DNA from: a phage
Length of the DNA: 64,000 nt
Reading direction: 5' to 3' (one strand)
NCBI GenBank assembly: GCA_018015315.1
Contig: GCA_018015315.1_3629.1
The translations under genes and the position numbers were made by a program. Shown here piece after piece: positions 1 through 64,000 of this stretch (position 1 is the stretch's first letter; every line of letters begins with the position of its first letter). The notes under the pieces are model-generated. The model saw only the letters and a list, made by a program, of their open reading frames with translations. It had not been told where the DNA came from and made no database searches.

Positions 1-38
1 AAAAAAATTTTTAAGCGCCCTGGAGGCTGTTGTAACGC

Positions 39-70
39 CAAAATAATAAAGGCTATGCAATCGCATAGCC
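39..70 (-). terminator. intrinsic terminator (minus-strand)
   Basis: 8-bp stem GGCUAUGC/GCAUAGCC, 4-nt loop, then UUUAUUAUUUU in transcript sense. Confidence 0.6.
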
Positions 71-108
71 AATAGGTGATTATGTTGCTGTAGGCCCTGC
101 CAGGGGCC

Positions 109-459
109 TTATTTTGCATTCTTGCCTGTATTGCCGCCACGGTACCAGCGTTTACGGTGAAAATGGTAATAATCTCCATCAGCATTGAACATCAGATGAT
201 TTTCAATAACCAGTTTACGAAGGTGGGCCGGATCTTGTTCCATTCTTGCCAGATTCCGGCGGCTGTTACGTAAGCGGATAAACTCCATATTCAGGCCGTT
301 GATCGCAGTATGGATGTCAAAGTAACCACCTTTAAGACGTTCACGCATGGCGTTAAGTTCGGAACTGTATACAGATTTTTCACAAATCAGGGCATTAGCC
401 AGGGCGCGGACCTTGGCAAGGGGGTTAAGCTCATTAAGGTAATATAGTTTAACTTTCAT
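109..459 (-). CDS. hypothetical early protein (116 aa)
   Basis: ORF track; first gene of compact minus-strand chain; terminator hairpin downstream at 39-70. Confidence 0.5.
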   Translation of the reverse strand: MKVKLYYLNELNPLAKVRALANALICEKSVYSSELNAMRERLKGGYFDIHTAINGLNMEFIRLRNSRRNLARMEQDPAHLRKLVIENHLMFNADGDYYHFHRKRWYRGGNTGKNAK

Positions 460-476
460 AAAATCACCTGCTGAAA

Positions 477-782
477 TTAGTTTGAGAAAACATCGTTCAC
501 AATAGCTATAACAATGCCGTTCACCTTGTCACGGTCAACAATACACAAATCACCATAAATCATGTGGTAGTCTGGATGATCTTTGACAGAGTAGTCAATC
601 AATGTTTTCTTATCGTCCAGCTTTTTAACTTCCATGGTCATTGTGATGAATTGCTCGTTAAAAGCGCTATTGCGGAAGACCATCACTTGACCGCCTTGAC
701 ATCCAGTGATCTCCACTTCCACGCCGTCTACGATCTGACCATCAAAGAAATAAAGATTATTGGCAGGTATAAACATAATCAT
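477..782 (-). CDS. hypothetical protein (101 aa)
   Basis: ORF track; fits minus-strand chain; no recognisable motif. Confidence 0.5.
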   Translation of the reverse strand: MIMFIPANNLYFFDGQIVDGVEVEITGCQGGQVMVFRNSAFNEQFITMTMEVKKLDDKKTLIDYSVKDHPDYHMIYGDLCIVDRDKVNGIVIAIVNDVFSN

Positions 783-819
783 TGCTCCTTTCGGTACTGA
801 TTATTTAACAGGGTTTAAA

Positions 820-863
820 TTTACTTTATTGATGGCCCTGGTGTCAAGGCCATCTAAAAATAA
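820..863. repeat. 44-bp palindromic intercistronic element, copy 1
   Basis: tttactttattGATGGCCctggtgtcaaGGCCATCtaaaaataa; identical to copy 2 over about 44 bp; abuts stop codon of gene 866..1066. Confidence 0.8.
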
Positions 864-865
864 AT

Positions 866-1066
866 TTATAAGCCTACAATCTCTTTGATTCGTCTAACTG
901 CTGCCTCAGCGCCTTGAGGATAGAAATTATGGTAACCAATCACGCGAGTGATACTAATAGCCGCTTGATGATCTTCATAATCGCCTTTGAAGATTTCTTG
1001 ACCATCAACCAGAACAGCCAGTTTTTCATCTTTTTTGAAGTTGATAACGCGGATATTCTTGCTCAT
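866..1066 (-). CDS. hypothetical small protein (about 66 aa, start MSKNIRV)
   Basis: ORF 866..1135 trimmed to internal ATG at 1066 preceded by AAGGAG; 44-bp palindromic element abuts stop codon. Confidence 0.45.
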   Translation of the reverse strand: MSKNIRVINFKKDEKLAVLVDGQEIFKGDYEDHQAAISITRVIGYHNFYPQGAEAAVRRIKEIVGL

Positions 1067-1165
1067 TTTTCTTTCTCCTTTCCAGGTCTTTGTTTGTGTA
1101 GTGGGGATGTCTCCCCGTTGATTGTTATTATCCACATTGCGGACCGGATTGCAACATCCTGGAAG

Positions 1166-1204
1166 AAAAATTTTTGAAAAAGTTAAGCCCCCATGATCGG
1201 GGGC
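1166..1204 (-). terminator. intrinsic terminator (minus-strand)
   Basis: Stem GCCCCC/GGGGGC with 6-nt loop, followed by U-rich run. Confidence 0.55.
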
Positions 1205-1209
1205 CGTTA

Positions 1210-1320
1210 TCAGTTACTTACAGCTATAAAGTACATTCCCACGCCTAGCAATATTTCAAGGGCGATGATCTCCAGCCATACTATAACATGTTGCACCTTG
1301 CCGCCAGGCTTAGGCTTATC
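1210..1320 (-). CDS. small hydrophobic peptide (about 36 aa)
   Basis: Hand-translated minus ORF MTTKDKPKPGGKVQHVIVWLEIIALEILLGVGMYFIAVSN; SD AAGGGGGAG; terminator 1166-1204 follows. Confidence 0.3.
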   Translation of the reverse strand, partial: DKPKPGGKVQHVIVWLEIIALEILLGVGMYFIAVSN

Positions 1321-1441
1321 CTTGGTTGTCATCGTCTCCCCCTTTCATTTTGTTGGTGATGACGTGATTTGCAATGGCCCCCAGGAGGCCTATCACTACG
1401 CACATTGCGAGAAAAATTATTTCTACCGTTGTTCGATCCAT
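1316..1441 (-). CDS. small membrane protein (about 41 aa)
   Basis: Internal start MDRTTVEIIFLAMCVVIGLLGAIA of ORF 1316..1501, SD GAGGAA; single predicted TM segment. Confidence 0.35.
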   Translation of the reverse strand: MDRTTVEIIFLAMCVVIGLLGAIANHVITNKMKGGDDDNQG

Positions 1442-1563
1442 TGTTATAAAATTCCTCAAGGTCAGGTTTGAAAATAAACTCTTCGGTGTCGAATCCATCA
1501 CGCCAGGCGGCTGGCTTCAGATCTTTACTAAAGGGATTAATTAGCGCGGCATTGTTGAGACGG

Positions 1564-1923
1564 TTAGCCCACATATTTTCTATTTCTCTCAAATAAGCGA
1601 TCCGCTTCAGTTAAACATATTTCATGGGCCTGATCTCTGGTTTTAGCCTCATCAAAAACTTGTTGTGCCAGGCTGCAGCGCAAGGAGACTGGAAGATCGC
1701 TATAATAGGCATTAACAAAAGTTTGTGCGTCATACAAGTCTGAAAATACTTTACCCTTTCTATTATTGCCCTTGTCAACAATTGCAAGGATGACCAGTAT
1801 AATAGTTGCAACCACTCCCAGGAAAATAGATATAACAAACCATAAGAAAGCTGACCTATCTATCTTGCCAGCGATCCAGGCGTTAAACAAGGCAACTAAT
1901 ACAGCTAAAATAATAAATTCCAT
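1564..1923 (-). CDS. membrane protein, two predicted TM helices (about 119 aa)
   Basis: ORF 1564..1956 with likely start MEFIILAVLV (SD GAGAGG); hydrophobic stretches EFIILAVLVALFNAWIAG and FLWFVISIFLGVVATIILVILAIV. Confidence 0.5.
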   Translation of the reverse strand: MEFIILAVLVALFNAWIAGKIDRSAFLWFVISIFLGVVATIILVILAIVDKGNNRKGKVFSDLYDAQTFVNAYYSDLPVSLRCSLAQQVFDEAKTRDQAHEICLTEADRLFERNRKYVG

Positions 1924-1987
1924 TCTATGTACCTCTCTTACATTTCTACTTAACAATAAGGCGGCAAATATGCCGCCTGTTACCTGG

Positions 1988-2368
1988 TTAAAAGTTATCG
2001 CCGTAAATTTTACCGCTTTCTACCCATACCACAACACGCGGCATATTATCCCATACATCTTGTTTTAGATTGAGGGCGTGCAATTCTTCGGTGGTGCTCA
2101 TACCTGGCACGGGTTGATTGTATACTGCAAAACGACCGCCTGCATAATCATAAGCCAGAGTTAAATCACACTGGATCATCTTTTTGATCATGGCGTTAAG
2201 CATAGCGGTAGCCGCATGCTGGTCACGTTTTAAAGGTAACGCTTTAATCAGTTTGCGATAGTTTTCGATATGGTCGCACACTGTTTCACGTGGAAGATCT
2301 TTCATATCTTCACGGAAGGTAACCAGGTTAAACATAACAGTGTCAATAGCTTTCGTGGTGTTTTTCAT
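1988..2368 (-). CDS. hypothetical protein (126 aa)
   Basis: ORF track; no recognisable motif. Confidence 0.5.
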   Translation of the reverse strand: MKNTTKAIDTVMFNLVTFREDMKDLPRETVCDHIENYRKLIKALPLKRDQHAATAMLNAMIKKMIQCDLTLAYDYAGGRFAVYNQPVPGMSTTEELHALNLKQDVWDNMPRVVVWVESGKIYGDNF

Positions 2369-2458
2369 AATGTTATCCTCTTCGTTTTGTGTGGGGGCAA
2401 ACGTCTTGCCCCCTTGAGTTTTAATATAGCACGTTTTTAGATTATTGCAACACTTTAC

Positions 2459-3082
2459 TTATGAAAAACTCATCTCGCCAGATTCATCGACATCAAACCG
2501 CCAGTCGTTGGCCTGGATGAGGCCGATCAAGTTCTCTGCCGTGAACTGTTCAAGATATGCCTCTTCAAGGCTTGCGTAAACCTTGCAAGATAGCTCCCGC
2601 ACCGTCTCGGTGATCAACTCTTCCAGCTCTTCCACTTTGTCTTCTTGTTTGGCGGTCAGATCCAGCCAGGTAGCATCAATATACCCGTTGATAGTATTTT
2701 CGTGACTATAGCGGCTGTATGCGTCACGTTCAACACTGGCTGATAGCTCGCCATCATGCATTGTTCCGAACAAGTGACGGATTGAGCGGAACTTAGTCAG
2801 CGCCTTGACTTTACGCAGGAATTTTTCCAGATCTACATTTTCAGCGCTAATTGATGCACCGTCGCCCTGACACCAAAAGCCGGACCAATGTACTTCAGTA
2901 TCTTCAAGGCCATACTCTGGAAAAACATATTCTTTATAGTATTCAATTACACTTTCTGCGAAAAAGTTATCACCGCTATTTTCTTCCCTTTCGCGGACCA
3001 TTTCAACGGCTTTTTCTTTTTGTTCGTCGGTCAGCACGTCGAAAGATAAATTGTAACCTGCAGTAATGTTAACGGTAGTCAT
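2459..3082 (-). CDS. hypothetical acidic protein (207 aa)
   Basis: ORF track; downstream of promoter 3142-3169 and a 5' stem-loop; motif FWCQGDGA not assigned to a family. Confidence 0.6.
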   Translation of the reverse strand: MTTVNITAGYNLSFDVLTDEQKEKAVEMVREREENSGDNFFAESVIEYYKEYVFPEYGLEDTEVHWSGFWCQGDGASISAENVDLEKFLRKVKALTKFRSIRHLFGTMHDGELSASVERDAYSRYSHENTINGYIDATWLDLTAKQEDKVEELEELITETVRELSCKVYASLEEAYLEQFTAENLIGLIQANDWRFDVDESGEMSFS

Positions 3083-3141
3083 GATATTTTCTCCTGTTTT
3101 CTTTTAAGTGGTGGCGGGAATTGTTCCCGCCTATGTGGTTA

Positions 3142-3169
3142 AGTATACTTGTTTAATCTTACTTGTCAA
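3142..3169 (-). promoter_or_regulatory. sigma70-type early promoter
   Basis: -35 TTGACA, 16-nt spacer, -10 TATACT; A/T-rich upstream; 5' stem-loop GGCGGGAA-ttg-TTCCCGCC at 3113-3131. Confidence 0.6.
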
Positions 3170-3419
3170 CACTATTTTTTAAATTATTGTGGCGTAAAAA
3201 GTTCAAGATCTCTTCAACATTGTCAACACGGCGGCAATTTTTGAACGCTACCAATTGCCCCAGGATTTTAATCACCGGGCGGCCCTGGCAGTAGCCTTGA
3301 AGAAAGCGCGCCTTAACTTTATCGGTGGAACTATCACGCCACCAAACCGCTTTATTGTTGCAGTAGTAAAAATTATTCAGGACTACATCAACTTTATCAA
3401 AATTTTTTAATTTACGCAT
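3159..3419 (-). CDS. hypothetical protein (86 aa)
   Basis: ORF track; promoter 3453-3480 upstream. Confidence 0.5.
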   Translation of the reverse strand: MRKLKNFDKVDVVLNNFYYCNNKAVWWRDSSTDKVKARFLQGYCQGRPVIKILGQLVAFKNCRRVDNVEEILNFLRHNNLKNSVDK

Positions 3420-3452
3420 GGTGTTTACTCCTTCTCTCGTTTAGATGCGGTT

Positions 3453-3480
3453 AGTATACCCTAGCTATTCCAGATGTCAA
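3453..3480 (-). promoter_or_regulatory. sigma70-type early promoter
   Basis: -35 TTGACA, 16-nt spacer, -10 TATACT. Confidence 0.55.
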
Positions 3481-3483
3481 GCC

Positions 3484-3654
3484 TTAAATTAAATCACTGT
3501 CAAAATAAACTGCTTCATTTTCATCAATGATCTCAATCTTTTTCTTTCCTAGCTCTAGGACCATGTACCAGGCTTGATCCTGAGCGGCGTCGAGATTATC
3601 ATACCATGCAATATTAACGCCTTTTTCTGTTACGTAAAACATTTTATTTTCCAT
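3484..3654 (-). CDS. hypothetical small protein (56 aa)
   Basis: Hand-translated MENKMFYVTEKGVNIAWYDNLDAAQDQAWYMVLELGKKKIEIIDENEAVYFDSDLI; SD AAGGGGAA; below ORF-track size cutoff. Confidence 0.35.
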   Translation of the reverse strand: MENKMFYVTEKGVNIAWYDNLDAAQDQAWYMVLELGKKKIEIIDENEAVYFDSDLI

Positions 3655-3665
3655 GATGTTTCCCC

Positions 3666-3764
3666 TTATTTGGAATTGCTAATGATAAAGCCTGCAAGCA
3701 AACAACCTATAACAAAACATAGGCCGCACATTATTAGTGGATTTTTAATCAGCTCGGTTAGCAT
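3666..3764 (-). CDS. small hydrophobic peptide (32 aa)
   Basis: Hand-translated MLTELIKNPLIMCGLCFVIGCLLAGFIISNSK with SD GGAGG; stop overlaps SD of next gene. Confidence 0.25.
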   Translation of the reverse strand: MLTELIKNPLIMCGLCFVIGCLLAGFIISNSK

Positions 3765-3769
3765 TTTAT

Positions 3770-3982
3770 TTACGCCTCCAATGTCATGATCTCGAACCTG
3801 GCTATAATAATCCCTACATCCACAAAGCATACAGGATCAACCATCTGGTTACATATAACCAGATGATCATCTTCCTCGTCGATGTACCAGTCATTATTGG
3901 CCTGTATTTCGTCCAGGTCATAGTAATGGCCTGCTTTGTATTTGCATTGTGCCTTGTAGTTAGAAAAATCGCAATAGACCAT
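3770..3982 (-). CDS. hypothetical protein (about 70 aa)
   Basis: ORF 3770..4000 with likely start MVYCDFSNYK after SD AGGAGA. Confidence 0.45.
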   Translation of the reverse strand: MVYCDFSNYKAQCKYKAGHYYDLDEIQANNDWYIDEEDDHLVICNQMVDPVCFVDVGIIIARFEIMTLEA

Positions 3983-4167
3983 GTTTTTTGTCTCCTGCAC
4001 CTTTCCCTTTCTTTAAATGCATCATGCTATAAAGTGTTATCCTTGTCAATGATATTTTTAACGCCATAAAACGGCCCTAGACGATGTTTTCAGGTTAAGG
4101 AAGGTGATTGCATAGGTGGGGGCGTTTATGGCTGTTGTAGGGCCAACCAGGGGCGCTATTTGAGGAT

Positions 4168-4198
4168 AGAAATAAAAAGCCCCGCCATTGTGCGGGGC
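4168..4198 (-). terminator. intrinsic terminator (minus-strand)
   Basis: Stem AGCCCCGC/GCGGGGCU then UUUUAUUUC. Confidence 0.6.
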
Positions 4199-4206
4199 TA
4201 TGGTTG

Positions 4207-4404
4207 TTATTCTTCTTTGTGTCGGTATCTTTCTGCCTGGCGTTCACGTTCAAGAAGCAAACCAGGTAACTTACGGTCGTAATGGTTGCGCCATAGCTTG
4301 CCAAATCTTTTTGGTTTGTTTAGCTTGTTGTTACGCTGGCGGCGTTCCGGCAACTCTTCGGAATCATGGGAACGCTTTACAATTTTTTCGAAATTAATTT
4401 TCAT
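4207..4404 (-). CDS. small highly basic protein (about 65 aa), possible nucleic-acid binder
   Basis: ORF 4207..4446 trimmed to MKINFEK start with SD AAGGGGGAA; Lys/Arg-rich; terminator 4168-4198 follows. Confidence 0.5.
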   Translation of the reverse strand: MKINFEKIVKRSHDSEELPERRQRNNKLNKPKRFGKLWRNHYDRKLPGLLLERERQAERYRHKEE

Positions 4405-4744
4405 AAATTCCCCCTTTGCTAACCTCAATATTTGCCTGAATTGCACGAATACGGCGCTTTATAGCTTCCTGGTTTGTGTGATCGTATCCCCAAAAGTCTA
4501 CAATTTTAGCGCCTCCAGCCTCCAGGCGATATAGTGTTTCTTGCATTTTGTAAGCGGGGATCGGTCGCGGTGTTACCTGGTCGCCTTTTTCATTCTTATA
4601 CTTGATAATATAATCTTCGTTGTCGTTGAATACCCAAAAAGGGTACGCCTCAGGAGTACTGTCTGTTTTATTTTTAGATTGGATCTTGTTTACAATTAAA
4701 GCCGTAGCAATAGCGCCGATGATAAAACTTGCCCCGCTGATCAT
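4394..4744 (-). CDS. membrane-anchored protein (116 aa)
   Basis: ORF track; N-terminal hydrophobic segment ASFIIGAIATALIV. Confidence 0.5.
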   Translation of the reverse strand: MISGASFIIGAIATALIVNKIQSKNKTDSTPEAYPFWVFNDNEDYIIKYKNEKGDQVTPRPIPAYKMQETLYRLEAGGAKIVDFWGYDHTNQEAIKRRIRAIQANIEVSKGGIYEN

Positions 4745-4818
4745 ATACTTTCTCCTTTCATGGTGTTGATAAACTATCTTTATAGATGGCCCTGTTCCAG
4801 GACCACCGAAAAAACAAT

Positions 4819-5064
4819 TTATTTCACAATCCCCACAAAACAGATCCCACCTTCACCAACATAAGCAATATCGGTAACTTTGTAATTGGTTAAGATTTGT
4901 TTATTCAGCTCATTAATAAAATCATTCATAGCTGCGGTGTAGTTGTCTTCCATATCCAAGGCATAATCCCAGGTATAAACCTTTTTACGTCCGAACCCTT
5001 TTACCATGATGCGGGCGCTTTTGGTGTTGGTCGGTGCATAGTATTTGGTGATTAATGCTGCCAT
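4819..5064 (-). CDS. hypothetical protein (81 aa)
   Basis: ORF track. Confidence 0.5.
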   Translation of the reverse strand: MAALITKYYAPTNTKSARIMVKGFGRKKVYTWDYALDMEDNYTAAMNDFINELNKQILTNYKVTDIAYVGEGGICFVGIVK

Positions 5065-5101
5065 GATTTTAACTCCTCTGTAAGTGTTAACAGTTTTTTA
5101 G

Positions 5102-5145
5102 TTTACTTTATTGATGGCCCTGGTGTCAAGGCCATCTAAAAATAA
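5102..5145. repeat. 44-bp palindromic intercistronic element, copy 2
   Basis: Same sequence as copy 1; abuts stop codon of gene 5148..5498. Confidence 0.8.
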
Positions 5146-5147
5146 GC

Positions 5148-5498
5148 TTACTCGTTTTCTTCCAGCTCTGTAAGCTCTTCTTTCACTTCTTCAAGCTCTG
5201 CCTGCAATTCTTGATAGTCTTCATCGTCTTCAATATCCAAGCTATCAATATAATCGCTAAAGCCGCAGCGATAAGCGATAGGATCCAGCTCTCTGAGGAT
5301 ACGTGAAGGAAGGAAAGAGATACAGCCGATCATAATTTCACCGTGGATCTCATCCAACCATTCATCATATTTTTCGTCGTATTTGTCCTCGTCGATCTCG
5401 AAATTATCGATCTTGTCTTCAAGTTCTGCGATCTGTTTTTTCAGAGCAGCGATCTGCATAGCTTTTTCTGCGTCAGTCATAGTGATCGTGGTATTCAT
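5148..5498 (-). CDS. acidic coiled-coil protein (116 aa)
   Basis: ORF track; Glu/Asp-rich heptad-like sequence; promoter 5551-5578 upstream; 44-bp palindrome abuts stop. Confidence 0.55.
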   Translation of the reverse strand: MNTTITMTDAEKAMQIAALKKQIAELEDKIDNFEIDEDKYDEKYDEWLDEIHGEIMIGCISFLPSRILRELDPIAYRCGFSDYIDSLDIEDDEDYQELQAELEEVKEELTELEENE

Positions 5499-5550
5499 AA
5501 TGTTTTCTCCTTTTATGTGCTCTGGGATGTACTCCCGTTTACGTGTTTAA

Positions 5551-5578
5551 GTATACTGATTTAAGTTAGCTTGTCAAT
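5551..5578 (-). promoter_or_regulatory. sigma70-type early promoter
   Basis: -35 TTGACA, 16-nt spacer, -10 TATACT; short 5' hairpin 5525-5537. Confidence 0.6.
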
Positions 5579-5694
5579 TAAAAGTTTAAGAAAAATTTTG
5601 CAAAACTGTTAGCACTACTCATCAACATTCCCGCCAGGATATAACTAACAATGCAAGCAATTACAGTTATTTTTGTATAACTATGTTTACTCAT
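5579..5694 (-). CDS. small membrane peptide (37 aa)
   Basis: Hand-translated MSKHSYTKITVIACIVSYILAGMLMSSANSFAKFFLNF with SD AAGGGGAG. Confidence 0.3.
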
Positions 5695-5734
5695 CTTATA
5701 TACTCCCCTTTTTGTAGTATTCTCTATATCTAAT

Positions 5735-5779
5735 TTATTTTATTTGATGGCCCTGGTTATCAAGGCCATCTAAAAATAA
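5735..5779. repeat. 44-bp palindromic intercistronic element, copy 3 (variant loop)
   Basis: GATGGCCctggttatcaaGGCCATCtaaaaataa; abuts stop codon of gene 5782..6168. Confidence 0.75.
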
Positions 5780-5781
5780 AC

Positions 5782-6168
5782 TCAGTAATTTTTCAACACT
5801 TTCCCGTCCAGTCTGTCAAGCTGGATCTCAATAGCTGCGGAGAATCTATTGTACACCACGTCGCCCATGGAGTCCAACCAATCTATAATATTATATACTT
5901 GCTCCTTGTTCTTGCAAGTACGTATCCGTTTCATAACGTATGCCGGATCAATATTGTTACTTCCGTGTTTATGGTCTTGCGCCAGGCTTGCAATAGCTTT
6001 CACCACCACTTGAAAGGGCTTCAAGGTGCCTTTTGCGTTCATCTCACGCGCTTTTGCGGCGCGGTTGTTATAGGTTACGATACGGCGGCAAATATTGACT
6101 AAATGCATGTCAATAATTTTTTCATCGTTTGCCAGCTCATTCATGATGCGACGGATATTTTTGTTCAT
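5782..6168 (-). CDS. hypothetical protein (128 aa)
   Basis: ORF track; promoter 6220-6247 plus 5' stem-loop upstream; 44-bp palindrome abuts stop. Confidence 0.55.
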   Translation of the reverse strand: MNKNIRRIMNELANDEKIIDMHLVNICRRIVTYNNRAAKAREMNAKGTLKPFQVVVKAIASLAQDHKHGSNNIDPAYVMKRIRTCKNKEQVYNIIDWLDSMGDVVYNRFSAAIEIQLDRLDGKVLKNY

Positions 6169-6219
6169 AGTGTTTTCTCCTAGTTGTGTTGGCGGGAATG
6201 TTTCCCGCCTTTGATATCT

Positions 6220-6247
6220 AGTCTACTTAAATTTTGCGGCGTGTCAA
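6220..6247 (-). promoter_or_regulatory. sigma70-type early promoter
   Basis: -35 TTGACA, 16-nt spacer, -10 TAGACT; 5' stem-loop GGCGGGAA-tgt-TTCCCGCC at 6191-6209. Confidence 0.55.
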
Positions 6248-6255
6248 ACTATTTT

Positions 6256-6654
6256 TTATTCGTGGGCGCATGTCACAATGTGCTTTTTATACCCCAGGTG
6301 GGCAGCAAGTGCTGACAAAAATTCTTCCTCATAGATCCAGCCGTTGGCAGTGATCCCCATAGCATTTAATGCGCTTTCAAGTGCTGCGTTGGCCTTATCA
6401 TAACCGTGTCCGCTGGCCTTGCCGCCAGTATAACCGTACTTATTGTTCTTGCTGTCGTGCATCCAAAAGACGCAATAATGAGTGTTACCGCTAGAGGCGG
6501 CATAATACCGGATCTCGGCTACTTCGTGTAAATTATTATCATCGTCCAGGCCAACCAGATTATAAGCCTTGTAAAATCCACGATCACGGCGGCAGTTCTT
6601 GACATCAGAAAAAGAGAAGTCGGCATTGTCAAAATTAAAGGTTGTGGTTTTCAT
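6256..6654 (-). CDS. hypothetical protein (132 aa)
   Basis: ORF track; promoter 6688-6715 upstream. Confidence 0.55.
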   Translation of the reverse strand: MKTTTFNFDNADFSFSDVKNCRRDRGFYKAYNLVGLDDDNNLHEVAEIRYYAASSGNTHYCVFWMHDSKNNKYGYTGGKASGHGYDKANAALESALNAMGITANGWIYEEEFLSALAAHLGYKKHIVTCAHE

Positions 6655-6687
6655 GATTTTATCCTCTTAGTGTCTTTTGTGATTTCA

Positions 6688-6715
6688 GTATATTTTGTGT
6701 CGGGGAGTATGTCAA
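6688..6715 (-). promoter_or_regulatory. sigma70-type early promoter
   Basis: -35 TTGACA, 16-nt spacer, -10 TATACT. Confidence 0.55.
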
Positions 6716-6718
6716 TAC

Positions 6719-6916
6719 TTATTTTTTATTAAACCAGTGATTGATCTGACCTTTTGTCAGGGCGCAACGATTAAGCTGTTGCAGGGTATAGCTATGACCG
6801 CGACGAAATTTATAAAGGCCTTGCCCGTTGTTGATGGTTACGTCTACCTGGCAAACCATTTGATCGGTGACCACCTGGCGAGCGTTGCGACGTGCTTTGA
6901 TTCCGTATACGTTCAT
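6719..6916 (-). CDS. hypothetical basic protein (about 65 aa)
   Basis: ORF 6719..6994 trimmed to MNVYGIKARR start after SD AGAGGAAA. Confidence 0.45.
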   Translation of the reverse strand: MNVYGIKARRNARQVVTDQMVCQVDVTINNGQGLYKFRRGHSYTLQQLNRCALTKGQINHWFNKK

Positions 6917-6997
6917 AATGTTTTCCTCTTTGCTAGTTAGTGCGGCGTTGTTCACCTTGTAGGGAAAGAATACCAGGATTAACCAGGTTGTCAATAA

Positions 6998-7168
6998 CTA
7001 TTTCAAATTATTTTTAGGGTAGAATTCACCAGCGGCGGCCCCTGCAGCCTCAACCATCATTTTTTCATAGTCCAACCAGTTGACCAGGGCATCACGCGCC
7101 GCTTTCTCACGTCTTGCATCGATATCTTTACTGTTCACTACGATATCTTTTTTATCTTTACCTTTCAT
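6998..7168 (-). CDS. hypothetical small protein (56 aa)
   Basis: Hand-translated MKGKDKKDIVVNSKDIDARREKAARDALVNWLDYEKMMVEAAGAAAGEFYPKNNLK, SD GGAGG; last minus gene before non-coding island. Confidence 0.4.
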   Translation of the reverse strand: MKGKDKKDIVVNSKDIDARREKAARDALVNWLDYEKMMVEAAGAAAGEFYPKNNLK

Positions 7169-7350
7169 TTTATTTTCCTCCCCTTGTTGGGTATCTCGGT
7201 ATCTCTTCTTCCTGATTCTTTTATACTACTCCCCAGGGCCTGGCGCAACCATTTTATAACTTTCCTCCCTGGTCCGGTCGGACATACCGGGCTGGCCCCG
7301 CCAGGCTGCAGCGGTTGGCGCACCGGGTTAGAAAATTTTTTGAAAAAGTG

Positions 7351-7379
7351 TTGACAGCGGCCCCGCCAGGTGGCATAAT
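7351..7379 (+). promoter_or_regulatory. strong sigma70-type promoter on plus strand inside minus-strand early region
   Basis: A/T-rich UP-like tract, -35 TTGACA, 17-nt spacer with TG at -15/-14, -10 CATAAT; reads into non-coding island. Confidence 0.55.
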
Positions 7380-7404
7380 GCACTCATCGAAAGGACGGCA
7401 GGCA

Positions 7405-7470
7405 CCGGTGACGGGGGAGACAACCACCGGGGATGGGCGCTATATAAAATGAGAACGGTTATCATTATCG
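7405..7470 (+). repeat. GC-hairpin module A (core GAGACAACCACCGGG plus GAGAACGGTTATCATTATC)
   Basis: GC-rich palindrome CACCGGTG...CACCGG around conserved 15-nt core at 7427-7441; about 25 nt downstream of plus promoter. Confidence 0.5.
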
Positions 7471-7529
7471 TCTAAAAATTTATGCGAAAAATCCTTGCTT
7501 TCTTTGTCCTGCGTGATACTATAATAACA

Positions 7530-7603
7530 AGCCGGGGCAACAGGGGCCGGGAGACAACCACCGGGCCTGCCCGTTATTTAGCAAACGAGAATGATTATCA
7601 TCC
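7530..7603 (+). repeat. GC-hairpin module B (core GAGACAACCACCGGG plus GAGAATGATTATCATCC)
   Basis: Same 15-nt core at 7551-7565 flanked by GGCCGGG/CCGGGCC; preceded by TATAAT-like hexamer 7520-7525. Confidence 0.5.
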
Positions 7604-7714
7604 AAAATTCTAAATGAGAACTCCTCGCATTTACTAAATTTAATTAGCATGCTAATTACCTACCGTGACAATTCTACATAAAATAATACTCCATAAAATA
7701 TTTCCATATAGAAA

Positions 7715-8166
7715 TTTTGAAAATCCATTTCCGAAAACGAAAAATCGATTTCGTTCCCAAAAATTTCAGATCGATCGCCAGACCAATTTCCAGAAAATCC
7801 GATTCAGAAAACGAAAAACAGATCGAGTACTGAGAAATTTATCGAGAAAAATTTTCAGAAAATCCAAGCCCTGAAATGAAAAGTAGATCGAGTACCTGGA
7901 AAGCTGCACCGCAACTTCAAGATAGTGGTTAGATTGTTACCATAGAAGGTCAAGGGTAAGTGGAGGAAGTTCTAGTAGAGAGAGGTTAGCATGTGTGGGA
8001 AATCTATAATGGTGGCCTGGAATATGGTGCAAACGATAGGATGAGTTATTCAGCTTGTCGCGCCTACTCTGAAAAATCCATTTTAGTTTTCGATCCATTT
8101 TCTGATTTTCTAAGAATTTTAAAATATCCGGCCCGGTGAAATATCAAAAGGAGGAAATCCATTTTA
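7715..8166 (+). repeat. array of degenerate direct repeats with core GAAAATCC(A)
   Basis: Core at about 7719, 7793, 7858, 8072, 8153; three units share ...GAAAAnnGATCGAGTAC; two distal units share GAAATCCATTTTAG; no convincing ORF. Confidence 0.6.
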
Positions 8167-8207
8167 GAAATCCCCCTTATACTTGATATGCCAGGAATTT
8201 TCAAGTA

Positions 8208-8537
8208 TCAGCTGTCTTTGTTTTTAGGTTTGTACATGCGCAGAGGTATGGTCTTTGTAACATTCCATTTCCTCAACCCTTCCCAGCTCCAGTTGTGGGC
8301 GTGATACCCGGTTATGCATGCACTGCTGGCGTGATCATAAGCATAAGAGAACGCTATGTGCACCAGGTGGGGCCAGTCCTTCCACGGCTGTGGACCGTAA
8401 GCCTTTCTCCAACACCGACACAAACTAATTGTCTCAAGAATAGGGAGAATAACAATTCCATATACCACCACCAGAATGGTCAGTGCAATGATTGTCAGGA
8501 ACACATACCCTGCAGTTGAAATGATGATCTCTGTCAT
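8208..8537 (-). CDS. integral membrane protein (109 aa)
   Basis: ORF track; hydrophobic stretch YVFLTIIALTILVVVYGIVILPIL. Confidence 0.5.
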   Translation of the reverse strand: MTEIIISTAGYVFLTIIALTILVVVYGIVILPILETISLCRCWRKAYGPQPWKDWPHLVHIAFSYAYDHASSACITGYHAHNWSWEGLRKWNVTKTIPLRMYKPKNKDS

Positions 8538-8737
8538 TTGTCGTCCCCTTTCTTACGAATATAGATGTGAGAGCCTGCCTGTATATAAATTTCTCGACCA
8601 TCCTCTGCAAAGATATGAAATACACGATCACCTTCGTACTCGATACTAGATATCTTCATAATGGTCTTTCCACCTGGGATACGGATCTCGTCCCCCACAG
8701 CGATGTTCCATGCAGATTTAAGCTTAAACATCTGCAC
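8534..8737 (-). CDS. hypothetical protein (67 aa)
   Basis: ORF track; 4-nt overlap with next gene. Confidence 0.45.
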   Translation of the reverse strand: MQMFKLKSAWNIAVGDEIRIPGGKTIMKISSIEYEGDRVFHIFAEDGREIYIQAGSHIYIRKKGDDK

Positions 8738-8969
8738 CCTCCTTTGGGAACTTGAATTCTGGCATAGCCGTATACGCTACAACAGGGTTGTGATCAAAGT
8801 AGAACTGACCGTTAATTATCCCGGTTTTGTCCACATAGTTACCAGATCCTGCAAGAACAACCTCGCAAGCTCCGAAATCCACATTGCCATTCTCATCTGC
8901 CATGGCTACAATATACTTTCCTAGAGGCATGTTTTTAACGCCGTCTACAAATGTCCACCCTTTGTTCAT
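8724..8969 (-). CDS. hypothetical protein (81 aa)
   Basis: ORF track. Confidence 0.5.
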   Translation of the reverse strand: MNKGWTFVDGVKNMPLGKYIVAMADENGNVDFGACEVVLAGSGNYVDKTGIINGQFYFDHNPVVAYTAMPEFKFPKEGADV

Positions 8970-8990
8970 AACTTTATCTCCTGGACTTTC

Positions 8991-9323
8991 TTAAGGTAAC
9001 CAGTAAACAATTTCGCCTTTCAGTTCCATGTCGTTACCGACATAGATTTTCCAGCCATCCATTTTAGCCACTGCAGGAGTGAAGTCCGAAGAACCACTAA
9101 CCTCTTTCCAAGTCCCGTAGTCAGGTTGCCAGATATAGAATCCACCTTCCTTGTCCCATGCTCCATATACCACATCGAGCAGGTTGCCCATTGCAACAAT
9201 AGTAGGCCGTGGGAACAATGCATCTACAGATGCGCCACAATATCTAGTATCTTTTAAATTGCACTCCCAAAAGATGTCTGCCAGTGTGGCGGCGATAGCT
9301 TTACGTCTTTCTAATGTTACCAT
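8991..9323 (-). CDS. hypothetical protein (110 aa)
   Basis: ORF track. Confidence 0.5.
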   Translation of the reverse strand: MVTLERRKAIAATLADIFWECNLKDTRYCGASVDALFPRPTIVAMGNLLDVVYGAWDKEGGFYIWQPDYGTWKEVSGSSDFTPAVAKMDGWKIYVGNDMELKGEIVYWLP

Positions 9324-9330
9324 ATCATAC

Positions 9331-9522
9331 TCACTTGTTGTTAATAAGTTCTAAAACTTTCTGTCTTACTTTGTCAAGGTCTGTGGATTCAAAAACTGTA
9401 CGATATCCCCAACTTTGCCCATAGGAGTGACTGCAATCCCCGTAGCACCATTGCTCAATTTGATAGTATTCAAGGAACGGGTGCTGTCTAACTATGATAC
9501 CATCCCGGTTAAAAATTACCAT
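9331..9522 (-). CDS. hypothetical protein (63 aa)
   Basis: ORF track; promoter 9554-9581 upstream. Confidence 0.45.
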   Translation of the reverse strand: MVIFNRDGIIVRQHPFLEYYQIEQWCYGDCSHSYGQSWGYRTVFESTDLDKVRQKVLELINNK

Positions 9523-9553
9523 AATACATCACTCTCTGTTAGTTTATGCATAT

Positions 9554-9581
9554 ATTATACACTGCAGTTTTCAGATGTCAA
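9554..9581 (-). promoter_or_regulatory. sigma70-type promoter
   Basis: -35 TTGACA, 16-nt spacer, -10 TATAAT. Confidence 0.55.
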
Positions 9582-9585
9582 TCTT

Positions 9586-9779
9586 TTACAGGTTACTCCA
9601 GTATAATCGGCATTTACATTTTGGGCAATAAGGTTCTTTTATGTAATAACCATCAGTCTTTGGAACACTTTTTGGTGCAGTTTTAAGATTGTACCTAGTA
9701 AAACATCGGAAGCAGGTTACCTCTCCCACCTGTTGATCGTTGATCCACTCACCAGAGTAAAGCTCTTTCTTGTTTCTCA
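9586..9779 (-). CDS. zinc-ribbon-like small protein (about 64 aa)
   Basis: ORF 9586..9837 trimmed to MRNKKELYSG (SD GGGAGAG); Cys pairs CFRC and CPKCKC. Confidence 0.45.
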
Positions 9780-9806
9780 TAATTCTCTCCCAAATCCTCT
9801 GCAATC

Positions 9807-9977
9807 TTATACCAAAATCTCCAGCCAGAAAGCACACGGGAACACTTTGAGGATTGAATCTTTACTTGGCTCGGAAGTTCTTTTTCCGTATGGTAGGTAG
9901 AAATACCCTCCTGCAGATTCTAACACAGCCCCTTCGGTTGTATCTATCACAGCCAGAATTAAGATTTTAGTCTCCAT
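9807..9977 (-). CDS. hypothetical small protein (56 aa)
   Basis: Hand-translated METKILILAVIDTTEGAVLESAGGYFYLPYGKRTSEPSKDSILKVFPCAFWLEILV; SD GAGGGAG; promoter 10006-10034 upstream. Confidence 0.3.
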   Translation of the reverse strand: METKILILAVIDTTEGAVLESAGGYFYLPYGKRTSEPSKDSILKVFPCAFWLEILV

Positions 9978-10005
9978 AGTGCTCCCTCTCTCAATAGTTG
10001 TGGTG

Positions 10006-10034
10006 ACTATACCATCTCAAAAACCAGCTGTCAA
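10006..10034 (-). promoter_or_regulatory. sigma70-type promoter
   Basis: -35 TTGACA, 17-nt spacer, -10 TATAGT. Confidence 0.5.
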
Positions 10035-10588
10035 CACTTTTTGTACTCCACCACGATAATATCTATATCAAAAGTGGCAAGGTTAATAACGTCCTCTACG
10101 TGCTCCCACTTCAAACCGCCTATGCCGCACCCGATCTTAGGGATGTAGAATGGTAAAGTCGATCCACTGAATACCTCATTGACTAGCTCAAAGCCTTTCA
10201 GGATTGAGAAATATTCAGCATTAGGTCCTGGGTAGAACTGAGTATACAGATTGATTCCGTAGACAATACCTCTCGGAGATAAGTGCTCCCATCGGGAGAA
10301 CGCACCCAGTTTACTTAGGCAACCATGTCTGGTCTCTTTGTCAGCTGCCAATGCTTGAGGGAACTCACGGGCAATCTGTTTTGCTATCCCCTTGCCCATT
10401 GTGTGGAAGCAGTTACAACCGTGGATCAGGTGACCAGCACCACTCTTAAAAAGGGAGATTAAATCTCCCTCTACAGTATCAATAATCACGGTATGCCAGC
10501 TCCTCTTCCACAATTTCAAAAAACTCATCCCAACCTTGTGGCATATTTGAGTTTCCGAAGTGGCTTTCATAGTAAAGGTTCTCACCAC
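10031..10588 (-). CDS. macro-domain protein, Poa1p-like (ADP-ribose processing family)
   Basis: Motif HLIHGCNCFHTMGKGIAKQIAREFP matches recalled Poa1p-type macro signature H-x-CNC...G-x-GIA...P; C-terminal PKIGCGIGGLKWEHVEDV; true start probably internal because 5' end overlaps upstream ORF. Confidence 0.7.
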   Translation of the reverse strand: MVRTFTMKATSETQICHKVGMSFLKLWKRSWHTVIIDTVEGDLISLFKSGAGHLIHGCNCFHTMGKGIAKQIAREFPQALAADKETRHGCLSKLGAFSRWEHLSPRGIVYGINLYTQFYPGPNAEYFSILKGFELVNEVFSGSTLPFYIPKIGCGIGGLKWEHVEDVINLATFDIDIIVVEYKKC

Positions 10589-10904
10589 TTGGGAGATAGA
10601 AATCTGTTACCTCGTAGAGTCCACAATCGTCGCACTCACCTTCTTCGAACTTGGCCTCAACCTTAATACCTAGGAAGGTGAAAAGTTTATGGATATCTTC
10701 AGTTTCGAACTCCCAGCAGATATTGTTTTCCGCATCGGTGTAGAACTGGATCAGCAGACCATTATCCAGTTTACCAAAATATTCTGTGAAGTAACTACCT
10801 TCCCAGAAATCTTTATGACAAATAATATCCATGCGCTTGCCCATGATAAAGGTGTGGGCGTTTTGGGCATCGTCACGAATCAGTTTTGGCATTTCATAGA
10901 TCAT
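10479..10904 (-). CDS. hypothetical protein (141 aa)
   Basis: ORF track. Confidence 0.5.
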   Translation of the reverse strand: MIYEMPKLIRDDAQNAHTFIMGKRMDIICHKDFWEGSYFTEYFGKLDNGLLIQFYTDAENNICWEFETEDIHKLFTFLGIKVEAKFEEGECDDCGLYEVTDFYLPSGENLYYESHFGNSNMPQGWDEFFEIVEEELAYRDY

Positions 10905-10972
10905 CTTAGTTCTCCGGGTTCAACAGGTGGTGGTGCTACAGGAAGATCATAAAACATAGCTATCACAGTCTC

Positions 10973-11170
10973 TTACACAGGAATTGCTTCAAACAGGCCG
11001 TTATCTATACCGTCCTTCAGATAGAGATTATATTCTATGTCGGTATCTGTATAAAGGGCAGCATCCAGCATTCTATCTGTGAGTCCATCCATTGGGTGGA
11101 GAAACCACCACCCACGCCAGTCAAAGTAACAGCCTGGTGCATCTTCTCTTACACGGATTCGATAAATCAT
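10973..11170 (-). CDS. hypothetical protein (65 aa)
   Basis: ORF track. Confidence 0.45.
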   Translation of the reverse strand: MIYRIRVREDAPGCYFDWRGWWFLHPMDGLTDRMLDAALYTDTDIEYNLYLKDGIDNGLFEAIPV

Positions 11171-11266
11171 GGGCAGTGGCCTCCTGTTAGTTATACATCC
11201 CAGTTTTCTTCGTTCATCACGTCCTCCCGTTCTATGAAGTTATAATTGCACACCTTTCCACCTGTG

Positions 11267-11683
11267 TCAACAGAAAACTTCAACAAACTCTTCCACAGTT
11301 TTAATGTCGTGGGAAAAAGGTTTACGGCTATAACGGGCAATAGCACTATCAACCACCGCCCGGTACTCCAAATCTTCAGAATATTTCATGAAGCATTGCA
11401 GCGTCTCTGGGCAGATAGCTAAATAGCTCCACCACCCTTCTTCAGATTGGTAGTCGAATCCCATACTTTCCAACCATGAAGCATATACTCCTGCACCCTC
11501 AAGCCAGTGAGTATTTTCATCCAGAAACTTGTTAATAGACATGTGAGCTTCTAAGCATTTATCCAGCTCTTTTCCGTTAACCAGCCACGCACTGACCGTG
11601 GCGCATCCAAGGTCTACAGATTGAGTTGACAGGTTGTATTGGTCATAGTTCTCAGGTTTAACAATGATATCTTCTAATGTCAT
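11267..11683 (-). CDS. hypothetical protein (138 aa)
   Basis: ORF track; follows terminator 11702-11731. Confidence 0.55.
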   Translation of the reverse strand: MTLEDIIVKPENYDQYNLSTQSVDLGCATVSAWLVNGKELDKCLEAHMSINKFLDENTHWLEGAGVYASWLESMGFDYQSEEGWWSYLAICPETLQCFMKYSEDLEYRAVVDSAIARYSRKPFSHDIKTVEEFVEVFC

Positions 11684-11701
11684 TTTTTAGATCTCCTTAT
11701 A

Positions 11702-11731
11702 CAAAAATGCCCCACCCTTTCAGGCAGGGCT
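11702..11731 (-). terminator. intrinsic terminator after SSB-like gene
   Basis: GCCCUGCC-UGAAA-GGGUGGGGC (G-U wobbles) then AUUUUUG; near-identical to terminator at 21848-21877. Confidence 0.6.
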
Positions 11732-11745
11732 ATGTTAACTAAATG

Positions 11746-12972
11746 TTAAAATGGGATGTCATCATCAAAGACGTACTGTGCTGGATTCTGATCCATCGGG
11801 TCATCTTCCTCATCATTTACAGGAGGGGCGTCTACAGTGTTTTGCTGTGGAGCGGCTTCCTGTTTGGCAGCTTGAGGTTCTTGATGGTCAGTGGACTCAG
11901 CACCGTTCTTGATCCAATCGTACAACGGCTCAGCCAGATTAGTCAAGACATCTTTTGCTTCTGCAGTAATTGCCACTGCAAAATCATCAACTTTCGTTTT
12001 CTTGTCAATACGGCGACAAGCGTTCAACACCGCATTACCGACACTGGCACCTACTTCATCTTCAGTTCGGTTGGTGGCTTGAGCATACTCTTTCTTAAGC
12101 TCAATAGTGACTACGTGTAGTGTTTTAGCCACTCCTAGCGGGTCGTCTACCTTAAACCCGCGATCCAGGATGATTTGCAACGCATTGATGCTATGCCCCG
12201 TTTCCACACCGATAGGGTCGTAAGAGGATTTACGCTTGCCACCAGAGCCTTGAGTGCCGTTCTCTGCCTTAGGAGGATAGGCCTTGAAACCACTGATAAT
12301 GTTTCCGGTGTCTTTGTCAACAATGGCTGCAACACGACCACCTACCACCAGGTCTTTAAGCTGCTCATCAGTTACAACCATAGCACCTTCGCCAATCTTG
12401 TGGTCATTAACAGTAACCACGTTGCCAACAATCTGGGTCACATCACCATAGATGCGTAAAACGTCCTGATTGGCATTCTGCTGAGGTTTCTGCTTCTGGC
12501 CTTGTGATTGTGCACCTTGTTGCTGTTTTTGCTGCTGAGTCGCTGCTGGAGCCTCTCCTGCACCCAGCTTAACCATCTTAGCCAGTGAGCCCTTGTAATA
12601 GGTCTTACCGTTATGCTCGTTTGCCTTCAAAGGGATATTTACGATCCATCCTGGCGTTACGGTTTCCCACTTGTCATCAATCTTAACAGAGACAGAGTCT
12701 TGATGACCTGGTTTAAGCAGCTTATCACCCATGCTGATCCAGACTTCTTCACCAGCTTGAAGCAGGTTATCAGAGGAATCCAGTTCAGAAATCAGTAAAG
12801 AGATGGTGTGGCTGGATTCAATTTTCTTACCTTGCCACACAGTGGTTTTAATACCTGTTGTAGGATCAGCACCTTTGATAGGCTTGATGCTGACACGTTT
12901 AATCATGCCGTGAGCTAGTAAAACAGTTTCACGCGGATTCATCGGGTTAGCGAATTGTTGAATAACGCTCAT
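11746..12972 (-). CDS. putative ssDNA-binding protein with SSB-type acidic tip DDDIPF
   Basis: C-terminus ...YVFDDDIPF identical to E. coli SSB tip; Gln/Gly-rich linker QQQKQQQGAQSQGQKQKPQQ; SD AAGGAG; N-terminal fold not recognised. Confidence 0.6.
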   Translation of the reverse strand: MSVIQQFANPMNPRETVLLAHGMIKRVSIKPIKGADPTTGIKTTVWQGKKIESSHTISLLISELDSSDNLLQAGEEVWISMGDKLLKPGHQDSVSVKIDDKWETVTPGWIVNIPLKANEHNGKTYYKGSLAKMVKLGAGEAPAATQQQKQQQGAQSQGQKQKPQQNANQDVLRIYGDVTQIVGNVVTVNDHKIGEGAMVVTDEQLKDLVVGGRVAAIVDKDTGNIISGFKAYPPKAENGTQGSGGKRKSSYDPIGVETGHSINALQIILDRGFKVDDPLGVAKTLHVVTIELKKEYAQATNRTEDEVGASVGNAVLNACRRIDKKTKVDDFAVAITAEAKDVLTNLAEPLYDWIKNGAESTDHQEPQAAKQEAAPQQNTVDAPPVNDEEDDPMDQNPAQYVFDDDIPF

Positions 12973-13337
12973 TATTTATCTCCTTGTTCTTCGTTAGTGT
13001 TTGCCGTGTGTGCAAACCCTGCTTGAATTAATTTGTCCTGAACTTGAGCCAACAGGCCCATTGCAAAACTTGTAGTCCCAGAGAGGGCCATCAGCATATC
13101 TCGTTGTTGAGCTACCCAACCTAAGGCATAGTCCAAACGACGATATTTTTCTTCTTCACGCAGAGCCTGGAATAATTGTTCAGCCTCTGGCTGTTGTGTA
13201 AGCTCCTGAAGTCTTCCCATGAAAGAAGAAAGCACTAGCAGAAGAGACACTTGATCTTTACTTAACCCTAAGAAAAATTCTTGAGGTTGTTCTTGCTCGT
13301 TCATCGCAACCGACGTTTGATCGTTCATTTGTTCCAT
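12972..13337 (-). CDS. hypothetical protein (121 aa)
   Basis: ORF track; stop overlaps SSB start (TAATG). Confidence 0.5.
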   Translation of the reverse strand: MEQMNDQTSVAMNEQEQPQEFFLGLSKDQVSLLLVLSSFMGRLQELTQQPEAEQLFQALREEEKYRRLDYALGWVAQQRDMLMALSGTTSFAMGLLAQVQDKLIQAGFAHTANTNEEQGDK

Positions 13338-13420
13338 TATGGAATCTCCGATTTTATTTGAACAACATAGAAGGAGACACTATTTTAGCATCCCCTTCTG
13401 TAAATTACAACAGGTATTTG

Positions 13421-13666
13421 TTAGCCAATCACTTCGAAAGTTCCCCAATTCCCGTCCAGCAGGCAGGTGATCGGATCCCCATCGTCGTCAAAGATTTCAA
13501 AGTTTTCAGCATCCAGGATGTGGCCCTCGAACACAATACTTTCGTCGCCACCACCAGAAATAACAGCGTATTCCTTACCTTGAGTCAAGTTTTGACACCC
13601 TTTGCCACCAAAACCTACTTCAACACAACGTACTTTCTGTCCTGCGCGAGCAACTGCTTCAGCCAT
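13421..13666 (-). CDS. hypothetical protein (81 aa)
   Basis: ORF track. Confidence 0.45.
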   Translation of the reverse strand: MAEAVARAGQKVRCVEVGFGGKGCQNLTQGKEYAVISGGGDESIVFEGHILDAENFEIFDDDGDPITCLLDGNWGTFEVIG

Positions 13667-13683
13667 CTTAAGGTCTCCTGATA

Positions 13684-14004
13684 TTAATCGTTAAGTTCAA
13701 AATAGATTTTAACAGCTTCATCGAAGATTGGAATCCCGATGTTGTTGATAAGCTGCCAAACTACCATATCTTTACCTGGATCTGGGAGAATGTCAACCTT
13801 TCTCCATGCGCTGTATACCCAGTTCGGACCGCCTTCTGCACTAACTGGCAGATTTTCACCAGCTTCCTGTAGATACTTATACAGCAAAAGATATTCTGGA
13901 TACTCTAGAACACTGTCCTCTGTAGTATATAGCAGTTCACGGTATACTTTTAAGAACCCTGCTGGGGTAATGTTTTCAGTCTTCATTTGCCGCTTCTCCT
14001 GCAT
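13684..14004 (-). CDS. hypothetical protein (106 aa)
   Basis: ORF track. Confidence 0.5.
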   Translation of the reverse strand: MQEKRQMKTENITPAGFLKVYRELLYTTEDSVLEYPEYLLLYKYLQEAGENLPVSAEGGPNWVYSAWRKVDILPDPGKDMVVWQLINNIGIPIFDEAVKIYFELND

Positions 14005-14368
14005 TCATCAGATCTGCCATAGCGTCACCAACGAAGAGGACAACCACATCGTTGACAGCGTCAGCATCATCTTTGTTGACGTTGCTGAATTTAGGACACA
14101 CAGCAATGATCATGTAAACACCATTACCAACCTGAACTGTCCGTGTGGTGCACATCATGGCGGTATTTGTACCTTCTTTGAAAGCGAAGCCTTGAAGACG
14201 CTCCTCCAAAGTGTTACCGGTAGATTTCAGAAGCGCCAGCTCGTCCAAGGCATAGATAATATCTCCGGAAGTTAGTGTTGCCTTGCCATCAGACACCATA
14301 ATCACTCCATCAGCGCCATCAAGCTTAGAGGCTTCAAAGATATCAATATCCCAAATATTTTTCATCAC
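13976..14368 (-). CDS. hypothetical protein (130 aa)
   Basis: ORF track; overlaps neighbours by a few codons. Confidence 0.5.
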   Translation of the reverse strand: MMKNIWDIDIFEASKLDGADGVIMVSDGKATLTSGDIIYALDELALLKSTGNTLEERLQGFAFKEGTNTAMMCTTRTVQVGNGVYMIIAVCPKFSNVNKDDADAVNDVVVLFVGDAMADLMNAGEAANED

Positions 14369-14637
14369 GCTTCCTCATCATCTAAGTAATCATCAAGAGA
14401 GGTGAAGATTTCACCGAAGTATTCTAAGATTTCTAGCTCACGTGTGGTGCAGCAAACATAATCGCCTTGGTCGTCCTTAATAGTGGCCTCTTTACCCAGA
14501 ATATCTACTTCAAGTTCATCGTTCAACAGGACGGCCCCTGTGTAAACTTTGTCAGCTGTACAGTCACGAAAAGCAGAGTCCTTCTCCAGATAGTCTGGCT
14601 TAACCTTGGCTTTAATTCGTTGGTATTGTTTGGTCAT
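14365..14637 (-). CDS. small paralog A of tandem pair (about 90 aa)
   Basis: ORF 14365..14697 trimmed to MTKQYQRIKAK (SD AAAGGGGA); shares AFRDCT...KDDQGDYVCCT pattern with 14701..14955. Confidence 0.5.
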   Translation of the reverse strand: MTKQYQRIKAKVKPDYLEKDSAFRDCTADKVYTGAVLLNDELEVDILGKEATIKDDQGDYVCCTTRELEILEYFGEIFTSLDDYLDDEEA

Positions 14638-14668
14638 TGCTGTGGTCCCCTTTCGTTTTGATAGGACC

Positions 14669-14697
14669 ATTGTATTAGGTCCTATCACTGTTGTCAA
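14669..14697 (-). promoter_or_regulatory. sigma70-type promoter
   Basis: -35 TTGACA, 17-nt spacer, -10 TACAAT. Confidence 0.5.
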
Positions 14698-14700
14698 GTA

Positions 14701-14955
14701 TTAATGTTCAGTTTTTACAAAAACTACTTCGTTAACAGTGCACCAGACAGAGTCTCCTTCATCATCTTTAAAGGTAAGGCACTGTGCTGAGTTTTCCAGC
14801 TCATCAAGCTCTTCTTGTGATAGAGGGGCCCCTTCTTCCAAAAGGGCTTTTACCAAAGGGTTATCACAAAACTCTGCTTCATAAATAGCGCCAAGTGTGC
14901 AATCTTTAAAAGCTCGGTCGTTTGCAACGCATTCTGGTTTCAACATGATTTTCAT
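14701..14955 (-). CDS. small paralog B of tandem pair (84 aa)
   Basis: ORF track; AFKDCT...KDDEGDSVWCT pattern; promoter 15007-15035 upstream. Confidence 0.5.
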   Translation of the reverse strand: MKIMLKPECVANDRAFKDCTLGAIYEAEFCDNPLVKALLEEGAPLSQEELDELENSAQCLTFKDDEGDSVWCTVNEVVFVKTEH

Positions 14956-15006
14956 CTTGGAGGTCTCCTTAATTATTTAACAATCAATGCTCTGTTTGTG
15001 GGAAGT

Positions 15007-15035
15007 ATCTTACATCTAACCTTACTTCTTGTCAA
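15007..15035 (-). promoter_or_regulatory. sigma70-type promoter
   Basis: -35 TTGACA, 17-nt spacer, -10 TAAGAT. Confidence 0.45.
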
Positions 15036-15430
15036 CGACTATTTTCAATCATCCACCAAGGATCAAGGTAGGTTTGTTGACTTTTTGCCCACTGGCAAAC
15101 ATCTTCGTACATCTGAACTTCGTTTTCAGTCAGTTCGCGAATAGGCTCATCTATACCCTCATTTTTGTGGTAATCCCAGCTGGCATCGATTTCCCATAGC
15201 CACGGTTTGTTATTTCCACGTTTACGCACACAGAAGTCACCAGGACGGCCTGCCAATGCATTTAAGAACTCGTTCTCCGCTCGCTCCTGAAGAATACTAA
15301 GGAGCAAAACGTTGGAGCATGACCGTAAAATATGCTTCAGCTCGCAGTCATCAATCTCAACTTCAATACGTTGTTTGACTGTGTGGGTACCTTTTACTAA
15401 CATCCTACCTCCTCTAAACGAACTCTGCAA
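15032..15430 (-). CDS. hypothetical protein (132 aa)
   Basis: ORF track. Confidence 0.5.
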   Translation of the reverse strand: MQSSFRGGRMLVKGTHTVKQRIEVEIDDCELKHILRSCSNVLLLSILQERAENEFLNALAGRPGDFCVRKRGNNKPWLWEIDASWDYHKNEGIDEPIRELTENEVQMYEDVCQWAKSQQTYLDPWWMIENSR

Positions 15431-15608
15431 GAGTTGTGTTGTTCACTGCACCGCAGTAAATGGAGTATCCCAGCCCATTAGAGTGCAGAAACCACGGCGT
15501 GCCGAAATTATCTTTCACGTAGACATCGCCGTTGTTTGTAAAGGGCCAATATTCTTCACCAAGGGTAAAATACCTATTCATACCTTCAGCAAGATACTTT
15601 ACTTTCAT
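15414..15608 (-). CDS. hypothetical protein (64 aa)
   Basis: ORF track. Confidence 0.4.
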   Translation of the reverse strand: MKVKYLAEGMNRYFTLGEEYWPFTNNGDVYVKDNFGTPWFLHSNGLGYSIYCGAVNNTTLAEFV

Positions 15609-15832
15609 AGGTCCTCTTCGACAGCTACAAACTTGGCAAGCAAAGTGGTTCCGTAGATATGATACTCACCGTTTGCCAGGTGAGAGATATACCAGGCAAC
15701 CCCTTCCTCGTCTTTAATCATTTTGTTTGCACGAGCTTTATCGTAATAAACCTCGTAGGTCTTTCCTTCTTTAAAGAATGACAGGTCTGTCATCTTTTCT
15801 TCTACAAAGGTAGCTTTAACCAAAGTCGTCAT
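15605..15832 (-). CDS. hypothetical protein (75 aa)
   Basis: ORF track. Confidence 0.45.
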   Translation of the reverse strand: MTTLVKATFVEEKMTDLSFFKEGKTYEVYYDKARANKMIKDEEGVAWYISHLANGEYHIYGTTLLAKFVAVEEDL

Positions 15833-16113
15833 TGATCGGTCTCCTTCTTGTTAAGTCTGAATACTGCAATAATAGCATTCCCAAGGTGCAGTGTCAAGTC
15901 ATTTCCAAGATACCACAGCATCCCACGGTCATCTTTAATGAAAGGGTAACAATCTGGTGCCTTCCAGACATTGTACACTTTCCCAACCTGAAAGAAATCA
16001 GGCCCTGTTGGGATTTTGGTGCCAGGCCACACTTGAGATACCTGAACACACTCCACCTGCATAATAACAGGAATAGTCATGGATGTAAATGTTTTTGTTG
16101 GTTCTACTACCAT
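15829..16113 (-). CDS. hypothetical protein (about 94 aa)
   Basis: ORF 15829..16203 trimmed to MVVEPTKTF after SD AGAGGAGA, avoiding overlap with polymerase 3' end. Confidence 0.5.
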   Translation of the reverse strand: MVVEPTKTFTSMTIPVIMQVECVQVSQVWPGTKIPTGPDFFQVGKVYNVWKAPDCYPFIKDDRGMLWYLGNDLTLHLGNAIIAVFRLNKKETDQ

Positions 16114-16162
16114 AAAAGTCTCCTCTTTGCTTAACAGCACCTCCCTGTGCTGATAGTTTACA

Positions 16163-18940
16163 TTAGTGACAATCACCCCAGTTACGACCACACAAGTATT
16201 CACCTGTGATCTGGAACGGGACTCCCATCATTTTAGAAGCTTGCCAGAAGCAATGCACCACCATTTCACCCACAGGGCTCCAGATAAGTTCAAGCTTTCC
16301 GTCATCGTTCAGGATAGGATCGTACACCGTGTTTCCGTCTCTGTCAACCACTTCGTTTCCGTTTTCATCCTTGCGTGCCTTTTTGTACTTATGACCGTCA
16401 AACACATGAAGTTTGGACTCCTGCTCTGCCTTAAATGCTTCCAATTCTTCAATTGTGTCGAAGGTGTACACAGTCTTATACTTAGGCGTGTCAGGGACCT
16501 GAAGTTGGTACTCATCATGGTAATAAATAATACGACGAACACCTTCATCGTACCACCCACGCTTCACCATTTGGTGGTGCATGAGTATCCCAACTAAGTC
16601 ACACAACGATGCACCACCATTTTGTTGGTATGCATTAAGTAAAGAGTGTTTAGATCGGGTCCAGATAGCATGACCATCAAAAGAGTAGATAAACTTCTTA
16701 CCCGTTGCTTCCCAGAATTTCTCCAGATCCTCTTTACGCCCTTTAAGACCAGGGTTGGCATCCCAAAGCGCATCGATTACCCTTTGCCCCAACTCTGGGG
16801 AGATATCCAGCATGTCTGCAACTTTATCTTTTTGTGCCCCATACATAACCCCGTACGTGATAGGTTTACCGTCGTTACGAGACACCTCTCTACCTGCTAC
16901 TTTCGTATATGCCTCAGCATTGTTTTGGTGGGCATCCCCGTTACTTACAACATCGTAATACAGGCCGTTGTCGAACTCAAAGGCACCCCAAGCCCCGATA
17001 AGCTGCTCTAAGTTGGACCCGTCAATACCGATCTCAAAGTATCCTGGAGGAACACCCCACAGACTGCGCATCTCTTTACCCATAACCACTTTAGGAGATG
17101 GTTTAGGCATGTTTGCACAAATACTGTGTTTCTGTCGGGAAGTGTTTGTTAATCCAGAACTTTTAGCAGGGAGCTTATGGTCAATCTTCAAACGTGGGTG
17201 ATTAAGAAGACCAGTATCAACCTTATCCTCCTTGATTGGATCAAGGACCGATCTGCGATTTCGCAATGATAACCACAAGACGATATCTTTAGCCATCTCT
17301 CCGTTCAATTTTTCAAGATTTGGGCATAGGTGTCCAAACGTATCTTTCAGCTGCGGAGAAGTAATAAGTGCTCTGGCTTTTCTACGTATTTTCCCGAATA
17401 CTTCCTTTTTAATCCTTTCGGAGTTAGGAAAGCTTCGGAACTTGTGCACTGTTGTCTGAAACTTAGCATCAGTTTTGTTCCAGAAGTTGATAATTAGATC
17501 ACAATACTCTGACTCTAAAAGCTCGTCCATGTATGCATATACTCGTGCATCAACATCTGCATCAGGTAGAGCTTTCTTCTTGCTGTCTTTAGTTACATCC
17601 TTAGTTCTCCACATTGTCGGAAGCCAACCAGCACTGATCAGGTATCGCTTAATGTCGTCCTGATTGCTGATTTTCATAGGTATCTTGCAGTCCGGCATTC
17701 GCTTCTGCTGTAGATCACTTATTGCCTGATCCATCAGCTCTTTAGGTAAAGGTTGTGGTGTGGAAGTGCCCTTAATATAGCCTCTCAAGAAATCAGCCAT
17801 CTTATCAAGGTCTTTGCAGCCCATCTCTTCACACCATTTTATCCCCATCTTGCTGACATCTCCTGTGGAGGTAAATGCTCGCTTAGGCGGGGCTTTGAAC
17901 TCTAAAGCACTCATGTCCACAGGATAGCCAAGCTTATCTTTTAACCATTTCCAACCATTGTTGGAGATTGTCCCATCTTGGTTAAACGGCTTTTCAGGGA
18001 ACTTGGGCCGCTGAGACATTGACAGCTCTTTTAAAGGAAGTTGAGGTTCAACACGATCAGCGATTTCTTTCATCCACGCATCGCAACGGTCACGTAAAGC
18101 AATAGCTCCATCTATGTCGAAGTATACACCCTGACGGGCCTGCAGCTCCATCAGGAAGTGCTGCAGCATGCCTCGACGTAGTGCGTTCTTCCAGGTGATC
18201 TTCTTGAACCCTTTCGGCTTCTCTTTGGCTGGATCGTACATAAAGTTCTGCATGTCAGATTTGCCGTAGAATACACCTTTTGATTCCGCTACCAGCTCTT
18301 TCCAGAGCAGCTCCTGGATGATAACGTCCTCGAATACACGATCCACATACTTCCACAACGGAAGATCGCGCCAGTCATCAATTTGAACTTTCTGGTTACC
18401 AAGGGCGTAGCCCCATGCCATAAGGCCGTGAGGACCAACAGGCTGCATTTTCTTAGTAACCGGGTTGAATACAGAGTCCGGACAACCTTTTGGTAAAGGG
18501 CGATCAGGCCACAAGATTCGGCTCATCGCCAACGTATCAAACAGGTTAACCTGGTGGTCGTTGATAGTCCCCATACATTTAGGATCACGGAACATATCAA
18601 AATGAATACCGGATAATCTCTCCATCAGCATAAAGTCATAACTGTAGCAGTTATGGCAGTTCAAAGCTGTTGGTGACCAGTCGGAATTGCCTGTAAGCCA
18701 ACCCTCCAACTCTGAAAAATCTGCTATGCGAACTTCAAAATCCTTATAAAGAGTTTTCTTTGCCAGAATAAAGTTCTTAGCCTTCTCTATATCCTCCTCG
18801 GAGTAGTGTGTGCGGTCATTCAGAGGAAGGAACAGCATAAAACGGTTCTTATTCAACGCTTTAAACAGGCCGCAGTGATAATAAAGGTCTGGATCTTCCA
18901 AAAGCCCAGAGGCCTCAAAATCGAAGCTATACATACTCAT
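16163..18940 (-). CDS. DNA polymerase, family A, with 3'-5' exonuclease domain
   Basis: Exo I FDFEASGL; Pol A motif B RNDGKPITYGVMYG; motif C YYHDEYQLQV; 925 aa; SD AAGGAG 8 nt before ATG. Confidence 0.9.
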   Translation of the reverse strand: MSMYSFDFEASGLLEDPDLYYHCGLFKALNKNRFMLFLPLNDRTHYSEEDIEKAKNFILAKKTLYKDFEVRIADFSELEGWLTGNSDWSPTALNCHNCYSYDFMLMERLSGIHFDMFRDPKCMGTINDHQVNLFDTLAMSRILWPDRPLPKGCPDSVFNPVTKKMQPVGPHGLMAWGYALGNQKVQIDDWRDLPLWKYVDRVFEDVIIQELLWKELVAESKGVFYGKSDMQNFMYDPAKEKPKGFKKITWKNALRRGMLQHFLMELQARQGVYFDIDGAIALRDRCDAWMKEIADRVEPQLPLKELSMSQRPKFPEKPFNQDGTISNNGWKWLKDKLGYPVDMSALEFKAPPKRAFTSTGDVSKMGIKWCEEMGCKDLDKMADFLRGYIKGTSTPQPLPKELMDQAISDLQQKRMPDCKIPMKISNQDDIKRYLISAGWLPTMWRTKDVTKDSKKKALPDADVDARVYAYMDELLESEYCDLIINFWNKTDAKFQTTVHKFRSFPNSERIKKEVFGKIRRKARALITSPQLKDTFGHLCPNLEKLNGEMAKDIVLWLSLRNRRSVLDPIKEDKVDTGLLNHPRLKIDHKLPAKSSGLTNTSRQKHSICANMPKPSPKVVMGKEMRSLWGVPPGYFEIGIDGSNLEQLIGAWGAFEFDNGLYYDVVSNGDAHQNNAEAYTKVAGREVSRNDGKPITYGVMYGAQKDKVADMLDISPELGQRVIDALWDANPGLKGRKEDLEKFWEATGKKFIYSFDGHAIWTRSKHSLLNAYQQNGGASLCDLVGILMHHQMVKRGWYDEGVRRIIYYHDEYQLQVPDTPKYKTVYTFDTIEELEAFKAEQESKLHVFDGHKYKKARKDENGNEVVDRDGNTVYDPILNDDGKLELIWSPVGEMVVHCFWQASKMMGVPFQITGEYLCGRNWGDCH

Positions 18941-18950
18941 AGAGTGTTCT

Positions 18951-18986
18951 CCTTAAAGGGGAGGCGGTTGTACTACCCCTCCCACT
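18951..18986 (-). terminator. possible attenuator hairpin between primase-helicase and polymerase genes
   Basis: GGGAGG/CCUCCC stem followed by CUUUAAGGAG (contains polymerase SD); weak U-tract. Confidence 0.3.
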
Positions 18987-18998
18987 CTTGGTTAAACA

Positions 18999-21077
18999 TT
19001 AAAAAGGTGTTTCATCGTCTTCAAAACCAGGGACCGGATCAGAGGATGGATCATCGTATTGGAGGTCTTCCTGCGTGTCAATAGGCTTGACAGTGGGTGT
19101 TACAACCTTATCAGCCACAACCTTGCCCATAGGTGTTTCTACAACTGCATGCTCTTGATCCTCAAACATAGCCTGAGGTCTCCAAACAACCTCCCCACCT
19201 TCTCCGTCTGTAAACATTTGCATTTCTTTGTCCCAGTACCAATTACTGGCATCATGGAACTTACCTGTGTGCGGGTCCATAACTAAAGTGTCAGCAATAC
19301 CTAAAGTTTTTGCTGGACGGTTCTTAAGACCTACCAGACGGACACGTCCACGAGAACGATCCACCATTTCTTCGGCCTCAACACCTATGACTACCCAACT
19401 CAACTGTTCAAGCCCAGCCGATCCTCGCAAATTCTCTTTTCGCACAGGATACCAGAAAGGTAACGGGTTACCATTTTTGTCCTTAGGAGGCACAATCTCT
19501 GTACGTTTGAGGTGAGCGATCACCAAGATAAACACGTTAAACTGCTTACAAAACGCAGCCAGTTGGGTCATAGCCATGTCCAGTTCTTTTCGCTCATCCT
19601 TAACATTAAGCCCTGAAATTACCATGGACAGGTGATCCAGCACAATATAACGACAATGGTACAGGCAAACCATTTGCTTAAGCTTGGTAATCAACTCGTC
19701 CACCGGAATAGACCCGAAATGTTTGAACACTTTGATTTTTCCAGCTTTTGCCCATGATTGGTGAATCTCTGCGTGTTCTTGATCAGTTAAAAACTGGCTA
19801 GGATCTTCAACAAACTCTTTAACATCAAACCCTAACTGGTTTGCATACAAGGAGTTAATTGCTTCCTCTGGATCCTCCTCAAGATGGATCATGCATAGAC
19901 GATCATCCTCTTCATAGTCATCGGCCTTCGGGCATGTCGGGTCCATTAGGTATCTTGCAATACAGTGTTCCAGTTTTTTAGCCACGGTTGTTTTACCGCC
20001 GCCTGATGGACCTGTAAGCATTATGAGTGTCCCTTTGTGCAAGCCTTTTAGCATTTTTTGCAGTTTTGGGAACTCTGCACTGATATCTACCCCGTTGGAA
20101 GTCTTTTTCCGCAAAGACTCGATAGAGAAGTCTTCTAAATCCGACACAGCATCAGGCACATATTTAACAGGGTGCCGGAACATGTTGACAATATCTTCCA
20201 GCTTTTTAGCCTTCAGCATGTCTCGGATATCTTTTACACCGTCAGGGTCATTTACTTCACCAGGGTATTCTACGTGGTAAACGTTATCAGCCATCAAAAA
20301 TGCTGCGATATTGTGCGTGGCCTCAACACCTTTAATGACGTGTTTTTGCTTCTCTACCTCGTTAGCTGCATCGTTATCCATTGCCAGCACAACTGTTCCA
20401 TAGCTACGGATAAACTTCTCATTGTTTGCAAAAGTATCTACTGCGTTTGCACATCCACAGTTAATTCCAACAAAAGGCAGGCAGGGTTTTCCTGCCAGAT
20501 CACCACCGTTGATAACTGCGTCGATCCCGTCCTGGACCTCTTTAGCCCACTGCTTCACCTTTGCCGGGGCTTTAGCGTTGGTGAGAATCCCTTTTACTTG
20601 TATCTGATATGCAGCCTGCCATGCTGCAATAACATCACCTTCTCCCTCACAAACGTTAATCTGCTTACGGTTGTTGGAAGATGCACACAGCTTTTGACCA
20701 AACATCTGAGAGTTGGCCTTTACGATGCCAACAACGGAGAAATGGCCCCTTTGCTCTTTAGGAATAGTCCAGTCACGCTTTTTGAAACCGGACAGATTCC
20801 CGTAGCGGTCGTAATATGGGAAATATGTTGCAGTAACTGTCACACCGTCTTCTTGGGACAATGCTGATCGCACACCAAAATATTGTGCAGCCATCAGACC
20901 GATATTTTGTTGTGGGACAGGGACGATTTTAGTATTTTCTAAAACAGTCTCTACAGTTTCAACCTCTTTTTCATCACGATAGTCTCGTTTCACACTTCCC
21001 CCACTTTTATACTTAGTTGCTTTCGGGTTTGGCTCACCGAAACGGTTGTATGCAGATGCCATAAATTTACTTCCCAT
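18999..21077 (-). CDS. bifunctional primase-helicase (Toprim + DnaB/gp4-like helicase)
   Basis: Toprim CEGEGD and LAMDNDAAN; Walker A GPSGGGKTT; Walker B IVLDH; ends in acidic tail EDDETPF; SD AAGGAG. Confidence 0.85.
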   Translation of the reverse strand: MGSKFMASAYNRFGEPNPKATKYKSGGSVKRDYRDEKEVETVETVLENTKIVPVPQQNIGLMAAQYFGVRSALSQEDGVTVTATYFPYYDRYGNLSGFKKRDWTIPKEQRGHFSVVGIVKANSQMFGQKLCASSNNRKQINVCEGEGDVIAAWQAAYQIQVKGILTNAKAPAKVKQWAKEVQDGIDAVINGGDLAGKPCLPFVGINCGCANAVDTFANNEKFIRSYGTVVLAMDNDAANEVEKQKHVIKGVEATHNIAAFLMADNVYHVEYPGEVNDPDGVKDIRDMLKAKKLEDIVNMFRHPVKYVPDAVSDLEDFSIESLRKKTSNGVDISAEFPKLQKMLKGLHKGTLIMLTGPSGGGKTTVAKKLEHCIARYLMDPTCPKADDYEEDDRLCMIHLEEDPEEAINSLYANQLGFDVKEFVEDPSQFLTDQEHAEIHQSWAKAGKIKVFKHFGSIPVDELITKLKQMVCLYHCRYIVLDHLSMVISGLNVKDERKELDMAMTQLAAFCKQFNVFILVIAHLKRTEIVPPKDKNGNPLPFWYPVRKENLRGSAGLEQLSWVVIGVEAEEMVDRSRGRVRLVGLKNRPAKTLGIADTLVMDPHTGKFHDASNWYWDKEMQMFTDGEGGEVVWRPQAMFEDQEHAVVETPMGKVVADKVVTPTVKPIDTQEDLQYDDPSSDPVPGFEDDETPF

Positions 21078-21831
21078 TAATTCTGCTCCTTACTACAGGC
21101 TCGTTTGCTAAGAATACAGCTTTTGCCCAGCCACGTGGTGTGAGGCTTCGGATCATCTTCGTTCTTGCACTCTTTCCACCCAGCTTAGCGTGTTGCATGG
21201 AGTACCCACTAACCGCGTCAACTATTTGCGGGACAGGTTTTGTGTCCGGGATTATAAATCCATTACCTATCCAGCCGCAAGTTATTTTTGGATAGGCATC
21301 ACGTGGAGCTATAAATTCAGGAAACCAGGGGTTTACATCATCCTCCGGTAAATACCCGCCATAGTCAGAAGGGTGAAAACGGTAATCAGGTTTGCGCCAC
21401 AGTGTGGACATAACACCCACAGGATTCTCTACATGCCACGGGCAATCGTAAATCTCTCCCAACTCTTCTGCAACCCGAGCATCCTTTACAGCATTGATCT
21501 GGATCAGCGGGTCCTTAGCCAGCTTCTTCTTAAAGTGTGCAGCACCTGACACCGCTAAGTGGGTGCACGGAGGAAATGCAAGAACAAAGTCCGGAGCTGG
21601 GTACATGCAGAAAGTTTCCTGAGGGAACCATGGATCAATCCAATAATCTACATAGTGAATATTTGGATGATCGGTGATCACCTCTGCATAACTGCCGTGG
21701 TCAGCACCTTCTGCGTTAAAGCACAGGCACAGATATCCAGCTTTTGCCCAGTCAATGACTGCACCGCCAGATCCGTCAAATAGACTCCACACAACACCTT
21801 TGTGGTAGTGTTCTTTATAGATAAATTTCAA
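21067..21831 (-). CDS. C5-cytosine methyltransferase-fold protein with atypical motifs
   Basis: Motif I SLFDGSGG, motif IV FPPCT (PCQ expected), motif VI HVENP (ENV expected); only about 254 aa; probable TTG start at 21831 after SD AGGAGA (track GTG start lies inside terminator hairpin). Confidence 0.6.
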   Translation of the reverse strand: MKFIYKEHYHKGVVWSLFDGSGGAVIDWAKAGYLCLCFNAEGADHGSYAEVITDHPNIHYVDYWIDPWFPQETFCMYPAPDFVLAFPPCTHLAVSGAAHFKKKLAKDPLIQINAVKDARVAEELGEIYDCPWHVENPVGVMSTLWRKPDYRFHPSDYGGYLPEDDVNPWFPEFIAPRDAYPKITCGWIGNGFIIPDTKPVPQIVDAVSGYSMQHAKLGGKSARTKMIRSLTPRGWAKAVFLANEPVVRSRINGK

Positions 21832-21847
21832 TTTGCTGTCTCCTAAT

Positions 21848-21877
21848 GCAAAAAGCCCCACCCTTTCGGGCAGGGCC
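21848..21877 (-). terminator. intrinsic terminator upstream of MTase-like gene
   Basis: GGCCCUGCC-CGAAA-GGGUGGGGC then UUUUUG. Confidence 0.6.
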
Positions 21878-21882
21878 TAGTG

Positions 21883-22365
21883 TTAAACCCGGATACCTAT
21901 TGTATACTCGGTGGATACCAATGTCAAATCTAAATTTAAAATTTCTTGCATCTCATAGTATGCATCCAGGGTGAGATACATTTCCCCATCCTTTTCTACA
22001 TACTTGTCCAAGTGCTTGAGGCATTTCGGATAACTATTAAGGGCAGCCTTTAGGCACTCAAACTCTGTGCTGTTGATGAATCCTTCCATCTTGGCTACCC
22101 GTTCTGGGGTAACGATAGCACTGTAGTGAGATTTAGCTTCCTGAATGCAATGGGTCCAAGCATCAACTTTCTCTTCGAAAAGTCCGAAGAACTTCTTTTT
22201 GGTGAGCTTCAGATTCTTTAAGTGCTTAAGCACTCGGTTGCCGATCACAGATACATCACGAAACTTAAAGATCACTTTGTCAATATCCTCGCGGCCTATT
22301 TTTACAAAGCAAGCCTCGCACATTTCAGGAGAGGCATAACCTACTTTCCACATAAAATCTGACAT
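21883..22365 (-). CDS. hypothetical protein (160 aa)
   Basis: ORF track. Confidence 0.55.
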   Translation of the reverse strand: MSDFMWKVGYASPEMCEACFVKIGREDIDKVIFKFRDVSVIGNRVLKHLKNLKLTKKKFFGLFEEKVDAWTHCIQEAKSHYSAIVTPERVAKMEGFINSTEFECLKAALNSYPKCLKHLDKYVEKDGEMYLTLDAYYEMQEILNLDLTLVSTEYTIGIRV

Positions 22366-22377
22366 AACACTCTCTCC

Positions 22378-22773
22378 TTATTCCTGAAAAGCAACGATAT
22401 CATATGCACTTACCAATGATTCCGGTGAAGAATGACTCCAGTCCAGGTTATCAGAGTATCCAGCGTGCTGTGCACCGCTACGTAGTTTGTATTTTACCCA
22501 CTTACCTGGTGCAGGGTTTTCACCACCTTCCCATGCTTCCCAGTCTTCTGACAGGCCGTCCTGAGAGCAGTCATCCACTTCACTGATAATCTTAGGGTTT
22601 GGCACCAAGATCCCTGCAGGCTCCTCCTTCCGGATAAGTGTCCACACAGCGTAGGTGTCTGAGCAGGCGCATGATAGCAAAGTATATCCACTATTTAGAA
22701 CTTCTGCAAGCTCTTTTTCAGCATCTTCCAATTTGGTTAAGTGGTATTGGATAATCTTCACACCTGTAATCAT
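22378..22773 (-). CDS. hypothetical protein (131 aa)
   Basis: ORF track. Confidence 0.5.
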   Translation of the reverse strand: MITGVKIIQYHLTKLEDAEKELAEVLNSGYTLLSCACSDTYAVWTLIRKEEPAGILVPNPKIISEVDDCSQDGLSEDWEAWEGGENPAPGKWVKYKLRSGAQHAGYSDNLDWSHSSPESLVSAYDIVAFQE

Positions 22774-23075
22774 CAGAAACCTCCCACTTCTTCAGCAAAT
22801 GCAGCTGCTGTCGTCGCTGCATCCAGATAGGACTCTAGTTCACGGGCTGCACGTTTGTAAATTGAGTGGCGCACATCGTTTGGCAATTGGTGGAAGTCCA
22901 CCTCTTCACCGTTGTGGTAAACATGCACATCGGTAATTTGTCTAAATCCGTAATAGTCAACATCAGAATCACGACACTCTGGGTCTGGCAACTGGACAAC
23001 TGCCTGAGCTTCCACAGTGAACATATCGTCAAGTTCGAAATCGATTTCAAAAGTGTATGGTTTATAACGTTTCAT
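22773..23075 (-). CDS. hypothetical protein (100 aa)
   Basis: ORF track. Confidence 0.5.
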   Translation of the reverse strand: MKRYKPYTFEIDFELDDMFTVEAQAVVQLPDPECRDSDVDYYGFRQITDVHVYHNGEEVDFHQLPNDVRHSIYKRAARELESYLDAATTAAAFAEEVGGF

Positions 23076-23135
23076 CGTTTAGTGCTTCCTTAGTTTTTGT
23101 GGGGAGGAGTGCCTCCCCTTTAGACTAACATCTTA

Positions 23136-23477
23136 CTACTGAAGGTCTTCAGAGTCAAGCTCAAAAAGAATCAAACTGTGCATGCTTGCAGAGAGATCAA
23201 CGCACCCTGCAATAATAAGGGTCTGATAGTAAGGTTCAGCACCCTCAATGTCTTCGTTAAAATCTACAACAAGATAGTCACCTTTGTTAAAGATGTATTT
23301 GTCCGATGTAAACGCAAAACCTGCCCAGTCCCCTACTGCAGGATCTTTATCAGTCACCTTTGTTAGCAGTAGGTCTTTTTCACGAGATCTTTTAGTAAAA
23401 TCGTGAATCACAACATCCTTCTCTTCAGGAGTTGGACTACCACACACGTAGTTAACTATATTTCTCCACAAACTCAT
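23136..23477 (-). CDS. hypothetical protein (113 aa)
   Basis: ORF track; 4-nt overlap with helicase gene. Confidence 0.5.
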   Translation of the reverse strand: MSLWRNIVNYVCGSPTPEEKDVVIHDFTKRSREKDLLLTKVTDKDPAVGDWAGFAFTSDKYIFNKGDYLVVDFNEDIEGAEPYYQTLIIAGCVDLSASMHSLILFELDSEDLQ

Positions 23478-24844
23478 ACGTCCCCCTCTTCTGCTCTGGT
23501 TTCAAAATCTTTCCTGACAATTTTGTCTAAGTCAGGGAATGTTGTATTGTAAAACTCTACGACTCGCGGGTCAACAATAATATCAACTTCTCTTAGTGGA
23601 CGCAACAAGTTTATCCCTTGTATTGTCTTAACTCGACTCAAAGCAACATACGTCATCCCAGGAGAGAAAGCTCCGTTCTTTCCAAGGTCTAGGTTGTAAC
23701 AATCTAGCGTAAGTCCTTGACTTTTATGAGATGTTACGGCGTACCCAGATTTTAGAGGAAGTTGCTTGTATGACCCAATCACCACCCTCTCTATAAACTT
23801 CTCCATCTTCCTTTCTGCAATGTTGTATCTTTGAGATGGCTTATACTCGTTATTCTCCCACAACCTTTGCTCTATGTCAACCTGTGTTCCATCTTCAAGC
23901 TCCACCACCACCGCCTTGTTCTTAAATTTAACAATTGTGGCACGTGTTCCGTTAACATAATAAGGTACTTTGTGCGTCGGGTCAACATCGTTGGCGGTTA
24001 TCATAACCTTCATGCCAATTTTCAACTTCATCTCCTGCTCAACTGGCAGGGTGGAGGGAAACTTACCTTTCATTTCACCAGTGTATACCTTTTCTGGGGC
24101 GTTGATGGCATCATAGAACCTTCTGTTCACTTCCTCCGCTTGTTTGTTGGTGGCGCAAATTGTGAGAGCGTCTGTTGGTACACCGCCTTTGTAACAACGA
24201 GCATTAAGTTCTGCTACAACCTCTTTTATGCGACGACCCTCACGAACACAGTTGAGCATTGTGGCAAATCGAATAGACTCCTGTCGGAACTGATCTACTA
24301 GGGCTATGTTGTGGAGGTCAAGCTCTTTCCAAGATTCGGTATAGCAACACAGGTCCGTATGGTAGAAGTTGAAGTAGGCTTCCTTCTCCATAGAAGATAC
24401 AACAGGAGGTGCTTGGTAAAAATCGCCAAACAATATGACCTGTATGCCTCCGAAAGGTTTGTCATTTTTTCGAAGGAAGCGGAGTTTCCTATCCATCTCT
24501 ATAAACTTATCAGCACGGATCATAGAGATTTCATCGATAATTAGGATGGTAAATGCCTTGCTTTTCAAAGGCTTTGCTGTTTTTGCCCTTATTGCAGTCC
24601 AGTCCGACTCCATGCTCACACCTGCTGCAAGATCGAATGTTCGGTGTGCTGTTGCTCCATTAACGTTTAATGCGGCTACCCCTGTCGGGGCAACCGTTAT
24701 GCAAGAGTCTCCATACATGGACTGGATCATGTTGATGAGGTATGTCTTCCCACAACCTGCGGGTCCTGAAACGAAGACATTCTCACCGCTCATGATTGCA
24801 ATGAGGGCAGCATCTGTGCCTACGTCATACTGCCCTTTTTCCAT
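23474..24844 (-). CDS. PIF1/Dda-like superfamily 1 DNA helicase
   Basis: Walker A GPAGCGKT; ITVAPTGVAA; ILIIDEISM; GDFYQAPPV; C-terminal ALSRVKT. Confidence 0.85.
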   Translation of the reverse strand: MEKGQYDVGTDAALIAIMSGENVFVSGPAGCGKTYLINMIQSMYGDSCITVAPTGVAALNVNGATAHRTFDLAAGVSMESDWTAIRAKTAKPLKSKAFTILIIDEISMIRADKFIEMDRKLRFLRKNDKPFGGIQVILFGDFYQAPPVVSSMEKEAYFNFYHTDLCCYTESWKELDLHNIALVDQFRQESIRFATMLNCVREGRRIKEVVAELNARCYKGGVPTDALTICATNKQAEEVNRRFYDAINAPEKVYTGEMKGKFPSTLPVEQEMKLKIGMKVMITANDVDPTHKVPYYVNGTRATIVKFKNKAVVVELEDGTQVDIEQRLWENNEYKPSQRYNIAERKMEKFIERVVIGSYKQLPLKSGYAVTSHKSQGLTLDCYNLDLGKNGAFSPGMTYVALSRVKTIQGINLLRPLREVDIIVDPRVVEFYNTTFPDLDKIVRKDFETRAEEGDV

Positions 24845-26049
24845 TACGCCTCCTCGTAGATAATGTCGATGATGTTACCATCACGGTCAACTACGTATTC
24901 AATCGGATCGCCATCTTTGCGTGATTCCGGTGCTGCTACGATTTCGTAGCGGCATGCACGGCACTTAGCACTGTTGTGTTGGTATGGCACACTAACCACA
25001 TCCGCAGGGTCAACCATAACCATCATTACGGTGCCATAGCCAGCTGCATACTCTTTGCTGGCGCAGTGCAGGCCATAAGAACACGCAGCTTCCGGATCAT
25101 CTTCTACAAAGTTACGAGGCATGGATACAAAAGCACCCTGGTATTGTGGAACTTTACCGCTGTGCCAATCCACCCACTTGCCTCCGTTAAACTGAACCCC
25201 TTTATAGCAAATGATTCGACCATCTTCTGCAACCTGGATGTCATTAGCCTGCATGAAATCGTAGAGCATGTTCACAGATTTTGCAGACGGGTTGCGTAGC
25301 AGACGGACAAGGAATTTAACATATCGGTCGTCCAGTGTTCCATCTACATAATCTTCCTCAATTTTCTTTGCAATGGTAGATTGCATCTCTACACCGTAGT
25401 AATAGAGCTTACCATCTTTCATAATCAGGTTGTCTGCAAGTGTAGTGAACTCATTCTTGCGTTCCAACCAGACAAGGATTTCACCAATTGCCTCGTCATA
25501 TTTCTGAACAGAGATATGGTCGAAGACTTTCTGGTAAACTTCTTCACTTTCACTGCGGCGAATTTCAAAAATACCTTCGTTACAGGTGATCTGGAGGAGT
25601 TCCCCGCAAATAACTACCAAAGGCTCGATGCTTCGAGTCTGTTGCTGAGACACACTGCTCACCACCTCCAGCACCGGATCTTTGACTTCTACTAAAGGTT
25701 CTTCTGACTTGATTGCCACCCCAGTGAACCCCACACCGTGAACAACGCACAGTGGGTATACCACACTCCAACGTTTAACGGAACCTTCTCCTGAATCTAA
25801 GATCATGGCGTACTTACCGTTGTCTTCCAGTCCGTAGCGGAATAAACGGGCCTCTTCGCGGGTTTCAAAATCCTCACGGGTATAGCAGACACTATCTCGG
25901 TCAGGATCAAACAGCTCTGGGGCACCCACTGCCAGTGTCCATGTTGTAGTACCTTTCTCAATAGCACATGTGAAACCCTTCTTCTCAAGTTCTGCACGGC
26001 GGTCGCGTGCTTCTTTACGAGTTTTGAAATGTTCGTAGATGAAAATCAT
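24844..26049 (-). CDS. rIIB: rIIB-like protein
   Basis: C-terminal GLHCASKEY, VDPADVVSVP, AKCRACRYEIV match recalled T4 rIIB; start set to MIFIYEHF with SD AAGGAGA just after rIIA stop. Confidence 0.75.
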   Translation of the reverse strand: MIFIYEHFKTRKEARDRRAELEKKGFTCAIEKGTTTWTLAVGAPELFDPDRDSVCYTREDFETREEARLFRYGLEDNGKYAMILDSGEGSVKRWSVVYPLCVVHGVGFTGVAIKSEEPLVEVKDPVLEVVSSVSQQQTRSIEPLVVICGELLQITCNEGIFEIRRSESEEVYQKVFDHISVQKYDEAIGEILVWLERKNEFTTLADNLIMKDGKLYYYGVEMQSTIAKKIEEDYVDGTLDDRYVKFLVRLLRNPSAKSVNMLYDFMQANDIQVAEDGRIICYKGVQFNGGKWVDWHSGKVPQYQGAFVSMPRNFVEDDPEAACSYGLHCASKEYAAGYGTVMMVMVDPADVVSVPYQHNSAKCRACRYEIVAAPESRKDGDPIEYVVDRDGNIIDIIYEEA

Positions 26050-26059
26050 AGCTGTCTCC

Positions 26060-28042
26060 TTATTTGGTGTTATTCTTTGCATCGATCAGTTCACGGTATT
26101 CAATCATAGCAGGAGTGTCCCAGTATTTCAAGCCTACATGCTTCAAAAGTGGGTATTTCTTTTCCAATCTTGCAATATAGGCCTTCCCGCACTTGACTCG
26201 GTTGGCGATTAAGATTTTGGCACGATGATTTAGCTCACTGTGCTTCCACGTGGTGTTACCTTCCCACTTGTGGAAATGTGGCCGATAATTTCCAAAATCT
26301 TGCATGGGAATAATTTTCCCTAATTGTCTATACAGGCTGTCATAAGAAGTCTCATTTGCTGCACGGGTCAGTAAGAATTTCCAAGCATCCTCTTTCAACA
26401 GGTGCTCCACATTCTTCTCTGTAACATACTGGCAATCAGGATCAGTCCAAAGCAGACGAGATTCAGATACCAGGTACAGATCTTCACCTTCAGGAATCTG
26501 AAGTGCCGCACGCACACGGTCATAATCTTGCTGGTAGATGTTACTCATCTGCCCCAGCCAACAACTTCCACGTTGGATATCACCCTCATAAGGGATGCAG
26601 TGTTTAATCTTCCGGAACTCTGCCTTAGTAATACGCTCACGGCGGAAGTAACCATCCTTCTCAAGTTTTTTAACCCAATAGCCTGGCTCATAACGAGTTT
26701 TTGTTTCACATTTCTTGACAGGTCGGCGAGGGAGCTCTGATAACAATTTGACCGTATCTGCAAAGAACGGGTGGTGTGCCGCTTCTTTAAACTCTTCCAC
26801 CAGATCCGTGTTCCGGCAATAGAAAACGTTGCGTCCGGTGATCTCGCTTAAGTAGTTACACTTATTTCGGTTATATTTGCCGTCTCCGTCGTTAAATACA
26901 AGGTATACACCTCGTAAGAACTCCGACTTTCCGTAACGAGCATAGCCTATGCGGCCTTTATTTAAGCCGCCAGCGAAAATTTCACAATCACCTAAGTCGC
27001 CAAGCCCTGTTTCTTCCCAACGGTTCCACATAAAGTTTTTGCCGAAGATGTGTCCGAACACCCCACTATTCTTCATCATTTCACGTGCTTCTGCGGAGGT
27101 TTTTGCCGTCTCCAGTTCTGCAACAACTTCTGCCCCGCGAAGACGTATACCTTCTTTGACAAAGGCCTCCAGGCGATCCTGGAATCCACCGTCGTCATGG
27201 CCCTCTATGGTCCATTCACGCCCAGGGTTAATATTACAATCCCCAATAGGAATTTCCACGCAGATTGCAGGGTAATCGGTCAATGTCTCCAGGAACTTAG
27301 AGCGGTAAGGTTGGTGACCCATCACAACACGGCTCTCATCAGAACTGGTATAACCTTTCAGGATGGTCATTTTCCAGCCATCCTTCTCGTAATGATACTG
27401 TGCCTCAACCTTATCACCTTCTAACATCTTACTGGTCATGGGATCGGTGACGGTGAACGGAAACTTCGCATAGCGTAAGCACGATGCAATAGCAGTGCGA
27501 TATTTCAGGACATGCTCTTTCTTAACATGGAACTGAACTTTTACCCCGTTGTGCTCTTCAGTCTTCCGCTCGCGGATCTTGGTAACGTTTGGGATACCCT
27601 GATCCAAGAACAATAGATATGTGCTTTCAACACCATTATGCACACTGATCACATCGAAAGTGTCCACCATGCTGAACGGAGCCTTTGAACCAACACCTTT
27701 ATTACCTACCAGAGCGTTGCTGTTGCGCTTGGTTGACTCCCCGAGGTTCATGAAAGTGTTGCGGACCATCTCTTCTGACATGCCTAATCCGACGTCCTGC
27801 ACAAAGAAGTATGGTTCAAGGTCTGTAGGAGAGTGAATAATGATCGGTACATCACCCCGTCCAGACTCAACATGGGAGTCCACGGCGTTGAAGATTGGTT
27901 CACGGCAGCTTGCCAGCACCTTATCTTCGTAAATCCCTTTAATGATTAGCCCAAAAGTCTCTTTGTTCAGAGAAATTGAGCCCCTGGTGACCTCCATATT
28001 CCCGGTTAGTACCGCTTTAGTTTCATTACTGTTTACGATCAT
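26060..28042 (-). CDS. rIIA: rIIA-like protein (N-terminal GHKL-type ATPase fold)
   Basis: N-box REPIFNAVDSH, D/G-box VQDVGLGMS, G2 GNKGVGSKAPFS, aligning with recalled T4 rIIA N-terminus; ATGA overlap with upstream hydrolase gene. Confidence 0.8.
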   Translation of the reverse strand: MIVNSNETKAVLTGNMEVTRGSISLNKETFGLIIKGIYEDKVLASCREPIFNAVDSHVESGRGDVPIIIHSPTDLEPYFFVQDVGLGMSEEMVRNTFMNLGESTKRNSNALVGNKGVGSKAPFSMVDTFDVISVHNGVESTYLLFLDQGIPNVTKIRERKTEEHNGVKVQFHVKKEHVLKYRTAIASCLRYAKFPFTVTDPMTSKMLEGDKVEAQYHYEKDGWKMTILKGYTSSDESRVVMGHQPYRSKFLETLTDYPAICVEIPIGDCNINPGREWTIEGHDDGGFQDRLEAFVKEGIRLRGAEVVAELETAKTSAEAREMMKNSGVFGHIFGKNFMWNRWEETGLGDLGDCEIFAGGLNKGRIGYARYGKSEFLRGVYLVFNDGDGKYNRNKCNYLSEITGRNVFYCRNTDLVEEFKEAAHHPFFADTVKLLSELPRRPVKKCETKTRYEPGYWVKKLEKDGYFRRERITKAEFRKIKHCIPYEGDIQRGSCWLGQMSNIYQQDYDRVRAALQIPEGEDLYLVSESRLLWTDPDCQYVTEKNVEHLLKEDAWKFLLTRAANETSYDSLYRQLGKIIPMQDFGNYRPHFHKWEGNTTWKHSELNHRAKILIANRVKCGKAYIARLEKKYPLLKHVGLKYWDTPAMIEYRELIDAKNNTK

Positions 28043-28539
28043 TTATTGCGCTCCTTGTAGTAGATATGGCTCCCGAATTGAGCTGTCCTCTGCATCTTTT
28101 TTGCCCATTTCGGTCGTACTTTGGTTGTATGGTAGTGTGTTGCTCCACCTGTTATATCCATAGCCATGTATGCAACATGGTTGTTATTATAGACTTTTAG
28201 AAGCATCTTTGCAAGACTTTTAGCGTGATCCCATGAATCTTTTTCTGTCACCTTAAAAGTTTTGCCGTGGTTTGTCCACGAAAACTGGTTAGGTTGGTAG
28301 ACAATCTTTCTTATAGTGTCTGGGTATTTGGGGTGAGATTTCCTGTTTAGGGTGGCAAACCCAGATGCCAGCATACCCATCGTGCCATCCCCTCTAGCTT
28401 CCCTGTAGATATTGCATGCTAGAATGTTTTCCTTAGTATCTGATGGCTTGCAAGTATGGTATACTTTTTGTTTTGGTGCTGCAACAACAGGCAGCGATAA
28501 AAATGCGCTCAAAATAATAGCAAAGATCTTAATTTTCAC
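28039..28539 (-). CDS. secreted cell-wall hydrolase, SleB-like domain with signal peptide
   Basis: N-terminal MKIKIFAIILSAFLSLPVVAAP; motif NIYREARGDG typical of SleB/Hydrolase_2; GTG start with GGAG SD; co-directional with rIIA/rIIB. Confidence 0.7.
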   Translation of the reverse strand: MKIKIFAIILSAFLSLPVVAAPKQKVYHTCKPSDTKENILACNIYREARGDGTMGMLASGFATLNRKSHPKYPDTIRKIVYQPNQFSWTNHGKTFKVTEKDSWDHAKSLAKMLLKVYNNNHVAYMAMDITGGATHYHTTKVRPKWAKKMQRTAQFGSHIYYKERNK

Positions 28540-28540
28540 A

Positions 28541-28566
28541 ATAACTCCAAATAGAAAATCCCCGCC
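28541..28566 (-). terminator. intrinsic terminator, UUCG-loop family
   Basis: CCCCGC-UUCG-GCGGGG then AUUUUCUAUUU. Confidence 0.55.
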
Positions 28567-28587
28567 GAAGCGGGGTGGTCTTAGAAA

Positions 28588-28968
28588 TTAATCGTAGTGT
28601 GCCAAAATCTCTCCATCGTTGCAAGTTCCCTCTACAAAGTTATGAAGATTCATGCACTCATCTTGATAGAAGAATTTACCGCTTTTCAGCCGTAAGCCAA
28701 ACAACTCCGCATCTCCACGATGGCAAGCCTCTACAAGTTCATAGATTTCATACGGCAACTCTCCGTCGTCATGGAAGAACCCAGCCTTATCGTTGACATA
28801 GATGAAGAAATAATCACTGCTATCGCAAGCGTCCAATATTTTAAACCAGATTTCATCTACATCTTTTTCTCGGATATCGATCACGCAAGTGGAGCTGCAT
28901 TCGTACTCCTTCTCCGGCTCCTCGGTCAATACCACCAGGTAGTTTCCCCGCTTACCTACTTTAGCCAT
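28588..28968 (-). CDS. hypothetical protein (126 aa)
   Basis: ORF track; terminator 28541-28566 follows. Confidence 0.5.
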   Translation of the reverse strand: MAKVGKRGNYLVVLTEEPEKEYECSSTCVIDIREKDVDEIWFKILDACDSSDYFFIYVNDKAGFFHDDGELPYEIYELVEACHRGDAELFGLRLKSGKFFYQDECMNLHNFVEGTCNDGEILAHYD

Positions 28969-28977
28969 ACAACCTCC

Positions 28978-30162
28978 TTAAGCTTTAGCCAAAATGGCGC
29001 TAAACTCTTCACCAAACTCTTTTACAATCTTCATCAGGTTTGGGTATGCTTTGATCAGCTGAGCAACAATCTTGTCACGACCTTTACCGATAAGCAAGGC
29101 ATTTCCTAAGGCATTAGGTTTCATCATCGCCATAAAGACTGAGAATACAAAATCTCGGTTCTCGTCCTTGAAGTTTTCCCAAAGGAAATCGAGGAAGTTT
29201 GCCACGCAGCTGACAAGATCTTCGTCTGAGATACTTGCATTTTCCATCATATTACGAATAGCGATACAACCTTCAGATCCAAGAATCCACAAGATGTCTG
29301 GCTGTTTAGGACCTACGTATTCTTTGCAACCTCCTGCCATAATCCGACCGATTTCCGGTAAGTTGCGTTTCTTGGTGTGGTAAGTCCAGATCTCTACCGC
29401 TGCAGTGTGACCAATAGCGCCTTGCAGAAGAACACGGGCCATAGCGTCAGAAATAATACCACTGTCAAAATCGTGCAAAATATCAGATGCAGCAACCCAA
29501 GATCGCGGTGTGGCAAAAGATGGACAATTAATCTCAGCCATGGCCTCATAATTATCGATAGCTGATGGAACTCTTTTCAGATATCCAATTACAGAGGAGT
29601 GCACCCCATTAAGGAATGCGTAGTCCTCAATAAACACCTCTGCATTGCTTGTAACTTCTACAATGATAAAACGGTTAGCCAGAGGGGCTTCGAGCGCCGA
29701 AAGAACCGCACCATCTGTAGAACGGTTACCAGCAGCCACAAAAACAGAGCCTTTAGGGAATGCATAGGTGCCGCACTTGTGGTCGAGCATAATTTGCATT
29801 GCAACCTTTTGCAGGTAGTTATCTGCATGAGTGAGCTCATCAAGAAAGATAATTCCGCTCCAGTCAGGATCCGCAGGCCAAAATTCTGGAATTGCAAACA
29901 CTGTACGTGTAGTTCCATCCGCTTCTACAGGGATAGGTAGCCCAGATAAGTCGGCAGGATCTTTATCTGACAGCCGCACGTCAACCAGGTTGTCATCTCG
30001 CTCACCGAACATATTGTCGGCGATCTGCTTCATCACCTGGCTCTTTCCCACGCCCATTGGTCCTAAAATCAGGACAGATCGGTTATGACGCTGGGCAAAC
30101 TGAATGATAGCTGGCAACTCACGGACAGTGATTTGACCACTTTCAAATACGTTTCTTGACAT
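28978..30162 (-). CDS. MoxR/CbbQ-like AAA+ ATPase
   Basis: Walker A GPMGVGKS; Walker B IIFLDELTHAD; 394 aa. Confidence 0.75.
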   Translation of the reverse strand: MSRNVFESGQITVRELPAIIQFAQRHNRSVLILGPMGVGKSQVMKQIADNMFGERDDNLVDVRLSDKDPADLSGLPIPVEADGTTRTVFAIPEFWPADPDWSGIIFLDELTHADNYLQKVAMQIMLDHKCGTYAFPKGSVFVAAGNRSTDGAVLSALEAPLANRFIIVEVTSNAEVFIEDYAFLNGVHSSVIGYLKRVPSAIDNYEAMAEINCPSFATPRSWVAASDILHDFDSGIISDAMARVLLQGAIGHTAAVEIWTYHTKKRNLPEIGRIMAGGCKEYVGPKQPDILWILGSEGCIAIRNMMENASISDEDLVSCVANFLDFLWENFKDENRDFVFSVFMAMMKPNALGNALLIGKGRDKIVAQLIKAYPNLMKIVKEFGEEFSAILAKA

Positions 30163-30431
30163 TAGTAAAAGTCCTCTACTTGTGTGTAAGTGTTTTCAAA
30201 GTTTTCCAAAACAGATATCACATCGGATATGTCAATATCATACGTGACTCTCCAGTTGTACGCAACCCTTTCTGCTGTTGCCTCTTCTGGCGCTAGTCGT
30301 CTGCTGGCATAAAAGAGTGTTGGAGTACACTTTCTTGCTTGCCCTCTAACTTTCCCATAATAATATCTGTGGATATCTTTGTCAAAATTTAACTCTTTTT
30401 CTGCACGAAGTTCATATTGCTGGTATAACAT
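30162..30431 (-). CDS. hypothetical protein (89 aa)
   Basis: ORF track. Confidence 0.45.
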   Translation of the reverse strand: MLYQQYELRAEKELNFDKDIHRYYYGKVRGQARKCTPTLFYASRRLAPEEATAERVAYNWRVTYDIDISDVISVLENFENTYTQVEDFY

Positions 30432-30475
30432 CTCTACTACTCCTTAAGCAGCATCCTTGCCGCCATTCCTGCCCA

Positions 30476-30856
30476 CTAAAATGCAGTCCGAATCCAGACA
30501 AGGTTCTTATCTGCCCAATCATAGAGGCAAGTCATTGCACTATTGAATTGCTCACACGGAGGATAATCTTCTTCCATCTGGCGCATAGCAGAGCCTTGTG
30601 GGTAAAGCTCCCGTGCTGCAAACCACGCATCGTAGTCATCCACGGTATCGAAGTAGTATACAACATCCTCCAACTCAGGATCGAACTTTGAATTATCAGG
30701 ATCCAGTTGTTCAGGGAACTTGGAGCGTAACTTGCCAGCCACAATGCTTGCCAACTCGCTAACATGCTTATTGTCCCACTCCGCTAGTTTCCCGTCTTCA
30801 GTGATGCGTCCTAACCACTGATCATGCAGGTCAATTGTTGTCTTCCACCGGGCCAT
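30476..30856 (-). CDS. hypothetical protein (126 aa)
   Basis: ORF track. Confidence 0.5.
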   Translation of the reverse strand: MARWKTTIDLHDQWLGRITEDGKLAEWDNKHVSELASIVAGKLRSKFPEQLDPDNSKFDPELEDVVYYFDTVDDYDAWFAARELYPQGSAMRQMEEDYPPCEQFNSAMTCLYDWADKNLVWIRTAF

Positions 30857-30858
30857 TA

Positions 30859-31116
30859 TCAGTCCACCTCTTCTTCTCGTTGTAGTTCAAGATACCCGTA
30901 GGTCTGGACATCTTGAAGGGTGTGGAACTCTCCATCTGCCGCTAAGGCACGAACAACTTGGCACAAAACCTTATGAGGAACTTCATCCAGACCCAGATTC
31001 AGTGCAGGAAACACCTTATCTAAGTCAACAAAATAAACAAACTGTAGCTCACCAGCTTCAAAAGGTGTATCTTCAATAAACATCTTCTCGGCATTAGTCA
31101 AGATCTGCACTTTCAT
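30859..31116 (-). CDS. hypothetical protein (85 aa)
   Basis: ORF track. Confidence 0.45.
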   Translation of the reverse strand: MKVQILTNAEKMFIEDTPFEAGELQFVYFVDLDKVFPALNLGLDEVPHKVLCQVVRALAADGEFHTLQDVQTYGYLELQREEEVD

Positions 31117-31472
31117 TATTCTACCTCCTCTTCTTTTTCTTCGGCATTAGTTTCAGTGCTACCCCACTCTGGAGTTTCCACCTCGATAGTAAACTCACGT
31201 ACTACACGGTAATTGCCCATGAAGCGCTCCACTTCGTCAAGGCTTACGGAGAAGCCATTGGCAACCAGGTCTGCAGCACCCTCTTCTACCAGGTAGTCCA
31301 GATTGGCTTCCAAAGCTTCAGGCTCAAACCCTGTTAATGCAATCAGATAACCTTCCCCTTCATCAGGGAGGACAATACATCCCAACTGATTTTCTTTGAA
31401 AAGGCAGTGACCATCATTATTGATTGGGTGTTCATTGCAGTAAATAGCTGCACGATAAGTAACTTTAGACAT
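31116..31472 (-). CDS. hypothetical protein starting MSKVTYRA (about 118 aa)
   Basis: ORF 31116..31493 trimmed to ATG at 31472 with SD AAGGAG 8 nt upstream; start region lies in the 29-bp inverted repeat. Confidence 0.5.
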   Translation of the reverse strand: MSKVTYRAAIYCNEHPINNDGHCLFKENQLGCIVLPDEGEGYLIALTGFEPEALEANLDYLVEEGAADLVANGFSVSLDEVERFMGNYRVVREFTIEVETPEWGSTETNAEEKEEEVE

Positions 31473-31477
31473 CGGTA
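31449..31477. repeat. 29-bp perfect inverted repeat, left copy
   Basis: Reverse complement equals TACCGATGTCTAAAGTTACTTATCGTGCA; spans start codon and first 8 codons of gene 31116..31472. Confidence 0.85.
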
Positions 31478-31485
31478 AGGTCTCC

Positions 31486-31764
31486 TTAGGCAATTGTCAT
31501 TTTACATTCTTGAAATTTTAACACAAGACGGTGATTGTGTCTAGTGTCTAAAAAGATTTTTTCAACCATCAGGCACACGGTATAACCGTCCATCTTGTTG
31601 ACAACAAAATCTCCAGGATGAGGGAGGATGTCTCCCGGATTGGGGAAACATAGTCCACTCAGAAAGGCATCGTCAGTGGTGGACTTAATAGATTTCCACA
31701 CACTGTCTGCCTGAACATGTTCACCGACGTAATATACATTACCACATGCCTTCATCATAGTCAA
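31486..31764 (-). CDS. hypothetical protein (92 aa)
   Basis: ORF track. Confidence 0.45.
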   Translation of the reverse strand: MTMMKACGNVYYVGEHVQADSVWKSIKSTTDDAFLSGLCFPNPGDILPHPGDFVVNKMDGYTVCLMVEKIFLDTRHNHRLVLKFQECKMTIA

Positions 31765-32660
31765 ACCCTCGCATAAATTAAACTTGTATCAGTATACTTC
31801 TTTAATGGGTAAATATCCTGTCCATAGATGCAATCATTAAACACCTCATCTACCCAAAGGCTACACTTATATCCCATCATTTCTAAAACACCCATCTCTT
31901 CTTCGGTAAACTTATCACCGCTCTTGCAAGATGTCAATACCTCATTCTGAACTCTTGCTACCTCGAAGCGGTTATTGGAAATATCGCTATTGGCGATCAA
32001 ATACTCACCTAGAGGGTGTGCGGCATTAAAGATGCACAGTGGACGGCTGACGTAATAGTCTCCGGGTGTATAAAAATTGTTGAGGTCTTTCACTAGAACA
32101 TTCTTATCAGTCACTTCATTTATAACATCATGCATATCGCACATCTTTATATGTTTGAGGATTCCATCCCCCGTCACAAAATAAAAACTTGCTGAGACAC
32201 TTTCGGCATAGATCTTACTAGATCCGTTGTAGTTGTATTTTACTCGGATGCTAACGGGGGTTTTTCCTGTCGCGTTAGCCATCATCCAAAGAAATGGCAG
32301 CTCATACTTCTCCTCTGAGGAAACAAAAGGTGAGGTAGCCAGAGATCGAAAACCTCCAGAGAAGTTGAAAGTTACAGAACCGCTCCGGCGGTATGATACC
32401 GCGTATTCTACTTTTATATCGACGTACCCATTGGAATAGGTGTGTCCTTCATTATCTAAATATGTCCACTTATCAGACCCAGATACCAATCTACGCTCAA
32501 TAACCTTCATCACTACAGGAATTAGTGGGTTGGTACAAACCGCTTTTGAAGTAGCTTTATCATCTAAAGCCTCGTAAATTGCAGAAAGGATGTCCCCAGC
32601 TGAAAGATTGGTTGTTATGTCCTGTTTCCACCGCGTACTAAAACTGTTAAGATTTGCCAT
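31761..32660 (-). CDS. hypothetical protein (299 aa)
   Basis: ORF track; driven by minus promoter 32701-32729; SD AGGAG. Confidence 0.6.
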   Translation of the reverse strand: MANLNSFSTRWKQDITTNLSAGDILSAIYEALDDKATSKAVCTNPLIPVVMKVIERRLVSGSDKWTYLDNEGHTYSNGYVDIKVEYAVSYRRSGSVTFNFSGGFRSLATSPFVSSEEKYELPFLWMMANATGKTPVSIRVKYNYNGSSKIYAESVSASFYFVTGDGILKHIKMCDMHDVINEVTDKNVLVKDLNNFYTPGDYYVSRPLCIFNAAHPLGEYLIANSDISNNRFEVARVQNEVLTSCKSGDKFTEEEMGVLEMMGYKCSLWVDEVFNDCIYGQDIYPLKKYTDTSLIYARV

Positions 32661-32700
32661 GAGGGAGTGCTCCTATGTTAGTTTTATTTCTAATGGGTGC

Positions 32701-32729
32701 ACTATATCGGAGATTTAGAGTAAAGTCAA
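32701..32729 (-). promoter_or_regulatory. sigma70-type promoter, leftward arm of divergent pair
   Basis: -35 TTGACT, 17-nt spacer, -10 TATAGT; reads into gene 31761..32660. Confidence 0.5.
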
Positions 32730-32742
32730 CACGTTTTTGATG

Positions 32743-32771
32743 TTGACATCTATTGAAACAATTGATACGAT
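32743..32771 (+). promoter_or_regulatory. sigma70-type promoter, rightward arm of divergent pair
   Basis: -35 TTGACA, 17-nt spacer, -10 TACGAT; reads into HNH-like gene. Confidence 0.5.
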
Positions 32772-32802
32772 TTCTTCACTTACAGAGCACGAGAGACAAC
32801 TC

Positions 32803-33780
32803 ATGAATCTTGAAAAATATTATACACCAGAAGAGTTAGAGCGCCTGCTCAAAAAATATAGACGCAAACAGAATAATGCACGGAAACGAGATATAGAGTT
32901 CGACCTGTCATGGGAAGAATACCTCCTATTTGGTAAAAAACTTTTAGGAGATGGAGTATGCGACTATACCCTTATACCTTTTGACATGCACACAGATGAA
33001 AACGGGCTGGGAAATCCTTTCTACCCATCTCTGGAGCGGATAGATGATGAAGGTCCTTATGCGGTTGATAACTGTTGTGTAGTGGGATTGAGATGCAACT
33101 CTCTAAAGGACTGTCTGGTAGATAAAAAGACTGCAGTCTTGATTAAAGACGAAACTGATCGAAAAATTGTCCAGCAGATGATGCTCCACCTGAGCGAAGA
33201 GCGTATGGAGAAATTGAAAGGTGATTATACTTTTGAAGATTTCATCTTGCAATATGGAACGGAAGAGGATAAACTAGCACTCTTTGACGAAGAAGAGGAG
33301 GAAGATATGCTACCGATGTCTAAAGTTACTTATCGTGCACCCAAGAAGCACATTTCCGACATTGTAAACGAGCCTATCACAGAAGAGATTGAAGAAATGA
33401 CGCAACAGGTGCATGAAGAGGAAAAAGAGACTCAGGAGGTCGAAGAGGAGCTTACAGAAGAGGTTCCTGCACTACCTGATGATGTTGAGATTGCCAAAGC
33501 TTACACTTTCTATTGTCAAACGTTCTACGATGTAGGTATGAAAGTTGATCTGTCGTTCAGCCAATTTAAGAGTTCGTATATTCGCAAATGCTGTGCTTTA
33601 ACTGGTGAACGTCTTGGAGCTGGACTTAAACCCCTGTTGGTGACCGACTGGAATAAAGGTTTCACTAAAGGAAACTTTATGGTAGTATCTCCAATTATGG
33701 AGAAAGCTATGACAGATCTTATGAAGACCACCCGCATGACAATGACCGAGTTGGCAGGTATTTTCAAACACGTTAAATAA
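32803..33780 (+). CDS. HNH-endonuclease-like protein with two tandem degenerate HNH-type domains
   Basis: SLERIDDEGPYAVDNCCVVGLRCNSLK and weaker repeat VTDWNKGFTKGNFMVVSPIMEK; acidic linker carries internal SD+ATG (MSKVTYRA) inside the 29-bp inverted repeat; start set to MNLEKYY because track start overlaps promoter. Confidence 0.55.
   Translation: MNLEKYYTPEELERLLKKYRRKQNNARKRDIEFDLSWEEYLLFGKKLLGDGVCDYTLIPFDMHTDENGLGNPFYPSLERIDDEGPYAVDNCCVVGLRCNSLKDCLVDKKTAVLIKDETDRKIVQQMMLHLSEERMEKLKGDYTFEDFILQYGTEEDKLALFDEEEEEDMLPMSKVTYRAPKKHISDIVNEPITEEIEEMTQQVHEEEKETQEVEEELTEEVPALPDDVEIAKAYTFYCQTFYDVGMKVDLSFSQFKSSYIRKCCALTGERLGAGLKPLLVTDWNKGFTKGNFMVVSPIMEKAMTDLMKTTRMTMTELAGIFKHVK
33311..33339. repeat. 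29-bp perfect inverted repeat, right copy
   Basis: TACCGATGTCTAAAGTTACTTATCGTGCA inside HNH-like ORF, encoding LPMSKVTYRA after SD-like GAGGAGGAAGA. Confidence 0.85.
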
Positions 33781-33813
33781 TGACAGGGGCCAATGGCCCC
33801 TTCTGGAGTTTTA

Positions 33814-35274
33814 ATGGATATCAGAAGTTCAGAAATCATTGCCTCACAAAAAGATGATGCCCTGAGAATGTTGCAGGCTGCACGTATGTATCTCCTTGAA
33901 AAGCTGCCGTTTTATGGCACACTGCTGTCAGGATTGCAGTTCGTAGAAAACCATACATGGTGCTCCACCATGGCAACCGACCATAAACGCATCTATTACA
34001 GTCCTGAGTTCATTATGGGGTTGGCTGATGAACGTAAGGCTATTCTTAAGGCTTCTCTAACTGACGAGCAGTTTGAGATGGCTGAGGTTTTCTATTCCCC
34101 CAAATCTGTGAAAGAGGTGGCCTTTCTTCTGTCGCATGAGGTGGGGCATATTATCTGTGATCACCTGGTCCGTGGTAAAAGCTTTGAGCCGGAACTGTTC
34201 AATATTGCTTGTGATCACGTTATCAACACAGGACTTGTGGTTGACTTTAGCAAGCCTCCTTGTGTTTTCTTCCCGAAGGGGAAAAGCACTACGTTCGTGA
34301 AAGGTAAGCCTTTTGGCTTCTTAGCCAGCTGCTACTGCGATATGAAGTTTCATGGATGGATTGCTGAGAACGTTTATGCAGTTCTTGATAAGCAAAGAGA
34401 TCAGAATAACGGTAAAAGTAAGAACGGTAAAGGTGAGAACTCTCAAGGTGATAAGCGACAAACAGATGATCACATGAGTGGGAACGGTGGCACCAGTGAT
34501 GATCTTGGAAAAGCTATAGGGTATGATCAGCCACAACCTGTAATCAGCCAATCTGATAAAGATCAGGCCATGCAGGACTCTGGTGATATGCTGGAGGCAG
34601 CAATGCAAGCGTCCGGAGGCCGTTGCCCCGAGGCGGTGCGTGAGTTTGTCAAGAACAGAGGTAAGCCTGTAATCAACTATATAGACATCATTAAGCAACG
34701 CATGTTGTCTAAACGAAAGGCTGAACTGACCTACAGAAAACCTGGTCGCCGATCTGGGTCTTTGACCAGCACAATGCGAAAAGTTGGGGCTATAAACAAG
34801 AACCAGCACGTTATTGTTCCTGGTCGTAATCCGGAAAACACTATAGATATTGTGGTGGCTTTAGACGTTTCTGGCTCGATCTCTCAAAGAACTTTAAAGA
34901 AAATGTTCAATGAAATCACCGGATTGTGCAATCTGTATAAAGAGTTTAAGGTTACAATGTTCTGTTGGTCAACTGAGGTTGGAGAGGTTAAAGTATACAC
35001 TCGCGGCAACATAGACGAGATGATTAACTATGAGGTCCACTCAACATGGGGCACAACAGCTGCTTGCGTGTTCGAGTATCTGGATGCCAACATACCGAAT
35101 GCAAAAGATGTCATCGTCCTGACCGACCTATACTTTGAGCATAACTTTGAACAAAAGGTTGTTGACAACAAGTGGAAAAAGTACGATACTTTATGGGTTC
35201 TAACCGAAGGGTATAATAAAAATTATATCCCGAGCTTTGGGAAAACTGTGGAATTAATCGAGTACGCTAAGTAA
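33814..35274 (+). CDS. metallopeptidase-like + von Willebrand factor A domain protein
   Basis: HExxH motif LSHEVGHIICDH; MIDAS motif VVALDVSGSIS; start MDIRSSEII with GGAG SD. Confidence 0.75.
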   Translation: MDIRSSEIIASQKDDALRMLQAARMYLLEKLPFYGTLLSGLQFVENHTWCSTMATDHKRIYYSPEFIMGLADERKAILKASLTDEQFEMAEVFYSPKSVKEVAFLLSHEVGHIICDHLVRGKSFEPELFNIACDHVINTGLVVDFSKPPCVFFPKGKSTTFVKGKPFGFLASCYCDMKFHGWIAENVYAVLDKQRDQNNGKSKNGKGENSQGDKRQTDDHMSGNGGTSDDLGKAIGYDQPQPVISQSDKDQAMQDSGDMLEAAMQASGGRCPEAVREFVKNRGKPVINYIDIIKQRMLSKRKAELTYRKPGRRSGSLTSTMRKVGAINKNQHVIVPGRNPENTIDIVVALDVSGSISQRTLKKMFNEITGLCNLYKEFKVTMFCWSTEVGEVKVYTRGNIDEMINYEVHSTWGTTAACVFEYLDANIPNAKDVIVLTDLYFEHNFEQKVVDNKWKKYDTLWVLTEGYNKNYIPSFGKTVELIEYAK

Positions 35275-35289
35275 GAGAGGAGGTTATTT

Positions 35290-35553
35290 ATGGCAACAGA
35301 GTTAAAATTTGCATCAAACCGTAAAACTAAGAAGTATCTGTCCTCAGTAGCTCCAGGCACTGTGGTGATGTTTGTTGATGAACTTGGGGATGTGAATACA
35401 GCACTTGTTGTAAAATCACATCCTGCAAACATATATGTTGGGGTATTTGACCTGTTCAGAAAGGTGTTTGTAGAACTACCTCACAGTTTGGTTGTTACAG
35501 AAATGGATGCCTGCATAGAAATTCTTGGCGAAGTTATGGTGGAGGAACAATAA
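35290..35553 (+). CDS. paralog 1 of tandem small-gene array (87 aa)
   Basis: Shares GTVV...FDL...LP...VTE.D..I.ILGE pattern with next three genes; SD GAGGAGG. Confidence 0.55.
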   Translation: MATELKFASNRKTKKYLSSVAPGTVVMFVDELGDVNTALVVKSHPANIYVGVFDLFRKVFVELPHSLVVTEMDACIEILGEVMVEEQ

Positions 35554-35819
35554 TGGCTACTAGCATTGTATTCAATTCTAAGGTGAAGAACAAAAAGCGT
35601 GCAGACAGTTTTCCGTGTGGGACCGTGGTAAGTTGCGACGGAGACGGCATTCAAAACATAGTTATGATTGTCAAAACAGGAGAACATTGTGTGTGGGGGT
35701 TCGATTTAGAAAATAATGAGTTGTACGATCTGCCGCCAAACATGAAAGTTACAGAGCTTGACACCAAAATTACCATCCTTGGAGAGGCAAGCTATTCAAA
35801 AGAAGGAGGAGAACAATGA
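35553..35819 (+). CDS. paralog 2 of tandem small-gene array (88 aa)
   Basis: Pattern as paralog 1; start overlaps previous stop. Confidence 0.55.
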   Translation: MATSIVFNSKVKNKKRADSFPCGTVVSCDGDGIQNIVMIVKTGEHCVWGFDLENNELYDLPPNMKVTELDTKITILGEASYSKEGGEQ

Positions 35820-36079
35820 CCACAAAAATCACTATCGCAGAACCGAAAGCTAACACTCAACCTATCGAAAAGTTTAAGTGCGGTGAGGTGGTAACATTCA
35901 CACCAGATAATGAAGATGCTAAGATTTTCGCAATGGTCACAGCTGAGTGGATGTGTGACAACACCACACAGGTTCTGCGTTTTGACACCTATCTTACCGA
36001 CGAAATCAGGAACGACAAGATCGTGACTGGTGTGGATACTGAGATTGTTTTCTACAAGAGCTTTTTAGAGGGTTTCTGA
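35816..36079 (+). CDS. paralog 3 of tandem small-gene array (87 aa)
   Basis: Pattern as paralog 1; 4-nt overlap. Confidence 0.55.
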   Translation: MTTKITIAEPKANTQPIEKFKCGEVVTFTPDNEDAKIFAMVTAEWMCDNTTQVLRFDTYLTDEIRNDKIVTGVDTEIVFYKSFLEGF

Positions 36080-36080
36080 T

Positions 36081-36314
36081 ATGGCAAAAATTCGTAAATT
36101 ATCCAGCAATCAGGTTGTGAAAGACTTTGAATCTGGAGAGATTCTGTATGTTCGTGATGCAGATGACGAATGTGAAGATCTTGTTATGTTGGTGGGGCAC
36201 GCTGAGGACGGATGCATCCAAGCTGTTTTTCTTGAAACAGCTATGGTGCACTGGATAGAGCTGGACCTGAAAGCACGAAAACCTAAAGCAGAAATCCTGA
36301 TTTACGAAGATTAA
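36081..36314 (+). CDS. paralog 4 of tandem small-gene array (77 aa, more divergent)
   Basis: Weaker match to the paralog pattern. Confidence 0.5.
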   Translation: MAKIRKLSSNQVVKDFESGEILYVRDADDECEDLVMLVGHAEDGCIQAVFLETAMVHWIELDLKARKPKAEILIYED

Positions 36315-36330
36315 CAAAAAGGAGAGAGCC

Positions 36331-36780
36331 GTGTTGAGCAAACGTGAATGCGACAGCATTAGCCTGAATTCTTATAAGAAACAATGGTTTGGAGTGGAAG
36401 TTTGCCGACTGCGGCTAGGCTCCTACCTGAACTTCGTTTATTATGAAAGCGATAGTCGTATCGTTTCTTATGAAGTGTTCTACACTAAGAACACCTTCGA
36501 ACTGCGCCGTAAAGTGGATGGTGGGAGAACTACCCCCCAGAATAATTGGGAAACTATCCTACCTACAGATGTTATAGGAAGTCCACTGAATGTATCTGAA
36601 GATGAAAATCTTATGGTTCATGCTATGATGGGACTTGACAGCTTAGAGCTGGCGATCTATGATATGTCCATCGAAGCAGTTAAGCTGGACTACATCGAAA
36701 ACACTTTAGAGGAAGGTATCAAGAAGTTTCTCAGTGAGAAATTAAAAGACCACTTTCATAAGGAGCTATACCTGTTATGA
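36331..36780 (+). CDS. hypothetical protein (149 aa)
   Basis: ORF track; non-ATG start likely. Confidence 0.5.
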   Translation: MLSKRECDSISLNSYKKQWFGVEVCRLRLGSYLNFVYYESDSRIVSYEVFYTKNTFELRRKVDGGRTTPQNNWETILPTDVIGSPLNVSEDENLMVHAMMGLDSLELAIYDMSIEAVKLDYIENTLEEGIKKFLSEKLKDHFHKELYLL

Positions 36781-37022
36781 AGACCCGTAAAGAACGTAAC
36801 AAAATTTTACCTGGAGCTCTAGAACACCTGATGAAGTGCAGATCTATTTGGCACTCTGCCAAGGAAGGGCAGAAGGTGGTTGTGGTTAGTGACAATACCA
36901 ACCCGTTTGGAGATTATACCACTATGATGGCCCCGTATGTCCGTGATGGTGTTGTGGAAGTGGTCCCTTACAACGGTCTGCATGAACGGCACTTTGAAAG
37001 CACTTTGCTAGTGGAGCTATAG
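36777..37022 (+). CDS. hypothetical protein (81 aa)
   Basis: ORF track; 4-nt overlap. Confidence 0.45.
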   Translation: MKTRKERNKILPGALEHLMKCRSIWHSAKEGQKVVVVSDNTNPFGDYTTMMAPYVRDGVVEVVPYNGLHERHFESTLLVEL

Positions 37023-37024
37023 TC

Positions 37025-37591
37025 ATGGCGGTCAATGTGGCTTACAACACAGGAAAGCTTGACAGAGACATTGGGTGTCTTGTCCTTTCAGATACAGAAG
37101 AGTATTGGGGTTATGGGTTGCTGTCAGACCCACACCCGAGCAACCTTGTATCAACAGTGCTATACCGCTACGACCCTGTGCCAACGGTACACGACAAAGA
37201 CATTCACGACCTCCGGATCAAGTGTCTGGAAGATCTGCTGAACAATGGTTGCAACGATCTGCGGGTAGCCAAAGAGAAGCTTACAAACATTCACAAAGAG
37301 GAAGTGATGAGCACCCTCAGTAAGAGATCAGTGCACAAAAAGATGATGCTGAACTTTGCAATGGGTATCTACATGGACGGGTATAAGGGAGGTGATCCGA
37401 TTCTCAAGCTTCGCTGCCCAACACTGTGGGAAAGAGTGGTTGACAGTAAGGACGGTACTGCCCTGCTTGAGCTACACACTGCAGGTTGGATTTGGAGGTA
37501 TGTGGACGGATACCCTCTGTGGGCATGTGGACCTGGGGAATTTGTTGACAGACCTAGCGCGGTGGTGGACTTACTATTGCAGTTTGAATAA
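37025..37591 (+). CDS. hypothetical protein (188 aa)
   Basis: ORF track. Confidence 0.55.
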   Translation: MAVNVAYNTGKLDRDIGCLVLSDTEEYWGYGLLSDPHPSNLVSTVLYRYDPVPTVHDKDIHDLRIKCLEDLLNNGCNDLRVAKEKLTNIHKEEVMSTLSKRSVHKKMMLNFAMGIYMDGYKGGDPILKLRCPTLWERVVDSKDGTALLELHTAGWIWRYVDGYPLWACGPGEFVDRPSAVVDLLLQFE

Positions 37592-37648
37592 AAAGGTGAG
37601 TTATAAGGTATTCATACACCTACCAACAATACAACAGGAGAGACTGAG

Positions 37649-37924
37649 ATGACGAAAGAAGAGGCCGACGTATTAGATTTTGCACTAGAGGCTACGCAGG
37701 AGGCTTTGGTGTTAGCTTGGAAAATGAACCAGCGTGCTGCAGAATGCAACCGCCGCATCAATGAGATTCTGGGCATGTCCATGTATGATTTCACTATGCA
37801 TGCTGGAGAGATTCCTGAATTAACTGCAGAGATGAATGATCTTGACAATAAGATTAATATCATTCTGAAGACAGCAGAAACAACTCACCAAACCGCCCGT
37901 AAATTTATCAACGAGAAGGTGTGA
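37649..37924 (+). CDS. hypothetical protein (91 aa)
   Basis: ORF track. Confidence 0.45.
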   Translation: MTKEEADVLDFALEATQEALVLAWKMNQRAAECNRRINEILGMSMYDFTMHAGEIPELTAEMNDLDNKINIILKTAETTHQTARKFINEKV

Positions 37925-38400
37925 ATATGGACTACAGCTACTGCGGGGAAGAAGTTCCTTTTAACTACAGCAATCTTACCACGAGCAATCCATATGAGAC
38001 TCGCCACGGCACACACATCATTGCCATTGACTTTGATGGAACGTTTAATGCGAGCCCTTTCATCTTCTCCCGCCTGATCAGGGATCTGAAGAAGGAGAGG
38101 TGGACAGTCTACCTTGTGACTTCTCGGTTCATCACTCAAGACAACGTGGACATTGAATATTGGCGCAAGGAGCTTGATGTTGGGGTGTTTTATACTGGCG
38201 GTGTTCAGAAGGCAGCCTACCTGGCGCAGTTTGATATCTACCCAGATATCTGGATTGATGATTCTCCGGCATGTATTCCGGCTAAAAATCAGTTAGAGTT
38301 TGCAATGAAGGAGATTGAGTACAAGTCTGATGCTAAGCGGAACGGATGGCCCTTTATTATTGAAGATTACCCAGACCCTGAGCCGGAGAAAGAGCCATGA
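37921..38400 (+). CDS. HAD-superfamily phosphatase, possible nucleotidase
   Basis: HAD motif I IAIDFDGTF, motif II YLVTSR, motif IV WIDDSP. Confidence 0.6.
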   Translation: MNMDYSYCGEEVPFNYSNLTTSNPYETRHGTHIIAIDFDGTFNASPFIFSRLIRDLKKERWTVYLVTSRFITQDNVDIEYWRKELDVGVFYTGGVQKAAYLAQFDIYPDIWIDDSPACIPAKNQLEFAMKEIEYKSDAKRNGWPFIIEDYPDPEPEKEP

Positions 38401-38570
38401 AACGAAGATATCATTACCTGATGTGGAAGTTATATCATGGTGCTGCTAAAGCTTACCGCACCGTGTTTAGCAATGACAATCACTGCATTATGTTACACCT
38501 TACCGCCATTAAACATCACAATGAGTGGATTCGTGCAATCGTGATAGGTGACAAAGACTTTAAGTAAGGT
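38397..38570 (+). CDS. hypothetical small protein (57 aa)
   Basis: Hand-translated MKRRYHYLMWKLYHGAAKAYRTVFSNDNHCIMLHLTAIKHHNEWIRAIVIGDKDFK; ATGA overlap with HAD gene stop. Confidence 0.35.
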
Positions 38571-38618
38571 ATGCCTCAAAAACGTAATAGTGTGGCTTTC
38601 TAGATGGAGACTGACTAA

Positions 38619-38999
38619 ATGTGCAAGTGTAAATCATATAATTGGAAAGTGAAAGGTGCCAAGCATCCAAATGTTATCGTTGATGTGCCTAAAAAGCTCC
38701 GTGACGGCAAAAAACGTGTGTGCCTTGATAAGTGCATGGCTAAACCTATCATGAGTCTATGGGCGGCAGGATTGAAAACTCTAAACTGCTGCTGTGGTCA
38801 TAACAAAGATGTTCCAAGCATCATTATCCCAGAAGATGCAGATCCTAAAGCTTATGCCAAAATACTGACCCGCTATCCCAGCACCTTCCTGATCGGAAAA
38901 TGGTGTCACGATGAACTTCAATGGTGGATAGCCTATGGTAGTATAGGCACTACTTTTGGCTTCCCAGCTTTGTCAGAGCGCTATGTCAAAGTGTCATAA
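38619..38999 (+). CDS. Cys-rich protein (126 aa)
   Basis: ORF track; Cys clusters CKCKS, CLDKC, NCCCGH. Confidence 0.5.
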   Translation: MCKCKSYNWKVKGAKHPNVIVDVPKKLRDGKKRVCLDKCMAKPIMSLWAAGLKTLNCCCGHNKDVPSIIIPEDADPKAYAKILTRYPSTFLIGKWCHDELQWWIAYGSIGTTFGFPALSERYVKVS

Positions 39000-39103
39000 T
39001 AGAATTTAAGGCCTCAAACGAGGCCTGTGCCTTCATAAATTGCCCCACCCTATGTGATTGCCTTCCTGAAACAAACACCCTCTTAAATCGCTTAAAATTA
39101 AGC

Positions 39104-39132
39104 TTGACATCAACGCAGAATTTTTATATGAT
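39104..39132 (+). promoter_or_regulatory. sigma70-type promoter
   Basis: -35 TTGACA, 17-nt spacer, -10 TATGAT; SD GAGGAG and ATG 39163 downstream. Confidence 0.5.
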
Positions 39133-39162
39133 TATCCCACCAACCAAGCAGAGGAGACTGTC

Positions 39163-39570
39163 ATGGATAATCTTACAAATATAAAAGTCGAAATTGTTAA
39201 GCTAAAATTCTTAGGCTTTCGAGACCCCAGCTCTATAACAGCTATAATCATGGATACCCATTTTACAGCAGGCAAGGAATACACTGCCGTCCGTTATACT
39301 TGCGGGGATCATAAATCTGCCTACAGTGTTAATACAAACCTCGGTGAGGGATATTTTATCCGTGATATTACGGATCATTTGTGGGGAATGTGGGAGTTGG
39401 TGAAGGAAGAGGGTAACTCACTCCCCAAAGAGATTTGGGTGCATACCTTCCACACAGGTAAGTTTGGAGGCACGGAACATAAATCTATTCACTACGATGA
39501 AGAAAGCGCCCTCAAGCAACAAGCTGTTCTTGGCGGGTCTGTAGAAAAATTTATTAAATGCGAGGACTGA
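39163..39570 (+). CDS. hypothetical protein (135 aa)
   Basis: ORF track; promoter 39104-39132 and SD GAGGAG upstream. Confidence 0.55.
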   Translation: MDNLTNIKVEIVKLKFLGFRDPSSITAIIMDTHFTAGKEYTAVRYTCGDHKSAYSVNTNLGEGYFIRDITDHLWGMWELVKEEGNSLPKEIWVHTFHTGKFGGTEHKSIHYDEESALKQQAVLGGSVEKFIKCED

Positions 39571-39573
39571 TAA

Positions 39574-39774
39574 ATGGCTGATTTTTGTAAAGACTGTTCT
39601 GAAGAGTTGTTTGGTCACGATTGCGGAGATCTGGAAGGACTAATCACAGAAGATCAGTGGAAGGAAGGTTATGCAGCACCTGTTATCTGCGAAGGTTGCG
39701 GCTATATCTACGTTGACCACAAAGGTAAACGCGTCCAGCCGTCTGAAGATGGGTCGTGTTGGGAATATTATTAA
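39574..39774 (+). CDS. zinc-ribbon-like small protein (66 aa)
   Basis: CKDC...CEGC Cys pairs; followed by bidirectional terminator. Confidence 0.45.
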   Translation: MADFCKDCSEELFGHDCGDLEGLITEDQWKEGYAAPVICEGCGYIYVDHKGKRVQPSEDGSCWEYY

Positions 39775-39775
39775 T

Positions 39776-39812
39776 TATAAAAAGAAAGGGGCCGTTTGGC
39801 CCCTTTTTATTT
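39776..39812. terminator. bidirectional terminator between convergent blocks
   Basis: Stem GGGGCC/GGCCCC with GTTT loop, A-run before and TTTTTATTT after; between plus gene end 39774 and minus gene end 39821. Confidence 0.65.
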
Positions 39813-39820
39813 ACCCTCCG

Positions 39821-42800
39821 TTAACGAGAGAAAGTTGCATAAGCTTCAAGATCATACTGCTGATCACCAGGAAGCATGGCACCTATGGAGCCAAACCCCA
39901 TGACCCTGCCTTCTACTGCCAACTGCAGTCTGAACCCTACCCATCCGGAACTTCTTGCAGCCTCGATGTTATCGCTATACCCGAAAGTAGCAAGCTCGTC
40001 AACTCCAGATCCGAACAGCAACTGGATCTGATTTCTCGGAAGCCCTATAATTTCAGGAATATATGCTCCGAAGTACACCATTTGCCCTACTTTAGGACCG
40101 CTGCCATACTCCATCGGTCTGCTTGCAGAGAAAGTCTTCATTCCTGAAGTCCCTGCCGGATTTGGGTATGCCCCGTTTGTTGCTCTGCCTATCCACATTC
40201 TCCACTGTGGTGTCATCTGTTTGACAGTGAAAGATGTTGAAGACGTCTTGCGGCCTGCATCATCCGTAACTACAAACGTTATGTTGACATTACCGGGCGC
40301 TTTAAATGTTACCAGTCCTGTGTTAGCATCAACAGTTGCTATGCCAGTATTACTACTTTCCCAAGTCTTTCTGATCCCTGTTACGTTGGAAGGGGTGATA
40401 GAGGGTTCCTGCATCTGCAGTTTACCGCCAACAATACCTATGCCATTGCCAGGGTTATACAACACCCCAACCTCATCTACAATATTCCCAGCCTTGAGGC
40501 TGTATTTTCTTGAGAAGTTGTAGGTTCCGTTATAAGTATGTGTCCCTGAGAATGTGACATCGGCCTTGCCGTGGGAGATGCAAACCAAAGCATACTTCCT
40601 GTCAGGCAATGTAGCCCCGGTCTCTGGGTGAGTTTTACCCACTTGGAACACGCCAGGATCGGTAGAGTCGTGGCTATCCCTGATAGAGCTTGGACCACCC
40701 ATTAACTGAGACAAGCAATCCCTTACCCACGTCCAGTTATTATCACTGGAGAAGTCAACAGTCAAATCAAACACAACCCACTCGTTAGGCTTCCAAACAG
40801 GTGTTGTAATAGACTTGCCTACGCCACCACCCTGAAGGGTAGATGACTGCTCAGTGATCAATGCTGCATAAGCCAAAGTCCCTAAACGCAAGGTCTGGCT
40901 TGCGGTTCTCACCACCTTAGAATCGGCATCTGTGAAGTTGTTGATAACCTGGAAGGTGCCATAAGTGTTTTTACAGGTGATTCTTGCATTCAGTGTGTCA
41001 ATCTTTCTCACATCTGCCATGGCAGTGTTAGACACAGAGAAGTCAGAAGCTTTGGCTGAGTTTGCTGCAACAACCGGAACAACGTTAAGAGTTGCGTTGA
41101 ACTGGCAAGCAGGAGTAACCAGCAGCCTGTTATCACCTATTTGCTTCCATGAAACACTTTGAACAGGTAGATTCCATTTGATACCTGAGAAAACTTTAGC
41201 AACCCTTGGTCCCAGAGCTCCAGTCCTGTTGTCTTTACAACACATAGACATGGTGATCGTTGACGGAGTGGCCTGACCAAACAATTGCTGTGCTTTTGCA
41301 GAAGACATGGTGTAGAAATTGTCCTTAACAAACTCATCAGCTGCTAACGATCCGTCAGATTTCCACCACTGCACCTGATACCCTGTCTTATCCCAGCCCC
41401 CAACCTGCTTCAAGTCTTCCCAAGAGATTTCCAGATCTCCCGTGGTAGGATTGATTGCAGCAGTCCCTGGTGTGCCGGATGACCACAATGGAATATCGAA
41501 CCACGCTGGTTTAACAGATTGCACTGCGTTAGGACCTATTGCAGCAGCAAGTTGTTGGCCCATCAATACGCGAGCATCTTTTACCAGACCCCACTCAATC
41601 ATGGATCCAGAGTAACCTTCTTTCTTGTAGGCCGAGGATCCGTTTAAGTGGATAAGTCTGCTTGTGCCGAAGTTATACGCTCCACCACCGTTGTCGTCTG
41701 CAAAGTTGTACACAATTCTATCCCTGGTGTCTTTCCACGCTCTACCACCTATTTCATAGTTGTGGTCATAGCAACGTTGCAGTGTTGTCCAGCAAATGAT
41801 AGCCATCCTTCTGCCATTGCTGAAGCCGAAGGCATTATCGTTAAGCTCTCTCCACAAATAGCAGTTGGTAGTCCACATGGCTCTGTGGATGTTAAACCAG
41901 TTGACAGATCTTGCAGCATTGTTGTAGTCGGTTCCCTCTAGAGTAGGCCACACTGCATTAACCAGCATGTCTTCTGTCCCCGCATCCATCAGGAATCCTC
42001 TTACCTTTTTACCCATTCCTACTCTGTCTTTAGCAATCCAGCTGCCAAACAGTCTCAGTTTGGGGCCAATAACAGTTTCCTCCGGATGCTCAAGAGAAAC
42101 ATATTTCAAGTGTACTGTAGGATCACCATAGGTGCCATCGCAGACACTTTTGTGCATGTTTTCACCAAGGTCCAGACGAATACCTGTAAGAGTTTTTGTG
42201 TTGTCTGTGAGTTTGTCTGTCAAGTCAAACTCATACCACCACCATCCAGCACCTAACAATACCTTCTTACAACGCTGTGCATCTGTATCAGATATTCTCT
42301 TATCCCCTGCAAAAGGCGAATCTGCAAATTGGTAGTGCAGAGCAATTTCAAACGGGTGTGTTGATGTTCCGTTTTCAGCAGGAACTTGCTTACCTATCAG
42401 GTCGCACTTAATGATCATCACGACACGTCTGTATCCATTGGCTACCGGAACGTCGAACGGATACTTCTCTCCGTTCATATTTGCATGGACAGACGAGAAG
42501 ACTATATACGGGTCAACAGCATTACCCAGGGTTTCAGGACCAGGGATCATTTTGTATTTCTTGACTTGCCCCATAATATAGTCGCTGCCATAGGTTGCAG
42601 CCTCGAAGCAAGATCCCCCGTTAGGTAGTTCCCCCGGACCCCAGAAAAATGCGCCATAACAGTTATAAAACCACTTGTTAGGGTCGTATTTGTTCTTGAA
42701 GGTCTGAACCTCGTTGGCCTGTTTTGTCAAGAAAACCTGCGTATCTGTGAAGATTGCAGGGTTTACTCTCGCCTGACGCGGAGGGTAACCTGTAGTCTGG

Positions 42801-45457
42801 TTAAACCACTGATTACAAGAGATATCTCTCATATAGTCATAATCGGAATATTTGTTTGCATCTTCGTTCCAACACAGGTTCAGGTTGGTGCCGCCCATGC
42901 ACACAATATATTCTGTGACATATTTATCACTTCTGGTTGGGATTCCTATGAACCATCTGTTAACAGGCTCGTCCCAAGCTGTCCGCTCATCTTTAACGCA
43001 GATAGCGATCCAGTCATGTGTTCCTGTTTTCTTGCACACATCGCGCTTCATACCATAATAAAACTCTTTAGTATTTGGCTCAGGTGCATTTATCAGGTAA
43101 CTCCACGCCTGATTTGCATAGGTTCCATTGGTGCGAGGATCATGGTCAAAGGCATACATGATGATCCTTTCTCCACCAAGATGTTCACCGAGGGTAACTT
43201 TGATGTTTACATCACCGTAACCGTTACGAACTATATCCATATTGTCAATAGAGATGCCTCTAGGGGTGTAGGCAATTTTCAGAGAACTATCTTCACTGGT
43301 ACCACCCAGAGTAATACCTATATTGTTTGTTGTTCCATCAACATATTTTACTGTAGCTTCCCAACGTATCCCGAAATACCCTGCGTTGTGGCTAACAACT
43401 TTCAGTGTGCGAGCACCTGGGTGAGGCTTACCAGGATCAGGCCATGGATCAGCATGCTCGTGCACTGTTAACGATGTTCCGTTCTGCTCGTTAACCTGCA
43501 GCATCTTCCCGCCTTTGCCGTTAGGGTTGAACTCCCACAAGGCTTGTGTTTTCACAAGATTGTCATAGATACTGCGTCTCTGGTCGTAGATCTCCTGGGT
43601 CACATCATACGTGGTAGATCCGGCATCTTGCCTGTGAAGCCTAACCATATATGCTGTATCGCTTTCTGGAGCAGGCTGAGAGCCGTTAAGCCCAAAGTAT
43701 ACAGTATCGTTTACATGGAACTGTTTCTTCCTGCCAACAGTGTGCCATTTGCCGTCTGACGGATATGCAGGAACTATAATGTTCCAGTTTAAGTTTCGTG
43801 TGGTGTGGGTTCTTCCAGCGCCATGTTTATCATGATAGGTGATCTTGACAGAATACAGACCGCGTCTGTTGATGTTACGGTTATGCTGGGTAACCACAAT
43901 CTCGTTAGCACCGCCATGGTTCCAGTTAGTAGAGAACTGATAGTTTGCATCTGTAACAACAGTACCTGCAGCGTTCACGAGCTCAATCTTGTCAATAATG
44001 AACGTAGCACCCTCCGGTTGAGGTTTCAACTTCATTTTGACAGTGTCGCCAATGTATATATTGCTAACACTGCTTACACCATTGACATCAAAGATGTCTT
44101 CGATACTCCAGCTATCTACCGGAACATTTTTATACCAATTCTCAGGAATCTCTGTGAACCCTTGGCTGTTAAGTCTGCCGCCGAACAGGTTATTAGATCC
44201 TGAAAAACTACCACGTGGTATTCCTGACCACCAAAGCTTTCCATTTACCACACAGAATGTGCCTAAGAAACCTTCCCTGTGGATCCCTTGAAAATAAACG
44301 CTTTCTGTCCAGCTTACTGGCTCTGTCTGTTCAACAAACTTAGCTGTTGCCAGCGCTCTGTAATGAATAAAATTGGCCCTAGGATTATTATTAGCAGATT
44401 GAGCACCAATATCGTTACACAGGTTTCTGGAGAAACCACGGTACTGTTTTGTACCATTATTGAAGAAAATTCCACTAGTCCCGTACCCGCGAGCCATAAT
44501 TACTTCATGGGTATAGGTGATGTTAAGGCTTCTCCACGTGTCGTCACCCCAAACATCCTGACCATAAAACACATTAACAAGTTGTTGGTCATCAGGTTTG
44601 TGCATCCTTTCTGTGGCTATAATTGCCCCGTTAGGACCACACATAAACCCTTTCCACTCCTCATCTGCAGGAATGCCTCTCAAATCGTTACGAGTAATCT
44701 GCACAGGAGGCCAAACAAGGTCGTTTCTATTGTTATTTCTCAGAAAGTCGTATCCAGCAATCCAGAAACCTCTAGGACCACCGAAAATAACAGAGTTGTC
44801 ATGCACCTCGCAGTTGATGCTTGGGTTTTTCCAAGGTCCTGTTTCAGGATTTTCCGATGTCTCACCAATCTTTACAGGGGTTGCATGCTGATTTTTATCT
44901 ACATGCAAAGATCCGTAGGTGTTGTTACCAGATCCATATAGGTTAAGTATGCCAGTGCCTTCTGCCTCTGCAATAACCCAGACAGTGTTGTTAATACCAC
45001 CCATCACCTCAATAAGGCGCTCTGGGTGGGTGTCAAGGTGCAACCCTTTAACAATCTGTTCCGGAAGAGGTGTCCACTCGTTTACGCAAACATCATTACC
45101 GCCTGCCGCAGTGGATCCGATAAGACCTGCAGTGCAGCCGATGTAGAAAAACTGGTTATCAAAAGTCCGGATCACAAACGCACGGTCTGCTCTCCACACA
45201 TGATCAACATTCCAGGCTGTTTCGCTTGGGTAGTTTATAGGGTTACGATCCCCAGTGCGACACTCCCCGAACTTGTTATAGCCCGTAATATTAAGCTGAC
45301 CATCATCAAAAAGTATAGCTAAGCTATTTACATAGGATACTGTGTTGCTTGTACCATCACTGTTGTCTATTGGGTATGACAGAACAGCAAGTTCCTTAAT
45401 TCCACCCCTCTTATCGAGGAAATGACGACCAAGTTTTAGCAAAGGGATTGGAAGCAT
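39821..45457 (-). CDS. giant tail fibre / adhesin-like structural protein (1878 aa) with Ig-like Big_2-type domain
   Basis: Uninterrupted 5.6-kb ORF; Gly/Asn/Thr/Ser-rich fibre composition; segment ESSNTGIATVDANTGLVTFKAPGNVNITFVVTDDAGRK resembles Big_2. Confidence 0.8.
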   Translation of the reverse strand: MLPIPLLKLGRHFLDKRGGIKELAVLSYPIDNSDGTSNTVSYVNSLAILFDDGQLNITGYNKFGECRTGDRNPINYPSETAWNVDHVWRADRAFVIRTFDNQFFYIGCTAGLIGSTAAGGNDVCVNEWTPLPEQIVKGLHLDTHPERLIEVMGGINNTVWVIAEAEGTGILNLYGSGNNTYGSLHVDKNQHATPVKIGETSENPETGPWKNPSINCEVHDNSVIFGGPRGFWIAGYDFLRNNNRNDLVWPPVQITRNDLRGIPADEEWKGFMCGPNGAIIATERMHKPDDQQLVNVFYGQDVWGDDTWRSLNITYTHEVIMARGYGTSGIFFNNGTKQYRGFSRNLCNDIGAQSANNNPRANFIHYRALATAKFVEQTEPVSWTESVYFQGIHREGFLGTFCVVNGKLWWSGIPRGSFSGSNNLFGGRLNSQGFTEIPENWYKNVPVDSWSIEDIFDVNGVSSVSNIYIGDTVKMKLKPQPEGATFIIDKIELVNAAGTVVTDANYQFSTNWNHGGANEIVVTQHNRNINRRGLYSVKITYHDKHGAGRTHTTRNLNWNIIVPAYPSDGKWHTVGRKKQFHVNDTVYFGLNGSQPAPESDTAYMVRLHRQDAGSTTYDVTQEIYDQRRSIYDNLVKTQALWEFNPNGKGGKMLQVNEQNGTSLTVHEHADPWPDPGKPHPGARTLKVVSHNAGYFGIRWEATVKYVDGTTNNIGITLGGTSEDSSLKIAYTPRGISIDNMDIVRNGYGDVNIKVTLGEHLGGERIIMYAFDHDPRTNGTYANQAWSYLINAPEPNTKEFYYGMKRDVCKKTGTHDWIAICVKDERTAWDEPVNRWFIGIPTRSDKYVTEYIVCMGGTNLNLCWNEDANKYSDYDYMRDISCNQWFNQTTGYPPRQARVNPAIFTDTQVFLTKQANEVQTFKNKYDPNKWFYNCYGAFFWGPGELPNGGSCFEAATYGSDYIMGQVKKYKMIPGPETLGNAVDPYIVFSSVHANMNGEKYPFDVPVANGYRRVVMIIKCDLIGKQVPAENGTSTHPFEIALHYQFADSPFAGDKRISDTDAQRCKKVLLGAGWWWYEFDLTDKLTDNTKTLTGIRLDLGENMHKSVCDGTYGDPTVHLKYVSLEHPEETVIGPKLRLFGSWIAKDRVGMGKKVRGFLMDAGTEDMLVNAVWPTLEGTDYNNAARSVNWFNIHRAMWTTNCYLWRELNDNAFGFSNGRRMAIICWTTLQRCYDHNYEIGGRAWKDTRDRIVYNFADDNGGGAYNFGTSRLIHLNGSSAYKKEGYSGSMIEWGLVKDARVLMGQQLAAAIGPNAVQSVKPAWFDIPLWSSGTPGTAAINPTTGDLEISWEDLKQVGGWDKTGYQVQWWKSDGSLAADEFVKDNFYTMSSAKAQQLFGQATPSTITMSMCCKDNRTGALGPRVAKVFSGIKWNLPVQSVSWKQIGDNRLLVTPACQFNATLNVVPVVAANSAKASDFSVSNTAMADVRKIDTLNARITCKNTYGTFQVINNFTDADSKVVRTASQTLRLGTLAYAALITEQSSTLQGGGVGKSITTPVWKPNEWVVFDLTVDFSSDNNWTWVRDCLSQLMGGPSSIRDSHDSTDPGVFQVGKTHPETGATLPDRKYALVCISHGKADVTFSGTHTYNGTYNFSRKYSLKAGNIVDEVGVLYNPGNGIGIVGGKLQMQEPSITPSNVTGIRKTWESSNTGIATVDANTGLVTFKAPGNVNITFVVTDDAGRKTSSTSFTVKQMTPQWRMWIGRATNGAYPNPAGTSGMKTFSASRPMEYGSGPKVGQMVYFGAYIPEIIGLPRNQIQLLFGSGVDELATFGYSDNIEAARSSGWVGFRLQLAVEGRVMGFGSIGAMLPGDQQYDLEAYATFSR

Positions 45458-45465
45458 TGTGTTCT

Positions 45466-45498
45466 CCAGATAAGAAAACCGCCCCGTCAGGAGCGGTT
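45466..45498 (-). terminator. possible terminator/attenuator between fibre genes
   Basis: Stem AACCGC/GCGGUU with 10-nt loop then UUCUUAUC. Confidence 0.4.
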
Positions 45499-45505
45499 AG
45501 ATATA

Positions 45506-47251
45506 TTAACGTTGTGCAATTACTACGTCTACAATATCACCAACACCACAATACGTTAATTGCAGCAAGGTAACACTGTTAGCCTTGTTGTTAATAACAG
45601 GTGTTGCCGACAGGATAGCATACTTATCGTGCAAAGTCACGTTGTGACCTACAGCATCCTGAATGACATAGATAACTGCAGTGAATGGATAAGGTTTATC
45701 TTCCGCTGATGTCCCAGGCCACTGACCTATTGTAAAATCCCCTTTAGCGTGGACAACATACATACTGGCCTGCCCGTTAGGTGTCCATGTCCCACTGGAC
45801 GCGTCAACCTCCTCTAAATCAAAATCTACCTTTCCTGCGTGGAAAGTAGGGGCAGTAATGGTTTTACCCGCCTCAATTTCTTGAGAGGTGGTTATCTTAC
45901 CGCTGGAGTTAATGCCATTACAAACAAAGTTGACATTAGAGAAGTCTGGCAGCCACCCAGTCACTGTGCCGGATATTTCAAGGTTGTGAAGGTAGGTGGT
46001 TCCCGTACCTGCTGCGTTTAAACTAACATCTCCATTTACCTGCAAGTTTCGGGTAACGTTGCAGTTTTCAGAGTTTGCAGTTGTTGCAGTTAAAGTGGTG
46101 GTTGTCAGCTCGGTAATTGTACCTTTATTAGCTGTAAGCCCTTCTCCTTCAAAAGTTGCACGCTCATTAACTCTTAAGGTATTCAGAGCTATGTTTTGGA
46201 TAGAGGCCGTACCTCGAATAACTACAGACCCGCCAACCTCCAAATCGCCATTTATCAATGCATCACCAGTGCTTTCAATATAGCTAGGGTAGATCATGGT
46301 GCCATCGACAGAGTATGTTATCCCTGTAACGGTACCTGTCACCTCAAGGTTCTTAACCCTGGTGGTCCCATCGACCTGCAATGTCGGTTCGGTTGCTGCC
46401 TTCATGGCATTACCACGAATGTACACGTAGTCAAAAAAGTTATTACCCAGACCATCAAAATGCACATCGTTATTATTAGCCACTGGTTTCCCAGAAGTTA
46501 TAGTGTCAGCTATAACCCTGTGGGTGGACACTTCATGAGGTTGCAGCTCTGTACTTCTCCAGTCTGCATGCTTAGGATCGCTCCACGCAAAAGTAAGTGT
46601 AGAAGTATTTGCCGTGAGGATTAGATTCCTAAAGCGTGCAGTAGAATCTGCCCCATTAACAGGTCCATGTAAGGTAAGGGTGCCACCAACTATGGTGTTA
46701 GCAAGTTCTGTAAGACCTTTTACCACCAAAGACCCTACAGTAACCTTCATCCCCTCCATAGCTTCAAATATGCTATCTACATAGTCAACAACAAACTCTG
46801 TGTTTGCTATAGACTCAGACTTATCGTCCATTGGAGGCGTAGGTACTCGCGGGTCACCTTCGAACCTTGGGCTGTTAAGTTTTGCGTAGTATTTTGCCAT
46901 TACTGCAGAGTCGGTATATAATCTCCAGTTTGGAGATTGTGAAGGATCTGCTGGCATTCTAACCGGGTTAGATTTTGATGCTGCGGGAGCGTACCACCAC
47001 TGAGGGCCTGTGTCCCCTTTAAACTCATATAGCTGGTTAAAAACTGTTGTGGATGCACCATACGCCCAAGGGATCGGCGGCGTTTTAAAATAAAGGGTGT
47101 CAAGCATGGCTTTTCGTACCGTAGGGATGGTGGTCCCATCCTCTACGACAACTTCATCCACAGCGTTACCGTTGACAATCAGGTGCAAACGTTCAGAATC
47201 AACAATTACTTGATCTACCGCCTGCTCAAAGCTTGTCATGTCTTGCGCCAT
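45506..47251 (-). CDS. tail fibre / tailspike-like protein (581 aa)
   Basis: Repetitive Gly/Thr/Asn-rich beta-type sequence; sits in fibre cluster. Confidence 0.65.
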   Translation of the reverse strand: MAQDMTSFEQAVDQVIVDSERLHLIVNGNAVDEVVVEDGTTIPTVRKAMLDTLYFKTPPIPWAYGASTTVFNQLYEFKGDTGPQWWYAPAASKSNPVRMPADPSQSPNWRLYTDSAVMAKYYAKLNSPRFEGDPRVPTPPMDDKSESIANTEFVVDYVDSIFEAMEGMKVTVGSLVVKGLTELANTIVGGTLTLHGPVNGADSTARFRNLILTANTSTLTFAWSDPKHADWRSTELQPHEVSTHRVIADTITSGKPVANNNDVHFDGLGNNFFDYVYIRGNAMKAATEPTLQVDGTTRVKNLEVTGTVTGITYSVDGTMIYPSYIESTGDALINGDLEVGGSVVIRGTASIQNIALNTLRVNERATFEGEGLTANKGTITELTTTTLTATTANSENCNVTRNLQVNGDVSLNAAGTGTTYLHNLEISGTVTGWLPDFSNVNFVCNGINSSGKITTSQEIEAGKTITAPTFHAGKVDFDLEEVDASSGTWTPNGQASMYVVHAKGDFTIGQWPGTSAEDKPYPFTAVIYVIQDAVGHNVTLHDKYAILSATPVINNKANSVTLLQLTYCGVGDIVDVVIAQR

Positions 47252-47260
47252 GATTTCTCC

Positions 47261-47527
47261 TTAAGCTTTTTGCTCTTCGTTTTTAACGTGGTCAGGGTGC
47301 TGGCAACCCCACCGGAGCGAGATGAATTTGCTAATAAGCTGGGGGCAGGCTACTGAAGGTGCATATATCCACGCATACCATTCAGGAAGCGTATCATTAT
47401 ACCCCATATGAATAAACACCCCAGTCATCACCGCCATGCCTATGTTCGACCATAGCTTAGATTGGGATACTTTCGTAGGGTCATCAGATGCCGCAACCAG
47501 TCCCCATAAAAACTGAGTTAGTTTCAT
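47261..47527 (-). CDS. hypothetical protein with one hydrophobic segment (88 aa)
   Basis: ORF track; hydrophobic NIGMAVMTGVFIHMG. Confidence 0.4.
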   Translation of the reverse strand: MKLTQFLWGLVAASDDPTKVSQSKLWSNIGMAVMTGVFIHMGYNDTLPEWYAWIYAPSVACPQLISKFISLRWGCQHPDHVKNEEQKA

Positions 47528-47538
47528 TTACCCTCTTT

Positions 47539-48585
47539 TTAAGCATAAGATATAGTGATCCATTGACCATTTACAAGTTTTTGGATAGCACCTGTCCAGT
47601 AGTCACCTTGATAAGGGTGTTTATAAGCGTAGTTACCAGAGCACATCACATGTCCAGGGTAGACTCTTGACTCTCTGTAGGTGGTTTTGAAACGGTTTGC
47701 TATCCTTACATCATCAACCCCTCTGCTAGGCATAGGAATAGTAAGGTTACCACTACTGTCTGCGCCGTTACCATTTACCCTGCGGACCACGTTTCTTCCA
47801 CCAACTGTTGCATATTGGCCCCTGACGGTTTCATCGTTACAATCAACTCTTCCACCTATTTGAGCGCTTCCGCAGGATTGTTGTCCATTAACAGTGGCTC
47901 TTGGTATAGTAACTGCATTGGCATTTGCAGAGGAACTTTTTGCATCGTTGCATTCAAGATTTCCTTGGATAGCCAGTCTTGCACGGTTGGCAGTTATAGC
48001 ATTGAGCTTCATAGCCGAAAACACAGGATGCCCACCAGAAGGTTGAAATCTCCAACGGAACCCGTCTATTTGGTGAGAAGGATCATCAAGGTCTGTGCCG
48101 TCAGCACCGCCGATGTTGTCCATAATCCAGAAGTCCATAGTCGTCTTGTCTGGAGTTATGGTGGTATATATTGCCGCATTGTCTGTTGACGCAGATGCAA
48201 ACTCGATTCTTTGAAGACCTAAAGTTTGAGTCTGAGTCATTATGTCTCCAGACTTGTCAACATACAGATCGTCCATTTCTTCAGGCGAGTATACATTGAG
48301 AACTTGACGTGCAGCAGCTTTGTCTGGAACGTCTGCTAGATTATTAGTGACCCTTAAGAATCTATTGTCCCATCCTGGGACAACATCCTCTGTTAAATGC
48401 TTTAACCACGCAGAAAGCATGTGAAGTTCAAAGTTAACAACTTCACATGCCACTCTTTGTGTCATATCCCAACCTTTCAATCTCTCTTCTTTTTTTGGTT
48501 GAGATTTATTCAACTCTCCCGTATTTTCAAGCACAACATCCTGATTGGCCCAAATATCAAGAGGGATAACTGGTTTAGTCATCAC
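47539..48585 (-). CDS. tail fibre protein, paralog A (348 aa)
   Basis: Conserved N-terminus and C-terminal tip IQKLVNGQWITISYA shared with 49597..50637; tip resembles recalled P2 gpH C-terminus. Confidence 0.65.
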   Translation of the reverse strand: MMTKPVIPLDIWANQDVVLENTGELNKSQPKKEERLKGWDMTQRVACEVVNFELHMLSAWLKHLTEDVVPGWDNRFLRVTNNLADVPDKAAARQVLNVYSPEEMDDLYVDKSGDIMTQTQTLGLQRIEFASASTDNAAIYTTITPDKTTMDFWIMDNIGGADGTDLDDPSHQIDGFRWRFQPSGGHPVFSAMKLNAITANRARLAIQGNLECNDAKSSSANANAVTIPRATVNGQQSCGSAQIGGRVDCNDETVRGQYATVGGRNVVRRVNGNGADSSGNLTIPMPSRGVDDVRIANRFKTTYRESRVYPGHVMCSGNYAYKHPYQGDYWTGAIQKLVNGQWITISYA

Positions 48586-48671
48586 GTTCTCCTGAGAAAA
48601 TTCCTTAGGACTATTTTAACACTTTAGGGAACAAAATGCAAGAACGGAGTCCTTTCCGTCCTGACCTTTGT

Positions 48672-48986
48672 TTACCTTTTACTATGCTCTACAAGCATGT
48701 GCAAAATCTTTTGTACATCAGCTCTGATGCCGGAGACATCTGTCCTAACATCCTGCTTAAGGTCGTTAATATCGGCCTCTAGCTTGCTTAACCGAGTCTC
48801 GATAATAGAATCAAGTTTATCTTTTGTAACCATACTGTTTTTCACTAAGATGAGGTCTTTCTCCAGTTCATCCAACCTCTTGGAAATGCCTTTCCATTTG
48901 GTGTGCCACTGGTTGAAAGCCCATACACAGATCGGGACAACGGTACCCATGCAGATACCGTACAATGCCGCCAAATCCAACTCCAC
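48672..48986 (-). CDS. membrane-anchored coiled-coil protein (104 aa)
   Basis: N-terminal hydrophobic segment then charged heptad region. Confidence 0.45.
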   Translation of the reverse strand: MELDLAALYGICMGTVVPICVWAFNQWHTKWKGISKRLDELEKDLILVKNSMVTKDKLDSIIETRLSKLEADINDLKQDVRTDVSGIRADVQKILHMLVEHSKR

Positions 48987-48997
48987 AACACCTCCTC

Positions 48998-49582
48998 TTA
49001 GAGGGTAGGTCGCTCCGGGAAGAAAATGTCAGGGGCTTTAGATGTATCTATTTCAAGAAGTTTTACCCTGTACATTTTCAAATCTCTGATGTTACGTTTC
49101 TGGTCATCAGTAAGATCATATTCAAGGTCAATCATGTCTTGATAGGCACCAATTCTAGCAGTAGCCCAAGCAAGTTCTGTCTCTATGACACCCTCTGCCT
49201 GTTGAACAAAGAATTCATTGTCTGTGACAAATTCATCACCAACTAAACGCAAAGCGTCGTGGTGAAGCATAATGTTTTCTGGTACCTCTTCTTTTTTGGC
49301 GATAACCACACGAAGACCTGGAGCAGGCCATAGGGCATCAGGTTCTTCTGTAGATGTCTTAAGAATTCCCTTCTCGTCAACAAGTAGGAAGATACAACCA
49401 GGATTTTCTTGTCGTAATGTTCGTGACTGCACATACCAATCGCCATCATCATTACGTAAAAAATACCCAGTGTATGCGGTGTAATCCTCAACCTCTTGAG
49501 GGGTCAGCTCCTTGGTTCCCTTGTTGGGGAGGTATTCGCCAGATCCCGGTTGGTAAAGTTTAAACTCTTGAAGTATTTTCAT
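48998..49582 (-). CDS. tail fibre assembly chaperone (Tfa-like)
   Basis: C-terminal RNIRDLKMYRVKLLEIDTSKAPDIFFPERP matches recalled Tfa signature; directly follows a fibre gene. Confidence 0.7.
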   Translation of the reverse strand: MKILQEFKLYQPGSGEYLPNKGTKELTPQEVEDYTAYTGYFLRNDDGDWYVQSRTLRQENPGCIFLLVDEKGILKTSTEEPDALWPAPGLRVVIAKKEEVPENIMLHHDALRLVGDEFVTDNEFFVQQAEGVIETELAWATARIGAYQDMIDLEYDLTDDQKRNIRDLKMYRVKLLEIDTSKAPDIFFPERPTL

Positions 49583-49596
49583 GCTAGTCCTCCGAT

Positions 49597-50637
49597 CTAT
49601 GCATAATTAACAGTGATCCATTGACCATTTACAAGTTTTTGTAAAGGTCCTGCCCAGTAGGTTGAACCACGCATCTCTTTTTTGTCACCGAAATGCCAAC
49701 CTGTGACAACGTAGCCGTTGCGAATTGGAGATTCGGAAACGCCGTCAACAAGTCTTGCACCGATTCTGATGTCTTGCACACCTGTCTGCGGGATAGTGAT
49801 CGTTACATCACCGTTGCCGTTAGCTGTCACTCCATTCACGGAGCGCACCACATTTCTGTTACCGACAACACAGTGCTGGCTTCTTACAACCATACTGTCA
49901 CAACTTGCACCACCATTAATATATACTGACCCAGCCGTCAACTGACTAGCCACATTACAGTTGGTGAATGTTGCTGTATTGCTGATAGTAAGGTTATTGC
50001 ACCTCATGTTATCGACAACTTCAACATTGCCTACCACTTTCAACAGCGCACGGTTAGCCGTGATCGCGTTAAGGTACATCAAAGTGAACTCTGGATTAAT
50101 ATCCGGCTGAGTTGGCTGGAATCTCCAACGAAACGCATCTACTGTAGATGTACCACCATCATCAAACGACCCAATATTATCACTTAACCCGAAGTCGAGA
50201 GTTGTCTTATCTGGGCCAATAGTTGTCTCTATCCAAGCCTTATCTGTCTCGGCAGCTTTAAAGTTGATACGTTGCAAACCCAATGGGCCTGTCATTGTAT
50301 CACCTGTAACTTTTACATACCTGGCGTCTGCCTCTTCCTTAGTAATAATCCCAAGGTTTCTACGGGCAACAGGAATGTTCAAAAGATCACTCAAGTTATT
50401 ATCACGTACCAGATAACGGCCTTCTTGAGCGGGGATCTGCTCGTCAGCAATGTATTTTGCCCAAGTTCCGAGCATATTGAAAATATAGTTAAGTTCTTCA
50501 CATGAGGGCTTTTGACCAAGATCCCAACCTTTTCTCCACAAATCATCAATCGGGCGTAGCCTGTTCTGTCTGTGGGTGTTAGGCAGAACCTGATCCTCCT
50601 CTGCCCAAATCTCTAATGGAAAACTAGGTTTTGACAT
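49597..50637 (-). CDS. tail fibre protein, paralog B (346 aa)
   Basis: N-terminus MSKPSFPLEIWAEEDQVLPNT and tip LQKLVNGQWITVNYA shared with paralog A; central region divergent. Confidence 0.7.
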   Translation of the reverse strand: MSKPSFPLEIWAEEDQVLPNTHRQNRLRPIDDLWRKGWDLGQKPSCEELNYIFNMLGTWAKYIADEQIPAQEGRYLVRDNNLSDLLNIPVARRNLGIITKEEADARYVKVTGDTMTGPLGLQRINFKAAETDKAWIETTIGPDKTTLDFGLSDNIGSFDDGGTSTVDAFRWRFQPTQPDINPEFTLMYLNAITANRALLKVVGNVEVVDNMRCNNLTISNTATFTNCNVASQLTAGSVYINGGASCDSMVVRSQHCVVGNRNVVRSVNGVTANGNGDVTITIPQTGVQDIRIGARLVDGVSESPIRNGYVVTGWHFGDKKEMRGSTYWAGPLQKLVNGQWITVNYA

Positions 50638-50649
50638 TTTATCTCCTGA

Positions 50650-52722
50650 TTATGAGAAGTCTGGCGGGACAACATCCTCTACATACCCTTTCAGAGCAAC
50701 CTGCCCCATATGAAGCACGGTAGAATCTCTAGCGGTAACAGTGATGCTGTCAGACATTACTTGCGGATATGCCCACACATACTGTTTTACCTCAGGGTAT
50801 CTATACTCTATAGTTGCCATGTTTCCGCAAATACATCTCCATAAAAATTCTTGGTAATTCCTGGTTGGGTCGTAGCCATATACCGGAGCAAGCTCTTTAC
50901 TAGGAACGAACCCTGCAAGGTATTGTATTTCAGACGGTTGCCAACCTAACTTAACGATAGGTATGTTTACAGACTCTTTTGCCTTTTCAATACCTCCCTG
51001 CATCACCCAATCGTAGCACTCAGTGCAGAAGAAATCAAGAGCACCTGCTTCCTTTTTATATTGGTCAGCAAGGTTCAGCTTTTGCGTAAGCTCGGTTTCC
51101 ATAATGGTTGGGAAAAACAGCAAAGCTGTCATCTGAGCTGATGCAGCGTGTGCTTTTATTGCCTTTGAAATAGCAGCAATACGAGCGCCAAGCTTACCAC
51201 GACAAAATGCTACATACTTGTCGTAAACACCGCCAGTTTTAGGATCGTCAATAGTCCCAATATCTAAGGCATACTCTCCTGTCTCATCATAAAACGCCTG
51301 TTTTGTAGGGTAATCATAAATACAAGGTCTACGAGTATCGGTATTGTACCACCACCACGGTTCACCAACCTGCATAATCACTGGCAGGTTGTTTCTCATA
51401 GCGACTGATGCAAAATTCTTAAATACTGCAGTAAGGAAATTCATACCCTCTTCAATGGTTGGAGACAGGAGGTAGCTACAAGGTGTATATCCTGTTTTAG
51501 CGTAGTTATCATTCCAGTCTCTTTGGGTCCATTCCAACGGGCAGGCATCGCTGTAAAGCTCAAAACTTACAGACTGCATAACGTCGAAGTTATGTCGTTT
51601 GGCATTGTACATAAAATCATCATGCCATTTATAAGCTGCAGCGTTTAGCGCCCCTGTTCTGTTTATAGACCATTGGGTTCCTGACCATGTGTAGTCATAA
51701 TAATGACTCATACCAACATAATGGTTTATGGTTCCGGTATAGCCCAGACGCTTGATATTGTTCAACACCCTTAAAGGAGATACGTTCCACATATCGTCAT
51801 ATGCGGTGCAGATCCCAACGTCGTGCTCTTTAACCTGAATATTGTTAAGTTGCATCATTTTCCAGCCCGTGTCTGGCTGAAGCAGATCTAGGCGCAACTC
51901 ACACTCTACATTTTCCGTTCTCGGGTCTGTGCTATTACTTACCCAGTCTTTAGGCATGAGCGGTATTAAAATTCTTCTCACCTGTCGAGGATCAACACCC
52001 ATCATGTTGTTGTTCTGATCCATCCCGACGCAGTCCTCGAAATCAATATGAATCTCTGCAACATTCTTATCCTCTGAGATGCTGACAGCATATTGAGCTA
52101 AAGGAACATAGATGATTGTACCATCAACAAGGTCTACAGTCATAATCATCTTTTCAGGAGTGGAGAAGTTGCTGGCATTGGTTATTGACATTCTGAACCA
52201 AAGCTTGGTGTTTCTCATCTCATAGTGATCATCAAACCCAATACCGAAATGGTCATACTTGTCAACTGTTTCCCAAATGCACCCAGCCATACCTCCATAT
52301 GTTCTTGACACTAAACGGTTAATACAACAGTTGTCATCTGCAACAATACAGGTACTTTCAGTCTGCTGAGTGGTTGTAACCCAATATCTTGGGTGAAACA
52401 TTCTCTCCTCGACAGTATCCCAAGATATTCTGTCAAGATTCTCATCTGAAACTATTGTACATTTCGCCCTTTGTGTCCCAATCATCACCCCTTGAGATTT
52501 TGATGAAAACTCCATAAAGAAGCTTCTTGGTAACCTGTTGGGTAATTTGTCAACAATTTCCACTGGGATTTCAATACTGGTTGCCCCAACTGGGATAGTT
52601 ATATCGCCCTCAACATGATCATAATCCCTACCAGGAACGGCAGTATCCTGAACTGTGCGGTAATGAAACCGTGCAGCCATTGTAGAGTAATCACGGTAAG
52701 GTTTAAAAACAGCTGTTGCCAT
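50650..52722 (-). CDS. large structural (tail/baseplate-associated) protein, function unresolved (690 aa)
   Basis: ORF track; sits between baseplate-like genes and fibre genes. Confidence 0.6.
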   Translation of the reverse strand: MATAVFKPYRDYSTMAARFHYRTVQDTAVPGRDYDHVEGDITIPVGATSIEIPVEIVDKLPNRLPRSFFMEFSSKSQGVMIGTQRAKCTIVSDENLDRISWDTVEERMFHPRYWVTTTQQTESTCIVADDNCCINRLVSRTYGGMAGCIWETVDKYDHFGIGFDDHYEMRNTKLWFRMSITNASNFSTPEKMIMTVDLVDGTIIYVPLAQYAVSISEDKNVAEIHIDFEDCVGMDQNNNMMGVDPRQVRRILIPLMPKDWVSNSTDPRTENVECELRLDLLQPDTGWKMMQLNNIQVKEHDVGICTAYDDMWNVSPLRVLNNIKRLGYTGTINHYVGMSHYYDYTWSGTQWSINRTGALNAAAYKWHDDFMYNAKRHNFDVMQSVSFELYSDACPLEWTQRDWNDNYAKTGYTPCSYLLSPTIEEGMNFLTAVFKNFASVAMRNNLPVIMQVGEPWWWYNTDTRRPCIYDYPTKQAFYDETGEYALDIGTIDDPKTGGVYDKYVAFCRGKLGARIAAISKAIKAHAASAQMTALLFFPTIMETELTQKLNLADQYKKEAGALDFFCTECYDWVMQGGIEKAKESVNIPIVKLGWQPSEIQYLAGFVPSKELAPVYGYDPTRNYQEFLWRCICGNMATIEYRYPEVKQYVWAYPQVMSDSITVTARDSTVLHMGQVALKGYVEDVVPPDFS

Positions 52723-53408
52723 TAACCCTCCTGTCTAGTTGCGTTTACTGTAATACTTTCACAATAAATGGTTGTGGTGTCCCAATCAGGTCTTACGTCA
52801 GGAACATACAGCAAAGTAGCCAGCCCACCAACTCCGAATTGGTTTTCTTCCCACACTGATCCGAAGCCAAGAGCTGCAGAGTCACCTTCAAAACCAAAAG
52901 CTTGCCCTTGCGATTCTGTAAGACGCAAATGACAAGGCAGTGGTAGCATGTCTAAGATCTGATCAATAGACTGCAATATGTCAAAGCAAGTTTTTCTAAT
53001 ATTTATGTCAAACCTGAAGTTGTCTCCTTTCCACGTATCGAAATTGTTTCTTCCGAACAATTGTCGCAAGGTGGAGATGACATCTTCGCGAGTCCCGCCC
53101 CTTGATGCTGCGGCCTGCTGAATAATTAGTGTGGCACGAAAATCAGCATCTGAAAGTCCATTCCTAAGAATACCGAGTTGATTACCAACTTCGTCAAGGT
53201 ATCTTCCGCTGGCATTATTAAGCAATCTTCCTTCAGCCAAACCTACCAGCATCTTATCAACATCCTCCAACCTTTTAAGGTACACGGTTAAGAATGTGAC
53301 TAAATTAACCTTCTCAGCCAGAAAATCTCCAGGCAGGTAGTCAAGACCTCCCTGAACAAAATCTGGCAGAGTGTGGATGTGGTTAACATCCGACTTAATC
53401 TCTGCCAT
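52722..53408 (-). CDS. baseplate-associated protein, possibly P2 gpI-like (228 aa)
   Basis: Position immediately after baseplate-J-like gene as in P2/Mu; weak sequence recall only. Confidence 0.45.
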   Translation of the reverse strand: MAEIKSDVNHIHTLPDFVQGGLDYLPGDFLAEKVNLVTFLTVYLKRLEDVDKMLVGLAEGRLLNNASGRYLDEVGNQLGILRNGLSDADFRATLIIQQAAASRGGTREDVISTLRQLFGRNNFDTWKGDNFRFDINIRKTCFDILQSIDQILDMLPLPCHLRLTESQGQAFGFEGDSAALGFGSVWEENQFGVGGLATLLYVPDVRPDWDTTTIYCESITVNATRQEG

Positions 53409-53419
53409 ATCTCGCCGCC

Positions 53420-54910
53420 TTAAATAGTTTGTTGGAAAGTTATATTACTTTCATCGAGGTCAAACACCTCGGTCATGTTTGCAACAATATCGTTTGCAGT
53501 GTAAGCTTCATCAGAAGCCCCCACAGGTTTAACTTGAATTACCAGTCTATTAAATCTACCTATCGACACAGCAGCAGATGCAGCACCAACCAATTGGATA
53601 TTGTACAACGTATCTGCAACATCCAGTCCGTTAACAACCTGCAAAAGAGCCTCTACAATGGCATCTTTTTCGGTTGTGGAAAGCGCAGCACCGGAGTAGG
53701 TAATTCTTACATCCAGGCGGTAGGTATTTGCCTTGGAATAATAAATTCTTTCAGTTTGACCGTCAGATGTAGTTACATCGTAGAAAATATTACCATAAGT
53801 TCTGTTCGTACAGGCTATAGTTTGGTAAAGTGCTTGGCAAATGTCCTCCGTTGCACCACCAAACACAACCACTTGGAACTTGTAAGGAGGTATACCTTTA
53901 GCATCAGTTTTATCGGTGTTGTTGGAGAACACTCTCACTTTCTCAACACCTTTCACCTCGCTTACCGCGCTAAGGATTGCAGGACGGGTAGCCTTCGATG
54001 TTAACTGTTTAGTGCTGGAAGCTCTTAAGCGATACTCGGAATCTTTCTCAACATCCCTGCCCTCGTTGAATCTTTCGCGGTTGGTAAGCTTGATAAATCC
54101 ACTGGGAGTAGGTGACATTGTTGTCACGGTTTCTGCCTCTCTTGACAGCTCACCAGCCTCGTTAGCGATAACATCCAAGGTGATGGTTCTTTCCCCTACA
54201 ATCGGGGATACTCTGAAATCTACCCTACTATTAAGTCCAACTTGATCAAGATTCGAATTGTACCCTATCCACAACGTTCCTGTCAACATATCGATCTGAA
54301 TCAAATCGTCGTTCAACAGGGTTGTATTATCGACAATGAATTGCTTAATCTCTCCGTAAAAGCTTGGCAGATCAGAAGAGTCCAGAGCCTTATCTGTTAA
54401 AACCAAACTTTTTGTTTTGATACTTCCATCTGTCTGGTTGGTAATTTGAAAGTTGTATTTACCAATCCTTAGGTCTGGAGCATTTATTCTGTGGGCAATA
54501 AGATTCCCTGCCACTTGCACATCATTACTAAGAACAAAGTTGCCACTATCCAGCGTATAAGTTTTGGAATCATAAATCATATTGTACGGCACAGTTGTGT
54601 TGATCGTCAACTGGCAGGTACCTGATGATTTAGAACGGCCTCTTCGGTAAATACCTTGTCTTCCAAGAAGTTCGTCTAGGTAAATACCTTCTGCCCCATA
54701 CAGCGTCTGTGATGCGTATACAGATGCTGCCATAAGAATAAGTTGATACTCTCGCTCGTTGAAGATAGTGGTCAGCTTATCTGCAACGGAGTTACTCTGT
54801 ACGTTGAAGTTTTCGCCAAAAGCACGGATCAGGCTTTGCTTAGTTTCAACGATTAGGTCATTTAGGGTTGGTATAACGAAACCAGCCTCTGTCAATCCAT
54901 ACTTAGCCAC
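53420..54910 (-). CDS. baseplate J-like protein
   Basis: N-terminal IPTLNDLIVETKQSLIRAFG resembles Baseplate_J (Mu gp47/P2 J) N-terminus; GTG start with SD GGAGGAG. Confidence 0.55.
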   Translation of the reverse strand: MAKYGLTEAGFVIPTLNDLIVETKQSLIRAFGENFNVQSNSVADKLTTIFNEREYQLILMAASVYASQTLYGAEGIYLDELLGRQGIYRRGRSKSSGTCQLTINTTVPYNMIYDSKTYTLDSGNFVLSNDVQVAGNLIAHRINAPDLRIGKYNFQITNQTDGSIKTKSLVLTDKALDSSDLPSFYGEIKQFIVDNTTLLNDDLIQIDMLTGTLWIGYNSNLDQVGLNSRVDFRVSPIVGERTITLDVIANEAGELSREAETVTTMSPTPSGFIKLTNRERFNEGRDVEKDSEYRLRASSTKQLTSKATRPAILSAVSEVKGVEKVRVFSNNTDKTDAKGIPPYKFQVVVFGGATEDICQALYQTIACTNRTYGNIFYDVTTSDGQTERIYYSKANTYRLDVRITYSGAALSTTEKDAIVEALLQVVNGLDVADTLYNIQLVGAASAAVSIGRFNRLVIQVKPVGASDEAYTANDIVANMTEVFDLDESNITFQQTI

Positions 54911-54978
54911 GTCACTCCTCCGGTATGAAAATCTCTACAAGGTATTTTACCAAATTTTGTAACAATAGTCAATCTGAG

Positions 54979-55006
54979 CATAAAAATAAACCCCGCCGAA
55001 GCGGGG
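54979..55006 (-). terminator. intrinsic terminator, UUCG-loop family
   Basis: AGCCCCGC-UUCG-GCGGGG then UUUAUUUUUAUG. Confidence 0.7.
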
Positions 55007-55015
55007 CTTTAAAGG

Positions 55016-58000
55016 TTAGTCGTGAGACTCGTTCCAAGGTCCCTGGAAGCTGGAGTTAGAACGACTAACAACCACAGTAGGACAGGATATTGTAATACCT
55101 GTCACGTTTGACGTTGACCACGGGGTGTAGATTTCAATAATAATGTCTATAGTCTGTTCACCTAGACCTGTTATCCCAACTGCACACATGCCATCGTTGT
55201 CGTTTCCGTACTTCTTGCCAGCAAGGAGTTGATGACCAGCTATCCACGCATTTAGTTGGGAGTTGGCACGAGTACCGTTCAGTTTAAAGAAGAATGTTAC
55301 GTTCTTACCTTGACCTGAAACGTTATCTACGTATCTCCACCTCCAACGGCAAACCCTCTGCTGGGAGTTATATACTGGAGCACAATCTCCGTAAGTCCTG
55401 TGTGCAACAATTGCACCTTCAAACTGGTTAGCACGAATAACAGAAGCTTCTACACGACCACGGAATGTACCTCCGGTTGCATCTATGGTGCCTCTAAAGC
55501 TACCATTATTGGCATAAACATCTCCACGGAAGGTACCACTAGTGGCGTTAACTGCCCCTGTGAAGTTACCAGAACTGGCGTTAATGTTGCCTTTCACCCA
55601 CACATCCATAAATTGGGCATGCCCGTTCTTGTTAATATACCAACCGTATTTATGGTACCCGTTGCCATCGTAGTTGTTTGACGAAATTTCTTGTGCAATC
55701 TTGGCAGAGGAGATCGTGCCATTCTCTATAAAAGCGTCTTTCAAGAACGCTTGGTTGTTCTTGATTGCGAAAGCAAGGGTTGCTGTTCCGTTTCCGGGGT
55801 TGTATACCGCAAAGTTGTTTGCACTAACCATGAAGTATGATTGAACTTGTCCCCCAGACCCCTCCATGCCCAGCTGGATACCTGCAACATACTTATTCCC
55901 TGCGGAGTCTACCTGTATCTTTGTTCCCCATTGAGCATTTACTTTGCCCTCTAAGTCGGTTACAGCCTTAGATGTTGTAGCTACTGCAGCTCTAAGCTCA
56001 GATACATCACCAACATCATCAATTATTTCCTGTTTAGCAACCGCAAGTTCTTGGCGAATAGCTGACGCGGTACCGTTAATAAGATCCACAGTGGCTTTAT
56101 TAGTATCAGAAATTGTAGCATCAAGTGCTGTTTTTGTGGAGGTAAGTTTCCCATCCAAGTCCTTAATTGCCTGCTTGTTGGTAGAGATCTCTCCACGGGC
56201 AGAAGTTATCTGCTCTGACAGTGCAGATGTTTTCTGATTCAATAAATCTGTGGTGGCCTTATTGGTATTAGCGATCAAAGTATTGAGATCAGTTTTTGCA
56301 GTGGTTATCTTACCATCTAACGTGGTATAGTTCTTAGATACCGTCACATTTGTCTGACTGATCTTTTGATCCAGGGTTTCAGAGGTCTTGTTCAAAAGAT
56401 CCACTGTTGCCTTGTTGGTGCTTAGGATACTTGCATCAAGCTCTGTTCTCTGAGTATTGATCTTGCCATCTAGAGTTTTATCTCCAGCAAGGTATCCGCT
56501 CTCAACACCCCCTATTTGCTCTACCAGCTCACCCTTGGCGGCAACCAATTTTTCATCTAAAGCCTCTGTCTTTTTGTTCAAAAGATCAGTAGTTGCTTTA
56601 TTGGTTGTCTCGATCAGGGATGCCAGTCTACCACTTTCAGTGTTCAGGTCGTTAGTAAACTTATTTTGTGCAGCAACAAGTTTCTTATCCAGTGCTGTAA
56701 TGTTACCATTGACATCCTCAAACTTCTGAGTTGTCTCTGTAACTACCGCGCCTATCCTATCCCCGAGTTGCTGGAATGCTTCATCTACCCTACCATCCAT
56801 GTATTTATTGAGCTCTGTGACCCGATTTTCAACCTCTTCGATAGAGGAATCTAAAGTGCTCATCAACTCTTTATAAGTTTCTGTCTTTTTAAATTCAGCA
56901 TCTATCTGAGGCATCAGATCTTCAATGGATGTATAGCAGCGTGCAGCGCATTCTACAAACTGAGAACTACCAAAAGCGTTTGTGGTTCTAATGTACCAAT
57001 AATAAATCTTATCGTTCTGCAGACCTTCAGATGTCCAAGTTGAACCAACACCCATACGCGTGGCTTTTGAAGTAACGGTTGCATCACTGGTATCTGGCAA
57101 TCTTGTCATCCCAGATGTCCAAAAGTCGTACTGGGTGCTTACACTAGCCAAGTCTCTGCTGTGCGGGATCAGGGTAATAGCAAAGTATCCCTGTTTAACC
57201 TCCACAGAAACAGGAGCTTCAGGTGCCTGAATGTTGAACTCACAATATGCTTCCGGAGATACACCACCTTTATAAGATGTTGCAACAACAGTGGCTGTGT
57301 AGAATCCTTTAGTCAGACCCTCAACACGGACAAACTGCTCAACTGTCTGTGCTGTCCAAACAATCTCTCCGTTCTTTCTTACCTGCACAATATTTTGAGC
57401 GTATGTCCCAACGTTGTCCCAAGCCAAAACACCGTGAGTTACTTCTCCAGCTTGGAGAACGGAATATCTGAAGTTTTGCGGTTGAGCTACACCAGATGGA
57501 GATATTGGAATATCTACATCGCCAGAATCCGGAAGTTGCCCTGTGGCATCATTCCACTCTTTAGCATCTTGACGAAGTTTTACCTTGACACCGCCCTTTT
57601 TAGTAAACTCCCATTCAAGAACTCTCATTTCTTGGCCCACTATACCAATACTTGGGAGGTCCATTGTAACGTAACGACCAGGTTTAAATTTGAAACCTCG
57701 CATATTGCAGGTGACTTCAATAATCCTGCCAGCTCTGGCACGTCTTAGGAAGATTGCAGAAACACGCTGAGCTTGATAAGGACTGGTAACAAAGCGATAG
57801 TCTATATCGATTATCTTTCTTTCTCCATCCTTCTCTATCCACTCTGGGACAAACACTGATGGAAAATCTGTTTCAGAATACCCTTTGGTCGGACTAGTGA
57901 ATCTGCCAGTTATTGTGTTGGATCTTTTGTCAAATGAGGCTTCCGGATAGATCTTAACCTCACCACAGACACAGTCCTCACTCAATGTCATTGTTGCCGG

Positions 58001-58855
58001 ACCATAGTATGCACCAACCAGCAAACCATACTTACCAGCAACATAACTAAGGTCTGCACCGCAAGCTTTCAGCATTTCTGCCATAATACTTGCTGGGGCC
58101 TCATCCATGTCAAACTCACCGTTAATGGTGTAACGTCGCTCACTGGTTCCGTCAGCGTTTTTTACTGCCTCGTCGCATATGTTGGCAGCCTCCTTAAAGG
58201 ACTCCCAGTTGATGGTTTCGTCAGGACATTTAAGGTACGTTCTTAAATAGTCTAGGATCACCAAGGCAGCGTTATTGGTATACACCTCTTTACTGATACG
58301 AGGATCATAGCATTTTTTACCAACCTTGACAAGTGTAACGTTTGGCAACCCAAAAGGAAACTTGTTAGGGTCAAACCTGAAGCTGGCACGTAGCCAACTG
58401 ATCCCTCTACCTATCATGTCTGGTGACCATGATGGGCAGTGTGTACCCATGAAAGGATCAGATGTTTTTCTGTCGTTATGTAGCTCCCACGATACCAGAT
58501 CTCCATACGAGGAAATAGGATTACCGTCGATAAGTATATCTTCTATACCTTCCAGAGGGTGATTGGCAAGAACAATAGCACAATGGAGGGTTCTGTCGCT
58601 ATCCTGCTCCAAAAACGCAAGCAATCCGGATGTGCGTGTCTTCCCATACACTACAGAGCAGGGTGCAGCAGAAGATCTGAGAAGCTTTTGTCTATCTTGC
58701 TGACTTCTGTAAGATTTGTTGCCCTCAAAAATCTTATCCAGAGTTCTGGTGGTAACAGTGTTCAGGCTGTCAGCCAGAGCTGCCTTGGATGCGTTCCAGT
58801 CATAACTTGAAGATCTTGCAGAAGCAACGATGTTATCAATCATTGCAATTGGCAT
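55016..58855 (-). CDS. large tail/baseplate protein with internal coiled-coil tandem repeats (1279 aa)
   Basis: Repeats such as TNKATTDLLNKKTEALDEKL and TNKATVDLLNKTSETLDQKI; SD GGAGG; strong terminator after stop; lambda-J-like assignment is uncertain. Confidence 0.7.
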   Translation of the reverse strand: MPIAMIDNIVASARSSSYDWNASKAALADSLNTVTTRTLDKIFEGNKSYRSQQDRQKLLRSSAAPCSVVYGKTRTSGLLAFLEQDSDRTLHCAIVLANHPLEGIEDILIDGNPISSYGDLVSWELHNDRKTSDPFMGTHCPSWSPDMIGRGISWLRASFRFDPNKFPFGLPNVTLVKVGKKCYDPRISKEVYTNNAALVILDYLRTYLKCPDETINWESFKEAANICDEAVKNADGTSERRYTINGEFDMDEAPASIMAEMLKACGADLSYVAGKYGLLVGAYYGPATMTLSEDCVCGEVKIYPEASFDKRSNTITGRFTSPTKGYSETDFPSVFVPEWIEKDGERKIIDIDYRFVTSPYQAQRVSAIFLRRARAGRIIEVTCNMRGFKFKPGRYVTMDLPSIGIVGQEMRVLEWEFTKKGGVKVKLRQDAKEWNDATGQLPDSGDVDIPISPSGVAQPQNFRYSVLQAGEVTHGVLAWDNVGTYAQNIVQVRKNGEIVWTAQTVEQFVRVEGLTKGFYTATVVATSYKGGVSPEAYCEFNIQAPEAPVSVEVKQGYFAITLIPHSRDLASVSTQYDFWTSGMTRLPDTSDATVTSKATRMGVGSTWTSEGLQNDKIYYWYIRTTNAFGSSQFVECAARCYTSIEDLMPQIDAEFKKTETYKELMSTLDSSIEEVENRVTELNKYMDGRVDEAFQQLGDRIGAVVTETTQKFEDVNGNITALDKKLVAAQNKFTNDLNTESGRLASLIETTNKATTDLLNKKTEALDEKLVAAKGELVEQIGGVESGYLAGDKTLDGKINTQRTELDASILSTNKATVDLLNKTSETLDQKISQTNVTVSKNYTTLDGKITTAKTDLNTLIANTNKATTDLLNQKTSALSEQITSARGEISTNKQAIKDLDGKLTSTKTALDATISDTNKATVDLINGTASAIRQELAVAKQEIIDDVGDVSELRAAVATTSKAVTDLEGKVNAQWGTKIQVDSAGNKYVAGIQLGMEGSGGQVQSYFMVSANNFAVYNPGNGTATLAFAIKNNQAFLKDAFIENGTISSAKIAQEISSNNYDGNGYHKYGWYINKNGHAQFMDVWVKGNINASSGNFTGAVNATSGTFRGDVYANNGSFRGTIDATGGTFRGRVEASVIRANQFEGAIVAHRTYGDCAPVYNSQQRVCRWRWRYVDNVSGQGKNVTFFFKLNGTRANSQLNAWIAGHQLLAGKKYGNDNDGMCAVGITGLGEQTIDIIIEIYTPWSTSNVTGITISCPTVVVSRSNSSFQGPWNESHD

Positions 58856-59292
58856 TAATACCTCCAGACATCAACAACGATAGAATCTTTCATGTCGAAC
58901 ATAAAGACCCCTTTATCACCTTTCGCCCAAATCTGGTTGTTCCAGAACACACCAGCGGTGAGCCCGTTCAGACCTTCGAAAATGACAATATCTCCACGCT
59001 GAACCTGTTTAGGAGTATCCAGCCGAGTCATAAAGAGATCAAAAATAGTAGGCAGGTGTGTGGTTTTGAAACGGAGCATGCACCATCTTTTGCTTTCCAA
59101 CTCTGTTTTATACGTTCCTTCGAAGTTAGAAAGAAAATCTGTTCCGTACTGGGCATCAACACACTTAGCTGCAAAGGTGCAACAATCGTGGAATCCCCAT
59201 TCAAAAGGTATGGTGGCCTCTTCGTCAAACACTTTCCACAATCTTTCTTGCCAATCCACTAAACGAGGGTGTGTGCTCATTAAACCTCCCAA
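58855..59292 (-). CDS. hypothetical tail-module protein, possible NlpC/P60-like peptidase (145 aa)
   Basis: FEWGFHDCCTFAAKCV and GDIVIF motifs; weak. Confidence 0.45.
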   Translation of the reverse strand: MGGLMSTHPRLVDWQERLWKVFDEEATIPFEWGFHDCCTFAAKCVDAQYGTDFLSNFEGTYKTELESKRWCMLRFKTTHLPTIFDLFMTRLDTPKQVQRGDIVIFEGLNGLTAGVFWNNQIWAKGDKGVFMFDMKDSIVVDVWRY

Positions 59293-59846
59293 ATGATCGG
59301 GCGGCTCGCCACCTGATCCACATATTTAAAAAATCTGTCATTATCGTTTCTTGAGCTGTGGCTTTCCTCCGTGTACCTATAAGGAAAACCTCTTAACCAA
59401 CTGTTGAAGATGGAAGAGATGGATATGGACAAAGCACTATTCTCACCTGTCTGAATAGCCATATCTGTTATAAGGCCGTCAAACAAGCCATTAGTTGTAA
59501 CAGGCAGACCATTCTCCATAGCGGTAATGTACAACGTGGCACGACAACCAGAATACTCCGTCTTCAGCAGATCACCAACATACTTAGGATCAAACCCGTT
59601 CAATGTTGCTACCACAGATCCGAAGTTGGTGGCATCTTTCTCAGACACAGCAGTTAATGTTGCTGATCCACCTATCCCTATAAAATGTTGCCCCTCAATT
59701 ACTACAACACCAGTGCCTGAGCACACCCTGACAGTTCCTGTCGGTAGCTCCAGCTTTGCAGCAATTAAGATCTCAACACCATCAAGCTCCAGCTTTTCAA
59801 GAAATAAATTATCTAATGGCGCTCTGATCATCTTAGAAATCCTCAA
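59280..59846 (-). CDS. hypothetical tail-module protein (188 aa)
   Basis: ORF track. Confidence 0.5.
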   Translation of the reverse strand: MRISKMIRAPLDNLFLEKLELDGVEILIAAKLELPTGTVRVCSGTGVVVIEGQHFIGIGGSATLTAVSEKDATNFGSVVATLNGFDPKYVGDLLKTEYSGCRATLYITAMENGLPVTTNGLFDGLITDMAIQTGENSALSISISSIFNSWLRGFPYRYTEESHSSRNDNDRFFKYVDQVASRPIIWEV

Positions 59847-60423
59847 AGAAGTTGATAACTATATTATCACCTTTTTGCATAGCATCGACTTTTTGCTTAA
59901 TTTTATAAATATCTCTGATATGAAACCTACCCTTTGGGGATTGAGTTATTATCTTCATAGTATCCCCTGCGGCAATAGGTTTCCTAAGTCTTGGAGATAT
60001 GCTTATAACAGCAGCCCCAACACCATCGCTGCGTACTGGAGCTGTTACTACTTTCAACTCATCGTTCACAGATATTTTATCACCAGCTCTGGCTATGTCT
60101 CTGTTTGGCTCCCACCCGACCGTCTTCAAAAAATCGTCGTTACCAGTAGGCCCAAGAGCGATTGGCTCATTAGCTGTTACCGAGTGACCGTAAGTTTTAA
60201 TGAGAAATATGTTCCCATCTTTATATACCTGATCAACAAAGCTCTTAAGCTCTAACAACTGTGACTCGCTGATATTGGAAACCGTCAAAGTGCCTTTCCA
60301 GTTAGGTGTGGCATAGGTTACTTTTTGCGTTTTACCTGTAAACGGACTTTTAAACGTAACAATATCTGCTAGCAGCTCCAATCTAATATCTGGAAGGTAT
60401 CTAGGCCTTTCCCATAAAAACAT
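59833..60423 (-). CDS. hypothetical tail-module protein (196 aa)
   Basis: ORF track. Confidence 0.5.
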   Translation of the reverse strand: MFLWERPRYLPDIRLELLADIVTFKSPFTGKTQKVTYATPNWKGTLTVSNISESQLLELKSFVDQVYKDGNIFLIKTYGHSVTANEPIALGPTGNDDFLKTVGWEPNRDIARAGDKISVNDELKVVTAPVRSDGVGAAVISISPRLRKPIAAGDTMKIITQSPKGRFHIRDIYKIKQKVDAMQKGDNIVINFFEDF

Positions 60424-60482
60424 TGTGCCTCCAGGTTAAACAATCATGATAGTTATTTTACCAGATTTTAAGTTAATACGCA

Positions 60483-60515
60483 ATATAAACAAAAAGCCCC
60501 CGCCGAAGCGAGGGC
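60483..60515 (-). terminator. intrinsic terminator, UUCG-loop family
   Basis: GCCCUCGC-UUCG-GCGGGGGC then UUUUUGUUUAU. Confidence 0.6.
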
Positions 60516-60520
60516 AATAC

Positions 60521-60853
60521 TTAAAATACTTCCAAGGTAGACGCTGGAGGGTCGAACATGTTCAATTTCATCGACTCTACAACTTTTCCGCTTTTTGAGA
60601 TAATGTTTTCTGCACCTTCGTCCAGAGTTAAAACATTAACATAAAACAATTCGCTTTTCTCACAAACAGGATAGACAACCATGTTGCCAAACTCATCTTC
60701 TGCCTCATAGGTATCTCCCGTCTCTGTGTAAACAAAGCCAGCAACCTCTACAAGAAGTGTGTTTTGCAACACCTCATTTTCGTAAAAGCCGATTTCATCC
60801 ATGAAACCGTTAAAGTCCTCCCTGTCAGTGAACCCGAGGGTAAAGGTATTCAT
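60521..60853 (-). CDS. hypothetical tail-module protein (110 aa)
   Basis: ORF track; terminator 60483-60515 follows. Confidence 0.5.
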   Translation of the reverse strand: MNTFTLGFTDREDFNGFMDEIGFYENEVLQNTLLVEVAGFVYTETGDTYEAEDEFGNMVVYPVCEKSELFYVNVLTLDEGAENIISKSGKVVESMKLNMFDPPASTLEVF

Positions 60854-63800
60854 TATTCAACACTCTCCATCATAAGTTGGGTATCTGTCAGCGCAGAGTT
60901 CCAAACTCTTATGTCCTTAATATGACCAAACAAATGTCTTTCTCCTGTTGCCGTTTGACCACCGATACGGATGAAAGCTCCTCCTGCCAGGAACTCCCAA
61001 GAAGACTGTGTTTCAGTGCTCACCAGTCCGTTAGCAAAAGAGCAAGTTTTACCGTCTTCTTTTATCCTGAACCCCATCTTCAGTTTACGCGCTTTAGCCA
61101 TCTCGTAGACACGTCTGTTTGACCCTCCAATATCGCAGTATGGATACCCATCCTCTGCAATATTTGTTGCAGAACCAAACCCGAGAATAAAAGCTGCGCT
61201 CGTCTGGTGTCCTTCTGTGTCTATAACCCTAGGGGCTGCGTTAGGAGCTTTGCCCCAACCTCTCCAGTTAGCATCCACAGTAGCGGCGATAGTGAACGGT
61301 CTAGGTGCTAAGTTATCCGTCATCGGGAATTTGCAAAGGTCTGCCGCTCTAGTTACAGGTGAAGATCCTGTGGGAATAAACGAGGACTCGCAAGAACCTA
61401 ACTCAAATTGAGGTATTGCAACATCAACCCAATCCCCTACAACATGCTGAGCACCTTCAGGTGGAGAAATCTGGAACTGGCACCCGATATTCTTGTCAGA
61501 GGCCACTGCCTCAAACGTAGCGGCAATCCTTACCCAAGCAGGTCCGGCTGTTTGCCATCTCTCAGCTTTTACTTTAATTCTCCCAGCTGCACCACCTGTT
61601 GTTTTAACTTCAAGTGTTGACAGGTTAACATAAGCGTCACCTTGGAATACTGTGGTGGATCCGTCATACATGTCGAATCTTACACGTAATCTCTGGTTCG
61701 CTTTACCTCCCCTTGCAATAATAGACCCAGTACAGAATTTCTCAGCACCTGTCACATCGGCACCTCTGGTGGCTGGAACTGTAGCAAGGTTTAACGCTGT
61801 TGTTTCCACACCGGATGCAGTGTTTACTGTAAATCTTGCACCTTTTGTGCCGTTGGTGTTTGTTACAGTACCACCAACAGTAATCTGTTGACTGGCTCCC
61901 CACTTGCTAGGATCTTCACTGTTGAGCATCAGGTTTGTCCTTTGCCCTTCAATGAGCAAACCATCTCTTTCGAAACGAGGTTGGTTAGCCTGTGCAACAA
62001 CCATAACACCACGTTTAGTGAAATAGGTCGCTGTAGACGGTCTGGAGAACACCATCTCACCTTCACCTAATACAGGTTTCAGGTTAGAAGTCAAAGGCAA
62101 CCACAAGTCAGGCATCACCGGAGCAGTTGTGCTTTCTGGGAAGCTTGTTCTCTTCCACTGGCTCCAAGCCATTCCGTTTCCAATGTTATTGTAATACCTT
62201 TCCCATGTTCCGCCAAGATACATCTTGTAGATCTGGATACAACCAGTGCCTTCGTTAGCAGAGTTTCTCAGCACGATCAGTGTGCCAGCCATCTGCTGTC
62301 CCGGCGGGTAGTTTCTTTCCGCTGTGGCGTTGGCATTTGCCTCTTGATGGTAAATACCTTCACGATCTGCCTTGTAATCGTTAAGGTTGTTAGTTCCCAA
62401 TCCTTGACCACGGTGCTGAATAACCTTGTTCCACGCTCTGTGGTTTCCCTGCTCTATGGAACGGGTATACAACTGGTCTAAACGACCTGCGATCTGGAAG
62501 GCATAGTTTCCAGAGAATGCCACAGACAACCCACCAACAACCATCGAACCTTCAGGTCCGTTGACATTGCCAGCCATTATTTTGGACGGGTTATTGTTGC
62601 CGAACTGGTTGTTCCAGTCAGCCCCTGTGTGGCATACAAAACCACCAGGTGCAGAGAAAGTGCCGTCTTTGTTGAAGTTATAGAATCTATGAGCAGAACC
62701 TACAACATCACGAACAATAACTTGACCCGCTTCTGGAGTAGATCTAAACTCCGCTTGACCTTTGAGATCAGCACCATTACCACATTTAGAGGTAAACGTA
62801 CCGTTAGTTAGATCCTCTGTTCCATCCGATGCACACTGGAATCCTGCATTAGAGAATAACGCCTTTCTAGGACTTCCGTAGCACAGATAGTCAATACCGT
62901 CTGCCCAGAGCTCAACTTTAGGCATGTTCATTTTGCTCATCACCGCATAGCGTTCAGCTGAGCCTATATAGTGCCACTGTGTGCCACCACCAGTGTAGAA
63001 TCCAGAGGTACCTTTGAAGTCAACAATAGGTCTGGTGTTGGTATTGTTATCTCCAAGAACAGCAAGATTCAAATCTGCCGACTGGAGAGGTGCAACAAAC
63101 TTAACCCCGTCCTGATTGTTTGTTACAGAACCAACCTGGTAGTCTTGTTCTTTGGTAAACACCTCTAAAACATTTCTACTTGCGTATATGCTGACAGGGA
63201 AAGCACGCGCCTCTGCATAGAAAGCAACATATTCTTGTTTACCCCTTGTTGGAGCAACCATCCCAAGAATTGCTTTTTCATTCTGGTAGAAATTTACTAC
63301 TCCGTAGAAAGAGTCCCCTCTATCTGTCCACCCACCAGTTCTATAATGACACTGTAAGGTAGCACAGTTCATGGGGTCACCACCAGATGACGACCTAGTA
63401 ACTATGGTAATATCGGTGCCAGTAGCTGGAGCATAATACGGATCTGTTCTAACTATAATTGGGTAGTATTTCCCATCTTCCATCCCTGCGGTTCTTGGCA
63501 GCGTTAAGAAATCTTTTACGCCTGCAGCTATAGGAACTCTAAACAGATTCTGAGCCTCTGCCAAAGTTGTAGCCCCAGTACCACCTGCGGCTTGCGGTAA
63601 AGGTTCCCACTTGGCCTTCCGGTTGTTATAAACACCCCATTCCAGAGTGCCGTTACCGGATTCATCCATCCCGCCATCCCAGATGACCATCTTGGCGGCT
63701 TTCTTGGATCCCCAGAAGCCTCTTTCTGCTCCTGAACTACGGATCCACTCTCCGAGTCCCCAGTTTGTCAGCTGACCAGTAAGATCCCCAACCTGCATGT

Positions 63801-64000
63801 ATTTAGGGCAGTCTAGCACGCCGTCTTCGCGGAAACCTAAATATCTATGGGTTTCAGATCCTTTTGCACCTTTGTGCAGGTGGATTGTCAACCAAGCCTT
63901 ATTGTCGTTTCTTACCTCAGAATAGATCCTATAACCATGCTCAAGAACACCATCAGTATTATATTTATCTCCATGGAGAATACCTGAGGCAGATTTAACA
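60853..64000 (-). CDS. large fibre/receptor-binding-like protein, N-terminus truncated by window edge (over 1049 aa)
   Basis: Reading frame stays open upstream of the track start (TTG at 63891) to position 64000; C-terminal GERHLFGHIKDIRVWNSALTDTQL suggests concanavalin/LamG-like lectin domain. Confidence 0.7.
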   Translation of the reverse strand, partial: VKSASGILHGDKYNTDGVLEHGYRIYSEVRNDNKAWLTIHLHKGAKGSETHRYLGFREDGVLDCPKYMQVGDLTGQLTNWGLGEWIRSSGAERGFWGSKKAAKMVIWDGGMDESGNGTLEWGVYNNRKAKWEPLPQAAGGTGATTLAEAQNLFRVPIAAGVKDFLTLPRTAGMEDGKYYPIIVRTDPYYAPATGTDITIVTRSSSGGDPMNCATLQCHYRTGGWTDRGDSFYGVVNFYQNEKAILGMVAPTRGKQEYVAFYAEARAFPVSIYASRNVLEVFTKEQDYQVGSVTNNQDGVKFVAPLQSADLNLAVLGDNNTNTRPIVDFKGTSGFYTGGGTQWHYIGSAERYAVMSKMNMPKVELWADGIDYLCYGSPRKALFSNAGFQCASDGTEDLTNGTFTSKCGNGADLKGQAEFRSTPEAGQVIVRDVVGSAHRFYNFNKDGTFSAPGGFVCHTGADWNNQFGNNNPSKIMAGNVNGPEGSMVVGGLSVAFSGNYAFQIAGRLDQLYTRSIEQGNHRAWNKVIQHRGQGLGTNNLNDYKADREGIYHQEANANATAERNYPPGQQMAGTLIVLRNSANEGTGCIQIYKMYLGGTWERYYNNIGNGMAWSQWKRTSFPESTTAPVMPDLWLPLTSNLKPVLGEGEMVFSRPSTATYFTKRGVMVVAQANQPRFERDGLLIEGQRTNLMLNSEDPSKWGASQQITVGGTVTNTNGTKGARFTVNTASGVETTALNLATVPATRGADVTGAEKFCTGSIIARGGKANQRLRVRFDMYDGSTTVFQGDAYVNLSTLEVKTTGGAAGRIKVKAERWQTAGPAWVRIAATFEAVASDKNIGCQFQISPPEGAQHVVGDWVDVAIPQFELGSCESSFIPTGSSPVTRAADLCKFPMTDNLAPRPFTIAATVDANWRGWGKAPNAAPRVIDTEGHQTSAAFILGFGSATNIAEDGYPYCDIGGSNRRVYEMAKARKLKMGFRIKEDGKTCSFANGLVSTETQSSWEFLAGGAFIRIGGQTATGERHLFGHIKDIRVWNSALTDTQLMMESVE

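Follow-up and report, generated by a model that had tools for sequence, protein, structure and literature searches.

The giant last gene of the fibre operon in rV5-like phages: a possible accessory tail adhesin headed by an RCC1-like propeller

The longest open reading frame (ORF) in 64,000 nucleotides of phage DNA (contig GCA_018015315.1_3629.1; this whole stretch is called the window) is the orthologue of rV5 gp27 and BASEL bas48_0041, assigned to PHROG 15684, a family of unknown function. As judged from its sequence, the encoded giant protein represents a new allele within a family that is known but unstudied, and not a new kind of thing. The best explanation found for it, to which an even chance is given here, is that of a late, low-abundance accessory tail adhesin combining a β-propeller with Ig-like domains.

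The uninterrupted 5.6-kb frame described in an earlier, sequence-only reading of the window was confirmed exactly, with an ATG start and 1878 codons before the stop (Table 1); the second longest ORF has 1279 aa, and the probability of 1878 stop-free codons occurring by chance is estimated at <1e-40 (taking ~5% stops per random codon). The dN/dS values of 0.05-0.13 against six orthologues indicate a protein-coding gene under selection, the ratio of about 0.08 corresponding to purifying selection. The protein is indeed large, as that reading had pointed out, but more than 100 deposited Vequintavirus genomes have an annotated orthologue of identical length. The 'fibre-like composition' also ascribed to it was not borne out: the protein is rich in G, T, N and V with 3% Trp, like β-rich globular proteins, the gene contains no tandem DNA repeats, no internal repeats were found among the 12 segments of the protein (hhalign), and there are no matches to collagen, coiled-coil or β-helix families (Pfam, PHROG). 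Searches for tRNAs and Rfam RNAs were negative.

Table 1 Features of the giant gene, its product and its immediate surroundings (nucleotide positions refer to the window)
Feature	Residues	Nucleotides	Strand	Remarks
Upstream fibre gene (rV5 gp28)		45506..47251	minus	581 aa; phrog_4549, E 6.5e-251
gp28 conserved C-terminal domain	last ~105 aa of gp28	45509-45823	minus	
Terminator-like hairpin (rV5 t028)		45477..45498	minus	between gp28 stop and giant gene ATG
Ribosome-binding site GGAG		45464..45467	minus	6 nt 5' of ATG; read from sequence
Giant ORF	1-1878	39821..45457	minus	1878 aa + stop; ATG start; 208.6 kDa
N-terminal peptide MLPIPLLKL...	1-19	45401..45457	minus	near-invariant across homologues
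RCC1-like β-propeller	~20-445	44123..45400	minus	most conserved part
Ig-like β-sandwich	449-565	43763..44113	minus	AF2 strands, pLDDT ~65-80
Lineage-specific core	566-1331	41465..43762	minus	~770 aa; no homologue outside the family
Core β-sandwich	965-1125	42083-42565	minus	pLDDT 72-85
Trp/Cys-rich, predicted-helical core part	1126-1331	41465-42082	minus	pLDDT ~25-35
fn3-like β-sandwich	1332-1428	41174..41464	minus	AF2 pLDDT 60-75
Most variable stretch	1429-1665	40463..41173	minus	~22% identity to distant homologues
Big_2 Ig-like domain	1666-1752	40202..40462	minus	pLDDT 80-92
Terminal β-sandwich	1753-1878	39824..40201	minus	follows Big_2
Terminator-like hairpin (rV5 t027/t026)		39785..39806	minus	14 nt after giant gene stop

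Concerning the family assignment, the profile of phrog_15684 is matched colinearly over the full length (1-1878/1878, 4339 bits), and homologues occur in 121 phage records, 108 of which cover at least 80% of the giant protein, with 88-95% amino acid identity in both sets. The rV5 protein, gp27, has likewise 1878 aa (208334 Da; rV5 Table S3) and shares with the window's protein its length, colinearity, place after gp28 and flanking hairpins. The gene is the last one of the Vequintavirus baseplate/tail-fibre operon, directly after the gp28 fibre gene; rV5, BASEL and other phages have orthologues of equal length at this position, and the surrounding gene order is kept even in a metagenomic relative with 41% identity. 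A profile search started from a 16-sequence alignment against a set of 5.8 billion proteins recovered only the same 15 homologues. The family carries annotations as different as 'Ig-like domain-containing protein', 'structural protein with Ig domain' and 'lateral tail fiber protein with intimin domain'.

The giant gene takes up ~4% of the genome, and no other large gene in that part of it is as divergent. The best deposited match reaches at most 94.9% identity at the protein and 89.5% at the DNA level, whereas the neighbouring genes are 95-99.9% identical to deposited copies; the dS values amount to 0.23-0.89 for the giant gene versus 0.06-0.19 for its neighbours. The divergence is unevenly distributed: over the first ~235 codons the nucleotide identity to phages CarlMeissner and MiataMamis is 96-99%, in the remainder only 80-90%, while the C-terminal 285 aa of the window's allele are shared within the rV5 gp27 family (99.3%) solely with MiataMamis. 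In this C-terminal part, allele classes at about 99, 89 and 78% identity can be recognised, i.e. at least three classes within Vequintavirus. Conservation drops from the N- to the C-terminus, the invariant columns numbering 254 of 450 in the N-terminal, 218 of 980 in the middle and 18 of 448 in the C-terminal part. The gene is a recombination mosaic of old alleles maintained under purifying selection, its conserved 5' end staying with the conserved backbone of the genome and the rest being exchanged by recombination.

The protein reads as a single chain of about 12 unlike domains with an RCC1-like propeller at its head. Seven blade-like motifs could be read by eye (at aa 45, 93, 157, 221, 277, 327 and 399). 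The Pfam scores in the window's own protein stay below the cut-offs, both for WD40_RLD (E 8e-5, 22.5 bits vs 150) and RCC1_2 (14.4 bits vs 22), whereas PHROG matches are found with phrog_4219 (E 4e-7) and phrog_11922 (E 6e-28, aa 41-197). The homologous N-termini from Phapecoctavirus and Seunavirus match RCC1 families with E-values of 6e-34 to 7e-44, the RCC1 repeat of Pfam being above its cut-off in the Seunavirus homologue (32.7 vs 21.7). The structure was predicted by AF2 in two halves from the 16-sequence alignment, with overall pLDDT of 48.7 and 53.8; in both half models only individual β-sandwich domains are usable, and the fold searches yield weak matches to RCC1 and unspecific ones to Ig strings. 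Foldseek relates the propeller to HERC2, UVR8 and RCC1 with E ~2e-3 on a model of low confidence (pLDDT 48.7). The β-sandwich following the propeller (aa 449-565) has no family match.

It is succeeded by the lineage-specific core, the sole PHROG match of which is phrog_15684 itself. A profile of aa 780-1335 retrieved family members only from 1.84e9 representatives and gave no match at E<=10 among the PDB sequences.

The C-terminal part is predicted to form a string of Ig-like domains. It opens with the fn3-like sandwich, matched only weakly by Pfam fn3 (E 0.09), and continues with the most variable stretch, the second half of which is modelled as a confident β-sandwich. The Big_2 domain placed by the sequence-only reading near the C-terminal third is present (Pfam match at aa 1682-1733, E 6e-9, 36 bits vs cut-off 22.8), although it lies at ~90% of the length, as the last domain but one, and not at the start of that third. 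Its matches among PDB sequences are the Big_2 domain of bglH and the intimin D-domains. It should be pointed out that membership in the intimin family was rejected, the NCBIfam intimin models scoring ~20 bits vs cut-offs of 1400-2050 and aligning only with aa 1696-1734; the 'intimin domain' of the annotations therefore corresponds to one Big_2 domain. Residues 1594-1877 also match phrog_215 'structural protein with Ig domain' (E 1.4e-40, profile positions 150-458 of 491), with the Big_2 and terminal domains corresponding to the Ig part of that profile (positions 225-458 of 491). Two metagenomic homologues end without these last two domains. Foldseek searches with the C-terminal half retrieve cadherins, S-layer proteins, PrgB and SraP, all of them strings of Ig-like domains, and the segment-wise structure prediction suggested earlier as a check yielded Ig-like folds of usable confidence in this part, so that the refuting outcome named with that check did not occur as far as the fold is concerned.

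Shorter relatives were found in two other groups of phages. The Phapecoctavirus analogue (phrog_11922, e.g. tuntematon gp128; 890 aa, annotated as 'tail protein') is 41% identical over aa 1-197 (BLASTP E 2e-28), has a second colinear match at aa 393-440 and retains a recognisable version of the N-terminal peptide (MFPIPIF...), and the Seunavirus proteins of the GAP31_232 type (567-570 aa) are ~30% identical to the giant protein at the N-terminus. Both share with the window's protein the RCC1-like N-terminal domain, the Big_2 domains and a place at the very end of the fibre locus, but they lack the ~1200 aa separating the propeller from Big_2, and the Phapecoctavirus protein has an additional C-terminal region of another kind, leucine-rich-repeat-like by eye. 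As far as its homologies go, the giant protein is best explained as the enlarged form of a protein type, RCC1-like propeller plus Ig, present in rV5-like and related myoviruses.

These proteins have a common neighbour. In Phapecoctavirus, Seunavirus and the P0015 contig, the gene immediately before the analogue ends in a counterpart of the gp28 C-terminal domain with 45-63% identity, so that a gp28-type end domain precedes the propeller-headed protein in all four lineages examined; it is proposed as the docking partner of the giant protein. The idea that the two always occur together was, however, rejected, since the association holds in one direction only: the end domain is found in 368 records, many of them without a propeller protein (e.g. 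Klebsiella phage Iguana and 121Q). The positional analogue in phi92-like phages lacks the propeller, which means that the propeller may not be the anchor.

The giant protein may be associated with the virion, as suggested by homology only. In the mass-spectrometry record of rV5, gp27 is represented by three non- or semi-tryptic peptides (ranks 1, 9 and 14), a tier that it shares with rIIA, and it goes unlisted by the authors; such a marginal identification was rejected as a proof of a structural role. It says little against that role either, since gp37, a certain tail protein, was detected equally poorly (four peptides). Three RCC1-like proteins of phrog_4219 were detected by mass spectrometry in W70 virions.

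With regard to dispensability, single frameshifts or nonsense mutations disrupt the giant gene in 6 of 60 records and the control gene gp37 in 4 of 60, i.e. at the same rate per kb, and recurrent frameshifts were consequently discarded as a proof. Only the large deletions bear on the question: the APECc02 copy lacks aa ~440-1416 and is frameshifted, and the V18 copy lacks aa 91-316 and has several frameshifts. These are suggestive only, hinting at dispensability, and could be assembly errors. Naturally frameshifted variants include naswa and ime. Laboratory K-12 can probably be infected without the giant protein; for this host, the receptors used by these phages have already been assigned to other fibres (PMC8594841; bioRxiv 10.64898/2026.04.02.716166).

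Both hairpins flanking the gene have counterparts in rV5, the upstream one being included as t028 in rV5 Table S4 and the downstream one being common to the giant gene and the convergent genes on the plus strand. There is no promoter, and no space for one, between the upstream hairpin and the ATG, so that the giant gene is probably transcribed by read-through, and we infer that the hairpin may attenuate it.

Based on the above results, the accessory adhesin could be pictured as follows. The conserved N-terminal part would anchor the protein to the virion, for which the distal domain of the gp28 fibre is a plausible site, and the chain would probably project as a thin string about 50 nm long (an estimate from the domain count) and probably monomeric. 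Its variable C-terminal Ig-like modules may make weak, reversible contacts with host surface polysaccharides or with mucus, raising the encounter rate ahead of the known adsorption steps—the binding of NGR/ECA by the deacetylase fibre and then that of the LPS core by the short fibres—while the hairpin just ahead of the ATG would make it less abundant than the fibre protein. The role thus proposed is the same as that of the T5 L-shaped fibre pb1 and lambda Stf, the dispensable, loss-prone accessory side fibres with a conserved 5' end and a variable remainder, which accelerate reversible adsorption to surface glycans and are unneeded on laboratory strains. These side fibres are trimers equipped with shafts and chaperone domains, and no sequence or fold similarity of the giant protein to them was found. 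The Hoc-like proteins (T4 Hoc, Sf14 gp20, phrog_215) resemble it in having an Ig-like string at the free end, and a weak adhesion role like theirs may apply by analogy, but the giant protein is 4-5 times larger, is encoded in the tail locus and gives no match to their capsid-binding part. The likeness to the intimin/invasin adhesins is confined to one Big_2 domain resembling intimin D-domains, the β-barrel anchor, LysM and C-type lectin tip all being missing.

The sequence-only reading had proposed a long fibre or a decoration/adhesin protein. The position, domains and evolution of the gene fit that proposal, whereas the unlike globular domains do not make a classical fibre and capsid decoration is disfavoured. 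A subunit of a classical trimeric lateral tail fibre—the distal half of a gp28-gp27 fibre that recognises one receptor and decides the host range—is unlikely, even if such a role is implied by the BASEL label 'lateral tail fiber protein with intimin domain' and favoured by the place at the end of the fibre locus adjoining gp28 and by the conserved 5' end with a variable remainder, as in fibre genes. Propellers of the RCC1 type and Ig strings usually fold as single chains, and the protein has no coiled coil, collagen, β-helix or C-terminal chaperone domain (Pfam/PHROG), its models consisting of separate β-sandwiches; large-deletion copies, moreover, occur in isolated phages. Three large genes of the fibre locus, this one among them, vary allelically in Vequintavirus (PMC8594841), and the outer glycan used on O157:H7 differs among vequintaviruses, Bas48 using the group 4 capsule and EV146 not (bioRxiv 10.64898/2026.07.23.740414); the giant proteins of these two phages are, however, 99.5% identical, and with 9 aa differences the giant gene was rejected as the cause of the group 4 capsule use by Bas48 on O157:H7. 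A Hoc-type decoration protein protruding from the head and binding mucus or cells is very unlikely. The match to phrog_215, a family of the category head and packaging, the presence of a Hoc-like outer capsid protein among the BFVD fold matches and the three Ig-like domains of FelixO1-like Hoc-like proteins (PMC11821841) speak for it; yet the first ~150 positions of phrog_215 are unmatched, leaving the Ig part only, and in Sf14 gp20-type proteins it is the N-terminal domain that binds the capsid (PMC11821841). The same Ig modules also occur in major tail proteins and fibres, the gene belongs to the baseplate/fibre operon and not to the head module, and the head of rV5 is already decorated by an abundant protein, gp61.

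The suggestion that the product is no virion component at all, but a late protein in or on the infected cell, such as a surface or released decoy-binding protein, is most improbable. It would agree with the RefSeq note 'cell wall surface anchor', the three marginal rV5 peptides in place of a solid detection, the terminator-like hairpin setting the gene apart from the structural genes and the degraded copies in viable phages. The N-terminus, however, has neither a signal peptide nor a membrane anchor (read by eye), the gene shares its strand and late operon position with the fibre genes in four genera, the RCC1-like relatives in W70 are virion proteins, and the poor detection is matched by that of gp37. 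Quite unlikely, although compatible with the accessory adhesin, is a core (aa ~780-1331) acting as an enzyme or lectin of a new fold, e.g. a polysaccharide depolymerase. Many invariant Trp, Cys and acidic residues are kept there across homologues of 41-58% identity, in motifs such as EDMLVN.VWP, NWFN.HRAMW, CW..L.RCY, EIGG..W and SMIEWG, the region is predicted to be helical with an inserted β-sandwich, and glycan-modifying domains are known on other fibres of these phages (PMC8594841); on the other side, no family, PDB or representative-library match was obtained, the helical model has a pLDDT of 25-35, and no catalytic motif can be named.

Owing to their broad host range, rV5-like phages are often considered for therapy and biocontrol, and the assignment of genes to their several fibres is still under open discussion (PMC8594841; PMC13450770). 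If the giant protein is an accessory adhesin, it would be a point of attack for engineering the adsorption to hosts that are capsulated or embedded in mucus, and the divergent database annotations of the PHROG 15684 family could be unified. A family of propeller plus Ig proteins following a fibre gene with one and the same end domain provides a concrete docking hypothesis, and hints that the 'chromosome condensation' proteins reported from phage virions have another role. A farther-reaching version, offered tentatively and with a rather small probability, would see here a separate class of appendage, a single-chain 'beads-on-a-string' adhesin docked via its RCC1-like propeller on the tip of a trimeric fibre. 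If true, the virion 'regulator of chromosome condensation' proteins of W70, CB7 and phAPEC6 would be fibre-tip adaptors or lectins and not DNA-condensing proteins, and the orphan core of 550-770 aa would represent a new glycan-binding or glycan-cleaving fold.

The window comes from a Vequintavirus, an rV5-like myovirus, and its giant gene (39821..45457, minus strand) comprises 1878 codons and a stop, the uninterrupted 5.6-kb ORF of the sequence-only reading thus being borne out. No other ORF of the window exceeds 1279 aa. The gene starts with an ATG having a GGAG 6 nt to its 5' side, and its predicted product has 208.6 kDa and pI 6.4. The probability of so many codons without a stop arising by chance is estimated at below 1e-40, and the ORF encodes a protein under purifying selection, since its dN/dS against six orthologs is 0.05-0.13. 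The family is already known from more than 100 genomes, albeit annotated inconsistently, the window bringing a new allele. The ORF is matched by 121 phage records, the best one being Escherichia phage MiataMamis (89.5% DNA and 94.9% protein identity). Its orthologs include rV5 gp27, which rV5 Table S3 lists with 1878 aa and 208,334 Da as 'conserved hypothetical protein, Big_2', and bas48_0041 of BASEL, labelled 'lateral tail fiber protein with intimin domain'; PHROG 15684 ('unknown function') matches the protein end to end with 4339 bits. The 'intimin domain' is a single Big_2, the NCBIfam intimin models, whose cut-offs are 1400-2050 bits, scoring about 20. Between 15 and 20 GenBank records of the MG0656xx series, named 'Campylobacter phage' with the host Campylobacter jejuni, either match the Vequintavirus proteins of the window at ~88-98% protein identity or give weaker matches of the kind given by Phapecoctavirus records; all are unannotated and probably represent mislabelled or contaminant assemblies.

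The giant gene closes a leftward baseplate/fibre operon, listed in transcription order in the table, in which the two short tail fibre genes are paralogs with the chaperone gene between them. The identical gene order is found on a metagenomic contig, the giant protein there being only 41% identical. The two best terminator-like hairpins of its strand, 45498-45477 and 39806-39785, flank the giant gene, both being given by the rV5 authors (as t028 and t027); the former lies only 20 nt from the ATG, without a promoter-like site, and the gene would be read through it at a reduced level. At 32000 and 39800 the GC and AT skews flip sign exactly at coding-strand switches, the plus-strand block 32737-39570 sitting between two minus-strand blocks. 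The pattern G(T/E)VV...VTE.D..I.ILGE recurs in four adjacent small ORFs at 35290-36314 (plus strand; 87, 88, 87 and 77 aa), which seem to be tandem paralogs that have diverged, without a repeat detectable in the DNA.

Features of the operon, the giant protein and the related loci (nt of the window unless stated)
Feature	Position	Strand	Remark
gp37-like, lambda-J-type domains	55016-58855	-	operon 1
Baseplate wedge	53420-54910	-	operon 2
Further gene	52722-53408	-	operon 3
N4-sheath-like deacetylase fibre, 690 aa	50650-52722	-	operon 4; PF23844 (N4 non-contractile tail sheath N-terminal) + PF23845 (TIM-barrel), E 5e-80
Short tail fibre (phrog_4465)	49597-50637	-	operon 5
Tail fibre chaperone	48998-49582	-	operon 6
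Short tail fibre (phrog_4465)	47539-48585	-	operon 7
gp28 fibre	45506-47251	-	operon 8
Giant gene	39821..45457	-	operon 9
RCC1-like propeller	aa ~20-445		weak direct matches; homology to Phapecoctavirus/Seunavirus N-termini
Ig-like sandwich	aa 449-565		pLDDT 65-80
Lineage-specific core	aa 566-1331		
fn3-like	aa 1332-1428		
Most variable stretch	aa 1429-1665		
Big_2	aa 1666-1752		Pfam match aa 1682-1733, E 6e-9
Last beta-sandwich	aa 1753-1878		closes the chain
APECc02 copy	L012 5001-7673		lacks aa ~440-1416, frameshifted
V18 copy	L013 2501-7063		lacks aa 91-316, several frameshifts
naswa, ime, Alma, EPFV3 copies			frameshifts
phita32 copy			premature stop
ECP26 copy			candidate broken copy, also annotated as two CDS
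Tailspike N-terminus matching gp28	L002 3846-4160; L006 2904-3218		

The anatomy of the giant protein was drawn from family scans, fold searches and two AlphaFold2 models (aa 1-800, mean pLDDT 48.7; aa 761-1878, mean pLDDT 53.8). The propeller has weak direct matches: WD40_RLD of Pfam (E 8e-5, far under its cut-off), phrog_4219 (E 4e-7) and, in Foldseek with a model of poor quality, HERC2, UVR8 and RCC1 (E ~2e-3). Seven blade-like motifs are recognized by eye (aa 45, 93, 157, 221, 277, 327 and 399). The region is, however, clearly homologous to the N-termini of Phapecoctavirus and Seunavirus proteins, which exceed the Pfam cut-off for the RCC1 repeat and match RCC1 families at E 6e-34 to 7e-44. 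Segment-wise prediction returned the Ig-like sandwich of aa 449-565 and further beta-sandwiches downstream, and the Big_2-like segment proposed from the sequence proved genuine, its Pfam match lying above the curated cut-off. For the C-terminal half, Foldseek retrieved generic Ig-like domain strings (cadherin ectodomains, S-layer assembly domains, PrgB, SraP), and the BFVD matches, to head, tail and fibre proteins bearing Ig domains, are no more specific.

Full-length homologs are confined to Vequintavirus and 15 mostly metagenomic clusters (41-91% identity, 1711-1976 aa), the N-terminal domain being more widespread. The Seunavirus proteins (567-570 aa) and the Phapecoctavirus 890-aa 'tail protein' share the RCC1-like part and two Big_2 domains, the latter protein differing in a C-terminal region of its own. 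Each of these analogs is also the last gene of its fibre locus. The gene immediately preceding it carries the gp28-type domain of ~105 aa at its end in 4/4 lineages examined (45-63% identity), on fibre shafts that differ. From the common N-terminus, the last-gene slot and this upstream end domain, it follows that the giant protein belongs, as an enlarged version, to a propeller-plus-Ig family associated with a single fibre-end type. The pairing is not obligate, holding in one direction only, as 368 phage records carry the end domain, including cases where it is followed by nothing (Klebsiella phage Iguana), by a DUF4376 protein (121Q) or by a propeller-less Big_2 protein (the phi92-like muut). 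As the last case makes clear, whatever keeps these proteins in place can do without the propeller. The muut (Justusliebigvirus) analog, at L006 7334-9220, combines Big_2 with a C-terminal match to phrog_15324 ('tail sheath and receptor binding protein'). In gp28 itself the end domain (45509-45823, minus strand) is 96-100% identical in the 116 closest records, nearly all Vequintavirus judged by name, and 36-51% identical in 252 further ones, including jumbo Asteriusvirus; the 121Q carrier is labelled 'long tail fiber proximal subunit'. The domain may serve as a tip, a docking site or a folding aid. At its other end, gp28 (aa 6-112) resembles the tailspike with which Phapecoctavirus and Justusliebigvirus degrade colanic acid: the N-termini share 44% identity, probably as a common baseplate-docking module on otherwise unrelated proteins.

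Old alleles have been recombined into a mosaic in the giant gene, whose 5' end is conserved. Invariant alignment columns fall steeply from the N- to the C-terminus (254/450, 218/980 and 18/448), and against CarlMeissner and MiataMamis the gene shows 87-89% DNA identity, compared with 95-99.9% for its neighbours, the divergent block extending from ~39000 to 44750 and the first ~235 codons still being 96-99% identical. The block runs past the 3' end into convergent plus-strand small genes (~39000-39750, e.g. 39163-39570), where identity is 84-87% versus 96-99% further out, and the exchanged segment is therefore not bounded by the giant gene. Among seven Vequintavirus isolates, dS of the giant gene is 0.23-0.89 for all pairs but one, which is nearly identical, compared with 0.06-0.19 for the same pairs in the adjacent gp28; dN/dS of the giant gene is 0.04-0.13. 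Blocks of near-identity alternate with saturated synonymous divergence, the pattern differing with each partner, and for the C-terminal 285 aa one can distinguish classes at ~99, 89 and 78% identity. A mosaic with a conserved 5' end is the usual pattern of phage host-contact genes.

We give an even chance to the giant protein being a low-copy accessory tail adhesin, held by its N-terminal part and binding glycans or mucus as a single chain. The conserved N-terminal part would hold it, with the distal domain of gp28 as a plausible attachment site, and a thin string of domains would project; the exchangeable C-terminal Ig-like modules would bind surface glycans or mucus weakly and reversibly, the orphan core may contribute, and these contacts would precede the known receptor steps. 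A classical trimeric host-range fibre is unlikely. The fibre-like composition of the sequence-only reading did not hold up, the protein being G/T/N/V-rich with 3% Trp, without tandem repeats in the gene, without internal repeats among 12 segments and without matches to coiled-coil, collagen or beta-helix families in the scans. The core being an enzyme or lectin of new fold, compatible with the adhesin reading, is decidedly unlikely; its aa 780-1335 profile found no match outside the family among 1.84 billion representative proteins or PDB sequences, and the models give a confident beta-sandwich at aa 965-1125 followed by a Trp/Cys-rich stretch (aa 1126-1331) whose helical prediction has very low confidence. 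Slightly less probable still is a role as a Hoc-like decoration protein of the capsid. Of phrog_215 ('structural protein with Ig domain', E 1.4e-40), which appears to include such proteins, the final ~285 aa of the chain cover positions 150-458 of 491, i.e. the Ig part; the capsid-binding part, N-terminal in Sf14 gp20-type proteins (PMC11821841), is unmatched.

Least probable of all is a non-virion protein. In the rV5 proteome gp27 is covered to 3.1% by 3 peptides (9 spectra), which are non- or semi-tryptic, of ranks 1, 9 and 14, and stand beside equally weak rIIA matches; the rV5 authors leave it uncounted and a later paper counts only six MS-confirmed rV5 proteins. These data are not decisive, because gp37, a certain tail protein, was detected as weakly. 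In virions of W70, from the same subfamily, three RCC1-like phrog_4219 proteins are well detected, which supports a virion role for the giant protein through domain homology only. Degraded copies occur in isolated phages (Table). Frame breaks affect 6/60 records of the giant gene, against 4/60 for the gp37 control, an equal rate per kb. Small lesions may therefore reflect errors of sequencing, leaving the large deletions in APECc02 and V18 as the sole hints of dispensability. In the literature, the K-12 receptors of these phages are assigned to the deacetylase fibre (NGR/ECA) and the LPS core, and on O157:H7 the group 4 capsule is used by Bas48, not by EV146. The giant gene does not explain this difference, since the two proteins differ in only 9 residues.

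What is new here is the domain map, the orphan status of the core, the mosaic evolution, and the link to the smaller propeller-plus-Ig proteins with the fixed slot after one fibre-end type. Everything observed falls within known kinds of phage host-contact proteins. That propeller-docked single-chain adhesins form a separate class is rather doubtful; if true, it would mean re-interpreting the phage 'chromosome condensation' proteins.

What the first reader, a model, noticed from the sequence alone, without database searches (positions are those of the whole stretch)
47539..50637. Two paralogous tail fibre genes with conserved ends and divergent centres, one with a Tfa chaperone
Proteins of 348 and 346 aa share the N-terminal region and the C-terminal tip (...KLVNGQWIT.xYA) but differ across the middle. 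A recognisable tail fibre assembly protein follows paralog B. The layout suggests modular receptor-binding cassettes that could confer dual or switchable host range.
Basis: partly seen in the sequence, partly recalled or inferred. Interest (0 to 1): 0.4.

Follow-up and report, generated by a model that had tools for sequence, protein, structure and literature searches.

The report
Two rV5 short tail fibre paralogs
The window comes from an rV5-like E. coli phage, and the two genes are its already published pair of short tail fibre paralogs (gp30 and gp33) with one shared assembly chaperone (gp32); this is an ordinary, known feature, and nothing in the sequence suggests a host-range switch.

Summary
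Two same-strand genes (47539-48582, 347 aa; 49597-50637, 346 aa) encode full-length paralogs with 44% identity (E 1e-95). A Pfam-confirmed Tfa chaperone (48998-49582) follows the upstream copy.

The window is 97-98% identical to more than 100 Vequintavirus (rV5-like) genomes. The genes are rV5 gp30, gp33 and gp32. Kropinski 2013 described the pair and suggested "two chemotypes of LPS". [quoted passage not shown]

"Conserved ends, divergent centre" is only partly right, because residues ~110-200 form the best conserved large block. "Switchable" is not supported: the genes are in direct orientation, there are no inverted repeats, rV5 has no annotated invertase, and gp30 has its own predicted late promoter.

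Points I did not find in the papers read:
- gp30 sits where related genera carry a 4-TM membrane protein gene.
- The duplication is specific to this lineage, and slot 2 evolves about 1.7 times faster.
- A 30-nt block at the 3' tips is exactly identical between the paralogs. A sister lineage shares three synonymous changes in both copies, which points to short-tract gene conversion.

Dual receptor specificity is still untested. Novelty: already known.

The parts
49597..50637 (-). Short tail fibre paralog B (rV5 gp33 ortholog, 346 aa). It holds the ancestral, syntenic position after the wedge genes and is directly followed by the Tfa.
   Evidence: The ORF is. It matches PHROG 4465 at E 1e-171. 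Residues 1-108 match the phiTE short tail fibre 9cuy_c at E 1.5e-19, and residues 286-343 match Mu tail fibre S (5yvq) at E 1.9e-6. The AF2 model's only significant PDB match is 5yvq_A, E 9.8e-7. It is 96-99.7% identical in about 116 Vequintavirus records. rV5 gp33 is annotated.
48998..49582 (-). Tail fibre assembly chaperone (rV5 gp32 ortholog, 194 aa). It is the only Tfa in the locus.
   Evidence: It matches Pfam PF02413 at 45.2 bits (cut-off 22.1), on residues 122-192 only, and PHROG 136 at E 9e-36. It is annotated 'tail fiber chaperone' or 'tail fiber assembly protein'. No second Tfa ORF lies between 45000 and 55000.
48672..48986 (-). Protein of 104 aa with one transmembrane segment and a coiled coil (rV5 gp31 ortholog). 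It is conserved next to STF-Tfa in all related genera. Its function is unknown.
   Evidence: It matches PHROG 5345 at E 8e-49 and has only weak coiled-coil Pfam hits. Syntenic homologs are found in PVP-SE1 gp44, GAP31_228, Hena1 gp199 and the phi92 gp149 slot. rV5 Table S3 lists it as 'membrane protein, 1 TMD'.
48583..48671 (-). Intergenic gap upstream of paralog A. It contains a terminator-like stem-loop (48662-48641) and the predicted late promoter P030 (TGTTAAAATA).
   Evidence: The scan and sequence are. It matches rV5 'P030 22274..22310 TTGTTCTCTAAAGTGTTAAAATAGTCCTAAGGAATTT' in Kropinski Table S4 with one mismatch. All other gene junctions in the locus are 10-15 nt.
47539..48582 (-). Short tail fibre paralog A (rV5 gp30 ortholog, 347 aa). 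This is the second, faster-evolving copy, and it has no Tfa of its own.
   Evidence: The ORF is. It matches PHROG 4465 at E 8e-166. Residues 2-84 match the phiTE STF 9cuy_c at E 1.2e-9. The AF2 model's only significant PDB match is 5yvq_A, E 1.1e-6. It is 95.4-100% identical in about 117 Vequintavirus records. dN against the sister lineage is 0.155, compared with 0.093 for B.
47261..47527 (-). Membrane protein of 88 aa (rV5 gp29 ortholog) directly downstream of paralog A.
   Evidence: It matches PHROG 1322 at E 2.7e-32. Syntenic homologs are found in PVP-SE1 gp42, GAP31_230 and phi92 gp144.
47554..47583 (-). The 30-nt block in paralog A that is exactly identical to 49612-49641. It encodes QKLVNGQWIT.
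   Evidence: See (repeat family D1, spacing 2058). All 9 degenerate codons are the same, compared with 34% same-codon use at the other 136 identical residues, giving P about 6e-5 to 1.3e-4.
49612..49641 (-). The 30-nt block in paralog B that is exactly identical to 47554-47583.
   Evidence: The evidence is the same as for 47554-47583. In the sister lineage L011, both copies carry the same three synonymous changes (CTG, GTC, CAG).
52722..53408 (-). Baseplate wedge 1 protein (rV5 gp35 ortholog, 228 aa). It is the probable docking partner of the fibre N-termini.
   Evidence: phmmer gives phiTE 'Wedge 1 protein' 9mjn_dh at E 3e-66 and phi92 gp146 at E 4e-23. In the phiTE cryo-EM structure, STF residues 3-92 attach to wedge 1 (PMC11972413).
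53420..54910 (-). Baseplate wedge 2 (J-like) protein (rV5 gp36 ortholog, 496 aa). It is the first gene of the predicted late operon that contains paralog B and the Tfa.
   Evidence: phmmer gives phiTE 'Wedge 2 protein' 9cuy_T at E 2.6e-158 and phi92 gp145 at E 1e-55. Predicted promoter P036 lies upstream in rV5.

Best explanation
The locus encodes the two short tail fibres (STFs) of an rV5-like myovirus and their single shared chaperone.

Shown here:
- Both proteins are full-length homologs with the same three-part build. The N-terminal ~100 residues are homologous to the part of the phiTE STF that clamps onto baseplate wedge protein 1. A shaft follows. The C-terminal ~60-residue tip is of the Mu GpS type.
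- A Tfa (Caudo_TAP) gene follows the first copy only.
- Both copies are kept under purifying selection in at least three diverged lineages.
- The second copy arose by a duplication specific to this lineage. It sits where related genera carry a 4-TM membrane protein gene, and it has its own predicted late promoter.

Inferred:
- Both are made late in infection. Both are trimerised with help from gp32, which by analogy with Mu Tfa binds the distal tip. Both are mounted on the wedge periphery. After the lateral fibres have engaged a surface glycan, the STFs bind LPS core and help trigger contraction.
- The extreme C-terminus (QKLVNGQWIT) stays the same in both paralogs because it is a core structural or chaperone-contact element. 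Short-tract gene conversion repeatedly homogenises it.
- In this lineage the two tips differ in one loop. B has TGWHFGDKKEMRGS, the widespread type. A has CSGNYAYKHPYQGD, a derived type. The two fibres therefore probably differ in fine LPS-core specificity or affinity. This would give a constitutively bivalent adsorption device, not a switchable one.
For: - Identity of the locus: 97-98% nucleotide identity to more than 100 Vequintavirus genomes, with the same gene order as rV5 gp27-gp36.
- Paralogy and family.
- N-terminal homology to the phiTE STF (E 1.5e-19 for B, 1.2e-9 for A). Structural evidence that this region binds wedge 1 comes from PMC11972413. Window gp35 is phiTE wedge 1, E 3e-66.
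- Tip homology to Mu S: by sequence for B (E 1.9e-6), and by fold for both (5yvq_A is the only significant hit, E ~1e-6).
- Tfa.
- phi92 gp147, the single homolog, was fitted to the downward-pointing fibre III (six trimers), which is proposed to mediate irreversible adsorption (PMC13450770).
- LPS core dependence of all tested Vequintavirinae, and the published description of the two STF paralogs plus chaperone: PMC8594841.
- Single STF plus Tfa, with a 4-TM gene in the gp30 slot, in Seunavirus, Mydovirus and Henunavirus. phi92-likes also have one STF plus Tfa. No homolog of the 4-TM gene is present in the window.
- NJ tree: the A-slot clade has 99% bootstrap, the B-slot clade 100%, and A plus B together 62%.
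- Both copies are retained in a sister lineage and a divergent lineage.
- dN is 0.155 for A and 0.093 for B, with the tips most conserved at 0.05.
- Own promoter for gp30.
- Gene conversion: 30 identical nt (P ~1e-4), and three synonymous changes shared by both copies in L011. In the D lineage the same ten residues are encoded with 6 synonymous differences, so the nucleotides themselves are not constrained.
Against: - I found no direct evidence that either protein is in Vequintavirus virions. The rV5 paper's text lists gp30, gp32 and gp33 as detected, but its MS table as held contains 19 loci without them. Its gene table tags gp34 with 'MS evidence' but not gp30, gp32 or gp33.
- All BASEL Vequintavirinae show the same waaC/waaG dependence, and neither paralog varies among isolates. 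Two specificities are therefore not evident phenotypically.
- In the divergent D lineage, both paralogs carry the same B-type tip. The duplication is thus maintained even without tip divergence.
- phiTE has one wedge 1 per wedge, which means six STF sites. Both paralogs keep the invariant N-terminal residues. How two fibre types share these sites is unexplained.
- The AF2 monomer models have low confidence (pLDDT 63 and 61).
- Tfa N-terminal domains are only 26-29% identical between phages whose tips are ~60% identical. The link between the conserved tail and Tfa docking is therefore inference only.
Confidence: 0.6

Rival explanations
1. Same receptor, different geometry or dosage. Both fibres bind the same LPS core sugar. 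The second copy is kept because it differs in shaft or attachment. It might occupy a second site on the baseplate, alternate with the first around the six wedges, or raise avidity. On this view it does not widen receptor range.
For: In the D lineage the two paralogs share an almost identical B-type tip, while their bodies are only ~45-50% identical. All tested Vequintavirinae need the same core sugars, and the paralogs do not vary among isolates. The largest divergence between orthologs lies in shaft segment 201-285, not in the tip.
Against: In the window's lineage and its sister lineage, the A-type tip loop is clearly different from the B-type. It has been conserved for as long as the two lineages have been apart (tip dN 0.05). 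That suggests a maintained, distinct binding surface.
Confidence: 0.3
2. Only one paralog is a virion fibre. The other (most likely the faster-evolving gp30) has a non-structural or accessory role, or is dispensable.
For: No MS evidence for gp30 or gp33 appears in the rV5 tables as held. Related genera manage with one STF. gp30 evolves faster.
Against: gp30 is intact and 95-100% conserved in about 117 isolates. It is retained in three diverged lineages under purifying selection. It keeps every invariant N-terminal residue of the family and the full fibre architecture. It also has a predicted late promoter like other structural genes.
Confidence: 0.06
3. Switchable host-range cassette. Recombination between the paralogs alternates which fibre or tip is expressed, as in the Mu Gin or P1 Cin S/S' systems.
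For: The fibre tip and chaperone are of the Mu S/U family, whose best-known members are controlled by inversion. A 30-nt identical block exists in both genes.
Against: The genes and the 30-nt blocks are in direct orientation, not inverted. There is no meaningful inverted repeat. No invertase or recombinase is annotated in rV5. Recombination between the direct repeats would delete the only Tfa gene. Every Vequintavirus record that was listed shows the same arrangement with both copies.
Confidence: 0.02
4. The two paralogs co-assemble into heterotrimeric fibres.
For: They share the best conserved central block (residues ~110-200, 53-67% identity) and an identical C-terminal strand. Both are presumably folded by the same chaperone.
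Against: Overall identity is 44% with several indels. Related genera, including phi92, have a single STF gene, so the fibre there must be a homotrimer. The two genes lie in separate predicted transcription units.
Confidence: 0.04

Closest known systems
rV5 gp30 / gp33 / gp32 (Vequintavirus short tail fibre locus; Kropinski et al. 2013, PMC3606486; Maffei et al. 2021, PMC8594841)
   Same: These are the same genes. The order is identical from gp27 to gp36, the sizes are 347, 346 and 194 aa, and nucleotide identity is 97-98%. [quoted passage not shown]
   Different: Nothing of substance differs. The window is another isolate-level variant. Its paralog A is 100% identical to that of phage I29, and its paralog B is 99.7% identical to that of BP9.
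phi92 gp147 / gp148 (fibre III and its Tfa; Justusliebigvirus)
   Same: It is a homologous STF followed by a Tfa and a small gp31-like gene, directly after the two wedge genes. Its tip is 60% identical to B's tip. It was fitted to the downward-pointing fibre in cryo-EM.
   Different: There is a single copy of 326 aa. The middle of the protein is unrelated, and tblastn covers only 38% of the query. There is no second paralog.
Phage Mu GpS / GpU (tail fibre and TfaMu, PDB 5YVQ)
   Same: The C-terminal tip is homologous, by sequence for B and by fold for both. The chaperone belongs to the same Pfam family, with a conserved C-terminal domain and a variable N-terminal domain (description of TfaMu in PMC9608196).
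   Different: Mu carries S/S' and U/U' alternatives on an invertible G segment controlled by Gin. Here the two fibres are direct paralogs with one chaperone and no invertase. The N-terminal attachment domain is of the phiTE/Vequintavirinae type, not Mu's.
phiTE short tail fibre (PDB 9CUY/9MJN; Certrevirus)
   Same: The N-terminal ~100 residues are homologous. The wedge 1 and wedge 2 partners are also homologous. Even the last residues resemble each other: PIQKKVNGVWVTI against QKLVNGQWITV.
   Different: The phiTE STF is 554 aa, with a long coiled coil and Ig-like domains. That phage is flagellotropic and independent of LPS.
T4 gp12 short tail fibre
   Same: The proposed role is the same: a baseplate-bound trimer that binds LPS core irreversibly after the long or lateral fibres have engaged. 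HHpred similarity was reported in 2013.
   Different: phmmer finds no gp12 chain at E <= 1. T4 uses the gp57A chaperone, not a Tfa, and has a single gene.

Membership tests
Vequintavirinae-type short tail fibre (PHROG 4465; rV5 gp30/gp33) | Full-length sequence match to the family profile | tested here: met
   A scores E 7.9e-166 over 2-348 against profile positions 1-342. B scores E 1.3e-171 over 1-346.
Vequintavirinae-type short tail fibre (PHROG 4465; rV5 gp30/gp33) | N-terminal baseplate (wedge 1) attachment domain | tested here: met
   Sequence homology to phiTE STF residues 1-111 is E 1.5e-19 for B and 1.2e-9 for A. The invariant N-terminal residues P4, P7, W11, A12, L18, N25, P29, G37, D39, E47, N50 and W59 are present in both. 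The wedge 1 homolog is encoded two genes upstream of B. Physical binding was not tested.
Vequintavirinae-type short tail fibre (PHROG 4465; rV5 gp30/gp33) | Syntenic position after the wedge genes, followed by a Tfa | tested here: met
   B meets this feature, with gp34 inserted between the wedge genes and B. A does not: it lies two genes further downstream, in the slot that holds a 4-TM gene in other genera.
Vequintavirinae-type short tail fibre (PHROG 4465; rV5 gp30/gp33) | Trimeric fibre present in virions that binds LPS core | not testable with these tools
   The evidence is indirect only: the phi92 gp147 fit to density, phiTE STF density, and LPS-core dependence of the phages. The rV5 MS tables as held do not list gp30 or gp33.
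Mu GpS-type fibre tip | C-terminal tip homologous to Mu S (5YVQ) | tested here: met
   B matches by phmmer at E 1.9e-6, residues 286-343 against S 440-501. A has no sequence hit at E <= 1. By Foldseek, 5yvq_A is the only significant PDB match for both models, at E 9.8e-7 and 1.1e-6. The models have low overall confidence, but tip pLDDT is ~70-87.
Tail fibre assembly protein (Pfam PF02413 Caudo_TAP) | Score above the Pfam gathering threshold | tested here: met
   The score is 45.2 bits against a cut-off of 22.1, on residues 122-192 against profile positions 61-130 of 131.
Tail fibre assembly protein (Pfam PF02413 Caudo_TAP) | Gene immediately downstream of the fibre it serves | tested here: met
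   The Tfa start lies 15 nt after the stop codon of B. For A this feature is not met, so A would have to borrow gp32 in trans.
Tail fibre assembly protein (Pfam PF02413 Caudo_TAP) | Binds the fibre tip and is required for its folding | not testable with these tools
   This is inferred from the Mu TfaMu literature. Co-variation of the last four residues of both paralogs with the Tfa type (YA with the 194-aa Tfa, QTL with the 204-aa Tfa) is suggestive only.
Invertible host-range switch (Mu G segment / P1 C segment type) | Alternative fibre 3' parts in inverted orientation, flanked by inverted crossover sites | tested here: not met
   Both genes are on the minus strand. The shared 30-nt block is a direct repeat. 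The only inverted repeat in 45000-53500 is 19 nt at 79% complementarity.
Invertible host-range switch (Mu G segment / P1 C segment type) | Adjacent serine invertase gene (Gin/Cin/Hin family) | tested here: not met
   None is found among the ORFs of 44000-55000, or in the annotated flanks of CarlMeissner. The words invertase, recombinase, integrase and resolvase do not occur in the rV5 gene table. The rest of the window was not scanned with Pfam.
T4 gp12 short tail fibre | Sequence homology to gp12 | tested here: not met
   phmmer against all PDB chains finds no gp12 chain at E <= 1 for either paralog. Only an older HHpred similarity is reported in the literature.

The most novel reading that the evidence does not exclude
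Two anciently diverged short tail fibres depend on one chaperone and one type of wedge docking site. Two consequences would follow. First, the chaperone-contact and structural tail of both genes would be kept in step by recurrent short-tract gene conversion, which amounts to chaperone-enforced concerted evolution. Second, the two fibres would compete for the six wedge-1 sites. Each virion would then carry a mixed, possibly stochastic, set of two LPS-core adhesins. That would be constitutive bet-hedging at the irreversible adsorption step, in contrast to the genetic switches of Mu and P1.
Probability: 0.25. Interest if true: 0.4.

Novelty: already known. Interest (0 to 1): 0.18.

Why it matters
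rV5-like phages are among the most often isolated broad-host-range E. coli phages and are candidates for therapy. Their irreversible-adsorption fibres help determine which LPS core types they can infect.

The pair of short tail fibres has been noted since 2013. In the papers I searched and read, no single-gene deletion, receptor-binding assay or structure of a Vequintavirus baseplate was reported. The practical question of what the second fibre adds therefore remains open and can be tested.

The added details would help in designing such experiments and fibre swaps. These details are the slot replacement, the faster evolution of the second copy, the same-tip variant lineage, and the conversion-homogenised tail shared with the single chaperone. 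As a genome-scan finding, however, this is a rediscovery of an annotated, published feature.

Tried and rejected
1. Invertible or switchable cassette. I looked for inverted repeats and for invertase genes. None was found, so this reading is rejected.
2. Virion proteomics for both paralogs. I read the rV5 MS table and searched it for paralog-specific tryptic peptides. Neither protein is listed, so the main-text claim could not be verified. The W70 proteome covers only the phiTE-type fibre.
3. dN/dS between the window and the sister lineage. Synonymous sites are saturated for most segments, so only dN could be compared.
4. Tight co-variation of Tfa N-domain and tip across phages. This was not found. 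Tips that are ~60% identical go with Tfa N-domains that are 26-29% identical, so the docking argument stays inferential.
5. AF2 monomer models of both fibres. Confidence is low (pLDDT 63 and 61). They were useful only for showing the same secondary-structure layout and a Mu S fold match. No multimer prediction was available.
6. A nucleotide-level functional element as the explanation for the 30-nt identity. This is rejected, because the D lineage encodes the same ten residues with 6 synonymous differences between its paralogs.
7. Search for the PVP-SE1 4-TM gene elsewhere in the window. Only a chance hit was found, at E 0.96.
8. Search for isolates of the D lineage in the phage collection. No slot-2 homolog above 60% identity was found, so this lineage is known here only from metagenome and Logan contigs.

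Full report
**What is there**

On the minus strand the window encodes, in order of transcription:
- a J-like wedge protein (53420-54910)
- a small wedge protein (52722-53408)
- a 690-aa fibre protein with N4-gp65-like NCTSP domains (50650-52722)
- paralog B (49597-50637, 346 aa)
- a Tfa chaperone (48998-49582, 194 aa)
- a 104-aa protein with a transmembrane segment and coiled coil (48672-48986)
- an 89-nt gap
- paralog A (47539-48582, 347 aa)
- an 88-aa membrane protein (47261-47527)
- two large fibre proteins (45506-47251 and 39821-45457)

A and B align over their whole length at 44% identity, E 1e-95. Both match PHROG 4465 'tail fiber protein' end to end. The Tfa passes the Pfam PF02413 threshold at 45.2 bits against 22.1, on its C-terminal 70 residues only.

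**Corrections to the observation**

Paralog A most likely starts at the ATG at 48582, as annotated in all records. AGGAG lies 6 nt upstream. The GTG at 48585 is less likely.

The pattern 'conserved ends, divergent centre' does not hold. In sliding windows, the best conserved large block is residues ~105-220, at 53-67% identity. Divergence falls in three patches at ~45-100, ~215-260 and ~305-340. Only the last ~15 residues are nearly identical.

**Identity of the window**

The stretch 45000-53500 is 97-98% identical to more than 100 Vequintavirus (rV5-like) E. coli myovirus genomes. Gene order equals rV5 gp27-gp36. So A is gp30, B is gp33, the Tfa is gp32, and the small genes are gp31 and gp29.

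The pair is already in the literature:
- Kropinski et al. [quoted passage not shown]
- Maffei et al. [quoted passage not shown] These are homologous to the single locus of phi92-like phages and ultimately to Mu GpS/GpU. The paralogs show no considerable allelic variation. All tested members need the LPS core sugars that are missing in waaC and waaG mutants (PMC8594841).

**Domain anatomy**

The N-terminal ~100 residues of both paralogs are homologous to the N-terminus of the phiTE short tail fibre (9CUY), at E 1.5e-19 for B and 1.2e-9 for A. [quoted passage not shown] The window's gp35 is the wedge 1 homolog (E 3e-66), and gp36 is the wedge 2 homolog (E 2.6e-158). All invariant N-terminal residues of the family are present in both paralogs.

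The last ~60 residues of B match Mu tail fibre S (5YVQ) at E 1.9e-6. AF2 monomer models of both paralogs have low confidence (pLDDT 63 and 61). They show the same secondary-structure layout, and 5yvq_A is their only significant PDB match, at E ~1e-6.

B's tip is of a widespread type. It is about 60% identical to the tips of PVP-SE1, phi92 and Rosemountvirus fibres. A's tip keeps the framework but replaces the loop TGWHFGDKKEMRGS with CSGNYAYKHPYQGD.

**Context and origin**

Seunavirus (PVP-SE1, GAP31), Mydovirus and Henunavirus have one STF followed by a Tfa and a gp31-like gene. In these genera a 4-TM membrane protein gene sits exactly where gp30 sits here, and a gp29-like gene follows. The phi92-like phages (phi92, PHB05) also have one STF followed by a Tfa and a gp31-sized gene, but the colanidase tailspike gene comes next. 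That 4-TM gene has no homolog in the window.

In an NJ tree, slot-2 proteins form one clade (99% bootstrap) and B-slot proteins another (100%). The two clades join with 62% support, apart from the single STFs of other genera. This indicates a duplication at the base of the Vequintavirus-like lineage, but the 62% node makes that only moderately secure.

The gap upstream of gp30 holds a terminator-like stem-loop. It also holds the late-promoter motif that Kropinski listed as P030, with P036 heading the upstream operon. The two paralogs therefore sit in separate predicted late transcription units.

**Evolution**

Metagenome and Logan contigs add two further lineages:
- A sister lineage has B at 87-88%, A at 78% and the Tfa at 78% identity to the window.
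- A divergent 'D' lineage has B at 73%, a slot-2 fibre at 48% and a 204-aa Tfa at 46% identity.

Both lineages keep two fibres and one Tfa. Against the sister lineage, nonsynonymous divergence is 0.155 for A and 0.093 for B. The tips are the most conserved part of both, at 0.05, and dN/dS is well below 1 wherever dS could be estimated. Both copies are therefore functional, and slot 2 evolves faster.

In the D lineage, the last ~40 residues of the two paralogs are almost identical and of the B type, while the bodies remain 45-50% identical.

**Concerted evolution at the tip**

The longest exact DNA word shared by A and B is 30 nt (47554-47583 and 49612-49641), encoding QKLVNGQWIT. The next longest shared words are 12 nt. 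All 9 degenerate codons in the block are the same. Elsewhere, only 34% of the other 136 identical residues use the same codon. This gives P about 6e-5, or 1.3e-4 from codon usage.

In the sister lineage, both copies carry the same three synonymous changes (CTG, GTC, CAG) relative to the window. Flanking sites group by paralog: 25 sites by paralog against 3 by genome in the last 90 columns, and those 3 are exactly these changes.

In two other W-lineage contigs the blocks differ at 2-3 positions. In the D lineage they differ at 6 synonymous positions. The nucleotides themselves are therefore not constrained. I read this as episodic short-tract gene conversion on a strongly constrained peptide.

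The last four residues also go with the Tfa type. Both paralogs end in YA where the Tfa is the 194-aa form, and in QTL where it is the 204-aa form. This fits a shared chaperone or structural contact but does not prove one.

**Mechanism**

The best supported reading is two co-expressed, Mu-S-type short tail fibres. One Tfa folds both. Both mount on the wedge periphery and bind LPS core for irreversible adsorption, after the lateral fibres have engaged a surface glycan. This role is taken from phi92 fibre III (gp147, the single homolog), which was fitted to the downward-pointing fibre (PMC13450770).

Whether the two tips give two specificities is untested. The conserved but different tip loops of A and B argue for it. 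The uniform LPS phenotype of the phages and the same-tip D lineage argue for a geometric or avidity role instead.

An open structural question is how two fibres with the same attachment domain share the six wedge-1 sites.

**What is not supported**

A switch is not supported. The genes and the repeat are in direct orientation, and there is no meaningful inverted repeat. No invertase or recombinase is annotated in rV5. Recombination between the direct repeats would delete the only Tfa gene.

The rV5 text lists gp30, gp32 and gp33 among detected proteins. The MS table as held lists 19 loci without them, and the gene table tags gp34 but not these three with MS evidence.

**Verdict**

The switchable reading can be set aside. 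The dual-specificity reading is an old, still untested speculation. The slot replacement, the rate asymmetry, the same-tip lineage and the conversion-homogenised tail are modest additions that I did not find in the papers read. Interest is low.

Noticed in passing
window 45000-53500 against GenBank MG0656xx records: Sixteen to twenty-one records named 'Campylobacter phage ...' (host C. jejuni) are about 98% identical to this E. coli rV5-like sequence and are its best nucleotide hits. The host assignments of these unannotated records are probably wrong, or the records are contaminants.
   Followed up: no
rV5 paper PMC3606486, text against Tables S3 and S5: The main text says gp30, gp32 and gp33 were detected by whole-phage proteomics. 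The MS table as held lists 19 loci without them. The gene table marks gp34 with 'MS evidence' but not these three genes.
   Followed up: yes
window 52722-54910 (gp35, gp36) against phi92 paper PMC13450770: The phi92 2026 paper's text says each wedge has one gp145 and two gp146. Its Fig 3J legend names gp145-i, gp145-o and gp146. The phiTE paper has one small wedge 1 and two large wedge 2. Window gp36 corresponds to wedge 2 and gp145, and gp35 to wedge 1 and gp146. The protein named as the docking partner of the short fibre therefore differs between the two papers.
   Followed up: partly
window 48672-48986 and 47261-47527: Two small membrane-protein genes (gp31-like, 104 aa, one TM segment plus coiled coil; gp29-like, 88 aa) are conserved next to the STF-Tfa pair across Vequintavirinae. 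Homologs or similar-sized genes are also present in phi92-like phages. In Seunavirus, Mydovirus and Henunavirus they flank a 4-TM gene where this phage has paralog A. Their function is unknown, and they are oddly placed inside a structural operon.
   Followed up: partly
window 50650-52722: The 690-aa protein between the wedge genes and paralog B carries NCTSP_N and TIM-barrel_NCTSP domains (E 5e-80) plus Calx-beta. These are the N4 gp65-like module that recent work links to the NGR/ECA glycan receptor. In phi92 the homolog (gp142) sits elsewhere in the tail locus, and in PVP-SE1 it is absent from this position.
   Followed up: no
L014, L018, L020, L025 (metagenome / IMG-VR contigs of 117-140 kb): An uncultured Vequintavirus-like lineage has the same two-fibre, one-Tfa layout. 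Both of its fibres carry the same B-type tip (last ~40 aa nearly identical). Its slot-2 fibre is only 48% identical to gp30. No isolate in the phage collection has this slot-2 allele above 60% identity.
   Followed up: partly
L023 (IMGVR_UViG_2609460249_000004, 42 kb contig) 11194-11222: An apparently unrelated, smaller phage contig has a fibre ending in ...ARPIQKLVNGQWITVGQL, with a different preceding sequence. This shows that the terminal strand motif travels with many fibre types.
   Followed up: no
window 32000-40000: GC skew flips from negative to positive between about 32 kb and 40 kb and then returns. This is consistent with a block of genes on the opposite strand, which are plus-strand genes in CarlMeissner upstream of gp27. 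It was not examined further.
   Followed up: no
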